DNA of 63,959 bases, filler included, from Craspedostauros australis (lineage: Eukaryota): the NCBI GenBank assembly GCA_030167865.1. It is 8 parts of 8 records of this genome, joined end to end, with 100 filler letters (N's around TTAATTAATTAA, not from the genome) between each part and the next. Parts side by side here need not be neighbours in the genome. Positions count along the whole stretch, not along the records: positions 1 to 19,630 come from JALAGF010000034.1; 7 more parts are not named here. One strand, 5' to 3'. The number at the start of each line of letters is the position of its first letter. Position 1 is the stretch's first letter. The position numbers were made by a program, and so were the translations under genes. The notes under the pieces are model-generated. The model did not search any database and had not been told where the DNA came from. It saw only the letters and a list, made by a program, of their open reading frames with translations. Positions 1-63,959 of the stretch are shown here, piece by piece.

Positions 1-564
1 AACTTCCTCGAGGTACAGGAGACCCGCCTCACCATGTTCTTCTCCCACCTCATGGTCGGGCTGTCTCTCCTGGTCCTCAACGTCCTCAAGCTCCTCCCGC
101 TGCCAGTCCTGTACGGAGTGTTCCTCTTCATGGGTCTCTCCAGCTTGCCCAACATCCAGTTCTGGAATCGCTTCCTCCTCTTCTTCCAGCAACCATCCAA
201 GTACGCCAAGAACTGCTACACCGAGCACATGGAGAAGAGGCGCATCCACATGTACACCATCCTTCAGATCGGCTTCTTCGCTTTGGTGTTCCTGGTGCAG
301 AACTTGAAGGCGATCGCCATCATCTTCCCATTGATGACCTTGCTTTGCATCCCGGCGCGCCTTTACCTGCTCCCATACTTCTTCGAGGGATGGGAGCTCC
401 TGTTGTTGGACGGCGAGGACGAGAGCATCGAGCAATGGGCGGAAGCGAAGGAGCAGTCCGTCCGCAGGTACGAGGAATCGAAGCACCTCAGCTCCATGGA
501 AGAGAGCAGCAGTGACCACGATGGCGGCGATAGCGTGGATAATTCCCAAGACTACCATGCCTAG
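1..564 (+). CDS. SLC4/BOR-family bicarbonate (anion) transporter, C-terminal part (5'-truncated by window edge)
   Basis: Frame is open from base 1 (NFLEVQETRLT...). Motifs VQETRLT, PLPVLYGVFLFMG and 'RIHMYTILQI...FPLMTLLCIPAR' match the last TM helices of SLC4 proteins. TAG at 562-564. Confidence 0.9.
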   Translation, partial: NFLEVQETRLTMFFSHLMVGLSLLVLNVLKLLPLPVLYGVFLFMGLSSLPNIQFWNRFLLFFQQPSKYAKNCYTEHMEKRRIHMYTILQIGFFALVFLVQNLKAIAIIFPLMTLLCIPARLYLLPYFFEGWELLLLDGEDESIEQWAEAKEQSVRRYEESKHLSSMEESSSDHDGGDSVDNSQDYHA

Positions 565-1022
565 TGTGAGTGATGGTCTTCACTGTTGGCTACAGCCATG
601 AACCCAATCTCTCCACAGCCCTTCTCTGGATCAACCAATCTTCGTGCATTGGGATAAGCATGCCCAGATGGCCAGCCCAAGCAACAGCCTTTCAGGCTAT
701 TAGCTTGATGTGACAGGTCCAGCCGAGGCATATCTCGAACATATTAAGTATTTACAAGTGTACCAATCGTGCATCGTCAGCAACTACCCCCAGGTGTCTT
801 CGTTGAGTTCCCATGGCGAATACTTGCATCGAAGAAGCGCTAATTTGGTCGACATTGAGGTTGACGATGCGGCCGCTTCGTGTCTGCTCTGCTGCAGTGT
901 CGTTCTCCGAGTCCCTCCCGGAGGTAGACACGAAGGCATAGATGGAACAGTATGAACAGCACTCGCATTTGATGCTGGATGCTGATGCTTGCCCACTCGT
1001 ACGTCGCCCCACCATATCCGAT

Positions 1023-3698
1023 TCATAGCAAATGGGATACTGTTGGTCGAGATCGGTCCAGGCCACTGCTTGGTGCACCAGTCGCGGACAGGCGCTCGGC
1101 CCTATGCGATCGCATTGCGATGGCGTGTGGCTCTTGATTTCCTCCACCTAGGCGATTTCCTTGGCCGGCGAATGCACGGGCATTGGATAGCGAAGGATTC
1201 AGCCGGGCGCTTGACGTCCCAGCTTGCATGCATCGCGCCACATGGCACGATGGATCCAAAACGGGGACTTTCATCACGGACCTGAATAGGTCAGCGGCGT
1301 TCGCCTGTGAAGATGCAGATTGGGTCTGTCTCGTAGCCAGCCAATGGGAGACGGCGCAGAGCGCAACCAGCTTACAACTCAGGGACAGTGAATGCAGGGC
1401 CCAGAATAGGGCAGGCCTGGACCATATGCCGGTGAGCTGGTAGATTGTGCCGTAATACAGACAATCTGCCATTATGACGACGACTGCAACAACGCAATAG
1501 CCTCTGGCGATGGTGGCCGATTGGATCTCCTGCAGTGTTGAAGTGTTGAAGAAGGGATTGCAGCACCCATTGTGCTGGTTTGTTCCCATCTGGCGGTGCT
1601 TGAGGAGAATGAGGGCGAGCATGAAGGTTGAAAGCGAATTGGAAACGACGAGGCCGCTCGAAGCAAAGCCGTCAAAGAGCACCACTATCACGGCGAGGGC
1701 TACGAGGTGGAGACGCTGCGCCCATTGCAGCAGCTGCCAATCTCCATCGTTGTGTCTCGCTTGATCTGACCATGGATTTGATGTCGAAGATTCGTTCCAG
1801 CCAGCGCATTCCGCGTCTGTGCTGAAAGTCTGTGCCGCGTTTTGAAGGCGGAGAATCACTTTGCCGAAGAGCCAAATGAGAGGGAAGGTGACGGCGGGGT
1901 TCGCCCATTCCAACGGCAGTAGTCCCCAATGGATTGCAAACCCCAGAACAATTCCAGCTAGATGGCCGAAGAAGGATACCCGTGGCAGGATGACCTGCAG
2001 GACCACAAGCTGCACAATGGGACCGAGGTTAAATCGCATCCCGAATATCTCCATGGTCTCAAAGCACAGCTGTGGCAGAAAGAAGATCGGGCACGATGCA
2101 TGCGGACTGGATAGAGTCGCGACCACCATCCATGCGAAAAGAACACCTGAGAACCCAACAGTGTTCGGCATGTCCTGCTGCGATGGGAACACTTGGCAGA
2201 TGGCGCGGCGCATCGCCGTTCCATCTCTGCACAAGGCAGAAACCGTGGATATGAGCTGCGATGTTGCATGGTGCCATCCTGCCTGGTGCTGTTGCAGAAG
2301 CATCCGTGCGGCGCCCGAGAGCAATAGCATGATGACGGTCGTGAGAGGAATGAGAGCCGTGGTGTACATGAAGAATGGCAACGATCCCAAGTGCGGTTCC
2401 AGCTGCAGCCCCAGCGACCACCAGCTCATCATGTTGAATCCGATATGCCACAGATCAAAGTGGGCAAGACAACCTGAGAAGGCTCGACCGTACTCGCGGT
2501 ATATCGATCCATTGATTGCAACCAAGGCTGGCGAAACCCGTGAGTTCCAATACATCAAGTAAAGTCCGACGTTGAGCAACCAGAAGAAGGTGGTTGTCGG
2601 GTGGTGCCATGCCTGCGCCGCAATTCCTCCTCGAACATGCGACGTTTTGTATCCGTGCATGCCGGGCACTGCGTAGAAGTCTTCGTGGGATGAATGCTGC
2701 CATGGTCCGGCAAACCATGATTCAGCTGGTGACGATATCGAGACAAACACTTTCGATGGCGGCATCCGCATTGGTTGCATCAGTGTTGTTGCCGCTGCCG
2801 CTGCCGTTGCCATATGCAACGGCGCCTCATCGTTGTTTGCGTTTATGCTCGTGTTCTTCATCGTGTCCTCGGGAGGGACGAGGAGGTACCACCCAGATCG
2901 TGGCGGCGGAATCGGGTTCGATGTCGTGGCGATGGTGGCCGATGAAGCGTAGTGAAGCGACATCGAGTGGGAGACGGCCGTTGCGCTTCCATTCGTTGAT
3001 GTTGCGGGCACCATAATCTGTAATGTCCATGTCAATGCTGCCTCCTCGCCTGAACCGGAACGTTGAGCGCCTGTAGATTGCGGCAAAAGTACCAGCTGAA
3101 AGCCCGGTGGGCTCTGCGGCGCCCTCCACGTAGCATCATTTGTGAGTTTTCTGGTATTGAAGGACCCCAGCCAGCTGATCATGCGCGTGAGCGAGGTGAC
3201 GGAGCATGGAGACAGCGGCGATATGACGCAGGACATGGTCTGCTCGGCCTTCGTTTGGTCATTGCTCGAGCAGCTCGACGCGCTTTCATCGTGGTTCCAG
3301 ACTTGACGCAGGGTCGGCCGTTGCTGCTGCTGCTTTTTATGCTGTTTTCGTTGACGATAAGGCGAATCGTTCTGCACAGCGAGAAAAAGGCCGGAGGCAA
3401 GAGCAGCCACAGAGGCCTGGTCATGCTTGCGGTTCAGAGATCGCAGCATCCCGAATCCTTCTGTGTCGGCATGAATTGGGGCTGGGGATCCATCGTCGCG
3501 GGCCTTTCCAAGTGCGCCGATACTTGCCGTCTGGCGCTCGCCAAGATCGGAACTCGATCTCACGTCCACGATCCAGAATCCATGCTCCAGCTTCCAGCTT
3601 TCGAACACACAACGCCCGATCAACACCGGAGCAACGATTAGCAAGATCAGCGCGCTGCTCACGGATAGGAAAGGCGTCCATTTCCCGCCTCTCCCCAT
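1023..3698 (-). CDS. Rhomboid-family intramembrane serine protease (RHBDL4/RBL-like) with long N-terminal extension and C-terminal SHP box
   Basis: 891-aa single ORF. It has HFDLWHIGFNM (HxxxN), catalytic GFSG (~2145-2156), SFFGHLAG (catalytic His), multiple TM segments and FAGQGNRLGG at 1143-1172. The N-terminal third is low-complexity, so the start and possible introns are less certain. Confidence 0.85.
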   Translation of the reverse strand: MGRGGKWTPFLSVSSALILLIVAPVLIGRCVFESWKLEHGFWIVDVRSSSDLGERQTASIGALGKARDDGSPAPIHADTEGFGMLRSLNRKHDQASVAALASGLFLAVQNDSPYRQRKQHKKQQQQRPTLRQVWNHDESASSCSSNDQTKAEQTMSCVISPLSPCSVTSLTRMISWLGSFNTRKLTNDATWRAPQSPPGFQLVLLPQSTGAQRSGSGEEAALTWTLQIMVPATSTNGSATAVSHSMSLHYASSATIATTSNPIPPPRSGWYLLVPPEDTMKNTSINANNDEAPLHMATAAAAATTLMQPMRMPPSKVFVSISSPAESWFAGPWQHSSHEDFYAVPGMHGYKTSHVRGGIAAQAWHHPTTTFFWLLNVGLYLMYWNSRVSPALVAINGSIYREYGRAFSGCLAHFDLWHIGFNMMSWWSLGLQLEPHLGSLPFFMYTTALIPLTTVIMLLLSGAARMLLQQHQAGWHHATSQLISTVSALCRDGTAMRRAICQVFPSQQDMPNTVGFSGVLFAWMVVATLSSPHASCPIFFLPQLCFETMEIFGMRFNLGPIVQLVVLQVILPRVSFFGHLAGIVLGFAIHWGLLPLEWANPAVTFPLIWLFGKVILRLQNAAQTFSTDAECAGWNESSTSNPWSDQARHNDGDWQLLQWAQRLHLVALAVIVVLFDGFASSGLVVSNSLSTFMLALILLKHRQMGTNQHNGCCNPFFNTSTLQEIQSATIARGYCVVAVVVIMADCLYYGTIYQLTGIWSRPALFWALHSLSLSCKLVALCAVSHWLATRQTQSASSQANAADLFRSVMKVPVLDPSCHVARCMQAGTSSARLNPSLSNARAFAGQGNRLGGGNQEPHAIAMRSHRAERLSATGAPSSGLDRSRPTVSHLL

Positions 3699-4383
3699 TG
3701 CAGTGTATGGTGCTGTTGAAGCCGTTGCTTTTGTTGGGACGGCCGCGTATTATGGTACGAGTCCAAGAACGTGGCTGCGTCATCTCGTGTGCGAGTCCGG
3801 GCGCCGTGAACGGTCTGTGGCCGCATGTGCACGACCACGGCGATCCCGTCGCATGTGTGGTGCCGCAGCTCGTGGACGTTGATCACGATTGTGCCTCCGT
3901 CTCGTGTTCGCGGTTTGTTGTGTTGCGCTTCCCCAATCCTTTTGCCCGAACTCCCACGCGAAAAATGCGCTCGGTTGATGCGACCCGCGTAATCGTAGAC
4001 TGCGGAACGAACAAAGAGGTTTCCAGACAGGACACAAGCCCTTCTGGGATCCACCGCAGCGTATCAGCAAGGTATTCTACATCCGATCGCGTGTGTGAGG
4101 ACTCTGATCAAACAAGCGTCGTAGAGAACATAAAAGAGACGGTTTTGCTGGTTGGTTGGATGGTCAGTTGTTATGATTGATTGTTCCAAAGAATGCTTGG
4201 GGGAGAGAGAGAGCATTACGGGCTATGTGAAGACACCGGGAAGCATGGTACTCCGTGGCACATTGCTCTGATCGGTGTCCTGTCATACTTGCAGATCCGC
4301 TTCTCTGCCTTGCTACTCTGTGCTGCAATCGTGATCATGCATTCTGCTGGTGCGGACGCTCCACGCAGTGCCGATTCTGACGT

Positions 4384-7300
4384 TTAGAAGTAGGCATCGA
4401 CGGAGGCGACGCCAGTGGTGCGACGGATCTTGAGAGCAAGTTCGGTTGGGATGGTTGGTCCGTCCACGGTACTGACGGAACCATCTGTCATGGTGACCTT
4501 GTAGTGCTTCGGAGACTCTCCGTAAATGTTCTTGGCACCCGGGTTGTGGTAGATGACCAAGATCTTTGCGAAGAGCTTGAAGGACACGACGTGGCTGCCA
4601 TCCTCATCCAAGGTCGGGTCGTTGTCGCTGGTCTCGTCCTCGAACAGCCACGATGGGAGGGCTGGGACGAGCTGCATCTCCACGTTGCCCTCGTCGTTCA
4701 CGAAGAAGGGGGTTGGGCCGATGAACATGTGCTTCCACATGCTCATGAATTCGGCGGTGGACCCAGACAGGCGGGCGAGGAAGCCACGGCCATGGAGTTC
4801 AGGATCTGGGAATGCAGAGGACGCGATGAAGGAAGAACACTCCATCAGTGGACGACCGTACACTTCTGGTTCCATGAAAGGCAGAATGCCGCCTCCCTTC
4901 ATCTCAGAGAAGAATTGTTCGTACAGCTTACCACGGATGAGCTGCAGGTAGTACTTGTAAGACATGTGCATCCAGATGGACTGGTTCTCCAACCAACCTG
5001 GCGCGAACGCGATCTGGCGTCCCATGTCGTATGTCTGGCCGGTGAGGCTGGCAGAAAGGAAGTACATCTTGAGCTCGGTGTCGCGAAGTCCTGAGTTCAG
5101 CACGCGCTCGTAGGTGTCCATCATCTTGGACTGGTCATCCTGGATTGTCTTCATGTAACGAACAGGCCCTTCAAGGAAGAGCGGGAAGATGCCGACAGTC
5201 ATTGCCTTGGGGTCGACGAGCGGAAGACCGATGTCGGTATGATCGCCATTCTCTTCGTAGTCAGTAACATCGTAGGAGAAGTATGCAGGTGGGATGCCGG
5301 ATGTGCCGTCGTCCCCGAAACCTTCGGTTCCGAACTTCATGGCGCGCTTCATTCCAGCTTCGACTTCGTCGATCCAGCGATCGAGGATGTTGGAGACCTT
5401 CTTGGCGGTGTAAGTCTGCGTTGTGCCGGAGAAGTACATGTTGGTGTCGGCTCTGTACTGTTCGCGAGCAGTGGCGACGGTGTCCCAGTATGTGAAGAGT
5501 TGGGCTGGCACTTCGCGAGGGAGGCTCTTGGGCTCCTGGTAGCCGAAGGCCTTCAATTCGTCCAAGGCGGATTCCACCTTGAGGATCATATCGTGGAGTT
5601 CGCTTGGGATGACGACGTCGCGATCGTACTTGTCGACCACCTTCTTCACGTACTTCATGAGCAGGTAGAGCTCGTGGGTTTCTGGCATTCCGGAGCCGAC
5701 CATTCCTGGGAGACCGTTCATGCTGTCCAACCAGCCAGGGCGTCCACCTTCGTACTCAATTCCCATTCCCCAGGCATCACGCATGGCGAACTTGACGGAA
5801 GAGAGAAGGAAGAGCTTGGCGATTGGGGAGCTCATGAACGGGTCGTTGTTGTTGTCACGCTGCCAGCTGGCCTCGATTCCAAGCAAGCCATTTCTCTTGT
5901 TGCGGAATGCTCCCTGCTCTTCGAGCTTGCCCATGTCGAAGAATGTGGAATCCAGCTGGATGACGTGCTTGGACTGACCGTCGAAGGTCAGGTCGAGGAC
6001 GTACTTTTGGGAGCGCGGGCGGACAGTGGCCGTGGAGAAGAAGTATCGCAACTTCTGATCGTACATCAGAGCCTCTTCGCCATCTGGGAAGATGGCCAGG
6101 TAGGCCTCGATCAGGTCCACGTAGTAATCCCAGTGATCGGCCCAGTATCCAGTGCCATACACGCCCATGGCACGGTCCTCGGCGGCTGCCAGGATGGGCT
6201 GGACGAAAGCATCATTGTCCTCGACGCGGTTCACACCGATCTGGTCGCACAGCTGGAAGAGCTGTCCTGGACGGAAGGGTCCACCAGTGATGATATCACC
6301 CAGAATCTGTGCGCTTTTGGCGTCTGTTGTCACCTCTGCAGCGATCTCCCTTGCCTTGCCTTCGTCGGGCATCATGTAGACGACGGCCTCGACAGTCAGT
6401 GGCTCGTATCCATCGGCTTGGATGAATGAGAGGAACATCTGCACGTCAAACGAACCCATGCGCGGCAAGAAGGCCACATCATCTCGACGGTTTTGTGCTA
6501 CATCACGGTAGTTTCCAGGTCCCTGTGTGTGCAATGTTTGTGTAATATTGGTGCGTGTATGGTACAAGGTGCGTGGCGATGGCGATGGCAATGGTGGTGG
6601 TTGGGGGGTATTGCGTGTTCAAATAGTGAGTCAAGATGAGCATATGATGGTGAGAAGAGCAGAGCCATGCGGCTAAGCATGCATACTGGTATTGTATCCC
6701 TGAAGAGTCATCATTGTACCGAATCATTTCCCCACACGGGTGCAACACGGGCACATGTTGGTGTGCAAATACCATATGCGTGGTGACATACTCACCTGGG
6801 AGAAGTATGATGGCATGATGTGGAAAGCGTTGTAGTCACGTTCGAGGTCACCGTGGATGCGGGAGAAGGAATGGAAGATCTTGGTGGTGGTGTCTTCATC
6901 GTAAGTGGTGTCACCGTCGATGTTGCCGACGACAGTTGGGAGTCCCCCGCGCAACGAGTTGTCGAGGAACATCTGCTTGACCGCACCGTTGAACAACGGG
7001 TTGACGGTGTTGGTCTCCACACCGGCGGTCAGTTCGTCGGCAAGGGAACGAGCGCGAGCGAACTTGTCGGTAACGAAATTTGGCTTGGTCACGATGCTCT
7101 TGATGGTCTTCAGCTCGTCCATGTCAGCCGCCTTGCCGTAGATTGAGGCGATGGTGATGCTGTCTCCGGGGGCGACGGTGATGCTGCGAACGGCGGCGAA
7201 TGCAGACGACGTCTTGGCGTCACCGTATTGTGGTTCGTCCAGGATCTTGCCGACGCTGCTGGCAGAGAGTCCCTTTGGCATTTCCAAGGAGGTGTCATGG

Positions 7301-8981
7301 CCGAACACCTTATTGGTATCGTACACGATTGGCAAGAGGGTTGAGGCCTTGTCCGGGGTTTCGAGGAAGGAGAGGCAGTAGTGACCGTGTTCTTCGATCT
7401 TCACCTTCGCCGCGTCGGATGGTTCGGTGGACATCTTGTAGAATGGCATGGTCAGCGACTTGGGGTCGACCTGGTAAACTCCGAACCAACCTTCCAAAGT
7501 GCGGCCCATGCTCTTGAGCATGCCCTCCAACGGTCCGCCGGCTGGTTCGATCTTGGCGAGACCATCAAGGACGGACAGTTCCAGCGGCGTGCTTCCGATG
7601 TTTTGGATCTTTGTGCGACGGACGAGGGATCCGAAGTCCTCCTCGGGCAGGATGATGTACTGGACGGATGTCGAGACTCCGTTGACGCCATCGATTTCCT
7701 GGATCTCCATCTCGTTGGTGCCAACGTAGAGGACGCGCTTTGGCTTGGAGGGGTCATCCTCGGGATCGTCCAAGTTGCGGGAACGACGAGGTGAGAACGG
7801 TTCAACGTCGAAGCTGGTGCTTTCTGCGGCGGAGAGCGCGGAGTCGTTGTCCTCAGCGACACGCGTTCCACGGATGAAGGAGCGGAAGCCGATGAATGGT
7901 GTAAGTTGGTAGGCCTTGTTGGCTGGGTTGAATTCCAGCAAGGGGAAGTCCTTGGATTCTGTTCCGAAGGTGGAGATTCCTTGTCCGCGGTTGACGTAGA
8001 ACGCCCACACCGGCTTGCCGAAGAATCCGGCGACACCCGGCAGGAAGGATGAGAAGGTGGATCGAGCATCGTAATCCTCCATGACGAAGCGATCTGCGTA
8101 TCATCAATCATCGGGCATCCATGCACGTGTATATGCGTATGCGTATGCGCAATGCATGCGAGCAGCATGAGAGAACAGGGTTGCGAGAAGATCGCGTATG
8201 GCCATGTTGCAAAGAGCAAGCAAGTTGACGGTATGTGTGTATGTGTGTGAGTGAGAGACTTCGATGCATGGCGACCAACAAGTGGAGCAAACAACATCAT
8301 AAAAATGGAGGCGGGACGAGCGAAGTGGGAAAGTTCAACGAAAAGATCGAGACCCAGTTCGAAGGAATTCGTCGGAGCCAAAATTCTGAAAGCGCAGAGA
8401 AGGATCTTTGCTGTCCGCCATTGACCGAGCAGTCCGCATCAATCTTCTCCCGCTTCCGCTCTCTCGCCACAACTCCGGAAGTTGTGCACTCGATCCGCAA
8501 TTAGTCTGCCTACGCGCTGAACATTTGATCCTCGTTTGGTCTGCGATCGCTGCTGCATATTGCTGTTCTTTGTTTGGCACTTACTGGTACTGTCGAACAG
8601 CTTGAGCTTTCCGGTCTTCGACATTGGGAGATCGGAATCGGCGATGGCAGCCGCCTGAGCTGCGCTGTCGGCGGTTGGGGTAGTAGACTTCGGGGCGCTG
8701 GAGTTGGTGCCGCTGTTGCCCTCGTCGCAGTTTCTGAACTGGTAGAACCCAACGACGCCGGCGACGATGGCAAGGAGGACAATGGCGGCGACAATCTTCT
8801 TGTTGCGCCTTCCGCTGCCGTAGCGCACGGATCCATCGATGGAGGCGTACTCTCCACCGCCGTTGCCATCCTGGTAGGTGCCTTCTTCGGACTTGCCGTT
8901 GGTCTTGTCGTCACCAGCAGTGGCGCCGTAGCTGCCACTGGTGGTCACGGGTTGGTTGTCCAATGCATCGGCGGAAATCAT
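4384..8981 (-). CDS. GH161-like beta-1,3-glucan (laminarin) phosphorylase, ~1277 aa, with N-terminal TM anchor; exons 8981-8585, 8093-6796, 6522-4384
   Basis: GT-AG introns (8584-8094 and 6795-6523) join three ORFs in frame: ...FDST-N-RFVMEDYDARSTFSSFLPG... and ...YFSQ|GPGNYRDVAQNRR. Motifs WAFYVNRGQ, RIHGDLERDYN, YWADHWDY, GWLDSMNGLPG, GWLENQSIWMHMSYKY and GRGFLARLSGSTAEF are those I recognise from the GH161/GH94-like phosphorylase group. Confidence 0.85.
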
Positions 8982-9967
8982 CGTGGCCGATTCTTTGTCG
9001 TTGCCTCTTGTTGTGTCTTTTCCGTGACGAATGCGGATGTTGAGAATCAACGTTTATGATACCTTGTGTTGTTCCTGTAGGTCTGCGTAGCTCGTGCACC
9101 ATGAACACGACCACAAGAATCTGCATCGCCGGGCTTCGTGAAAGGCACAGGGGATCTGGTGGCCACGGAGAGAAAGGAATTTGCGTGGCTTCGGTTCTGT
9201 TTGCGCGCGACGCCTCCTACCATGCGCTCTCCCCTCTGACCGTACCACAAGTACGGTGCGTGCCGTAGCTCGTACACGCATACCATTTCGTACTGATACA
9301 CGCCGAGATGACATTCCTTCTCCCACTGTTTCCACTTTGATTCCATCACCGCCGACGTCGTCGACGACGATCAAGGAAGGAGAAAGATCCGTTGCATTCC
9401 CGCTCCCTCCCCTTGGAAGGTTGTTGACGAACTGTTGGTTTGTTTGTTGGTTGGTGTCTGAGCGTTTGGATCTGGATAGAGTTCGCATTTGGCAGGTTGT
9501 GCTCCTCCGTCTGCTGCATCTGTTGGTTCCGCAGCTGGGTGAAAGATTCGCTCACTCATGCTGCATTTTAATTGGGTGGAGAAGTGAAGAGAACGCATTC
9601 CGTGGAAGCATATGTGTGGGTTGGCGAAACCATTCGCTTGTTCCAGTTGGCGAACGGCATGTTACGGACAATAGTTGTCCGTGAACAAAAATGCAAAGAT
9701 CAGAGAAAGAAGAAAGACACCATCAACGAATACGTCGACCCGAAGGACTGCTTTTCTTGGCGGAAACAAATGATGACGTGGGCAAACCGCCGCAAACGCG
9801 AATCGCAGTCGTATGCCGCAACACGGCGCATTGCGTGGATGGAGGCACATCTCTTGTTTGGGTTGTCAACACCAAATCCCAAGAGAAGGAGAGGCACGAA
9901 GAGAGCAGTTCATCGAGGCTGACACAAACCAAGGAACAACACTCCCCACCAAACAAAAGATCCGGCC

Positions 9968-11072
9968 ATGATGTTTGGCTCTTCCGCTGCCTTCGTGAGC
10001 AAGCTCGCGAGGGCCTCAACCTCTGCCTCTGCCTCCTCCGCTCTGAAATCCGGATCCAACCTGGCGCTCCGCTCGTTCGCCTCCGTGGGAGACGCCGTGC
10101 CCTCCGTCGAGCTGCACCAAGGATTCCCTCCGAAGAAGCACAACCTCGCCGACTTCGCGAAGAACAAGTCGGTGGTGCTGCTTGGATTGCCAGGGGCCTT
10201 CACACCCACCTGATCCACAAAGCAAATCCCCAACTACCTGGAGAATCAAGACGCTCTCCGCAAGGCTGGGGTTGACGCTGTCATTGTGTACAGCGTCAAC
10301 GACGCTGCCGTCATGCAAGCATGGGCCAAGGACCAGAAGACTGGCCTGGTGAGTTCCCAATCACCCCCTTGAATGGCAAGGTGGAGATACTTTTGCAAGT
10401 GAGATGAATGTAGATTGCGACGGATGGCGTTCTCGCGGGGCTGTAGGGCCGCGTGTGCATGTGTATGCATGTGCAAGTGCATGTGCATGTGCAAATGTAT
10501 ACGCAGGCGAGCCTGTGACAGCGCATCTAGGTCACCAACTTCGTGTGCCATGCAACGCTCCTTCTTGTCTCATACTTGAACCATCTTCGTTACTTTGTGC
10601 ATATGTACTCTACTCTGCCGTATTTCCACGCGTCTTCAAACTATTATATAATACATATGATGTGGCATGCTCCACAACACATGGCGTCATATTGACATCC
10701 ATGCGGTCGCACTAACTCTTCCGCTCTTCTCCACTCAATCATTGTGTAATTTGCTGACCAATGGTATGTATCGGTATGCATGGGTGGGCACCATGCGTCC
10801 ATTATTATTGGCATGGGGCATCACAGAGCATGGTGCAACTGATGGGTGATCCAGCAGGTGACCTGACCAAGGCCCTGGACATGGAAATGACCCATCCAGG
10901 TCCCATGGAGAAGGGACTCTACGGCCGATGCAAGCGCAGCGCCGTCTACGCCGTGAATGGAACCATCAAGGCCGTCCACATCTCCGAAGGGCCGGATGAT
11001 CCTGCTGGCGACGGCGATCCGTCGCACACACTTGCCGAAGCCATGCTCAAGGCAATTGAAGAATCCAAGTAG
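9968..11072 (+). CDS. Type-II (PRDX5/AHP1-like) peroxiredoxin, predicted selenoprotein (UGA=Sec at codon 82, 10211-10213), 208 aa; exons 9968-10348, 10827-11072
   Basis: GLPGAFTPT-TGA-STKQIPNY..., with the Prx frame continuing after TGA (VYSVNDAAVMQAWAKDQ). A gtgagt...cag intron leads to LMGDPAGDLTKALDM...GRCKRSAVYAVNG. The Ser/Ala/Arg-rich N-terminus ending LRSF/AS resembles a mitochondrial presequence. Confidence 0.92.
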
Positions 11073-11306
11073 GCCTCAGTAGGCGCAGCAGAAGATGACG
11101 CATCGAATGGTGCGTCGTGATGTGGATTTTCTACCACGACGTGCACATGAACCATCGTTTGCTGAAGACTTTTGGGTCGTTGTCTGTCCGAATGATCAGC
11201 CCTGAGCATATTCGTACACAATAACCGACAGACTGACTGTCCAACTAACATTGGGGAAAAGCTGCTTGTGGGAAAATCATGCCAAAGATTGCTGTTGGTG
11301 GTGGTG

Positions 11307-11418
11307 GTCGAATCATTGCTGTCGGGATGACGGTCCATTCCGTTTGTACGCGCGTTACGTACGTAACGCCGGCGTGCAAAGGTGGACCTGACGAAACCAT
11401 TGCATTCGCAGGTTCGGC
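11307..11418 (+). promoter_or_regulatory. Candidate SECIS element in peroxiredoxin 3' UTR
   Basis: ATGAC (11327-11331) and TGAC (11389-11392) form the non-Watson-Crick quartet around stem GGTCCATT/GGTGGACC. The stem extends with TTTGTACGC/GCGTGCAAA and an 18-nt palindrome (11352-11369). Outer helix GTCGAATC (11307-11314)/GGTTCGGC (11411-11418). Confidence 0.7.
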
Positions 11419-11840
11419 TCAAGTTGCGCATCCCATGTTCCATCGACTTTCTGGAGAGAGGGTCCTGGAACGGAATGGAATGAAATGACAACGGATGTGA
11501 TCCATTATACATACAATTGCTCGCTGCGTCTTGGCGAGGGATCATATACAAAATCCAGAGCTGCGACGGCAATGCACAGACCATCACCAAAAGTATCCTT
11601 GGCTGATAACACACAATGCACAACGACCAGCTCCCAGCACATTCATCGATAACTTAGCAAAAAAGAACGATCATGATTACTCTGCTCGACTCCAAAATAT
11701 GCTGAGCACATGCGGGGCTTGTACTTGTACGAGTAGAGCACAGCACATTGAGTAACGTGCTCTTTCTATTACTCCATGTTACCATACTCTACTGATAGCC
11801 CGCGGCGGAGCATTGGTCGGCGTCCATTGCTCGAAACGCA

Positions 11841-14108
11841 TCAGTGTGTGTGTTGAGATGTTCTTCGTTGGCTGTATGTGTCCCGGGTTCCACGTAACAG
11901 CAACCAGCTTGTTCCGAAACAGGATACCGACAGCACAGCAATGATGACATGGGTCAACGCAAAGCACTCTAGCCCGTGACATGTATTTTGTTCGCCACCA
12001 TCGCCGTCCTGCTCATCACCGCCGTCAATGTGGGCCTCGTAGACCCTCTGCGCCACGATCTTGGACAGCAGCACCGTTCCGGCTGCCGATGTCACGCCAT
12101 CGTAGAACATGTAGTTGGCAGCAACGTGCGCCTTGCCGAACACTTCACCCACGATGAGGACCAGCAACGGCCACACCATGCCAAACCCGTATCCGCTCAA
12201 GGCTGTGCCAAGCACGAAGGCGACCTCGGACCGTGCGAACGCGAGGATGACATGCGCGACCAAGGCAACGACGCTCGCAACCATCATGAAGAAGGGTCTC
12301 GGCACGCCCCAGTTCAGCGCAGCCTCGGAAAGCGCGCCGGTTGTTACACGTCCAGCCGATTGCGCCACTGAGAAAATGGCGAGGGCCGATGGTGCAACGA
12401 TCTTGGGAAAACCTGCGGATTCCACCATCTTGTCCATGTTGTTCGTCTCCACCGTGCCTGCGCCGACGAGGATGACAGCCGTCCACAGCATGAACCATGC
12501 AGGCTTCGTCATGAGCATTTGCACCAGATTCGAATTTGGTTCATTTCCGTCGTCGTCGTTGTTGCTGTCGCTAGCGTTGCCATTGCCGCTGCCCGCATGA
12601 CCGTTGCTATCTGTGCCTCTGCGTATCTGTGCAGCGGCATCGTCGTCGTCATCATCATCACGATGACTGATGTTGCCGAAGTCGATTCTGGGATGATCAT
12701 CGATGTCGAGTTCATCGGGATGTGGTTGTGCACCATTCAGTGGATTCTGGGAATCCTTTCCTTGCAGCAATGTTGTTGCATCGAATTCATCTTCAAATGT
12801 TGAGTCTATTGTGCTGTTCATGCCACCAGTTTGACTTGCACTCTTTGTCGCACTCTCGCTGGTAACTCCAGCGTTGCGCGCGTCTCCGGACTCTTGCAGA
12901 CACGTCAATTGTTGCTGTTCAGACTCATCCAGCAACGCATCCTGTTCGGCATCACCCTCGCTGCTGTTGTTGCTATTCGATTCCGCTCGATGCCTTGCCT
13001 GCGGCAGGAATACAAGCGAGGCGATCGGGAGGATCCAAACCATAACGATGAAACCAGCCAAGACAAAGTTTTGCGTGTCTTCCTGGTCGTCTTCGTTGCT
13101 CCACGTGCCCTCCACATCCAGCAATCTCCACCGGTGCGTTCCGTGCTGCTTGTCTTCATTCTCCTTCCGTCTCTCCTCGTACAGCGTGATGATGGAGGTC
13201 CCCAGCACGATGGTGGCGAGCATGATGAGCGACGCATAGAGAACTCGCAGATGCAATCTCGATGCCACATCCTTCCGTGCTGTGAAGGACGATGGTGCAA
13301 GTGCAACGTGGCCGCTCTGCAGGCTCTGCTTCTCGTGCGGCGGCAGAAACAGCAGGCTGGGAATGGTCGCCACGACTATGAAGAGCGTGGCTGCCATTGG
13401 GATGAAGTCGAGATCTGACGAGCCTGGGCTTCGGATGGCCTCGAAAAGACATGCGTAGACGCCCGAGCCCAAGCCGACGTATCCTTTGGCGATGCCGACA
13501 GCGTCACCCTTCGTGCCAGGTCCACAGGATTGCACGACGATCTTGAACACGGCACCTGTGACAAGCGCGCATCCCAGGAAAGTCGCAACTCCCAGCGCAG
13601 ACAGCGCCGCGACGATGAGCTGCTTTTCATCCTGGGCGATGAACATCCCCTTGGCGGAGATGGCGTAGAAGCACATGAGGGCGGCTGCACCGAAGACACC
13701 GCCCACACTTATGCCGAATCGCGTTCCGAAGCGATCCACCAACAGGCCAGGGGCCCAGCTGAGCAGGCCAGCGCAGAAGATCGCCGTGGAGATCGTGTCC
13801 AGCTGTCCTTCGCTGAGGTCCAGCTTCTTCTTCAGCTCGTTGCCGTAGAGGCCGAATGCGTACAGCGTCCCGCCCGTCGTGATGGAAGCAAGGAATGCGC
13901 AGCACAGAAGCGGTATGTTGGTGTGAGAGAGTGGCAATGTTTCTGGACGATGCTCCTGATCCTGTTCCTGTTCCTGTTCGTGCTCGTGCTGGTGTGAATC
14001 ATCCTCCCATTCATCAGTCTCGTCCATTCCCAATTGCGGCGTGGCATCGTTTCCCAATTCGCTCTGCTCTTGGTGGTGCCCGTCGATGCCTTCATCAGGT
14101 TCAGCCAT
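11841..14108 (-). CDS. MFS transporter, nodulin-like/NFD4 (Mch1-like) family
   Basis: 755-aa ORF. Motifs GGTLYAFGLYG, PGLLVDRFG, AVGIAKGYVGLGSG, GRVTTGALSE, EVFGKAHVAANY and CHGLECF. Two TM bundles are separated by an acidic low-complexity loop. Confidence 0.9.
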   Translation of the reverse strand: MAEPDEGIDGHHQEQSELGNDATPQLGMDETDEWEDDSHQHEHEQEQEQDQEHRPETLPLSHTNIPLLCCAFLASITTGGTLYAFGLYGNELKKKLDLSEGQLDTISTAIFCAGLLSWAPGLLVDRFGTRFGISVGGVFGAAALMCFYAISAKGMFIAQDEKQLIVAALSALGVATFLGCALVTGAVFKIVVQSCGPGTKGDAVGIAKGYVGLGSGVYACLFEAIRSPGSSDLDFIPMAATLFIVVATIPSLLFLPPHEKQSLQSGHVALAPSSFTARKDVASRLHLRVLYASLIMLATIVLGTSIITLYEERRKENEDKQHGTHRWRLLDVEGTWSNEDDQEDTQNFVLAGFIVMVWILPIASLVFLPQARHRAESNSNNSSEGDAEQDALLDESEQQQLTCLQESGDARNAGVTSESATKSASQTGGMNSTIDSTFEDEFDATTLLQGKDSQNPLNGAQPHPDELDIDDHPRIDFGNISHRDDDDDDDAAAQIRRGTDSNGHAGSGNGNASDSNNDDDGNEPNSNLVQMLMTKPAWFMLWTAVILVGAGTVETNNMDKMVESAGFPKIVAPSALAIFSVAQSAGRVTTGALSEAALNWGVPRPFFMMVASVVALVAHVILAFARSEVAFVLGTALSGYGFGMVWPLLVLIVGEVFGKAHVAANYMFYDGVTSAAGTVLLSKIVAQRVYEAHIDGGDEQDGDGGEQNTCHGLECFALTHVIIAVLSVSCFGTSWLLLRGTRDTYSQRRTSQHTH

Positions 14109-16294
14109 TTTGTAGCTATTGACTCGAGCACTCTACTTCAATCTATTATAGAATAGCATACTCTGTTGTCGAGTTTACTTTATTTGGAGTATAATCGTCT
14201 GTTATCGTTGCCGACGGAGTGTGGAGCATGGAGTATGGAGCCTGGAGCATGGATTGTTCATGCACGGACAGCTTTTGTTGATGATTGAGGCCATCAAAAT
14301 CGTGGTTGTTGCCGTGCATCATTGCCGATGGTCTTGGTTGTCGTTGGTCGTGTTTTGTCACGTGTCAGAAGCAGTTTTGATCCTGTTTTCTGGAATGACC
14401 GTCCATGCGGTCCGATGAGTCATGATGCTGTTTGGGTCATACGGATCGTAAGTCACCTTTCTCGTGTCCGTACAAAGTACAGACGTGTCATGATCTGTTC
14501 AACAACACAACACCACCACGCAAGCGAAAAGAAGAAAAGAGAGAGAAACACACAAAGAGGTTCGTAATTCATCCTCCACCAATCAGATCTGGAGTGCGAC
14601 GGTTCCACAGCGTCCACACAACGAATTGCTTCCGTCTCTTCGGTGGCGAAGGTGACGTGTGGTCCGTCTGTCCTGTTGTCCAGTTGTCGTTGACATTCGG
14701 AAAAACCGTTTGTTCTTGGGTGTCGGGTCATGAGTTGCACGTACTATCGGCATCGGTATTCAGATGATTGATCGGTGGTCCTTGCACCACGACTGGCAAT
14801 ACCACTATGAAGTTGAAGTTGGTGGCAAATTTCTGGAACAGTCGGAGAAATGCGAGGAGAGGAAAAAGTGGTGATGTGGTTGTTGCAGTCCTTGTAGCAT
14901 CGTTCTTGTCAGTGTGTGTCCCACAATACAACACAAAGTGGATGATGATTGACTCGATTGCTGACTTGTCACTGTGCGATGGCATGGGGACACTTATTGA
15001 TAGCTCTGACGTGGCTCTTGACTTTCAATTTCACTATCCTCCTGGCAACGACGAAATCCGAACCTTCCGTGTCGACCACTTTCATTATGAACCATTGGGA
15101 ACTAGGATACCGTATTACGTCTGTTGCATGTCTCATTCAAGGAGAAGCATCAGTACTATACAGCACAAACAGACGTGGCGATCTCTTTCATTAAGCGGAA
15201 AACGACAAATTTTGAAGAAGCGCTACGGTTGAAGAGACTTTTCGGTGACTGTGAGCTCCGCACGAAACGAGACCACTTCTTGTGTGCATGAGTCGTCTTG
15301 TACTTATAGTACGAGGTCCAGCGACAGGTACGAGAAGCTAAGAGCCTTTACCTACCTATGGTCTGGAGTTTCAGGTAGTCCAAGACCGCAGTCTAAGTGT
15401 GCTGGTGCGCATTTTGTTGTCTGCACACGCAAAAGGTCCACACAGGTACGAGTATTCCTTTCCTGTAGTCCAACCGTAGCAAACTCGCTCCGCGTCACTG
15501 TTTGGGCAGGGAGGAAGACAGGGAGGAAAACACGGTCATCACCAAGGAGCGAGTCGTGTGTTGATGTTTTCTCACGGTGGGATCGCGTGTCGATGGGCAT
15601 GGTTGGCTTCGCGCATTGGGGACCTTGCAGACAACCGCATCGGAGTGGAAACACCATCGAGGCCGCAGCGAAGACAAGAGCAGACAGGCAGAGACAACAA
15701 GGGACAACGACACATCGATCCCTTGACTCTCAGTGGCTACGTACGAGCACCCTGCGACACATGCCCGCTCACCTGACAACACCAGAAGCGATCACTGCAG
15801 CAGTAACAGCGAAACAGCAAAGAAGAATACTTCAGACTCTCTCTCTCTCTCTCTTCCTCCAGAGAGCCGAACATTCGCAAATACCATCCACGTGCGTGTA
15901 GAGTATACCCACAGACCACAAACGCACAGAGAGAGTTGTAGTCGACGCAACTCTCCATTACGAAAAACGTAGCCACATCGACGAAGCTTCGACGGACCTC
16001 CTTCTGTGCTTCGACTCGTGTGAAAGTCGATTGCGTTCAAGCTGCCTCAACGGCATCTCCTCGTACACCTGCCATAACATAACATACCAATACCGTACCA
16101 TACCACACCACAGCATCAATTGGCTCCAGCAACGCTCCTGCCCGCCACAGTAATCGCAGTTGCCTCAGCAAACTACGAGTGGGCCAGGCAAAGCAGATCA
16201 TCAACGACGAACGGAATACCAACAACATCATTGTCATCGCCGTCGCCACCAGCGTTGTCACAACCCGAGGATCAATACCAGCAACGGCACCGCT

Positions 16295-18835
16295 ATGATC
16301 ATCATGGAAAGGGTGCATGCTGACCACAGCAACCGCAGAAACAACCTTGACGACGTGGACGACGATGACAACTCCACTGTCTCGTCCATGTCGACGCTGT
16401 CGTCACGATCGACACGGCTGTCGATGATGGCGCCTGGGCAGGGCTTGGTGCAAGGCAACAAAGCCCACATGCGCTACGGCGACGACTTTGCATCCCTGGG
16501 TGAGCACGTGGACGAATACAGCCGCGATGCTGTGTCCCAGGCAGTCAAAGCCATGCAGAACGCGCTGGAGCAGCTGCCCATGCACGAAAAGGAAGCCTTG
16601 CTGGAGGCCAAGACCAAGGCGGAGCGCCTCGTCAAGCAGGAAACGCCCTTCGAAGAGCTGCTCAGGTTCGAAAAGCTTCACCCTATGGTAAGTACTGATG
16701 CACTAGAGTGCACTGATCGCGTATATTTGCATCCAAGGGATCATGGCACTTGTCGGGACGCACCTCGACCAGCTTCATGGGATTTCACAACCGCAAATGG
16801 CTCTCAAAGGCTCGCTGCGAGCCATCCACGTCATGAGGTTGTTGAATTTCGCAAGTCCAACACATCTCTCGGGAGATGATCCTGACATAGAAGGGCCAGC
16901 GTGGCCTAGCGAGAAGTCTGACATCAACAGATCTGGAAATTCTCGACCTGAACAACGTCTGTCCCCGTCTAGCCTGCCTTTGCAACGGTGAGCACTCACA
17001 CGCGCCTTCACATTTCCACATACACACACGCACACATGCACTGTCGTCGATTCCTCCATCCTTTTTTGTCTGATGCATTCGTACGTATGAACGTATGAAT
17101 GACACCCACATCCACACCTATCTACTCCACCCATTACTCACCTCGTGGCCACCCATTGCATTCGCTATGACGCAGAATGCTGCAAAGAGACTGTGCCAGT
17201 ATTGGCAAATCCGCAGAAAGGCGTTTGGCGAAACGAACGCGCATCGGTCGATGACGTTGCTTGGGGCCATGAAATCGTCGGAGAGCCTTCTTGTGGAGTG
17301 TCACACGATGCTGTTGCCTCATGATAGCTATGGCAGAGGCATTCTATTCATGGACGGTGCGCAACCCTTCGATCAAGACGCGTGTGTAAGTTTGCAACGC
17401 TCTGCTTTTGATTTCTCATGATCGAACTGAAGTTGATTTGGCTTGACAACTCCATGCTTATCTCTGCTTTGCTTCACTTCAATTGAATCATGCATCGAAA
17501 GATAGCGTTGAAACCACCAATGCCTCTGGCTGTGCCTGTGCCTGTGGTACCGCAGCTCAACACATCACATCGGATGAAGCACAACTGACATTCTGAGGAC
17601 CGTGCCATACCAACACGCATCCACATCATTGTCATCATCACTCACCATCCCGCTTGCAATTGCATACTCATCTCCTTGCTTCGTGTTGCTGATCCATTGC
17701 ATGGCACTACTTCACCCGGTCTTGTTGCATTGCATTGCATCACACTATTCCACGCGCATGTCCACATGCGTGCACCATATCTGTCAACGCTGGCGCAACT
17801 TCCAATCCTCTCCCAACAACAGACACAACTACTGCTGTTCTTCACGCATGTTCTGAAACGACAACGTGCCGTGAAACAAAACGGGTGGGTACTTCTATAC
17901 AATACAAAGGTACGTACTCGTGTCAGCAAGGTGGCGTATTTTTCTGCATTCCTGGCGAAGAGTGGGGCAAGCATCGGCCTCAGAATTTGCTTTCTAGTTC
18001 GTTTATTGCGATGAGCGAAGGGAGGCAACCTGCCGATCGCTTCCATTTGCGATCGTTTTGGCCTGCCAAAGCAGGAGAGTAGAATATGCTCTGCTCAGCG
18101 GCCATGGCCATCAACATGCCTGGATGGTGCCCGCTCACGAGCGCAACAATGACGGCACAGCCTTGTCGACACACGCACACACTCTCTCTCTCTTGTTTCT
18201 CATTCTTGTTCCTGTTCCACATGTATCCCACCCAAATCTAACCACTTCCATCGCATTCTTTTCGACAAACACGCACCTGCACACACATTGTCATGAATAT
18301 TGTTCTCTTGATACCCTATCACATCCAACGCTCGTTTGCTCCATTCCTCCTCTCTCTCTCTCTCTTTGGCTGTTGCATTGCCTCATCCAATGCCTCTACT
18401 GCCACCACGACTTCACCAATGCATTACACTGAACAGCCAAACGCTGCTGGATCTGCTGCAGACAAGTCACGGTTGGAAATGATTCTGCGCATCTGCAACG
18501 ACGTTCTACCGATTTCCAACCATGGTATCCACATCTTTCGTGGTGCAAAGGCCGAAAACGAAGTGGTCGACAATGACAATCATGTAGCCACTTCCCCAGA
18601 ACAACCAAAATTCGTAACCCACCATCTGGGCGACGATGGCACATATAAAGAGTCCATGCAGCTTCATGGTCTTGACTTGGAGAACACCAGCACGGCTCTT
18701 GGTGGAGACTACACGGCTGACCAATGCCTGGAGTGGTTGGCATCGCTGGAGTACAACGAGCAACGAAGAAAACACGACCTCAGGGACCATCTGCAGCTCA
18801 AACTTGCGCAGGCACAAGCAAATTGGAAAACTTGA
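16295..18835 (+). CDS. Divergent CRAL-TRIO/Sec14-like protein (diatom-expanded type); exons 16295-16687, 17176-17385, 17823-17909, 18437-18835
   Basis: Phase-0 GT-AG joins give LLRFEKLHPM|NAAKRLCQYWQIRRKAFG...LLPHDSYGRGILFMD...QNGWVLLYNTK|...LPISNHGIHIF...TALGGDY. These are the FLR/AAxRLxxYW, DxxGR and LGG hallmarks of the CRAL-TRIO fold. Start codon uncertain. Confidence 0.7.
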
Positions 18836-19630
18836 CCCCACCTTGGCTCTCCTGATTGGACAGCACACGAGAACCAACGTGCACCCAGCCTTCGCATACC
18901 CTCTCAACTCTCAGCACCGGCCGACGCGCAACCTACGTACGACAACCGGAGTAGCAGCAAAGACATCAGAACAGAGTACTCGATGCCGGTCTGTCACCGA
19001 ATGTTGCCAAACACAGAAGCGGATTATCCGTACCATTCATGAACGAACGTGTGCAACTACTCTACTCTCCCAGTAGAGACTAGACTCTAAATCAATATCA
19101 TAGACATTTTGCACAGACATCTCTCTCTAGAAACCAGAAGGACATGGTGAGTCTGGAGCATCAGAGTGGTTCCGTGCAGATGGATGAACCTGGGTGAAGA
19201 TCTCCCTGAGCCGTCATCAGGTTTGCGGCTGCGCGCGAGTGCTCAAATCTCATTTCGTGTTCGGCGGCGCAAGTTGTCGTAGAGTACTCTACGATATGAC
19301 CCACGTCAGCCAATGACCGTACGACCACGGCAGGATTTTGAAAAAATGGGCTCCTATGGAGACTAAAATTTAACCATGTATAATTTAACACATTGGTAAT
19401 AAGGGAAAGGTGCTAGACAGTGAGTCCGGGCATTGGTTATAAAGTTATGAGGTGGTGAAAATGGCCAAGCTATCTCTAATAGGGCCTTTGTGAGTGCGTT
19501 TTTCGCGTTGTTCCTCGTCTTGCAAGTTTTTGTCAATGAGACTGAATCGGTACATTTCTGGTTGGTTCACGGATCCGAGACCCTCTTGAACTCGATTTTG
19601 GGCCAAACATTCGTGAATGAAACGTACTCA

Positions 19631-19730
19631 NNNNNNNNNNNNNNNNNNNNNNNNNNNNNNNNNNNNNNNNNNNNTTAATTAATTAANNNNNNNNNNNNNN
19701 NNNNNNNNNNNNNNNNNNNNNNNNNNNNNN
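19631..19730. other. Artificial contig-join linker (N44-TTAATTAATTAA-N44); same linker at 37880-37979, 49422-49521, 50915-51014, 55896-55995, 58364-58463, 62659-62758
   Basis: An identical 100-bp block occurs seven times, and its 12-mer places stops in all six frames. Plain N gaps also occur at 51185-51255 and 58645-58702. Confidence 0.97.
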
Positions 19731-22700
19731 CTTGACTGAAGCATCCGCAAAGGCGCCATCATCGCCATCATCATCGCCGTCGCCACCGTCATCATCATCA
19801 CAGTCCAAATCCAAACTCAATCTTCAACAGTTCGAACGCAACCACGAACATGGAGGTGTCTCGGCCACAACCCCAAGCCCCNTCCAGTCCTGGAGCCTTG
19901 AGTTTGGGAATCGAATTGCAATCGAGCAAGAAGGAACGAGGGGCTCCTTCTCACAACAGATCTGCATGCAGTTCGTTGCGCCCAAGTGAAGACTCAAAGC
20001 AACGACGTTCACGCGAATGAAGCACGGATGCTCTGCGCGATGGGATGAAGGAAAGGATCTCCAAGGTGCTTGGCAATGGGCCCCGACATCACCACTCCAG
20101 CAAAACAAGAGACGTGTCATCACCATTGATATTACCATCGATATTACCATCCATATCACCATCGCCACGGCATTGGCGGAGAAGCACACAGCACACCAGT
20201 GGCAAGCTGCATTCAACATCGTCAAGATCAAAGAGTGTGGAGCGTTCGACATCATTGCGCCATCATCGTGACGGAGCAATTCACACTTGCTCCTCTGGAA
20301 GAAGCCGCGGCTCGCCATCGGCGCGGAGTCTTCGAAGCCCGTCCGACCGCGGCCGCAGAAGACTGCGCAAGTATCGATGGACTCATCGCCATCATCACGG
20401 CGACAACGAGCATCTGGCAGTTCGGATGATATGAACGCAGCCTCGCGTTCACGCGAAACCAACTCAAATGCGCACTCCACCGGTACTGGTTTGCAACGGC
20501 GCAAGGGCTCACCTTCCAGAAATCATGTCCGAGGAAGTTCGCGAACACCAAATCAACGTGGCCATAGCCAATTGATACCATGTGGCGAAGATCAGCGAAG
20601 GAAGTCCTCCGATGAACGATCACCATCGGCGCGACAACGAAACAGATCAAGAGGATATCGAAATTGCAGTGTCGAACAGCACAGCGATGAGAGAGATGAA
20701 GATGGACGACATGGCAAGGAACAGCATTGCAAAGAACAACATGGCAACACACGTTCGTCATCACACGAGGCCCTTCAATCAAATCGTTGTGGACGAAGCA
20801 GATCGTCAACTCGCGATGCTGTCTACCATGAGAAGCTGTCCGGCACAAAACCACTGCAACTCACACCAAAGAAAGTGGTCAGGAACAAGAGCGCGTCTCA
20901 GTGCCGCCATCCCTTGATGAATGGTACCAAAACTCCCACCCTGTGATGCATCACGACACGATGGGATGGAATGAGATGGATGGGCCGCTCCGTATTTGTA
21001 TCATACTCATAGAGGTATGGTAGATCCACATCCCTGTAATGTAGTACACCTACGAATAAACTGTACTTCTCTACGTATGCTTGGAACAGTACCGCATGCA
21101 CTATATCTGCTCGTGCAATAGAACACTGTGATGAAGTCACGGGATGTTTCAAAAGATTGAAGGGCTGGATACTGCTCCCGCGCTGCCTCTGTCTTGTCTG
21201 CAACTTGTCTGGTCCGCTCTCTGCGATACATACCCACACAGGGATGTTGCCGATGTCATTCATGAACGGATTGGACATCTGTGGTTCCATCCACACTCCG
21301 CCATGAGCATCGTTGTTGGTTCGTTGCTCAGACAAAGGACGAATGGCAGCAGCATTATCACAAGCTGTGCGATCGTCACTGGGAGGTCGTCCCTGTGCCA
21401 CCGGATTCACACACAGAGCAATCTACTCCAAGTTACACTACCAGGCAGATGCAAAGCAACAGTGCCGATGCCAGTCGATCCAAGTTGCTGGGAGAGACGA
21501 TCTACGAAGAGCACATGGCGAACAAGGCAGAGGGAAATGATGGGAAGCCGCGAGGAGCATGGTTGCTGCGCAGTTCCATCGACCGTCCTGTGTCACGCAA
21601 TCGACCTCATCTCACCATGAGTTGCACTCCTGCCATTGCGCCAGAACTGCAGTTGAGACCCTCACCAAGTCTCAGGAGGAGCGATCACTCGCGGTTACGG
21701 CAACAATTGCCAGGGTCACCATCCATTCCAATCTTCGAAGCGACCAGTGCCAGCGTGGCGGAAAGACAAGAACCGACGAGGTAGCGCAGTCCAAGCATCC
21801 AGAGAGCTTGACGAGCAAGAGAAGAAACCAACGAATCAACCAACCAACGAGCAACCCCATGCAGAGTGCGAGTACTGTATTGCGGATCATGGTTGACACA
21901 GAGTTCCATACAGCACAAGAAGCACTTGGTCAGCAATCCATGGCCCATTCGCACCGTACACCCACATATCCTCCTTTGTGGTGCTCCCAACTTCATTCGT
22001 GAGGTGGATGTTCCTGTCGATCGCCTCTGTTGAGCATCGATGCTCTGGAAGTCACGAGCCAAGACGGCGGCACTCATGCCTATTGATAGAATGCGCATGG
22101 TGTTGTGTGTTGGTGGTCCGTGTGGCAGGAACAGCGGAGGCGGCACAGTATCACTCCGCCTGATGCTTGCTGGACGTGTCAACCCATCCCAATACGCAAT
22201 GTGGTGTTGGTTTGATGTTGGGGACTCTTGTTGCCCGCGCGGATGGTGATGGTTGCAATGCGGTGGGATGGTAACCAGCCAAATCCAAATGAGATGGGTC
22301 GCAACCAACACAGGCAATCAACAAAGGCAGTCATATCGGTGGCTTCATCGGTGGCTTCATGGTTGTTCAAGGCATTGGTTCACACCTCAAGTTGGTGCTT
22401 GCGATGGCAGGCGGACAAGGGTCAGCGGTCTTGCAGATGCCACGATGACGCAAGCAAGCGTGGGCCATGGTGCACATGGTGGTGGCGACGGTGGTGGCGA
22501 CGATGACAGCTCTCTGTGTTTCCGAAGACTTTGACGTTGTTTGCTTCGGATTGGTGTTGCGTTGATTGTGGCCAAACGAGAACTCTGTTGTGGTGCTTCT
22601 TTCTTGTTGTTGGTCGCACGCATTTTCGTGATGGATGGGAACAGAAAGATCCAATCCGCGCGAACCAGACGCGTTTGATCAAAAGGAGACAAACACAGGC

Positions 22701-23003
22701 AAACACAAAGAGAGAAGGAGGAGACCATGCGAACAAGACAACAACATACACACCACCCAACCCCATACTCAACCGCGTGAACAACAGACATCGAATTGCC
22801 ACTCATATTCATCACACAGCGTATTGTACTCATACTCATACTAATACAAGCTGTTGCATACACAAACATCGATATCTCTTCCATAGGCAGCTCCGACCAC
22901 AGACATCTTCGACAGCCAATCCAACGTATATCGTCCAACGTCCAACGCTAATCGTCCAACGTCTATCGTCCAGCAACCATTGACCATCCACCACACTCTC
23001 AAA

Positions 23004-24980
23004 ATGCCGAGTGTTACCAACCAACAACTCATTGATGCTGCCTCTGCAGGTGACTTGTCAGTGTTGAAGGAATGGAAGAAGCAGAGCAAGACGCAGAATG
23101 AAGGAGATGGTGTCAACTGCAAAATCTACGATATGTGGACTCCCCTTCATCTGGCATGCCTCTTCGGCCACCTGGAGTGTGTCAAGTACCTCATCGAATC
23201 ATGTGAGGCGGACATCAACTGCAAAGACAACCGTGGTCGCACTCCCCTTCATGATGCATGCAACAAGGGCCACCTGGAGTGTGTCAAGTACCTCATCGAA
23301 TCATGTGAGGCGGACATCAACTGCAAAGACAACAATGGTTGCACTCCCCTTCATGATGCATGCTACAACGGCCAGCTGGAGTGTGTCAAGTACCTCATCG
23401 AATCATGTCAGGCGAACATCAACTGCAAAGACAGTGGTGGTTGGAATCCCCTTCATCAGGCATGCTCCAACGGCCACCTGGAGTGTGTCAAGTACCTCAT
23501 CGAATCATGTGAGGCGGACATCAGCTGCAAAGACATCTCTGGTGACACTCCCCTTCATCGGGCATGCTCCAACGGCTACCTGGAGTGTGTTGCGTACCTC
23601 GTTGCATCAGCCAATGCCGATACCGATATTCAAAACATCAACAACAAAACCCCCCTCAATTTGATCGATGCAACACTTCAAATCAAGATGCTAAAACGTC
23701 TCACACATCTGAGTCGCTGCAACTCACAACTGCAGGAGGAGAACGAACACCTGGAACAGCAGCTGAAACGTGAGAAGGAAGAGAAGACACAGAAGGAGCA
23801 AGAGAATGAACAACTGGAACAGCAGTTGGAACAGAAGGAGCAAGAGAAGACACAGAAGGAGCAAGAGAATGAACAACTGAAACAACAGTTGGAACGGAAG
23901 GAGCAAGAGAATGAACAACTGAAACAGCAGTTGGGACGAGAGGAGCAAGAGAAGAAGCAGAAGGAGGAAGAGAATGAACAACTGAAACAACAGTTGGAAC
24001 AGAAGGAGCAAGAGAAGACCCAGAAGGAGCAGGAGAACGAACAATTGAAACAGCAGTTGGAACAACAGTTGAAACAGGAGAAGGAAGAAATGCATCGCTT
24101 GCTCTCGAAAAGTCAACAGGAGAACGAACAACTGAAACGGAAGTTGAAACAACATCTCAAGATCAGCATCGACCAAGATCGCCATGCTGCTTTTCGTACC
24201 GAGGCCATCGCAGACGTTTCCTTTCTGTGCGGACAAGGGGACGAACAACAATCAATCAAGGCAAACTCCACAGTCCTCATGATCACTGTCCCATCCATTC
24301 AGACACTGATCAACTCTGGAATCCAACATCAATGCGCTCACGATGGTGCCCATGATGGCGCTCAAGATACAACTGAACCCATCCAAACAACCGTCCCTCT
24401 TCCCAACTTTCAACCAAAACACGTCCGATACGTCCTCCAATGCATCTACAGAGGTGAGATATCCTTCAACAACAACACTCATGACTACGCTGGCGATGAT
24501 GACGCAAACCAGCCAACTCCCATCCTCAATGGACAGGATGATCTGCAACAGCTGATCCTTGTGGCCAACGAATTCGGCTTCTGGCGACTCAAGCTTGTTC
24601 TTGAAGCAGAGTTGGCCCGCAAGCATCTCACAGAAGACACCATGATAGATGTGTTGATATTCGCTCATCAACACAACTGTGTGGTGTTGAAAGATGCAGC
24701 AATGAGAATGGTTGGTGAAAGTGAGAAAGATATGTTCACTCATCCAGATTTCGGCAAGTTGGTTCCACAGCCCCAACTGATGAGAGACATTCATGTCCTC
24801 CGCAGTGGGGGAGCGGAGAGTGATGGTATTGATGACGAGTACAGCCACATGTCCATGGTGGAGCTGTACAAGGTTACGGATCAGGATGAGGGTACAGCAC
24901 AAGTGGATTCGTACATGGATCGGGTGGCATTGGTGGACCTCGTCCGTTCCATGAGAACCAGCTCCACGAGAACCAATTGA
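23004..24980 (+). CDS. Ankyrin-repeat / Glu-Gln-Lys coiled-coil / BTB-POZ(+BACK-like) protein, intronless
   Basis: Five TPLHxAC..GHLECVKYL ankyrin units, then EQENEQLKQQLE repeats. ADVSFLCG...IKANSTVL...VLQCIYRGEI...LILVANEFGFWRLKLVLEAEL...LIFAHQHNCVVLKDAAM is a BTB plus helical extension. ATG at 23004. Confidence 0.9.
   Translation: MPSVTNQQLIDAASAGDLSVLKEWKKQSKTQNEGDGVNCKIYDMWTPLHLACLFGHLECVKYLIESCEADINCKDNRGRTPLHDACNKGHLECVKYLIESCEADINCKDNNGCTPLHDACYNGQLECVKYLIESCQANINCKDSGGWNPLHQACSNGHLECVKYLIESCEADISCKDISGDTPLHRACSNGYLECVAYLVASANADTDIQNINNKTPLNLIDATLQIKMLKRLTHLSRCNSQLQEENEHLEQQLKREKEEKTQKEQENEQLEQQLEQKEQEKTQKEQENEQLKQQLERKEQENEQLKQQLGREEQEKKQKEEENEQLKQQLEQKEQEKTQKEQENEQLKQQLEQQLKQEKEEMHRLLSKSQQENEQLKRKLKQHLKISIDQDRHAAFRTEAIADVSFLCGQGDEQQSIKANSTVLMITVPSIQTLINSGIQHQCAHDGAHDGAQDTTEPIQTTVPLPNFQPKHVRYVLQCIYRGEISFNNNTHDYAGDDDANQPTPILNGQDDLQQLILVANEFGFWRLKLVLEAELARKHLTEDTMIDVLIFAHQHNCVVLKDAAMRMVGESEKDMFTHPDFGKLVPQPQLMRDIHVLRSGGAESDGIDDEYSHMSMVELYKVTDQDEGTAQVDSYMDRVALVDLVRSMRTSSTRTN
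23139..23600 (+). repeat. 102-bp coding tandem repeat (ankyrin units), ~4.5 copies
   Basis: a(c/a)tccccttcat recurs at 23139, 23241, 23343, 23445 and 23547 with near-identical framework sequence. Confidence 0.95.
23735..24150 (+). repeat. Coding minisatellite (gagaaYgaacaactgaaacagcagttg / cagaaggagcaagag modules) encoding the coiled coil
   Basis: Repeated 21-nt-multiple modules translate to QKEQENEQLKQQLE heptads. Confidence 0.9.
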
Positions 24981-26541
24981 TCCGAAGTGATTGTGGTGGA
25001 TGGCGCTGCCGAGGAAGAGGAGTGAAGTGTCAGACCATACCAAATCATAACAGAAGTCTTCAAGAAGTGGACGCATGACAGAATTGAGTCGATGGATAAA
25101 ACTAGTCGTCAGAATAGTCATTAGGATAGAATCTGTGTGAAAGGAGCTGGAGCAATTAGTGATTCATTCATTCAATGGTGCGTCCGGCATGCCTTCACCG
25201 TCGCCTTTGGTGATGTGCACAGCATGCTGCTCCATGCAGTCCCGTATCGTTCGCAGCACGGTTTGGCTGGGCCGCGAGATACGCATGATCTTCTGTGAAT
25301 GAATTGCAGATGATCCTGGTTGGCGTAAGGCACGTTGGTGTGCAGCGTCATTGGCCAATGCGACAGGAAGAAGATGGTTCAGCCACCGCTGTCATCGCCG
25401 TGATCGTCGTTGCCGATCATATGGTTTCCACATTCGTTGGTTTCGTGGGTGTGGAAGGAGTTGTGTGGGAAGCTATGGTGGACCCTGCGGGCGTCATGCA
25501 TGGCTTGTTGGACTGGAATCCAACTTGACGAGGTGGAGCGTATTGCGACAGTTAGCTTGTTGTTGTTGTTGGTGGTGGTGGTGGTGGTGCTGCTGCAGTT
25601 TGTGCACGATGTCGCACAAGGCACAAGCGTATGCCAGCAGCTGCATGGTTTTCGATAGGTATGGCCGACAAAGATGACGAGCAATGGGAGAAGTTGCCAA
25701 CGTCATTGCACACGATTTCAATAATGGTGGATCCAAGGAGACAGTGCCTCTGTCTCATCGTTTGCGGTTTGCGTTAGCGACGTATCGCTTCGAGCATCGG
25801 TATGAACAGGCGTGGCTGGTTGTGGTGCGTGTTGTGGGGACTGAGGAACATCTCCAAACTGATGGCTCTGCAGGTCTTGGGAGAAGTCGCTGCATCCGAT
25901 GTCACAGATGCATCCATCCAATATGTGCTGAATCTCCGTTTCAGACAACGCATCGGACGTTTATGTGGGTGGGCGCCGCTGCTGATGACTTGAATCCAGA
26001 CCGCACCATGGGCCATGGCTGTTGGTTCTGTTGTTGGCGCTGCCATTGCCCATGTCCCAAGCTCTCCTCTACTCCGGAGAAGTTTGTGTGATATCTTCCT
26101 TTCTGATGTCGCTGAGCGATGCGACATGTTTGATATCGCTGTTCGTCACGGCTCGTCATTCATCATCAGCGTCATTCATCATCATCATCATCAGCAGCAG
26201 CAGCATCATCATCGGCATCATCATCGTCTCTTGCCATGACCGCCTTCGTTGATTCTGGTTAGCGTGCCATCTTTTGCGCAGCCGCTGCTTGCTTGATTAC
26301 TTCATTGCTTCATTGCTTTGTTGCTTGACAGACAATGTCTCAGTGTTGGTTGATACCTCCATCAATGCAAACATAGTCATACCACTTCATCTTTCTTGCT
26401 CTCTCTCTCTCTCTCTCGCTCTCGTTGTGTTGATGTTGTTTCAAGGATCATGGTGCAAAATCGAAGATTCGTTGTTTTGGGTGGTGTGAAGAATTGGGCG
26501 GCGCCGATTGCATCGATTCGGCGATCAACACCCAGTGAGCT

Positions 26542-26857
26542 GGGACACGCGGCAAAATGTCTGGCACGATCAAAAAATCGCTTGCCTTAAACCAAATAAA
26601 TAGCTTCGGCGTCATTTGATATTCTTCAGGTCATCACAACAAAATTGATAAACTCATGCTGTCATGTGTCATTGTCGGGAATGTCGGGCGCTTTGTCGGG
26701 AATGTCGGGAGTTTATCTGTTACGAATCAAGGTTCTCTCAAGGGAGTAATTGACGCAATAAGCGGCAATGATGTATGACCCATTCATAATATCATGATAT
26801 TATAATACTTAACACGTTTCCGGTTGTAGCAAATCCCGACTTTCTGCCGAGTGTCCC
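26542..26857. mobile_element. Candidate MITE / non-autonomous DNA transposon (~316 bp)
   Basis: Imperfect terminal inverted repeats: gggacacgcggcaaaatgtctgg (26542-26564) vs the reverse complement of 26835-26857, gggacactcggcagaaagtcggg (19/23). The interior is AT-rich with four tgtcggg repeats. No TSD seen. Confidence 0.55.
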
Positions 26858-27756
26858 TGGCTCCGCCAAATCCGTCGTACTGGTACTTGTACTGGCACCG
26901 CTGCTCCACTGCAAACATACGATATCATGCAACATCAGGGGGTGACGTGACGGAGATCCCGTTCCTTCCGCATGTTGGTGGACCCTGTCTTCCAGGCCCC
27001 ATTAACTTCATACTCGTGTGGTATAGCTTCGCACACATGCAAAGCAGAATCTATCAGAATAGAATGGGGTAAGTGCAATGCAGTGTGTCGACAGCACGGC
27101 GTTCCAAAGAATCTGTGTTGACGAGAACGAGCAATAGAGTGCATCCATTTAAGAATGATATTCAAAAGAGTGTACTTACGGAGCAGCATTCTCTGCCCCC
27201 TCGTTGCGTGCATTATGCATTGCTCTATGTATTCCACCATCTATTCTATTATATAATATTACTTCAATGTGGACGTTGATGCTAGCCATCCATGCTCTAG
27301 TGCTCTAGTTCGCGTTTGTATCCGCAGCAAACCATAGTTGGCACGCTCGACGCGGATGGTGGAACTCCACAGACAGAGCCGTTGATGCCCGTTGTCACGT
27401 TGCCAAGATCATGTCCTCGCATAGGCAAGGACGTGGCCGTAGTCCCACCAGCAATGCTCTGCCCAGCCCAGATGACGGCACCAGGCTACTCTTGCGCTGT
27501 GATCACGCACAGCACGTACTGCCAACCGCCTCTCCCAATCCCAAATGAAAGCCGGTTGGCGGAAGTAGCTTATCTGGTGTGATCCTGGAGCACAACGTCT
27601 GCTTCTTTGCCCGCCATTGCTGACCTCCAGAACCGAGCGTGCTGCCTGCCACGCGCCTCAAATCCCATGGCGACAGGGAGGTCAAGCGGGGCTTGGCTTG
27701 GCGTTTGACTTTTGCGGATTGCAGCAGATGGATTCGATCGGCTGGGTCTGATTCGC

Positions 27757-29824
27757 TCAATCCTCTTCCTCAGTAGCACGCATACTATCCGCCCGTCTTG
27801 ATAGAAGGTTACTGATTTTCTCCGCAATCCTTTCTGGGGTTGCAGGGACCCACAGACCAAAGAACTCCTTTGCTTTTCCACGAGGCTCGATGAATCGTAG
27901 CGAGCTCATTTGCATCAAGGCGATCCACGAGGAAACTACCTCATCCGCTGTGCTTCTGGTACGCCCCGTCAATCGTCGGCTTTCATCTCTGTGTTCTTGG
28001 ACAAGCTCACGAAATCTGATATTGGCTGGTCGGTTCTGGAAGCCTTGCCCTGTTGCGCAAATGACATCCTCATTCGAAGGTAGTATTGTGAAATCGAGGT
28101 GTTCGGTTCTTCTCCATATCACGCATAAGCGTTTGGAGTGTCTAGTGCGCAGCTCCCCGTTCTCGGTGAGTGGGAGTACTCCTCCCGTTGGAATTCCAGA
28201 CATCTCCAGCCGATGGAGAGCGGTCGCCATCCTGGACCTTCGTGTCGTCTCTTCGTCATTTGCCAGGTCATCGCGCTGTGGACCAACTGTCCAGGGAGAG
28301 ACGAATCGCAAGGCAGTCAAGCAAGTCAGAATGTTTGGGGACACAGAGTAGAGTGGAGTGAAGTGAGTGGAGTACTCAAGTGAGTATTGCATCCCCACTG
28401 TCCGGCTCAGGCATCCGTGTTGCCGTGCACTGCAAAACAAGCCAGTCTGTACCATCCATACTCAGATGCAAGGGCGTGAGCGCTGCGCCGTGCTTGCGCG
28501 TCACACATTGACACACAGAAACAATCGAACGTACCAAATAGCTTTTCGAATCTGCACCGCGACAAGAAGTTCAAACCGAACGTGAGCAAGTTGAGGACAG
28601 GCCTCACTCTGACGTCGTCGTACAGATAGTGGAAGCTTTCCAAGCGGACAGGAATCGCATTGGCGACTTTGCACCCACCCCACCACACGCTGCGTTCCAC
28701 CCTGTCTCCGACCGGAACGTAGCCCAATCCCCATCCAATGTACACGATACCTCGCAGCTGTGTCTCAGGATCATTCTCAATGACAGACATCATGAGGAAC
28801 CAGATGAGACGACACTGTGCCGGTGCGATGGCGGAGCAGATTTGATATGGTAGCGAAATGCAAGGAAGTGCACGAAAAGCAAAGAAAAAGATGACGATGG
28901 CAGAGACAGCGCGTGGTGAGGACAGTCAGGTCAGTGGCGCACCAAACGGCATTCGTTTTGGCGAGTCCAGTCGAGTTCGCGGTACTGCAATACATTGCAG
29001 CATTGCCTGACTACGTAATGCTACAGGGTTGTCATCATATGCCACAGCGACCACCCGTGGGTCAACATACGTACATTGAAAATCCGTGGGTCGTATCTCG
29101 AATTCAGCGGTGGAAAGTTGTCTCTGTGCCCACGTTCGAATGAGAAGAAGACAGCGCGACCGGCTTGATCGCGTCGTGGTAGCAGCTGGATAGTTGCATT
29201 CGTTCGTAGAACATGTTGCTCCATCGGATCGAGGTGATCCCATCTGATCCTTGTGGTAAGCAGATGATCGCCGAAGAATTCCCTCTTCAATTCGAAATGA
29301 AGAAATATCCTCTTAGCAGCTCTTTGCGGATTATACTTCTCAGCGCGTAGGAACATGATGAGGAAGGCGTTGTTGAAAATGAAGGCTGGACGTTGCCTGA
29401 CTGCAACCAGGTAAGCCTCACTCTGTCGGCTCCGTTCGAGGATGCTGATCAATTCTTGGACACGCAGATGCACCATCCCGGGATCTTCAACGAGCGGCTG
29501 GCTGAATCCGCTCAAGCTCAATTCTCTGCGCAGCCATTGGGGATCTGTGAGCCTTTCGACTTCCCTGTCAAGCACAGCATCATCATGCAACAGTGCTTCG
29601 TTGGGTGGCAGCGATTTGGTTGATGCGCAAAGGACCCGTTCGGTCGGAGGCAGCGCAGCACGTTCTGCAATCTGTCCACGAAGGCCAGTTGACGCCGCAA
29701 CGTTGGCGGTCGTGGTGTCCGTGGTATGGTGGACTTGGACTCCGCCTCTGTCATTGTCGCGAATGGAACCAACATTGGCAAATTGCATGTGAGCCTGCAT
29801 GGCCCTGTATTGCCAGCTCGCCAT
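27757..29824 (-). CDS. CRAL-TRIO-like + C-terminal DUF6824 protein; exons 29824-29075, 28814-28535, 28286-27757
   Basis: FLRAEKYNPQRAAKRIFLHFELKREFFG, LLPRRDQAGRAV, DPETQLRGIV and IPVRLESFHY (CRAL-TRIO-like). PSNEDVICATGQGFQNRPANIRFRELV...RFI...W...EKISNLL (DUF6824). GT-AG joins preserve frame. Confidence 0.8.
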
Positions 29825-31379
29825 GGGCAGCTCGTGGATAGCTCACTGGTGATACCTCACCGGCGATGAGATAACGATGAGATAACGATGGCGATCCGCC
29901 AGCGTGGATCTTGGTTTGATCACTTTGCTCCCGCAAAAGAAGAGATTGGTTGTTGCATGAATTGAGGGCATTTGTGTGAGATGATCAACGTATAGAATTG
30001 GCGCAGCGTCAGGAACAAACGGCGTAGTTCTCACCTGTTCTTTCTGGTGTCGCGATTGCGGATGGTCTCCACAGCCAGGCCTTGATGGTGTACGAGTATG
30101 TAAATGTATGTAACGAGAGAGAGAGAGTATGATGTTGTTCGTGACGGTGATGATGTATGAGAAGAGTATGGGAATTCTCGTGATACTGCGCAGACATGGC
30201 GCGGGTTTGGATTTCGAGAACAGTGCTGACAGGAGATGGTGGGAGACGGCCCTTCTCGAACTTCCAACAACAGCGAGGCGACGATTGACACGGTGTCAAC
30301 CAAGCACCTGGCCCTCCCACTCACCAACCTGGCACAAAAGCAAGAGCAAGAACAGGAGCAAGAACAAAGCACGACGCCCACACAAACACACGCGAGTGTC
30401 GTTTCACGACGCTTTCCTCGGAGTCGAACGTCCCGCGAATGGAGTCAGCTGCCAAAGCCTGAAAATGTGAGAGGTGCCTGCGCGCAAGGTGCAACATACA
30501 ACTAGTGACAGAATCTTTGAAGACGTTAAAAGCGTTATGATTGTAGTCGTGGATGGAACACGACAGATGTTCTGTCGACTGATCGATGTCGTCACCATGA
30601 GACACGACGCCACTGGAACAAACAAGAAACAAGGATTCCTCAGTGGTCGAAGGAATCGATTGGGTCATCGCTCCGGATCCCCACGTTGTGACGATGACCA
30701 AGACGACAGTCATTTTCGTCGTGGGCTTGAGGATCACTCCGGACAAAGAACCCAATCGCGGCCAAATCGCCGTTCTGCGTGCTTTGTGGCTGGCACTCTT
30801 CTCGTGTTCGCCACCGCAATCACTAGTGCGTGTTCGTACTCGTACATGGACATGCACAACAGTCCCTCCTCTCTGTTGATTTCTTGTCGTAGTCAAGAGC
30901 GGCAACCAGACATGATCCGCTCGGCTCCATCCAGAGAGGCTCTCTTGCGACAACCGTAGCAACACTCCTCCCGTACCCCTCCATTCTAGTGCGAGCTGCG
31001 AGTGCCATCCGCATCATCCCAGTTCATCACGACAAAGACTTCAAGACCGAAGCAGACAGAGCAAGCAATAGCACTCAAGAGGATAGCTCGTGCAAGTACC
31101 CATAGTCACCACCTGATCGGTCGACTAGAGTACGGATAGTCGGCCAGAGGCAGTGGATCCATCCATCGATCCATCCATCGATCCATCCATCATTGTGCTC
31201 ATTGGACGTGTATCCTTCGCTCTTCGATCTTTGCTCTGCAGTAATCGGGAGGACTGTGCATGCACATCATACATATCATACATAAGACACATATCGTACA
31301 TAAAGCACATAGCATACATAGCACCAACGCCCCTGTCCCAAGCAACAGCAACCAGGCGCACAAGCAAACAGGCAACAAC

Positions 31380-33230
31380 ATGTCCAACTTCGACGAGTCA
31401 TTCTTCAAGCAGCTTCTGAAAGAGGAGCGCGAGGAATGCCTGAAGGGCCCAGGCATCGACCTGGAGCTCCACGAGGCCTTCGTGGAGAGCTGCCAGCAGT
31501 TCCAGGACGCCAAGGATGCCAAGGACGCGGCGGAGAGCGACTACCATGAGCTCGTCAAGCAGTCCAAGAAGCAGCAGAGCATCGACGAAGACGCCAAGGA
31601 CGAGGCCGAGGAGATGCTCAACGTCTGGAACCAGGCCATGCAGGACGCGGACACCATGTGCCTCAAGGCGGCCAAGCCCATCCTGGGCACCATTACCCTC
31701 ACCGACTACGATCTGGAGATGTCGCTGCTGCGCACGTCCATCATCACGCGCAACACGCCCAAGGGCCTGGCCAAGTTCGCCAACGAGTCCGATCTGCACG
31801 GCCAGCTCGTCGAGACCCTCCTCAACAACAAGAAGATCATGAAGGAGATGCTCATGGGCGGAGGCGCCAAGGGCAACGAGTTCGGCAACGCCATGAAGCT
31901 ATACACGCAGATCATGGCCTCCATGCCCAAGGACCGATTCCAGAAGGTCAACAAGAGGCTCGCCATGGCCTGCGCCCTGGAATTCGCCGTGCCGCAGACC
32001 GAGTTCGACACCTCCGTCGAGATCAACGCCCTCGAACGCTTCCAGCACTACGAGAAGGCGCATCGCAAGGGCGAGCTCGACCCCTGCTTCACCCACCTCA
32101 AGACCTGGGAATACCGCATGGCCATCAACTCGGACGCTCCGCACCTGCAGCTCCAGTGGGGACGGGACATGCTCATGAACTACGCGCCCCACATCGCCTC
32201 CATCTACAACGAGCAGTGGAGGTACAACTACATCGTCAAGACGGACGTGGGATATCGCGCGCCCAACTGGACCAGCTCGCCGCGCACCTACCCGCAGGTC
32301 CTCAGCGGAGGCGGCCGCGAAGGACCCCGGGCGTGGTTCGGCCGCTTCATCTGCCAGGCCTTCGGCGTGCCTGTGTGGGGAATCAAGCAGACGGGCAATG
32401 TCGCCATGTCCCGCTGGACTCCCAAGGGATGGTTCATCAACTTCGGTCTCACGCCCCCGCCAGGCCACGAACATTCCTGGGGACTGTCGAGCTGGGACAA
32501 CGGCCGGTCCGGACTTGACTTTTACGACGAGGCGCGTGCGCGCACTGCATTCACCGAGCAGGATTATTTCGAACGCATCCTGCTGCTGGAGTGCCTGGCG
32601 GATGCCTGCAAGGAGAAGAACAAGAAAATCGAGGAGGCCGGTTTCGTCCACCCGGCCAAGGTGTGGCGCAGTTTGGCCCTCATGCAGCGCAGGCTCTTTT
32701 CGTTGCGGTGCAAGGAGGAAACGTTTGAGCGCACCGGACCCTCCCTGGCCGTGACCAAAATTGAAAAGTACTGCGAGGAGCTTGACAACAGCGCCAACGC
32801 GGAACCACTACCCATCGAAGTCGAAAAGGACGGCACCATCGTCATCCCGGCCGCCAGCTTCGCGGAGTCCAACGGCGACAAGCTGGTCAAGCGCCACCCC
32901 AGCTTTTCCAGCGGCACCCAGCTCCATCTCATGGATGGCAGCGGTTGGATGACGTATGAGATCCCATCCAACATCCCAACCCAGGAGGACAAGGATTACA
33001 TGCTCTCGATCAAGGTTTGCACCGTCCATCTGCAGCAGCAGCCCTTGAAGTTGACCATCGACGACGACGAGAAGTACAGCATCCCCATTCCATACACGCA
33101 AGGCGAATGGAAGACGACGGATCCAATAAAAGTGTCTGTCAGCGGCCTCGCAGTGCTCAAGTTCAAGCGCAAGAAGGCGGATGATTGTTTCGGCTTGGCC
33201 ATCAAGAGTATCACTCTGAAGCCATGCTGA
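31380..33230 (+). CDS. Intronless 616-aa conserved hypothetical protein; transglutaminase-like core (apparently degenerate) plus C-terminal beta-sandwich/CBM-like domain
   Basis: Strong GC3 codon bias. Motifs RLAMACALE, LDPCF..L..WEYR, LQWGRDML.NY.P, GGGREGPRAWFGRFICQAFGVPVWG..Q.GN and IPYTQGEWKTT resemble a family I recall from diatoms and PVC bacteria. Confidence 0.75.
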   Translation: MSNFDESFFKQLLKEEREECLKGPGIDLELHEAFVESCQQFQDAKDAKDAAESDYHELVKQSKKQQSIDEDAKDEAEEMLNVWNQAMQDADTMCLKAAKPILGTITLTDYDLEMSLLRTSIITRNTPKGLAKFANESDLHGQLVETLLNNKKIMKEMLMGGGAKGNEFGNAMKLYTQIMASMPKDRFQKVNKRLAMACALEFAVPQTEFDTSVEINALERFQHYEKAHRKGELDPCFTHLKTWEYRMAINSDAPHLQLQWGRDMLMNYAPHIASIYNEQWRYNYIVKTDVGYRAPNWTSSPRTYPQVLSGGGREGPRAWFGRFICQAFGVPVWGIKQTGNVAMSRWTPKGWFINFGLTPPPGHEHSWGLSSWDNGRSGLDFYDEARARTAFTEQDYFERILLLECLADACKEKNKKIEEAGFVHPAKVWRSLALMQRRLFSLRCKEETFERTGPSLAVTKIEKYCEELDNSANAEPLPIEVEKDGTIVIPAASFAESNGDKLVKRHPSFSSGTQLHLMDGSGWMTYEIPSNIPTQEDKDYMLSIKVCTVHLQQQPLKLTIDDDEKYSIPIPYTQGEWKTTDPIKVSVSGLAVLKFKRKKADDCFGLAIKSITLKPC

Positions 33231-33990
33231 GCACCGTCCGAACCCAATCCATGTGCGAACACGTTATTCCACCAACGTATTATATCACACTATTGGCATG
33301 TTGAACAGTCAATGTACAGTGGCGGTGATGGTATGGCGATGGTCAACCACACCCTTACCCGCATCCGTATCCATACGTATGGCACGACTACCATGCGTGA
33401 GTAGGAATGACATACACATCATACCGTAGAGAATAGTACTCCATTCCATTGTGTTTCGTCATGAATGGTATCATCAGCAACAGGGTATTCCCTGCTTGCG
33501 TATTCCATGCGCGCTGCGCACAGCGCCAGTTCGGCAACAGAACAACGACGGCCAGGACTGGAATGAGATGGGCTTGGATTGGAACGGATGAGAGTAATGT
33601 GTTAGAGGTCTATTTTACTACTGTATGTCCCATCATGTTTTACAACAATGAAGGTGCGACGCGGTGCTTGGGCCCACCATCTTGTCTCGCCTCCGCCACG
33701 TCCTCTTCCAGCTGTTCTCATCCGCGGCAGGGCATCGCCGTTTGTTCTCTTCCTCAGAACAACTGTGACGCAAGTGATGGAGGCAACACCAACACAAGCC
33801 TCGGAGCAGTGCGATGAAAATCACGACTCGATGGGTGGCTTCCGCAGAACAAATGCGCGCATCGACCTTGACATCGCAGATGACACAAACGAGCGCGGCG
33901 AATCTGATGCTCATTTTAGAATCATTCAGATTGAATGAGACAAATCATACTCCTCATAGATAAGAGAGGCAGAACAAGACGAAGCTGAGG

Positions 33991-35872
33991 ATGCAAGACT
34001 GCGGCAAACACCCAAACGAGAGTGCTCACCGGGAGCCAGAGGCTGTGATGGCGGAAAGCAATCGCCATGGAGTCTTTGCCACTCGGGAGGACTTAGAATC
34101 ATGCCCAGGAGAGCTTCCTGAACAAGAGCAGGAAATGTGTGCTGCTGAAGAAGTGATTCAATTCGAGCTGGAGGAGCTTCGACATGAGCTCCATGGCATT
34201 CGAGACAAGCCAGACTACAGCAGAGCACGGGAACAAGACCCCGTCCACGTGGAAGAGCATCACAAACTATATGTCAGTGGCGTGGGACGCCGCCCATCTG
34301 ATGCAGCACATCTACTCGTGACGCATTTCAAGGTCAAGAATGATCTGTGGGCACCTCACAAGTTGACCAAGACGATCACTCGATACGATCTCACCCCAGA
34401 TGAGAGGAAGTGCCTCAACTCTTCAGCCATCCAAGTTCTACCGCGGAAAGACAACAGCGGACGCCGCGTCTTCCTCTTCGATTGGCGCGATGATGCGCTC
34501 AAGAAAGTACGTGCGTGGTACAATACAAGTGTGACATATTCTTACTTTCTCGAGCACTGTTGATCTATACTCTTTGATGCCTCGTATGCTACGATCGCGT
34601 GATGATTGCTGAATGGTATGTGGCCTCTCTGTCGTGCGCTGCCATTGTCTGTACCGCTGACACTCCATTCCTTGATTCCCTTTGCGTCGTCCAAACCGGA
34701 GACGTCTATTCCACCCCACTCTACAACTACGTCACGTGTTCACACGACGTCGATTCGATCTGATTACCATGCGACCATACCGATCTCCAGTTGACGCCCA
34801 AGTCCCAACAGCGCGTTTTGTGGTACGAGCTGAACTTTCCTTCCGCATCCGTAGCGCACGATGATACCATCCTCGTTATCTACGGCGTTGGGCCTTCCGA
34901 CAATGATAAGGGACGCGGAGCAAGCCTGCTTGCCAACTTCTTGGAGATCGCCAAGGCGTCCCCGCTGTACATCGTGGGCATTTACGTCTGTTGCTCAGCC
35001 ACTGGATCTCTTCCGGTTGACAGCTCCCACCCCTACGTCATGACGCTGTCACGACAAGCTGGCTTCCAGCTGAGAGAGATTGTCGGTACGTACTGGCACG
35101 AGTACGAAGACTGCGGTTGAGCATGGCATGGCATGGCATGGCACTCTCATATTATGTGTGTATTTGACTGTGCTCTGCGAATCGAGGGAAGTGCGCTTGT
35201 ACTCGTACCTGACCTGACCTGACCTGATGTGTTGGCTCAGCCGCCATCGTCGATACAGACGACGCAACGCGATGTAGTCACTTGCGCGTGTTCCAAGCGA
35301 CATGGCACGACTATCACCACCTCAATGCCCTAACCTCAATGCCCTAACCTCCATGCCATTCTTTCGTACTGACTAAACGCACGGTTGCATGGCCAATCCA
35401 CTTGGCGTGCTCCTTGTATATCTCTCCCACAGGAAATCACGAGGCCGTTCGATCGGCGTTGGATCAACTTGGCATGCCGATGGATAAATTTCCCATCGAC
35501 AGTGAAGGGGGGTTGAACTGCCGTTCTTTTCGAAAGCAGCTCACGGGCAGGAAAAGGAAAGAGACCAGCATTGCGAAGATGGCGGGCGTTGGGCCAACCG
35601 ATGTGTTGGTTGCGAAAGGCAACCTCTTCCAAAACAACCCCGCCAACAAGCGCTTCAAGGAGTTTCTGATGTGCCACCAACACCTAGGCAGCAACATTCG
35701 CAAGGAACTGGACAACAGCCGGGAAGCTGAGCGCTTCGAGTTCTGGATTCCAAACGAAGACAGGAACACCCGAGGGTGGGAGACGAACTTCTGGGTGCTC
35801 GCGCCATTCCCGAAGATCTGGGCCAAAGTTGAAAACCTCTTGAACCGCCGGACCACGACATCGGGACATTGA
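33991..35872 (+). CDS. Divergent CRAL-TRIO-like + DUF6824 protein; exons ~33991-34506, 34791-35085, 35433-35872
   Basis: AAHLLVTHFKVKNDLW...IT..DL...IQVLPRKDNSGRRV, QRVLWY, LDQLGMPMDKFPIDSEG and GPTDVLVAKGNLFQNNPANKRFKEFL...W...AKVENLL. Same exon layout and intron phases (0, 1) as the 27757-29824 gene. Start uncertain. Confidence 0.75.
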
Positions 35873-36352
35873 CTGACGCGCAACACGAGCAAGGAGAGCA
35901 GAGTGCTCGACTCGTAGCGTCGTGGCACCTTTCTCCACAGCAGAAGCCAGAAATGATTGGATATCGAATGAACATCACTCTGCTCGACGAGTACTCGCAT
36001 GATACTTGACAGAGCATATCGTATGTATAAGTACTGTATTATTGGTAGAGTGTGCATATATATATGTGATTTTACTCTACAGTGTGCGTTTCAATGATAC
36101 TCCCACGGTCCACGAGGACGCAGGCGGAGTTATATTGTGCCATTGGATTGGCGCGCAGCGCAAGTGCGTCGGCAATGGATGTTCTCAACCACCAGGGCGT
36201 CGATTTGTTGCGATTGATATCCGGCCATGTCGCGGAGAACGGTGCCGACGCCGCACCCCAACCCTCACAAGAATTCGTTCGTTGTGCGAGGGCCGGCTGC
36301 GTTCTCCTGTGTGCGGCCAGCCCACGTCGAAGCAGATTAGATAGACTGTGGT

Positions 36353-36649
36353 CTACTTGTCGTCGGAAGCAGGTTCGGAAGCAGGTTCGGATTCATCCTC
36401 GACAGGGGCAGAGGCGTCCTCGGCGGGGGCGTCGGCGGCGGGAGCCTCCTTGGCGTCGTCCTTCTTGCCACCGAAATCTGGCAACCAGTCCGGTTTCTCA
36501 ATCCCCAGCTCCTTGAGGAATCCGAAGGAGAGCTCGGTCGATGTGGCACCTGCAGTGTTGGCGGAGATGCCAGATGGCTTGACGACGAAGGCATTGCATG
36601 TGGCCATGATGGCCACGATGACAACGAGGATGGATGTGATGCGGATCAT
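36353..36649 (-). CDS. Small plastid-targeted protein (98 aa precursor), unknown function
   Basis: Signal peptide MIRITSILVVIVAIMATCNA followed by F (ASAFAP-type cleavage). Ser/Thr-rich transit peptide ends STELS, then FGFLKELGIEKPDWLPDFGG and an acidic Ala/Pro tail. Strong codon bias. Confidence 0.8.
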   Translation of the reverse strand: MIRITSILVVIVAIMATCNAFVVKPSGISANTAGATSTELSFGFLKELGIEKPDWLPDFGGKKDDAKEAPAADAPAEDASAPVEDESEPASEPASDDK

Positions 36650-39263
36650 TGTGATAGCTGTGATGAGTTGTCTGCTTGGCTGGGTGTCCTGTGTTGGATG
36701 CTGTTGATTGAATTCGGCTTCCTGTTAGATTCCTTTTTGTGTCCTCGTCTCTGTTGCATGGGCGCCAGAGCCAGAGATGCCCAAACTACCAGGGCGTGTG
36801 CATGTACATTCGTATTCGTGCGCGCATGGCACTCGTACAACCTATGTGTATGGGCAGCTGCACAATCAAGAGCACACGATTGCCGCGTGTCGTGCCCGCT
36901 GTGCTCCTCTTCTTGGTACTGGCAGCGGTAGGTGCACACGCAGGGTGTACAGTACTCTCATGATGGAGGGCAACACGCACACCGATGGAAGAGAGTGCGA
37001 GCTACTCTGGGGCATCAGAGGGCTGCCTTGTACGAGTAGAAAGCAGCCAGCTGGTGCAGCAGTTGGTGAGAGGATGCGTCGTTGCGTGTCATGTCATGTC
37101 ATCTCTGCGGCACAAATCAGCCGGAATCCTTCGCTCCTGGTGTCTGAGGGTGTTCGCCTCCATCTCCAGTTCATGGATCCTGCCCTCTTCAACCAAACTG
37201 TATCCAAATCTCGTCGTGTGCAAGTATGCGTACTATTGTACGCATGCACACGGATCTGCAGATACACGAATACAAGAATTCGCGAATGGCCAACCAACGC
37301 CAAGAGACACACACCCACGTCGGGAAAGGGCCATTCCGCCATTCCGCCACTTTGCCCCCCTCAATCTTTCTCCAAAAAGAGCAACACATTGTGACCATGG
37401 GCCACGCGCTCGTGACTGCTGCTACGACCATCGATACCGCAGAATCCGCGGCACTCCGCTCGTGTGGATACGATACTCTGGAAAGCACTGACTGTGACGT
37501 GCCAGTAGCAACACAACACACGGGTAGATTGTGCCCAGCGCCATCTTTTTTTCCGAGACGCACGAACAGTGTCACCAACACGGTTTGCAGCATTGGAGAA
37601 CGCGAACAGCCAAAGATACCTTTCTGGCACAGAACACACGCCGTCGATCCGTGTCTTTGAGCCTTCCCACAACAGACAGATGGTGTTGTGTCTGTCTGTT
37701 CAGGATGGAAACCAGAACTGATACCTGTCTCTGAACACAGACAAACAGACAATGATTGCATATGAGCCCGATCAGTGAGTCGACCTGCACTCCGTTATTG
37801 GCCTCCAGAAATTTTAGCTTGGATATCCCAACCAAGCACATATTCGTAATCCCTGTAGGTCTAATACAAATAATTAACCNNNNNNNNNNNNNNNNNNNNN
37901 NNNNNNNNNNNNNNNNNNNNNNNTTAATTAATTAANNNNNNNNNNNNNNNNNNNNNNNNNNNNNNNNNNNNNNNNNNNNAGACACGCACCAGCACGAACA
38001 ACGAATGCGAAGCAAGGACCCTCTTGAAAAGCAAGGGGCGATTGAGCCGAAGGGCTGTCACGGTGGAAAGGAGGCAATGTGACGTAGCGGGTTTGGGAAT
38101 GGCGCTGTCTTGGAGCAGACACGAAAGGGTGGAAGGAGAGCAAAGCGGACGTCATTGGCACGTTCACACAGTGTTGGACATCGCCAGGCACTCACGTTAA
38201 TAAGCGCAACGTCATGCCAACACGGGAAAGGCGTGCTCTAGTAGTCGCATGAGTCGATGATCCGAACGAACAAAGCACGGCAGAACACGCTTCAAGCGTG
38301 AATAAAGTACAAATCGACACATGTGGTGTCTTTACCGCGCTTCCCACGCAAGACCACGTCAAGAATGAGAACGAGAAATCCGAACCATGTCCATGTGTGG
38401 AAAGACTTCTGTTGGCATCGCATTACGCTCATCATGGTTTTTATCATCACCGAGCCGTCGCATCGCAACCGTGACTGCTGAGCTCTGCGATGCCTCATCC
38501 CCCTCCCTCCTCGCCAAGCGCGCGGTACCAAGGGAGTATCATCGTACAGGGGATGGACAAAATCACGGCAGGCCACCGTTTGAGACGGCTGTCACTCATT
38601 CCCTCCCCTTTCATGTTCGCACCGAGCCATCAGAACATCGACGGCAGAAATAGGAAACGGAATGGCAACAGATCGCGAACAGCATCTGCTTCTCTCACGC
38701 CCTTTTCGGCCCTTGTTCGCGGCGATCACAAAAAGCACGATTCGTGATGTTGCGTGATGCCCCTGATACTTGTCTGCCGATTCAGAAGTAACTGGTGACG
38801 CCCCATGCAGCCAACTCGACCACAATAGATCGTACACGTAGTCGTGCGAGATAATCTCCTGCGGGAGCATAATAGTAGATTTCATGGCGCCAACTGTTCC
38901 AATCACACAACGTATCTCAGCCAAGAGCCCTCTTGGACACAGTCATTCGGTCATCCAATGTCTACCCTCAATCCGCACGCTAATTTCCGGCGGCACATAT
39001 CGGTCTGTACAACCATCAGGTTGGCGCCGGAACCCACAGAATCTCAACTCAACCGATGTCACAACAAGAATGAAACCGAAACATGGAAAAATGGAACAAC
39101 AAGCGAACACAACGACAACAGCAAATCCAATTCCAATCCAATCCCAATCAATCGACAAGAGCAGCCAAACACGCCGCTCCTTCCCATCGTTTGATTCACG
39201 CCACCTCTCAAATCCTCGACAATCGCACGCATCAGCATTCAGGAGGGGTCACGCGGACGCCTC

Positions 39264-40181
39264 ATGAGACACATCACACCTGCAGCTCTCTGTCTTCTTA
39301 CGAGTATCGCCAACGTGTATTGGTATCTTGCAACTATCAGCACCATTCCAACAGCCAGAGCATTCGTTCTCTCCACCACCACGCATCAGCGTCTGGTCCA
39401 GCCCCAGTGTCAGCTCCAGCCTCTGTCTCGGTCTCTGTGCTGGAACCATCGCGATTTCTTCGCATCCGCCATCACCATTGCCACCACCAGCAACGGCGAG
39501 AACAACAATAGTCGTGGCATCATCACAACCGCAGCCATGTCATCCAACAACGACAACATCGATAACAACGACAACAGCAAGGAGGCCGGGATTGCCAATG
39601 CCATCGACTTCCTCACGATGGCACGCGGTCTCAAGACGACCAAACGGACCGGCTGGGTCATGCGCAAGGTCCCCAACGTCGAATCCGTCGCAGATCATTC
39701 GTGGCGCATCACCTTGATGAGCATGATCGCAGCTTCCAGCACGCAATCCAACATCGACGCCAACAAATGCATCCAGATGGCACTGGTCCATGACCTGGCA
39801 GAAGCCGCCGTCGGTGACATCACACCGCACTGCGGGGTCTCCGACACGGACAAGCATCAGTTGGAGCTGAACGCGATCACCAAGATGACCGGCACCCTGG
39901 CGCCCTTTGCCAACACCTGCGCTGCGACCATCCTCGCATTATGGAAGGAGTACGAGCAAGGCACCACCATGGAGGCCAAGCTCGTCAAGGACATGGACAA
40001 GCTGGAAATGATCCTGCAGGCACTGGAGTACGAGCAGGAGCATGTCGCAGCGGATTCCGACATGATGCCACTGGACCAGTTCTTCACCTCCACGCGCGGG
40101 AAGTGGCGCACCGAGCTGGGCGCAGCATGGGCGGCAGAGATTGAGTCGAGGCGGAAGCCGGAGGACTCCAAAGAAGCATAA
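39264..40181 (+). CDS. HD-domain 5'-deoxynucleotidase (HDDC2/YGK1-like) with probable organellar presequence
   Basis: [41 protein letters not shown] and [18 protein letters not shown]-terminal hydrophobic segment then ARA-F. Confidence 0.92.
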
Positions 40182-43100
40182 CTCCAAGTGCAGCTGGAGC
40201 AACCTGGCACAATCATGACGCGATGTGGTGGAACATGAATACCTGGGCTGGGCGCAGCAGGCATGGCATGGCATGCAAAAAGCAGGCGGCAGGTGGCCGG
40301 GCATGCGAATATCACTCAGGTATCGCGCAATCTCCGATTCGAGACACCATGGTACGAATGGCAACAAATACACCGCGGATACGCTGTTCATTGGGTGAAC
40401 CGAGCTTGGAGGTGCATGGTGCGTATGGCTGCATCGCGTCATTCCCACAGCAAAAATGAACTCCATCTTCTCCAGCCACAGTTCCTTCCCAACCGGGTCT
40501 ACATCTATCGTCACCGATCAGACTTGCAAGATCCGAGTAGAGCATCGCACACACACAGACAGACACACACACATAGAACTCTCCTCTTTGCTATCTGGCC
40601 TTGCCCATCAGCTCATTTCTTCATCTCCAGGTATGGATGAATGTGAGCCCTCTACGAGCACGGGGATGATGGAGCGTTCGAACTTGCCGGGTCACAACAG
40701 GACTGCTCCAGAAAAGCCCAGTGAAATGTTGGTCTTGGTCTTGGTCTTGGTCGTGTCACAGACCACTGGAACACACTTGCCAGCTCTGTTTCGCTCCGCT
40801 CTACTTCAGTATCACCCGCACGCTGCTTCTGTTTCATTTCTCTGGTTCACTTTTACGTCAGCAGAGCATCGCTGGTGGGCAAAACTCCTTCACCGGGCAT
40901 CTACCGTACCAGCACCATACCACGCTCTGTCTTCCTGGCTTCGATGGCAACACTCTTCGCAGAGATCACAAATGTTCTGAGGCAGCCGAGAACGGGACTG
41001 GCCTCCCTTGATGGATCAGACACAATTGAGATTTCGAATCAACTTTTCCAAGCGTCGCCTATTCTCCTGCTTGCTTCCTTGAAGGAGGACACGGGAACAT
41101 GGCTACATACTCGTATTCGTACAAAGCTCGATGGCGGAAGATGCTCAGACGGAGAGCCTCAAGTCCCACCCAATACAACAGCGTCAACCCCGACCGCTTC
41201 CCTCGACCACTCATCTTTAGGCGCTGGCCTTTGCCGTTGGTCATACTCGTGCGGATACTAGTACAGTACTCGTGCCATGCAACTACAAGTATTGCCACTG
41301 TCGGTGCGTCGAATGCTCTGAAGTGAGTAATCTGTGTGAATCTACGCCACCTGCAACTGGGAGGGGGAGAGATCTTCGGGCCCACAAAGAATTGGAGTAG
41401 TGAAAGTGCGCTTTGTTCGGTATCATCATCGGCATCTCCGCTACGAGTATCATTGGTAGCCATATCCACCTAACATTCTGCTCATACGAAAGAGTATGGT
41501 ACTCTACTCCAGTCGTCGTCGGGAACCTTGTGACTTTTGAGCCTCTTCCCCTCGCCATTCGTCCATCTCGCTTCACTGCATTTGTCGCACCAATTTTCGA
41601 TCGAAACGGGACGTTTCTTTTCCATCGATCAGGAAATAGGAACAGAGCATCTGGATCCATGGACAGTCTGATGGTGGCAAAATTGCAAGCAATGTGCCTA
41701 CATCACTTGTGCCACCAAATGAACTCAAGGGGGCGAGACCGTGCGGTAGTTAGCAGAATCCAGATTTGTTACCAGCGAAAGCATCTGCAGTTCTGCCACC
41801 AAAGCGCGAACGTTGGCTGATGGTGCTGATGGTTCTGTGGTGAGTCACAACAACACCATCGTATCAGCCTCGGCATCTACACAACAGAAGCCCAGCATTA
41901 GGGCAGCCTCGGCAGCCCGGAGGCCACTCACGCTTCATTCCAAGGCAGCGCACCTGCTCGTAACTTGGAGCAAACAAGATGCCGCTGGCTATCGTACATT
42001 CATCGTGTTGAACGCTGATGAGTCCGGGGATGCAACAGCGAGTGATACGAGCATGTAGAGGCTGGCCTTTGCTGGTGGGCGCTGATGCTGTTACTCGTGA
42101 TCGCAGGGGCTCCGAGAACCTCCCGTGCGAAAACGAAACAGGCTTTGGCCGCCAAAACTCAACACGGATGGGACTGTACAATATATATATATGTTTATAT
42201 ATTGTACAATGGGTTGCTGCCGTCGCACCTACTGGAAGATCAATCCGTCGGGTAAGGACCGAAAGGGTAACGAGAGACTCTGCGACATGGTATTATCTAT
42301 TCTATAATATTATATCATTCTCAAATATAATATGTTGCATGAGGTGAAGATGAACCATACGATGGAAATACTGATTGCAGGCGGGAGCCCTTTGGGGAAA
42401 GGCGAAGAAATGGCTTGAAACCCCGACACAAACATTTTATCCGCGTCAATTTAGTGAAGGCGGCGGAGATGGAGACGCACGAACAGACAGGAACAATGGT
42501 AGTGGAGGCATCGATAAGGGAACAATGGCGGTGACCAATCGTACCCGTGAGCACATCCTCCCAAATGGGCAAAGCTTGCTTTTGGCAACATCCAGTCAGA
42601 GTCGTAATAGTCTCTTGATGCGATCATGTCCCGTCAATGTCCAATGGAATGGGACGACTATGCATGCCAGCCATCAGGCAAGAATGGGAAATGGTTTGGA
42701 GGCCCGACATCCGAGTTGTGTGCTGACGTGCACATGTGGCGCACATGTCAAATGGGTGTGTGCAAGTATCGCACCATGCGAGCGTGCGAAGTGCGATACG
42801 AGCGAGTGAAAAGTGCTGTCCAAACACGCGCGCGCTTGGTGGACCAAAGAGTGGTGATCGAAATGACTTCGACAGCATCCACCGCATCAAGCAAGAATGA
42901 CCTTCTGTCTTGCAAAACTTCGCGCTTCCAACTCGAATTCTGTTTGTTCACAGAAAATCATCATTCTGTGCCATCACCAAGGAGCAAGATGTGTGTAACC
43001 TTTCGTCACCCAAGACGGCTTCAGAACCTCCATGCAGTGCAGCACCGCAGTCTGAGCATCTCCAGAAAGACAGCCTCGCAATGATTTCTGAGGTTGGTCT

Positions 43101-45280
43101 TGTGGGATAACGAGCCACATCCGAGTACGAGTCCGAGTACCTCATTGTGCTCTTGTTGCTCTTCGCGTCATGGTTTCTTGGACGGAACACTGACCCCCAC
43201 TACGAGTACTATGTATGGTAGGTATGGTACCATACCCAGACGTTTGCACGTTGCGCGTTGCGGTCCGGGCAAGTCAGGAAATGCGTTGCGTTCTGGACAG
43301 AGACGTGGAGGTGCGGGTCTCTCTTGGCCAGGATCCAATACCCATCGGGATACCAATACTCTGCTCCAAGGAGAGCCAAGGCGGAGCGTTTCCAGGTTGG
43401 GGAACTGTGGTAGCTTGGCCGACAGGACACGCGCAGTCCAAGAACTGCTGCTTCGTCACGAGCATTGCAGGTAGTAGTGATCGAAGTTAGGGTAGATAGT
43501 CCGGTTTGAAGGTGCTGTGCCATGCCCCAAAGGGCTCGCACTGCACGGTTGGTGTTCTGATCACAAATAAGCAACCTCCAACTAATTATGTCTCGATAGT
43601 TGTTTTGGTTGGCGGTGATGCCTGACGTTTGTTATGCCCCCTCGACGGAGGACAACAGATTCTGGAACAGCAAAATCCAATTTGTCATTACTATGAGCAT
43701 TTGCGGAAGGCACTGGCGTCCGGTGGCGACCGTCAGAACACAACAAGAGGCTCATCCCGTAGGCTCACTCTTTCTCGTTTCCCTTTGCGAGGACCCGGTT
43801 GCCTGCCTCCCTTCACCAGGATGGCTGCGACTGGTGTGTTGTCCAGGCGTCACGCCCAGCCTTGGTACAGGTTCTCGCAAGGGCACAGGCGCGGACACAA
43901 GCACAAGTGTGGCACGGACGTGCCCTGCGCCATCGCAAGACTAACATCATGCCGATTGGTGCCCTTGTCCATACTGGCAGAGTCGAAAAAAGGTTTCGCA
44001 CGCTGATGTCCTTGGTGGTGGCCAACCAAGATCAACTTTCGCGTTTTGTTTCGGGTTCGTTCAGATTTCATGAAATGCCGGCCACCAGACCGTCTTGTTT
44101 GCGGTGGACGAGGCGTCGCAAAATGAACTTCCGGGGGCGGATGGGACGACACCAACCAAGCCAAGTCGGATACAGTGGCGATCCAATCACCAGCGTCCAA
44201 CTGGTCTGTTGCAGCGGCACGTGGCCCCTCGATTGGTGGCAGACGGATTGACGAGAAGGAAAGATCGAGACATGCCACCACCATACAGTGTGACTTTCCT
44301 CTTGGAACGTCGCCAGGCGCTTCTTTTCGCAGTGCTGTCGGATTCGGGCTTGCGCTGTTTCCATGGTCACAATCCTTTGCATCGTTGTCGCCGCTGCCCT
44401 TGATCATGGCGCAGGATCTTGGTGATGTTCCAGGCAGAATGATATGATGGCCTGGGTATGGAAGGGCTGGGTTGATCGAAAATGGAGACAGGGCGAAGTT
44501 GAAGCAGTCTCTGTAATTTCGCGTTCGAGGGCTCGATGGAGCATGTCCATTCACTTGTGACGAGACGAATAGTCGTATGTCTTTCCCTTCTGTTGCTTTC
44601 GTGTGCCCCAACCAGCGCAAGGCCATGGTAAAGCCCAAATGCATGACTCGTCGACTTCCCCTGCTGGTCGTGCGCGAAAGTCTCTTCATCAAAAATGACC
44701 AAGGTCCTGATTAGTCTTGATTGCAGCCTCAACCGATGCCATGAGCGACGATGTGTGACAGTGTGCAGAGATGTCATCATGTGGGATTATATGGTATCTG
44801 AGACTCAGAAACATATGCAGCCTAGACTGTCGTCCCAGACAGCATCATACTTCAAATCGGACCCTGGAGCAATAGCATGATTGGTTCAATCGAAGTCCCG
44901 CCAACCAATGACATCAAAACACAGATGCACGATCACATTCCAAATCAAGAGAAACCTTGGGCTGCAAAACGAGCACCGACCAGATCAACGAAGCAGGATC
45001 CACGCATAATCATACTCACAGTTTAGTTTCTTAGTTGCAACATGTTCCTGAGTTATTCTCCTGTTATAGTTGTCATCAGAGCCAGGCAGTATCCTCATAC
45101 AGCACAGTCGAGTCCACCGCCGGAAAACAACACATCGCGGTTTCTGCTCCTGCTGCTGCTGCATGTCCCGATGCTAGTCCCGCTGCGAGCTTTGTAACCT
45201 TGGCTGATGAGGCTCGTGCGCTGCTGATTGCTTCGATACGTGCTGGAAACAATGAGATAACAGAGCAAAACGTGTGATAG

Positions 45281-47272
45281 CTACGAACGTGGATGCTGCC
45301 GTCTCTGTGACATGGCCTCTTCGGTCGATGCCAGCTCATTTAAGAGCTGCGCATACCAATGTTCAATTTGCTGGTCTATGGGTAGTGCAGCCGTGGCAGG
45401 AACAGGGATATGAGCGTGGGCATGAGCATGTGCAGAAGCCGACGCAACTGGCATGCCCATCGGTCTCGACGAAAAGGTCGACCTTGTCGCTGATCCTGGC
45501 GCCGGCGACCGTGCCATGTCCGGGTACGATGGCGATACAACAACACCCATGGCACGTTGAACAAGATCTGCGATTCTTGATGAATTGGACCTTTCTGTTC
45601 CAGATGGTGCCGCCGGTGGGTGTGCCAAATCCTCCATCTGCGATGTCAACGACGCCATGGATCGTAACGGGGGTAATGGGGGCAACGCCGAGGCTGCGGT
45701 TGCGGGTGCTGACATCGAATGGAGCCTAAATGGACCAAACCCGGCATCTGCGTCGCGCGACAACTGGTCGACTCCGTGTATCGTAGTATCCCGGTGAGGC
45801 AGCATTTCTGCGAGAAGCCTCGAAATGATAGGATCGTTGCGGAGCATCGTGCTGCTTCTATCGTTTTGAATTTGCCGGAGTATCTGAAGTGTTTGGGCTT
45901 GTTCGGCTCGCATTTGCGAGTCCTGTTGGGCTGTCATAATACCTTGTAGTAGATGGAGCCTCTGCCGTGAATCTCGTGTTGCTGAAGATGCTGAGACTGG
46001 CATGAGTGTCGAAGGTGTCATCTGTGCCTGGCGTTGACCGTACAGCTCACCAGGCGTCGGAGCAGCGGAAGGAAGAGGTTGGCTTGATGTTGTTGAGCTT
46101 GAACCCGTTGCTACCGCGTGCATCGACGTTGGCATTGGCATTGGCATCGGCGCTGATGCTGACGCTGGTATGGCAGCCTGATGTTCCTGAAGCTGATGCC
46201 GAAGATACGAGATGATGCTGGACCTTGACGAGAACATGGTTGCTGATGCGGGCGTCACTCTCTGTGGTTCTGTGGGAGCTGGTGCCGATATGTTCGCGGA
46301 AGCATTGCTATGGTGCGAAGGTATGGCGAATCGCGCAGATGTTGACGACGACATGGCCGACGTTGCTGCCATCTCCGCGACCGCTCTTGACAAGTACTCC
46401 CCGGAGGTGGATGGATCGGATGATACGTAGGTCGTCTGCGGGGCGACAGGTCTCCTTGTGGCTGCGTTATGCACTGGAATTGCAATGGCAGTCGCCCCGT
46501 CGGATGCAACAGCTGTGGGAAAAGCAACGTTCAGCTCACCCCCGGCCATCGCCAATCCCGCAAACGCTGTAGATTGGTGTTGGTGGTGCCCTGGCTGATC
46601 CTGTTGCTTGATGAAGTGCCGGAAGGCTTGCTTGGTCTTTTGGACCAAGGTTGGATCGTCTTCGATGATGAGGTAGAGCTCATGCGCCCTAGCAACATCG
46701 GACATGGAGTCTGGGATCTCGTGGGGATCAAGCTTCCGCAGAAAGCGGGCATTGCGGTCGTGCAGCTCCCGGATCACATCCCTTGCAATTCGGATCTTGT
46801 CACCTCTGATTTGAGAGTCAGTGTATTCCGCCTGTGCATCACGCACTAACGACCTGAAGAGGACATTCCCACCATGGAGACTTGGGCCAGTGCCCCTGCC
46901 CAGGAGAACATCATTTTGCTTGACGTGGGTGGTGATCTTCCTGCTGCCCACCGTGAACACATTCCTGTCGACGTCTGGCGAGCTTTGTCGACGTCGATCG
47001 TCAGGCGTGTCACCTGCACCAGATACATCGTCTGTCTCTGATACGTCGGACTCAAGGGGTGCACTGGATGCATTTGCAGCATCGGTGCTTTGCATAGCGC
47101 TGTCGCACGGTGCCGTGCTTCGTCGCCGCGCTGTGTCGCCTCTTGCTTTGCTGATGCTCGTGCTCGCACTTGTTCGAGTACTCGTGCTCGCACTTGCGGA
47201 ATGCCCGTATCGTCCTTTTATGAGAGTTCGATGTCCGTGCGCTTTCCTGACTTGCAACCTCGTAGCAGCCAT
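45281..47272 (-). CDS. DUF6824-domain protein with long Ser/Ala/Pro/Gln-rich disordered tail
   Basis: NDVLLGRGTGPSLHGGNVLFRSLV...Y...KIRIARDVI...ARFLRK...KTKQAFRH is a canonical DUF6824 pattern. 663-aa ORF. Confidence 0.85.
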   Translation of the reverse strand: MAATRLQVRKAHGHRTLIKGRYGHSASASTSTRTSASTSISKARGDTARRRSTAPCDSAMQSTDAANASSAPLESDVSETDDVSGAGDTPDDRRRQSSPDVDRNVFTVGSRKITTHVKQNDVLLGRGTGPSLHGGNVLFRSLVRDAQAEYTDSQIRGDKIRIARDVIRELHDRNARFLRKLDPHEIPDSMSDVARAHELYLIIEDDPTLVQKTKQAFRHFIKQQDQPGHHQHQSTAFAGLAMAGGELNVAFPTAVASDGATAIAIPVHNAATRRPVAPQTTYVSSDPSTSGEYLSRAVAEMAATSAMSSSTSARFAIPSHHSNASANISAPAPTEPQRVTPASATMFSSRSSIISYLRHQLQEHQAAIPASASAPMPMPMPTSMHAVATGSSSTTSSQPLPSAAPTPGELYGQRQAQMTPSTLMPVSASSATRDSRQRLHLLQGIMTAQQDSQMRAEQAQTLQILRQIQNDRSSTMLRNDPIISRLLAEMLPHRDTTIHGVDQLSRDADAGFGPFRLHSMSAPATAASALPPLPPLRSMASLTSQMEDLAHPPAAPSGTERSNSSRIADLVQRAMGVVVSPSYPDMARSPAPGSATRSTFSSRPMGMPVASASAHAHAHAHIPVPATAALPIDQQIEHWYAQLLNELASTEEAMSQRRQHPRS

Positions 47273-49521
47273 TTACTTTGCCCACGTCTCGCAGAATGAT
47301 ATGCGGAAAAAGCTTGCTGTAGATGCGTGGGTGCCGATGCTGGCGCTGATGTCGACGTTGATGCGTGAGGCTTCTCCTGCTTCCCCGTCAAGCCTCCTGT
47401 GCGATAGATGATCGGCGGAAGAGATTCGGGTTTGGCTCTTGATGGTTGCCGCGTGGATAGTCGTGTGGCAGAAGGAGAATACTGTTGCTTTCACTGGGAA
47501 CGATCGCTTTCCGCGAGGGGAATTTACGTGCTGATGTTGTGTCACCTGCGATCTGGCTACGATTGTGTGCTTCTTCCGGTGAAGATGAGTGGGCGTGTGT
47601 TGATGTTTGTTGGTGTTTGCTTATGCCAGCGTGGATGTGTGTGTTGGGTTTCCAGCGTGGGTGGTCTGGGTGTGCACTTGTCGCCGTCTTCCCTGGTTGA
47701 CGAGAGTTGATTTCTGCTTTCGGAATTTTGTGGCGAAATCGGATGGCAAAAGCGCCAGCGAAAGGTTTAGACGACGAATGGGGACGAACCCCGTGAAAAC
47801 TCTTGAGTGCCGTTTTTGCCCACGTAACGACACGAAGACAAAATGGAACAGGCACAAACAGGCCAACTGGCGCGCAGTACAGTTGCATACGGGCACCTTC
47901 CGTATTTGTTGGTACCAATGGCTCATATTCCTCTGAAGCACTTTGGGCAGTGCCGCACATGCGATTGAAGTGCTATGTGTGTGCGACCGACACATGCGTG
48001 CAGTTTGTCACGGTTTGGAACCTGCCGTACCATGACCACACACCCTCGCGCACAAACTCGCGCACACCAGCGCAAACTAATTTACAGAGCAAACAAGGCC
48101 ACAATTGAAGAGGCGTCAACAGGCGCGTGTAGTCAAATCGCTTGTTGGCGCAAGAGTGCTTCAACAAGGGATGCAATGAATGGTGATGCCGCTAAAGCCG
48201 AGGCTTGTGTAGGTCCTATACTGCGACTCCACACTTACTCCATTACTGGTGAAAGGACACACGGATACTCGAGAGTGAACTACTCTACTCTATCCTATCG
48301 GAGTAATACATGTATGGTCCAAGTACCATAACTCGCACACACTCCACGCTTGCGCTACGATTGGTTCGCTTACATTCAGTCTGTATCCGTATGTATTAGG
48401 ATGGTGCTCCCTTGCGTGGCATGCTTCCGATGAATTGTTGGCCACAGATCAGCTGCTCCTTCTGGTGTGATCGAAGCCCGGATGAGCGATAGCCTTGTTT
48501 GTGGTACGAGTGGGAAGTTCCCTGCTCTGCCATACATTTATCTGTGTGGCGGTCTTGTCTTTGAATGCAGCTGTATCAGCACATCAGTTGCACTGTGAGC
48601 ATGCGCTGATGAACAGAGAGCGCACGAGCTTGTGAAACTCCGTCGATTACGTCAGGTTCCATCGCGCAGAATGAAGCGGCAATTGAGGGCTTGTGTTGGT
48701 GTCGTTGCGGTGTTTGCCTCCATCGCGTCGCGTCAAGCATCACAAATTGAGCAGGTGGTGCTGGCCATGGTGGCGATGCTGGTGCTCTTGCCACCTTCCG
48801 GATGGTGATTGATTGGCTATTTTGCACACCCCGCCTTGGTTCGAGACAAGCTCCCAAGAACAACAGAACGCGACCAGCATCTTTCGGGGGGCGCAAAGGT
48901 GACTCACGCAACAATGGACAGAAAGCAAAGTTCGACGCGCCAGAGATTCACAAACGACAAAGCAATCCTCTCGTTTTTATGGCGTCGGATACAAGGGAGG
49001 CTATTGCCTCAAACAAACGGACCCCAAAAATTGGCGATTATTGGCGATTATTGGCTACAGTTGGCTACAGATTTTGGATCAGTTTTTCCCAAACTCCGCC
49101 TTCGTTTTATAGACACTCAATCCAACATCTCTTCACATCTACGTAAACTTAAGAGCCAGGGCTATCCAGGCAAGTGTTAACATTATAATGTTGTTACTAC
49201 CATCTCATCGATCTTTTTGTGTTTGTTGACCCCCTTGGTGTGGTTTTGCCTTCGGACGAAGGACGGACCGGGTTTTCATTGGCTACATTTGGCTACAAGT
49301 AGGATTCTACAGGGGTCTGGTAGGATCTGGCCTCTTGTTTCGAGAAATTCGACCCTCCATCTTTGAAGTCTCCGCGCTGAGCATTCTTTGGCTCAATCTG
49401 TACAATAGATATCATTTCAGANNNNNNNNNNNNNNNNNNNNNNNNNNNNNNNNNNNNNNNNNNNNTTAATTAATTAANNNNNNNNNNNNNNNNNNNNNNN
49501 NNNNNNNNNNNNNNNNNNNNN

Positions 49522-50914
49522 GCCAGACAGGACCGCCATGCGGAAACCATGGCTGTGGAGCTGCGCTTGCTCCGGTCATTGAAGAGCTTCCCCAAGCGAT
49601 GGTACGCGTTCCACATCATGAGATGCATGATGAAGATCAAGTCTTTCCTGAAGAAGAACACTAACGAGGAGATCCTCTCAAGACCACTCATGACGAACCC
49701 AAAGAAGCTCTTCGCCATGAAGGTTGGCGCCGACTTCGCCATTTGCACAAAGTCGACCGGCAACATGCTCATGGTGATCCTCAACCTCGGCAAGATGTTG
49801 TCCACCACCATCAAGTACGGCATCTGCAAGGAATCAGCCAGCGCCTTCGTCACCTACGGCCTCGTCATTTGCAACATGGGAGACCAAGCTACAGCAGAAC
49901 GCTGCACAGAGATCTCGCATGCAATCCTCGATTTGGTTGACGGGAAAACGATCCAAGGCAACGTCCGATTTTTGACATCCTGGTACATCATCCCCTTCAG
50001 CCGTCCTTTCCCAGATGTCCTGCGGCAGTTCAGGAGAGGCTATCTGGATTCTCTGGAAGTCGGGGAGTTCGACATCGGCGTCATGTGTTATCAAGGCGCC
50101 ATCTGCATGGGATTGTACTACGGAATGGAGCTGGGACCGCTGCTCAAGGCGGCTGATGCAGCCCTTGACCAATTTGCAGCATACAACATCACGGCCTTCA
50201 GCGGCATCGCTGTGCACCTTCGGGGCATATTTGCGAACTTCATGGAAGAAGAACCGATCAACTGGCCTGAGCTGGAAGAACTATCCAAGCGCGATGTCCT
50301 GACGGAGACTCAGAATCAATCTGACCTCATCTCGGATTCGATGCTCTTCTACACGCGAGCCTTGCTGACCTTGTTCCATCGGCAGTACGAAATGGCGGAA
50401 CGACTGATCCGCAACTTCGTCCTCCTCAACATTGGCGAGATGTCATGCATGGTCATCATCGCCGAGTGCTACGTAGCAGGACTGATTTCCGCTGCGAGGT
50501 TCCGAGAGACAGGAAAACGCAGCTATCTCACGGCCCTGCCCAAGCTGACCAAGAAGCTGAGAGACACCGCCAAGGCCAGAGGCAAATACTGGGTGCACCA
50601 AGTGCTCCTGCTCGAAGCAGAAGAGCTCGCGATCACCCTCAAGAACAAGCAGAGCCCCAGGATCCAGCATGCCTACAACCTTGCGATCATCGCAGCAACG
50701 AAGGCTGGTTGCATTCACGACGTTGCCCTCGCCAACGAGCTGGCTGGAGAACACTTCGTCGAGCACGGCTCCAAGGAGATGGTTGGTGACTACTTCGTTC
50801 ACGCCGTGGACTACTACAAGGCGTGGGGCGGCAAGAGCAAGGTCAACGACATCAAGAAGCGGCGCAAGCAGTACTTGAAGACCCTCAACGATCCCGATCG
50901 CCAGCGTCCGGAGG
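49522..50914 (+). CDS. TPR-like helical C-terminal region of a STAND/AAA-ATPase protein (Chk1/group-X hybrid-kinase-related); fragment bounded by gaps
   Basis: Open frame across the whole contig. Motifs TIKYGICKESASAFVTYG, LLLEAE, YNLAI..A...G..HDVALANELAG and AVDYYKAWGGKSKV. Confidence 0.75.
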
Positions 50915-51786
50915 NNNNNNNNNNNNNNNNNNNNNNNNNNNNNNNNNNNNNNNNNNNNTTAATTAATTAANNNNNNNNNNNNNNNNNNNNNNNNNNNNNN
51001 NNNNNNNNNNNNNNCTCCAGATGTCACGTTCCATTGGTGATGCAGTAGTCTGTCAGATGATATCGTCATCTGAGGTTTAGTTGGGAAGTACCTCGAGACT
51101 CTCTTGGTACCATTGATGCATGGACGGACGATCTTCTGATTCTTCCAGAAATCGTTATTTGCAAATTTCCTCCAGAAATCTTGCNNNNNNNNNNNNNNNN
51201 NNNNNNNNNNNNNNNNNNNNNNNNNNNNNNNNNNNNNNNNNNNNNNNNNNNNNNNTACCGTCCAAGTGCGTATGAGAGAATAACGGGTGAACGATGCACA
51301 TATACACGTACATCTTGACATATACTCACATGTACATCTCGACATGCGGCGTTGTTCTTCTCAACGTCATGGCTGCGCTGCTTCCCCACAACAGAATAAT
51401 CGCATGCGCTATGCGGAGAAAAAGAAGTGGTGCGACATCTGACGTTCGTGTTCGTTTCGGAAGAGCATGACAGATCTGCATCGTGGCATACCAAGGATTC
51501 TCGCAGGGAAGCATGCATTTGTTCCGACCACAAGCATAAATATGTTTTGCAAACTGATTGGTCATGATGCAGCAACAAAACGATTGTTGATGTGCTTCAA
51601 AAGTGCGCGACGGACCTGCGTTGGTGCCCAAGTTGCTGCCCGCACGTCTCTTTGTGCACCTGATTGCTTGCGTCATTGCGCATGCGCAGTAAATGCACCA
51701 CATGTACATGTGCATGTGCAGGGCAAGCACATGCGCACGGAAAGCACATGTGCAGTGCATGCGCAGAAATCACGTCTCCTGATGTG

Positions 51787-51880
51787 TGCATCTGCGGTGT
51801 GTTTCCCCAACTCCATGCATCTGCGGTGTGTTTCCCCAACTCCATGCATCTGCGGTGTGTTTCCCCAACTCCATGCATCT
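51787..51880. repeat. 29-bp perfect tandem repeat x3.2
   Basis: tgcatctgcggtgtgtttccccaactcca at 51787, 51816 and 51845. Confidence 0.95.
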
Positions 51881-52264
51881 TCGCTTCATCCGCACAATTC
51901 CCAACGATGGCCATTCATCGGTGCATCCGCACAATTCCCACGACATCACTGCGACACTGTTCGGTCATGACTGTGACATAAATAATGTTCTAGATCTAGA
52001 CAAGACTGTATAGACTAACATCATTGATCACTGAAAAGAATCATAAAACGAAGAAAAAGATGATTCTATTCAATTTCATCGCTATCTAATGGCCAAAAAC
52101 ACTAGTAACTTATTTGATCCTCTGTTGTTTATTGCTTTTGAGCACTAAAAGTTAAAGTGGAAGTAACATCGTGATGTCAAGAGGTAGGATCGGATTCATG
52201 TCGTATCAGACTTACATAAGACATGAAAAAGACATATTTTTGCATCAATACGCGAGACGACCCG

Positions 52265-52650
52265 GATGTGCAGAGAATGTGCAGATCGCAGGGAAGATGT
52301 CAACAAATGTGCGGATGCGGGGAAAATGTGCAGAGAATGTGCAGATCGCAGGGAAGATGTCGACAAATGTGCGGATGCGGGGAAAATGTGCAGATCATTG
52401 GGAAGATGCTGACAGATGTCCGGATGCGCAGTACGAATGTTGACGAATGCGACGTTGTGCACGAAATGTGCAGATCGCAGGGAAGATGTCGACAAATGTG
52501 CGGATGCGGGGAAAATGTGCAGATCGTTGGGAAGATGCTGACAGATGTCCGGATGAGCAGTACGAATGTTGACGAATGCGACGTTGTGCACGAAATGTGC
52601 AGATCGCAGGGAAGAAGTCGACACATGCGCGGATGCGCGGAAAATGTGCA
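52265..52650. repeat. Composite minisatellite (60-bp and 129-bp periods) built from aatgtgcag/gggaagatg modules
   Basis: Sequence at 52261 and 52321 is almost identical. The block starting at 52391 recurs at 52520, and gtacgaatgt occurs at 52431 and 52560. Confidence 0.92.
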
Positions 52651-55600
52651 TGATGTGCAGTGCATGCGCGAGGAATGATGTGTGGAGGATGTTGTTGTAA
52701 CGAACATGCACTGGCACCATCCGCATGCAAATAGCCTGCACTGCGCAGCGCGTTGGATGACAACCACACATGCGGAGAGGCGCATGACGTCGAACACGTG
52801 CATGCGAATGCGTGAAGTGTTGCTGACAACTGAGTTGTGCAGAGCAAGAGCCGATTCACGACGCGCAGAGACGCACCACTCTTTTCGCAGGACGCATTGA
52901 CACCTTCGTCGAATGTGCACATCCTTCGCCTGTTCTGCAAAAAGGTCATGAAGTGCCGGTTCGCATCTCTTCTTGCTCCCCCATGACACAATCACTGATT
53001 GGTAATTGTGCCACGGCGTTCCGACGGAAATTCTTTTCCCCACCAAAAAAAAATACGATCAACTCAATCGCGCACCATCGACACATCCACGCCTTGACGA
53101 AGGAGGATCCGCCTCCGGCGCACATGCCCGCGCTCCCCGTGCAGTCATCGCAGACACAGTTGCAACAATACAGAAGTGCAACACCCTCTTGTGCTGTGGT
53201 GACGTGTTGATGGCGACTTGACTTCCGACAATGCTGCATGTAGTGGCTCCTCATTGTTCTCCCTTACGTTGCTGTGTTGCTCGCGAAAAGAGGGAGAATT
53301 GTTCAGGTTTCTGCAGTGTGCATGGAGATCGCGACATCATTGTGAGATTATTGGATGGATGCCTTGTTCTTCCCCAACTCTTCGTGTGTGAGCGTCAACT
53401 CCAATCCAGCCGTTGCCACCACCCACGGCATACCATCCGAATGCATTGAAGTACGACTAACGCAGAACCTCCTTGTGTCTGGCCATCGGCATTGTCATCA
53501 CTGATCGCAGGTATCGCACGTGTATGAGTATCGCAGCAGCACACACTGTCACACGGGGCAAACCAGAGGAGAGCCAACGCCCGCGGTGACACCAGCCAGT
53601 TGCGTGCGGGCTTGCGCACAAGTTGCGTCATCACGTTGTGTACTGTAGTGATACGTGAACAATCATGTCATCGCAACCATGCCAGTACAATACAAGCCAA
53701 GATGAGCAGTACTATTCAAATGACAATCATCTTGCTATTGTAACACACAAGTGCAGAAGTGTCTGTACAATACACCACATCAATGGCAACTGGTTTGTGA
53801 CCTGAATAGAGTGCGAGCAGAGCAGGGTGGAGTAGAGTATTGGAAGAGGAGAGGAGTAGCTATCAGTGCAACAATGCACGAATGTGCCAACAACAACGGT
53901 TCACTTCCATTTTGTGACGACAGCGGCAGCATGTTTGTGTGGTTCTGCTCTCGGGGCACATTGTGTGTTGTGTTCTTTGGCGCACACTGAGATGGACAAA
54001 CTTTCACCGCGGAGAACACATGCTTTGTCGCCTCTCCGAAATCGAAGAACACTGCCCGCGACCAATGAGCTTGTGTTCGAGAAGGCACAGTTGAAGTTCG
54101 CCAAACACTGTCGCTGCGAAATGTACCGCAACCGGACGCGGTGAATGACACAGAAACGAGACTACGGGCGCGTGTTTTTGGGTCCGCGCCAGAATGTTGC
54201 GCGAGACCAGTGCACAACAGGAACGGCCCGAAACCAGCACCAAACCATACACGACGCAAGCCATGGCAACGCAGCGGGGTCGGCATCAGTGGTGTGTTGC
54301 TTCAAAACATGCATCACAATGCATTCGTTGACAGGACGATGATCAGCAACCCCGAGCAGTTGATTCCTCTATTTGTGTTGGCGATTTGCGTGGATGGAAC
54401 AGAGACACCGGATGCATGAGGGTGGGCGTCGTGCCCGTCGGATGGCAACGCAAGCGAGTCCAACGCCGAGAAACACTCGGCGCTGTGTGAAGGGCGTGAA
54501 CGACGCAGAAACGAACGCAGAGCCAAACCACCACACCAGTCGCCACCAAAACCAAGGAGCACAAACGCCAACAACAACTCCCATTGGAGTACTATCGATA
54601 CCACTTGCGTTGTTTTGCATTGTCCTGACAGCATTGGTCGTATCAGTCTGATGCGGGGAAATGCTCGTGAACAAGTGCATAAAAACAGCCTTTTTTTTTG
54701 AGCGACGACTATTTCCCCTGCTCCCTGGCAATATGCGACTTAACAGATATTAGCCGCCAGTAAACCAGATGACAACAGCAAGCACAATGTCCGTGCAAGT
54801 TACAACACACGTGAAACTGATTTAGAGTGAAAAAGAGTAAAGATGCAGATTATGAGTCTTACCGATGTCGTATACGTCAGTGCAGTTGTCTCATTGCTGT
54901 GTTGTCCATGATTGGTAGTGGCGGCTATCGTGTAACGCCGTTTCAACGGTTTCATGCGTATCCCGGTTTGCGTGTAGAGACAACAAATAAGAATGGCAGT
55001 GGGAACCGCGCACCACACGCACACCCACACCCACACACGCACACACATCTGTGTCGTCTCCCAATCATCGCGCTCTTTCGTACCGTTTCGTACGCATTGA
55101 TGCTGTATCATCCTCCATCGCAGGCGCTGTACTCGGAGAAATCAAAACCTCCGAATGTTTGTACTTGTACCACACACTCTGACACTCATCCTTCTATTTT
55201 CGCAGATGTTCTTTATCATGGGACACGGACCGAATAGCCAAAGCGGCAATCCCCGCCCGCTTCTTTGTTCGCATGCGAGGCCGCACCCTTGGAAGGCGAT
55301 GGGTGGGGTGCGGACTACCAACAATACATCGAGGCATGAGTCGTCAATGCAAACAGAGAAACAGAAGGCAAGACAGACACATCCCCTCCTATGATCGCAT
55401 GCTAGGTCGCACCCTCAGAAGGCGATGAGTCCAGTACGGGTAATGGAAGAGGGAGGTCGGAGGGCAATGCCATGCGAGTATACACCTCTCTACTGTACAC
55501 TCTAATCGTGTCCACCAGCGATCCCCAAAGTCTCCTTTTCAGCGTTGCGTCGATGATCCTCCCAACATGTGCTCTGCGACGATGTCGGTGACGAAGAGAA

Positions 55601-55995
55601 CGATTTCCGAAGAAAGTGGTATGATGTATTCCTCCGTTCCGAAATGATTGCAACTTATCTTTTTTGCGACATGTGTTGAGACACTAACGACGTCATCAAA
55701 AGTGGGGGGAGCGGTAACCAAATTGCCTGTTTTTAGTGACTCTTCCTTCCTTCAAAACTCGTGTGGTCGTCTCTCGTCTCTGTCAGTGCCAAGTACCACG
55801 ACAGAAGAATGCGATACCATCCTGTGTGTCCCTACGACAGGTTTTTATCATCAATGCGTTCCGTCCCTCCCTTCTGTTCGTGGATGTCTTCCCGCNNNNN
55901 NNNNNNNNNNNNNNNNNNNNNNNNNNNNNNNNNNNNNNNTTAATTAATTAANNNNNNNNNNNNNNNNNNNNNNNNNNNNNNNNNNNNNNNNNNNN

Positions 55996-58363
55996 GGTCA
56001 GGGCTTCGTCTGGTTGATGATCCATCCCATTGGGACAGTTCATGTAGATCTCCTCGTCGAGGTCTCCGTGTAGGAATGCTGTTACGACATCGACGAGTGT
56101 GCAGTCCATCTTCTTGATCAGCATGATCACCATCATGACCCGATAGGTCACGTCATGGATGACGGGTGAGTAGTGCTCTTGGAAGTTCACTCCTGCGACT
56201 TGTGAATAGCCACATGCAACGAGTCACGCTCGATGTGTGCTGTCGCGTTTCAGCTTGAAGACCCATTTGCATTTGCAGCATCTGCGGCCGCGTGGAATGG
56301 CGTCTCGTTTGATCTTGCTGTACACCTTGCGTGTATCCATGGAGTCGAACTCCTTTTTGATGGCTGCTCGATATCCCTTTTGATGGATGGGATCTGGATG
56401 ATTGAAGGCTCCATCGAATGTCGTTGGTTCGATGTGCTTCTCTGGTTCCTTGTTCTCGTCCTGCATCGACAGTCCGATGTCGATTGCTGGTGCGTTGGTG
56501 ATGATTGCGTTCATCTCGTATAGTCCTGTTGTGCCATGATGGATGATCTCAATCTCTTCTTCTTCGTCTACGATTTCTTCGTCATCTGTAGTTTCGTTGT
56601 TGGAGTCGTCAATCTCCTCATCGGATGGTGACTTGCTCTCGTAGCCTTCCTCCTTTCGACCTCATTCGTTGAAGTCTGCAAGCTCACGCAGAGCTCTTGG
56701 AATGCTCTTCCCTGTATTTGACTTGGGATTAGTTTCTCCCTTCCTGCCTCGTGATTCGTGACGTCGGATTCTCTCCTTTCTAGCCACGTCACGCTTGCTT
56801 GGTTTGCTTGGTGGAGGTCTGGATGGTGTGTCATGTGTATACCTTGCTGGTGTGTTCGGAGGAGTGACGCCTGTGTCATCGTCGGCTTCGTCGCCGGATG
56901 GTAGGATCTCGTCATCCTCATGATTGGATTCGCTTCGATCTTCCTCGTCGTTGGAATTAGTTGAGTCACTACTCCATTGTCCTCACCATCGCTATCTGAT
57001 AGGATGTGATATCTATTGGTATCAGCGAAAGACACTCTCTTCGCTTCTGATGTTTGACGCGTTGCCGTCCTTGGCGTTGCTCCCTTCCGTCCGATGGTTG
57101 TGAAGCCGTCTGCGTCCGTTGTTCCTACTTCGCTGGATATGTTCGGTGCTGGTGCCCAGCCACGGAACTGTCCGTATGATTGATTGAGCCACTTGATGTC
57201 GCGAGAACAGACCAGTGACTTGGTGGATGGTCTGTACATGTTGTAGACCCCTGATGCATGTTGGTGTGCATATCTGATGAACACCATCTCTTCTCCTCTA
57301 TTCTTGAGTTTGGCGGTAATCCCGCCGTAGGTAGTCTTCACAACACCCACCTCTCCGAAAGTGCAGAGTGCATCCGCATATGGTGGATCGCTGCAAAAGA
57401 ATTGGCGATATGGTGACTCTTTCTGATTCTTCGCTACAATGATGTTGGCGATGGCGGTGGCAGTGCTAGCAGCTGCTGCCCATAGGCCATGCCTATACTC
57501 TTCGTCGAGCTGTGCTCCGTTGAGCATGGAACGGATCTTGGTGTAGAGGTACGCGAACTTGCGTTCCACTCTGCCGTTCTGTTGTGGAGTATTCGATGCC
57601 GTGAATTCGAATTTCATGTTCAGTCCTGCATCGATGAGAATATCCTGTGTAGATTTGTTCTCTCCGCTGTTGTCACCTTGGAAGATGATCTGTTGGTCAC
57701 CAGTCTGTGACTTGATTGTTTGGATGAATCGTTTGATGTACCCTGGTTGATCACTTTTGTTCTTGAGAAAGAAACTCCAGCAGTGATCCGTGCAGTCGTC
57801 CACGATCAGGGTCCAGTAGCGTTTATCTCCAAAGCTTATGTGTTTAGTGTAACTAATGTCAATGAAGAGACGTTCGCCGCGGCGAGTGGCTCTTGGAATT
57901 GTCGCTTTCGAGATGTTCTTCACTCTTGCGTTCGCGACCGCGCAGTCGCGACACACCGGCATCTCGCCGACGATTTTCCATCCGTATTGGGCGGCTGTCC
58001 GCTTCATGGTTTCGAGTGGCGCGTGGCCGAGCATTCGATGCAAGTTCACTGCGCTGATCTTCTTGGATGGATTCTTGATGATGGCTGTGCAAGCCTTGTC
58101 GTCGTTCGTTGGCATGATGGGATGCATCTGCACTCCCGTGATGAATCCATTGGATGTGGGGAAGACTCGGTCGAATATGATCTTCGTTCCGGATCCGTTG
58201 ATGATGTCCATCAGAATGCCGTTGTTACCAAGCTGGTAACCGTTGTACAGAGGCTTGTTCGTGGAGAAAAGGTTCACCACCATTTTCGGTGTGTACTTCA
58301 CGTCATCGAGCCGGATGATGTGGCCAGTGTTGTTTCGTTGCTTGACCTTCAAGCGAATGGATC
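55996..58363 (-). mobile_element. Ty1/copia LTR retrotransposon pol fragment (protease end, GAG-pre-integrase, integrase, RT N-half), disabled
   Basis: HRMLGH...CRDC zinc finger, RLFIDIS, VDDCTD, DNSGEN, TPQQNGRVER, then EPTTF, KWVFKLK, LVACGYSQ and DVVTAFLHGDLDEEIYM. INT-before-RT order is copia. Frameshift near 56975; in-frame TGA at 56664-56662 and 56226-56224. LTRs are not visible because of the gaps. Confidence 0.95.
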
Positions 58364-60490
58364 NNNNNNNNNNNNNNNNNNNNNNNNNNNNNNNNNNNNN
58401 NNNNNNNTTAATTAATTAANNNNNNNNNNNNNNNNNNNNNNNNNNNNNNNNNNNNNNNNNNNNCAGTTGATGCTTCTCACTTGCCTCTTTGCCATGTGTT
58501 CCAAGATTACATATGTATGAAACTGACATCTTCCATGCAGGATGTGCTGGTCTTGGATCAAAAGCAAGACTATCCTGCAAAATTGGAACAAGACTAAGAC
58601 ATGGAACACTCGCACCTTCACTCCAACAATTGGAGAATCAGCTCNNNNNNNNNNNNNNNNNNNNNNNNNNNNNNNNNNNNNNNNNNNNNNNNNNNNNNNN
58701 NNATTTTTCAAATGTACAAGACCATGAACAGCGACAACCAACAGCAGAGCAGTGTGATGACCAGCCCATCTCGTTTTCCTCTCCAACCTTCAACCAAAAC
58801 AATCTCAGAAAAACAACAATCTTGCAAAACTCAAGCTTTACAACCACCAAATCAACTCAAAACACATTCTCAATCGTCTCATCTACGTTCGTGGTCACAC
58901 TACGTTTAACCACGCTGACGTTGGCAGTTTTACTTCCCCTTTTGACCTGCCAAAGTCCGACACTGGAAGGCAAAGCCGGACACAACCGGACTTCTTTTGC
59001 CCTCTATTTTCGCTGTCCAGTAGCTTTCAGACACGCTATTTTGGCACTGCATGTGGCTTCGTCGCAGCGCAGAACAATTCTGGTTTTCGTCATCCTTGCA
59101 TCGTGACGCAAAACCGCACTCTTTTTGCAGTTGTCGGATGGCAACTGCAAAGAAAGCCAAGAACTGTGCAACGTGGACAATAACAGTTCTGTCTTTGGCC
59201 GCCACTTGTCGGCAGCCCGGCCAACTCAACCAACTCCCGCACGCCCTCATTTCGTGCATTGGTTGGCACCACGTGCTCTGTGGGTGGGACAGTGGTCGGG
59301 ATCTAGCGAAGGCCAACAGTGAGAAGCGAGATGCCTCGGCGTTGACGATGATACGAGAAGACGAAGAAGATGGTAGAACGGGGGATGCAACAGATCGCCG
59401 CAGAATGACATCCGTTCCAATCGAAGATCCCATCCAGCACTAACTCGAAAGGCAATACGAGTACAGTCGTACTGTGCACATGTGCAGCGTGCAGTAGGAG
59501 ATATGGATACTAGGATACGAGCAGCTCGGATTATATAACTACTGAAGATCAGCCCGCTTGTGATCTTGTACCGGACGATCAGCAAAGTCGATTCATCCGA
59601 GATGAGCTTCCCGGAACTCACGTTCCCATCTGTGCGAGGTGCTCGTACGTGCAAGCAGAATCGACGAAAAGGCCATCCGTCACTCCAGATTGTGGGAACA
59701 TGCAGATGGACAATGTGCGATGGACGATGGACGATGGACGATGGATGAGCATCGATCTCGATTGGACGTGCCAGGACGAGTGCAACCGTTGAAGGCAATG
59801 AAATCAGCATCCATCCTGCTGCAGACATGATACCAGACACGGGCAGGGGAGACTGTATCTCATCCCAATGAGATCCAGTAAGAGCAGAAGATAGGGAAGT
59901 ACTGGAGGGACGAAATGAACGAGGAGATGTAGGCAAGCCAAACGGGGAGGCAGAAACTGCCTTCCGACAATTAAGTCTCATCCAACGACAAACAATTAGC
60001 CATCAACCACACAGGCACGATCGTGTAGAGTGCTGGTACTTTGTACGTCAAGTCCTCTACTCTACTGTTGTACATGTAGGTAGTCCCTTCTCATATCACT
60101 GCGGGAGCTCTCCTTTGGGAGGAGCCTTTGACACTGAAGTCGTATGGAGTTGGGCCGTACACAATAGGATACGAGTATAGCATTATGTTAAGCTCATCCA
60201 TGTGAAGTGCTACTTGAATACAATCGGCAGTTGTGCAGGCTCTCAAAACCGTGCATGGACTGCCTCCTTCTTGAACTTGTGCCTGCGCACCTGTTGCCGC
60301 GATGCCGTAATCTTCGTCGGTACGAAGTATCGAACCCTGTGCTTCCGTTCGCACTCGCAGCATCACTTTGGCCACCTCGATTTGGACCTCCGTGACCTGA
60401 TCTTCAGCGGCCTTCTCCCGGTCCGCGTCTTTTACTTGGTTCGCGAGTTGGACCTCTTCCCCTCTTTGCACCCGATCCACCCTTTTCCTT

Positions 60491-61183
60491 CTATTTACCC
60501 TTTGCCGTCGTTTTACCCTTTGACGTCGTTTTACCCTTTGCCGTCGTTTTACCCTTTGACGTCGTTTTACCCTTTGCCGTCGTTTTACCCTTTGACTTCG
60601 ATTTACCGTTTGCCGTCGTTTTACCCTTTGACTTCGATTTACCGTTTGCTGTCGTTTTACCCTTTGACTCCGGTTCATTCTCCGGACCCGATTCGATGCT
60701 TAAACTCGTTGTACGGCGTGGGCGTAATCCTCGGCTTCCACGTGTTCGGCGGCTTGGACGCGATCCTCGGCTTGGACTCCGTTCACTTCTTGCAGTTGAT
60801 CCACGGCTTTGGACTAGGCTACGTTTTGCGCCTGGTCTACCTTGCCCGGAGCCTCCACTGCCCGGAGCCGCGCCAAGTGGACCTGGGGTTTTTCGTTCAC
60901 CTGGGCCTACTCTTCCACTTGTGACAGGCGTGATTCTTCCTTTTGTCCCAGCTCCGTTTGCTGCCCCTGGTTTTCCTTGGTTTAGGCCTCCTTGGCTTCC
61001 ATGGCTTCGAACTGCCGGGGTTGGCTCACCTTCGGGTCGAAAGTCATCATTGATTAATGGTAGACGACGACCCGTTCGGAGGAATCGTTTGGAAAGGTCT
61101 TCCTCGCGCGGATTGGTGGCAACGTTCTCGGCTGCCTGCGCGACGATGGCAGCAGCGAGAAGGAGGGCAAGTTTTGTCTTCAT
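60491..61183 (-). CDS. Secreted silaffin-like / Lys-rich protein (230 aa), possibly truncated
   Basis: Signal peptide MKTKLALLLAAAIVAQA. RFL, RRL, RSL and RGL (RXL) sites; Gly/Arg/Ser-rich blocks; C-terminal (KGKTTA/S)n and NGKSKS repeats. Confidence 0.7.
   Translation of the reverse strand: MKTKLALLLAAAIVAQAAENVATNPREEDLSKRFLRTGRRLPLINDDFRPEGEPTPAVRSHGSQGGLNQGKPGAANGAGTKGRITPVTSGRVGPGERKTPGPLGAAPGSGGSGQGRPGAKRSLVQSRGSTARSERSPSRGSRPSRRTRGSRGLRPRRTTSLSIESGPENEPESKGKTTANGKSKSKGKTTANGKSKSKGKTTAKGKTTSKGKTTAKGKTTSKGKTTAKGK
60494..60668 (-). repeat. 18-bp coding tandem repeat (aagggtaaaacgacg[g/t]ca) with 36-bp variants
   Basis: ttttaccctttg recurs at 18/36-bp spacing on the + strand. Confidence 0.95.
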
Positions 61184-62769
61184 CTTGCTTTGTTTTGTTT
61201 GCTTGTTTGTTTTCTTTGCTTGATTTTGGCCAAGACTTGTTTTTGTGAGATGAGAGGGAGGCGCGAAGAGCTGAGCGAAGACACTTCGCGGCAATTCGTC
61301 CGTGGTAACATCGAGCGCTACGGCTGACATGGTACAGGGCGCCGTGCTGTACACATTGTTGCTCGTACATCATCTACGAGCATGGTGCGGTACTGGTGCG
61401 CGTATGCACAAACGTGTACAAGTATTTACACGCACGTGTACAAACACTCCAACACATGCAACCAATGCGACAATACCCAGCACTCACGTGAACAACAGCA
61501 AGCAGTTTCACTGGTTCGATGATTGGTCGCTCACAGGGAGTACCGTATCCGTTGTGTGTCAATCTGTGTCCTACTATTGAATAGGATAATGGTGTTGTGC
61601 AGCAGAGTTGAGGACGCACCTTGTGAATTGCAGTCATTTCGGTGTCACTTTGACTCACGAACGCGTTCGCCAGCCAGCCGATCGTGAATGCTGACTTTGT
61701 TCCTCCACGCAGCATCCGGACTTCGCGCATCAAGATCTCCTGTCTGGTCTTTGACGATTGTCCAACTCCCCCGATCGGAGAAGTTACGACCCGAACACAG
61801 GCACCGCGCGCTCTGTTTTTGTTGTTCAGTCACACTCAAAAGCTCCGGGAGAAACATCGATTGACACAATCAACTTCGACCAGAACATCAAGAAGCGCGC
61901 CGGACGGACCCCGATAGTGCTCTGTGTCATGTTCCGTTCATCTCCGTTTCTTCCAACATTCACATGTGAATCGGATGACTGCATTGACCGCATGGTCATC
62001 ACCATCCAGTTCACACTTGTCGTTCACCCTTTGTCTCAGGATGTTCTTCGTCTCGTCATACACCTCACAATGGAGGTGGTTGTAAGGGTCATAATTTCAT
62101 AACTGGTCAGCCTCGTTCACCCCAATTTCAAGTCACGGCCATCAGTCCCGTAGTCAATTCTGCCCCCAAGACTAAATCAGTGCCCGTCAATCCATTGATT
62201 CCTTCCATACATCACCATTTCTCTCCACGGCCACTTTCGTCGTATCACCCCGTTCAGGATTGTCATGTCATCATTTGCGGATTGTTAAGATAAGCATTAT
62301 GTGCATCCTATTATATTGTGGAGAGTATAGTATACTATTCATGCCATAGGATGAGTCACTGTGCTCCATTGTATTATATAATATTATGCTGCATAGTATT
62401 CGCAAGTGTTGCTGTTGCCGTGAATGTGGACGTGAACGTGTAGGGATGTCACAAACAACCCTGTGCTACTTGACACAACACACACAAGGGAGGAAGCACA
62501 CAACAGAGCCCAATCGTCCACAACGTGAGGAATCAACGCACCACCGAAGCTGTCACAACATCACCACCCACACGGTTGGATACCATCGCAGTCTGATATC
62601 GACCAAAAGCGACGGCATCATGTCTGTCCACAGTGAGCACAAGCCATGTACTTGTGTTNNNNNNNNNNNNNNNNNNNNNNNNNNNNNNNNNNNNNNNNNN
62701 NNTTAATTAATTAANNNNNNNNNNNNNNNNNNNNNNNNNNNNNNNNNNNNNNNNNNNNTCCGCTCACAG

Positions 62770-63945
62770 GATGTGGTTCTCGAAGCACGTTGATAAACTC
62801 TACGTCGCATCCGAACGTCTCCGCGTCACCGCCAGGAAGCAAGGCAGGACGCCCGACGAGAACATCGTCCTCACAGGACTACCCATCCGTCATGACTTTG
62901 CCGTACAGGCCGACAAGCTCGGCGACCGCACCTCCGAAACCGGCAAACAGTATCAGCATCAGATCCGCCAGCAGGTGCTTGGCGATGACGTCTATGACCC
63001 ATCCAAGAAGATGGTCCTCATCATGGGCGGCGGAGAAGGGGTTGGAGGATTGTCGGAGATTGTCGACCAAATGTACATCGACCTGGTCAACCGCGGTGTC
63101 GATGCCACAATCTGCGTCGTGTGCGGCCGAAATGAAAAGCTGAAGACTGATCTGGAGGCTCGTGATTGGGGCGCCATCATCAGGGAAGCAAACGAGGACG
63201 GCGGGGAGCAGTCCGCCGGACGACGACGACGACGAAGGAGAAACCGCCGCAGAACAAACAAGACAAGTCCGTTGGTCGCCGCCGTCGCCACTCCTGGCAA
63301 TGTCAACGTGGTTGGCTTGGGATTCGTGACCAACATGGCGGAATATATGGCAGCATCGGATGTGCTGGTCACGAAGGCGGGACCAGGTACCATCGCTGAA
63401 GCCGCCTCTGTTGGATTGCCCGTCATGTTGACAAGGTACGCCACTATTGGAATGAATCCGCGAATTGATTGGTGAATTGATTGGTGAATGAATGAGTGGA
63501 TGAATGGAAAGAACAAACGAACGAAGGCAGAAGTATCCATTGTCTGTCTCTCACACCCGTTTTGCTTTGCCTGCTCGTCTTCGAAAACACACAACGCACA
63601 CACACGCACACGCACACACGTGCTCCATCTTATTCTCGTCATCTGATGATACGAACCATCGCCATCATCAACAACAACACCAACAACTCCAATCGCAACC
63701 ACAGCTTCCTCCCTGGACAGGAAGCCGGCAACGTCGACGTCGTTTTGGAAAGTGGCTATGGTGCCTTCGACAAGAATCCGGAAGTCATTGGTGAAACCGT
63801 CTCGGGATGGTTGCTCGATGAATCCAAGCTCGCTGAATTGAGCAAGGCCGCGAGCCGAGCTGGCAATCCAAACGCCGCCAAGGAGATCGCCGATGACATT
63901 GGCAAGCATACTCAGAATTGGATCAAGCTGAATGAGGGAGTGTGA
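62770..63945 (+). CDS. MGD: Monogalactosyldiacylglycerol synthase (GT28), C-terminal part; exons 62770-63435, 63705-63945
   Basis: TGLPIRHDF, VLIMGGGEGVG, VVCGRNEKL, GFVTNMAEYMAASDVLVTKAGPGTIAEA and LT-S-FLPGQEAGNV across a GT-AG intron. The 5' exons are lost in the gap. Confidence 0.93.
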
Positions 63946-63959
63946 ATCGAGTGTGAATC

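Follow-up and report, generated by a model that had tools for sequence, protein, structure and literature searches.

Lobanov et al. (2007) list, in Table 2 and supplement 2 of their paper, a selenocysteine (Sec)-containing ‘Peroxiredoxin’ in Thalassiosira pseudonana (two genes), Ostreococcus tauri and O. lucimarinus (PMC2375036), and the Sec peroxiredoxins given in those parts carry GLPGAFTPT-U, RCK(R) and an acidic C-terminal loop. Jiang et al. (2020) count PRX as one of the most widely distributed selenoproteins of algae (PMC7539508), and both papers identify diatoms as Sec users. Within a 63,959-nt stretch of Craspedostauros australis DNA (the whole stretch analysed, hereafter the window), we found a gene that very probably encodes a Prx5-class peroxiredoxin (Prx) with selenocysteine as its peroxidatic residue, the UGA being decoded via a 3′UTR (3′ untranslated region) hairpin. 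Since the Sec-Prx family has already been published for diatoms and Ostreococcus, this protein adds a member to a family that was known before.

The gene lies on the plus strand and opens with an ATG at 9968–9970. Exon 1 (9968–10348; codons 1–127) encodes the Redoxin domain with P75-x-x-x-T79-x-x-U82, and exon 2 (10827–11072; codons 128–208 and a TAG stop at 11070–11072) encodes R-C162-K-R164, which includes the catalytic Arg column, followed by the acidic C-terminal loop of the family. Between them lies a phase-0 GT–AG intron of 478 nt (10349–10826), the position of which is common to relatives. In a translation of the window, the spliced frame of 208 codons has one internal stop, the in-frame TGA of codon 82 (10211–10213), which follows GLPGAFTPT at the peroxidatic residue and which we read as selenocysteine 82. 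A first-pass annotation of this DNA had placed the TGA at the Cys of a PGAFTPxCS motif and had described an intact, codon-biased Prx sequence continuing past it through a clean intron to a normal stop. Both points are borne out, the former by the PxxxTxx-UGA arrangement and the latter by the intron, the TAG and the third-position GC content, which is 0.79 5′ of the TGA, 0.71 in the rest of exon 1 and 0.67 in exon 2, compared with 0.36–0.58 in the three frames of the intron and 0.47–0.53 in the three frames of the 3′UTR. With the TGA entered as C, the exon 1 product matches Pfam Redoxin (PF08534) across the TGA (residues 40–123, E = 1.4e-18, above cut-off); exon 2 alone has no Pfam match, yet it can be aligned to the Prx family.

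The splice junction and the common intron position are supported by 18 other proteins that contain KDQKxGL: 11 of them go on with SM, SL or SK, as the window’s exon 2 does, and in the remaining 7 the GL is followed by V and unrelated sequence, that is, by an intron at the same place. A contig of sequencing run X1 matches positions 10358–11664 without differences and unspliced, its coverage beginning 3′ of the TGA, and no sequencing record spans that codon or the exon joint. We also considered an intron that would excise the TGA; donors and acceptors for one are present, but any such cut deletes conserved active-site residues. The intron contains a short imperfect repeat of CATGTG-like units (10450–10505), which gives chance microRNA matches in Rfam. 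No second Sec-Prx copy (paralogue) was found within the window. Among the neighbours, an MFS transporter gene on the minus strand (11841–14132) converges on the Prx 3′UTR, and upstream of Prx is a large multi-exon gene, also on the minus strand, with two long frames (4384–8100 and 8439–9053) that have no Pfam match. Other genes encode a rhomboid protease (1023–3749, minus strand), an ankyrin-BTB protein (22887–24980, plus strand) and a DUF6824 protein (45281–47272, minus strand), and a minus-strand frame at 56568–58415 has a weak retroelement polymerase SH3-like match. DUF6824 is common in diatoms, and its gene stands among ordinary eukaryotic genes in the window.

A protein search returned 257 relatives, the best 120 of which were used to tally the catalytic column after GAFTPx. 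This column holds Cys in 49 and Trp in 39 of the 120; the chain ends at the motif in 25 (the window’s own truncated product included), another letter is found in 4 (one of them a pattern mis-hit) and the motif is missing from 3. Comparison with PRDX5 homologues, a check that the first-pass annotation had suggested, places the UGA in the column of the human PRDX5 Cys. One relative on a long branch (P0044) has Ser there. The nearest named relatives of the window’s protein, in the protein search and on a quick tree, are raphid pennate diatoms, and the terminal branch of the window’s gene is short (0.15 on that tree).

At the DNA level, metagenomic contigs were scanned with a pattern that admitted nothing but TGA or TGG after the motif, which gave at least 121 loci. 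Of those listed, 118 of 121 have TGA and 3 have TGG. All three TGG loci turned out to be TG|GT introns of 147–206 nt in which the acceptor is followed by A, so that splicing restores TGA and the family sequence resumes. TGA thus occupies the catalytic column, in the genome or after splicing, in 121 of the 121 loci listed by this TGA-or-TGG scan, and a genuine Trp codon followed by Prx sequence was found in none of them; because TGC and TGT lay outside the scan pattern, the scan yields no Sec-to-Cys ratio. The codon after the UGA (10214–10216 in the window) is TCC in 89 of the 118 TGA loci and begins with T in 114, and further downstream in these loci TCC makes up 110 of 462 Ser codons; this bias possibly reflects recoding context, in loci that are related to one another. 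Two Sec-Prx5 copies lie about 4.6 kb apart on one contig (L079 and L080), each with its own SECIS-type hairpin. A prokaryotic scan for the same motif with TGA, using a loose pattern, gave 119 matches (L122–L240), 18 of which are real Prx5 genes; several bacterial Prx5 genes with TGA at this column are in alphaproteobacterial genomes. Viral contigs gave no matches to the motif with TGA.

These comparisons also bear on database annotation. Where a Sec codon is split by an intron, the genome has no visible TGA and gene callers read W. The Sec codon itself is split in this way (TG|GT...AG|A) in L051, L032 and L088. The W-bearing entry P0004 traces to a TGA in L086, and P0087 to the TG|GT intron of L088; many database entries that end in W, or in W and junk, probably come from intron-split Sec codons. 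In the public annotation of Nitzschia inconspicua, the entry P0022 is missing six residues including the catalytic one, and its gene model was apparently drawn around the UGA. The mis-annotation foreseen by the first-pass annotation is borne out among the best 120 relatives by the 25 that end at the motif, the 39 with W and the Nitzschia inconspicua model that skips the codon.

The 3′UTR of the window’s gene contains two plus-strand SECIS candidates. In the better one (11327–11392), ATGAC at 11327–11331 faces TGAC at 11389–11392, and 11332–11339 forms eight contiguous pairs with 11381–11388; above this 8-bp stem, a long continued hairpin stands in place of an apical AA loop. Compared with a canonical SECIS, the element has a UGAN/NGAN core that could form tandem G.A pairs and a helix II above the core, and it lacks the unpaired AA or CC at 10–13 nt: no AA occurs at 9–16 nt, and a CC at 10–11 nt from the ATGA is predicted to be paired. 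The tip of the candidate is a perfect 18-nt palindrome (11352–11369). In the second, weaker candidate (11095–11166), the core is ATGAC...TGAA, only three pairs by the core are contiguous and six of the first ten are paired; its lower helix is 6 bp long, AA is absent at 10–13 nt and the pair probability is 0.01.

A loose pattern applied to both strands of the window (128 kb) found 29 RTGAC hairpins, and 11327–11392 has the lowest energy of these. Two sequence models were also used. R1 was built from 25 AA-type family elements, and R2 was trained on 17 R1 matches (two on the wrong strand, one a second site and none from the window). The candidate at 11327–11392 is the top of 16 R2 matches (E = 0.19), scoring 17.1 bits where the runner-up scores 11.7; it was not reported by R1 at E up to 10, and 11095–11166 was reported by neither model. 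Rfam SECIS gave no match in positions 9500–12000 of the window or in 20 homologous loci, and a strict AA-requiring pattern gave none in the window’s UTR. The fold of 11327–11392 is the minimum-energy structure of 11310–11410 and lies 2.9 kcal/mol above an alternative when 11300–11420 is folded (pair probability of about 0.08). Its pair probability varies from 0.08 to 0.99 with the stretch folded, which is within the range seen in homologues. It sits 254 nt past the stop, beyond all 41 homologous elements (48–247 nt).

These homologous elements come from a survey of the first 400 nt of 57 de-duplicated homologous 3′UTRs, in which an RTGAC...NGAN core had to close a single hairpin; the RTGAC rule was picked after viewing the data, and the controls were run under the same rule. 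Such hairpins were found in 41 of the 57 UTRs, compared with 0–7 in 60 dinucleotide shuffles, 1 of 58 reverse complements and 3 of 58 coding sequences. Elements with no AA within 9–16 nt of the core (AA-less) account for 15 of the 57 UTRs (shuffles: mean 2.4, range 0–6), and an unpaired CC is likewise absent from 14 of these 15. Just 2 of the 15 AA-less loci have an AA-type match elsewhere in the UTR, in a sample in which some contigs end 74–170 nt past the element. The strict AA-requiring pattern matched 29 of 61 UTRs, against 7 reverse complements and 7–15 in shuffles.

Pairs in the 15 AA-less elements were counted by anchoring at the cores, since MAFFT aligned these elements too poorly for pair counts; because the set was chosen for pairing, the resulting percentages are not a test. 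Covariation in helix II of the AA-type set, which is a selected set, exceeds that in 500 of 500 shuffles and in all slid controls. The lower helix is longer than shuffled pairings in both sets (0 and 7 of 1,000). Across related loci of the AA-less kind, the core and the stem next to it rank with the best-conserved stretches of the UTR. R1 recovered held-out sense-strand hairpins in L064, L071, L079 and L080, and it also gave weak matches to 6 of the 15 AA-less elements of homologues. Traced on the quick tree, the AA-less form is clustered yet scattered over several groups (8 changes versus 13.4 in shuffles), and the window’s own clade includes one locus without AA (L036) and one with AA (L076). 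The window’s probable AA-less SECIS is of a form found in roughly one in four of the homologous UTRs surveyed.

In the window’s gene, the in-frame UGA aligns with Cys or Sec of homologues and has conserved sequence on both sides. The conserved catalytic UGA, the Cys-bearing relatives, the SECIS-type hairpins in homologous UTRs and the published orthologues with U make a Sec-type Prx5 the best reading, and they support the Sec-containing PRDX5-type peroxiredoxin proposed by the first-pass annotation. Judged from the sequence, Sec is almost certainly inserted at UGA82 in Craspedostauros australis. After splicing, codon 82 would be decoded by Sec-tRNA via the eukaryotic SBP2/eEFSec route, and recoding would be directed by a 3′UTR hairpin, most likely 11327–11392, in which the kink-turn core and first stem are kept and the apical AA is absent.

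Should the TGA instead be a true stop, the gene would be either a pseudogene or a selenoprotein gene in decay, one that has lost its SECIS AA loop and yields a dead 81-residue product. This is very unlikely. The failure of Rfam and of the strict AA pattern to find a canonical SECIS in the UTR speaks for it, as does an identical 81-residue product recorded from a 1,312-base contig, though the latter is only what a gene caller read; but past the TGA the reading frame, the codon bias and the splice sites all remain intact, the terminal branch is short, the TGA goes back to the family’s ancestor and is not a new lesion, and AA-less elements recur in intact relatives. Even less probable is a reading of UGA as Trp or Cys, whether by an altered genetic code or by leaky readthrough. 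Trp cannot serve as a peroxidatic residue on established chemistry, and against the 39 W-bearing entries among the best 120 relatives stand the 121 listed loci without an in-frame TGG leading into Prx sequence and the explanations found for P0004 and P0087. The T that so often starts the codon after the UGA (114 of 118 loci) provides a context that might favour readthrough. TGA closes 10 of the 17 open frames of at least 300 codons in the window, that of the MFS neighbour (763 codons) among them; as the commonest stop of these long frames, it makes a changed code unlikely. TGG and TGC/TGT are in ordinary use in the window, and no tRNA genes were found within it. An assembly error, with TGC or TGT miscalled as TGA, is extremely improbable: the sequencing contig that matches the window does start 3′ of the TGA codon, but the closest relatives all have TGA at the catalytic column, and a separate database record, which may be of the same strain, shows an identical product that stops at the motif.

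If the protein is a selenoprotein, there is the further matter of which element decodes it. The first-pass annotation had invoked a 3′UTR SECIS without giving its location; a candidate with the core and stem is present at 11327–11392, but it is not canonical in that it has no apical AA. With moderate support, we regard this element as probably the SECIS of the gene, and 11095–11166 as quite unlikely to be so. It is rather unlikely that the gene is decoded by 11095–11166 or by an unrecognised element, with 11327–11392 an unrelated stable hairpin around the 18-nt palindrome. Such an arrangement would fit the start of 11095–11166, which is the commonest in the family (ATGAC-GC), and its 6-bp lower helix, as well as the competing fold of 11327–11392, its distance from the stop, its absence from the R1 matches and the ease with which a loose pattern finds RTGAC hairpins (29 in 128 kb over both strands). 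On the other side, 11095–11166 forms few pairs (family medians are higher for both its three contiguous pairs and its six of ten), its pair probability is 0.01 and neither model reports it, and 11327–11392 leads the 29 hairpins by energy and the 16 matches of R2, in the right UTR and on the right strand.

In the passages on SECIS structure of three papers, apical adenines, or in a few cases cytosines, are described as conserved features (PMC3753652, PMC8704476, PMC3316567), and the review passages count the apical AA as one of two such features and call its role unknown (PMC3316567). A ciliate GPx has one predicted SECIS without adenines (PMC7409322), long SECIS mini-stems are reported from Ostreococcus and Dictyostelium in the parts of Lobanov et al. 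cited above (PMC2375036), and some algal selenoproteins have no detected SECIS (PMC6627142). A recurrent AA-less SECIS class in algae was not reported in the open literature searched, PMC4114682 and PMC10778597 included; Gobler et al. 2013 (PMC3695291) or the supplement of Jiang et al. may describe AA-less algal SECIS elements, so the class is only possibly new. We tentatively propose that diatoms and other marine protists may use a natural SECIS class without apical AA or CC, for which a kink-turn core and a stem of free length would be enough. The element at 11327–11392 would be one of this class, which would have arisen several times in the family, and pattern searches would undercount algal selenoproteomes. 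An AA-less class could explain the algal selenoprotein genes without a detected SECIS (PMC6627142). AA-less elements beside AA-keeping sister genes, such as L036 and the window versus L076 in the same diatom clade, are ready pairs for testing the role of the AA and would show whether algal SBP2/eEFSec can dispense with it. In this respect the hairpin matters more than the protein, the value of which lies in corrected annotation, most family entries being short, W-read or mis-spliced.

The protein was examined through its homologue P0005, which is 80% identical to it over 172 columns. The AlphaFold model of P0005 (pLDDT 86.7) has human PRDX5 as its best match (Foldseek E = 2.2e-16), along with other Prx5-class structures, and a PDB alignment with human PRDX5 puts the UGA column on the peroxidatic Cys and R164 in the human Arg column. 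Through this model, the window’s protein is predicted to adopt the Prx5 fold. Its active-site set consists of P75, T79, U82 and R164, which corresponds to PxxxT/SxxC and the catalytic Arg, and Sec82, held by Pro75, Thr79 and Arg164, would reduce peroxides. The sole Cys is residue 162, a position that Cys occupies in 45 of 61 family members and likewise in relatives of the Cys type. In the alignment, a resolving Cys is absent from the C-terminal column in which insect and bacterial rows have one, which sets the protein apart from atypical 2-Cys enzymes such as human PRDX5. Glutaredoxin (Grx) is fused to Sec-type members at either end, with a Pfam match in 5 of 6 loci tested, one of them below cut-off. 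The loci tested were L042, L044, L055 and L058 (C-terminal) and L010 and L065 (N-terminal). These fusions point to recycling by glutathione (GSH) and Grx. With no Cys at the PRDX5 resolving place, recycling would most likely proceed in this way or through the sole Cys162, and we slightly favour the GSH/Grx route from the sequence comparisons.

The first 38 residues (9968–10081) form an N-terminal extension that ends in LRSFA and is a probable mitochondrial presequence. It contains 4 R/K, 0 D/E and 20 S/A residues, and the N-terminal part has low pLDDT in the homologue model. The RSFA-SVGD junction is common to close homologues, and R-x-F is a presequence cleavage motif. Import of the 208-residue precursor into mitochondria is a prediction that the presequence composition makes plausible and that we consider likely. 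KDEL-like ends are present in 10 of 61 family members, so different members are probably directed to several compartments.

The window’s protein shares its predicted fold, the PxxxTxx motif leading to the catalytic residue, the catalytic Arg column and a probable N-terminal targeting extension with human PRDX5 and the Prx5, or type II, class (PF08534; PDB 1oc3, 1hd2, 2pwj and 1tp9). It differs from human PRDX5 in having Sec for Cys, no C-terminal resolving Cys, a longer acidic C-terminal loop and just one Cys, placed two residues ahead of the catalytic Arg. The hybrid Prx5 of Haemophilus influenzae, a Prx5–glutaredoxin fusion (PDB 1nm3), has the Prx5 domain in common with it, and members of the Sec-Prx family are also Grx-fused, at either end, whereas the window’s protein is unfused. 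With the type I and type II SECIS elements of eukaryotes (UGAN/KGAW core, helix II and apical AA or CC), the candidate at 11327–11392 shares the RUGAC/NGAN core, a stem directly above it, a lower helix and a place in the 3′UTR, but it has no AA at 9–16 nt, and its stem runs into a long hairpin with 57 nt between the core halves (31–86 nt in AA-less family members). The genes of Lobanov et al. were found, by the procedure given in their paper, with SECISearch patterns requiring AA or CC at 10–13 nt, where the window’s candidate has neither, and the models in their supplement begin at the Prx domain, without the probable N-terminal presequence seen here. Their Sec peroxiredoxins, as printed there, have the same GLPGAFTPT-U-S motif, RCKR and C-terminal DDPAGD loop as the window’s protein, and in the first of the two T. 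pseudonana proteins the 16 residues around U are identical to those encoded in the window.
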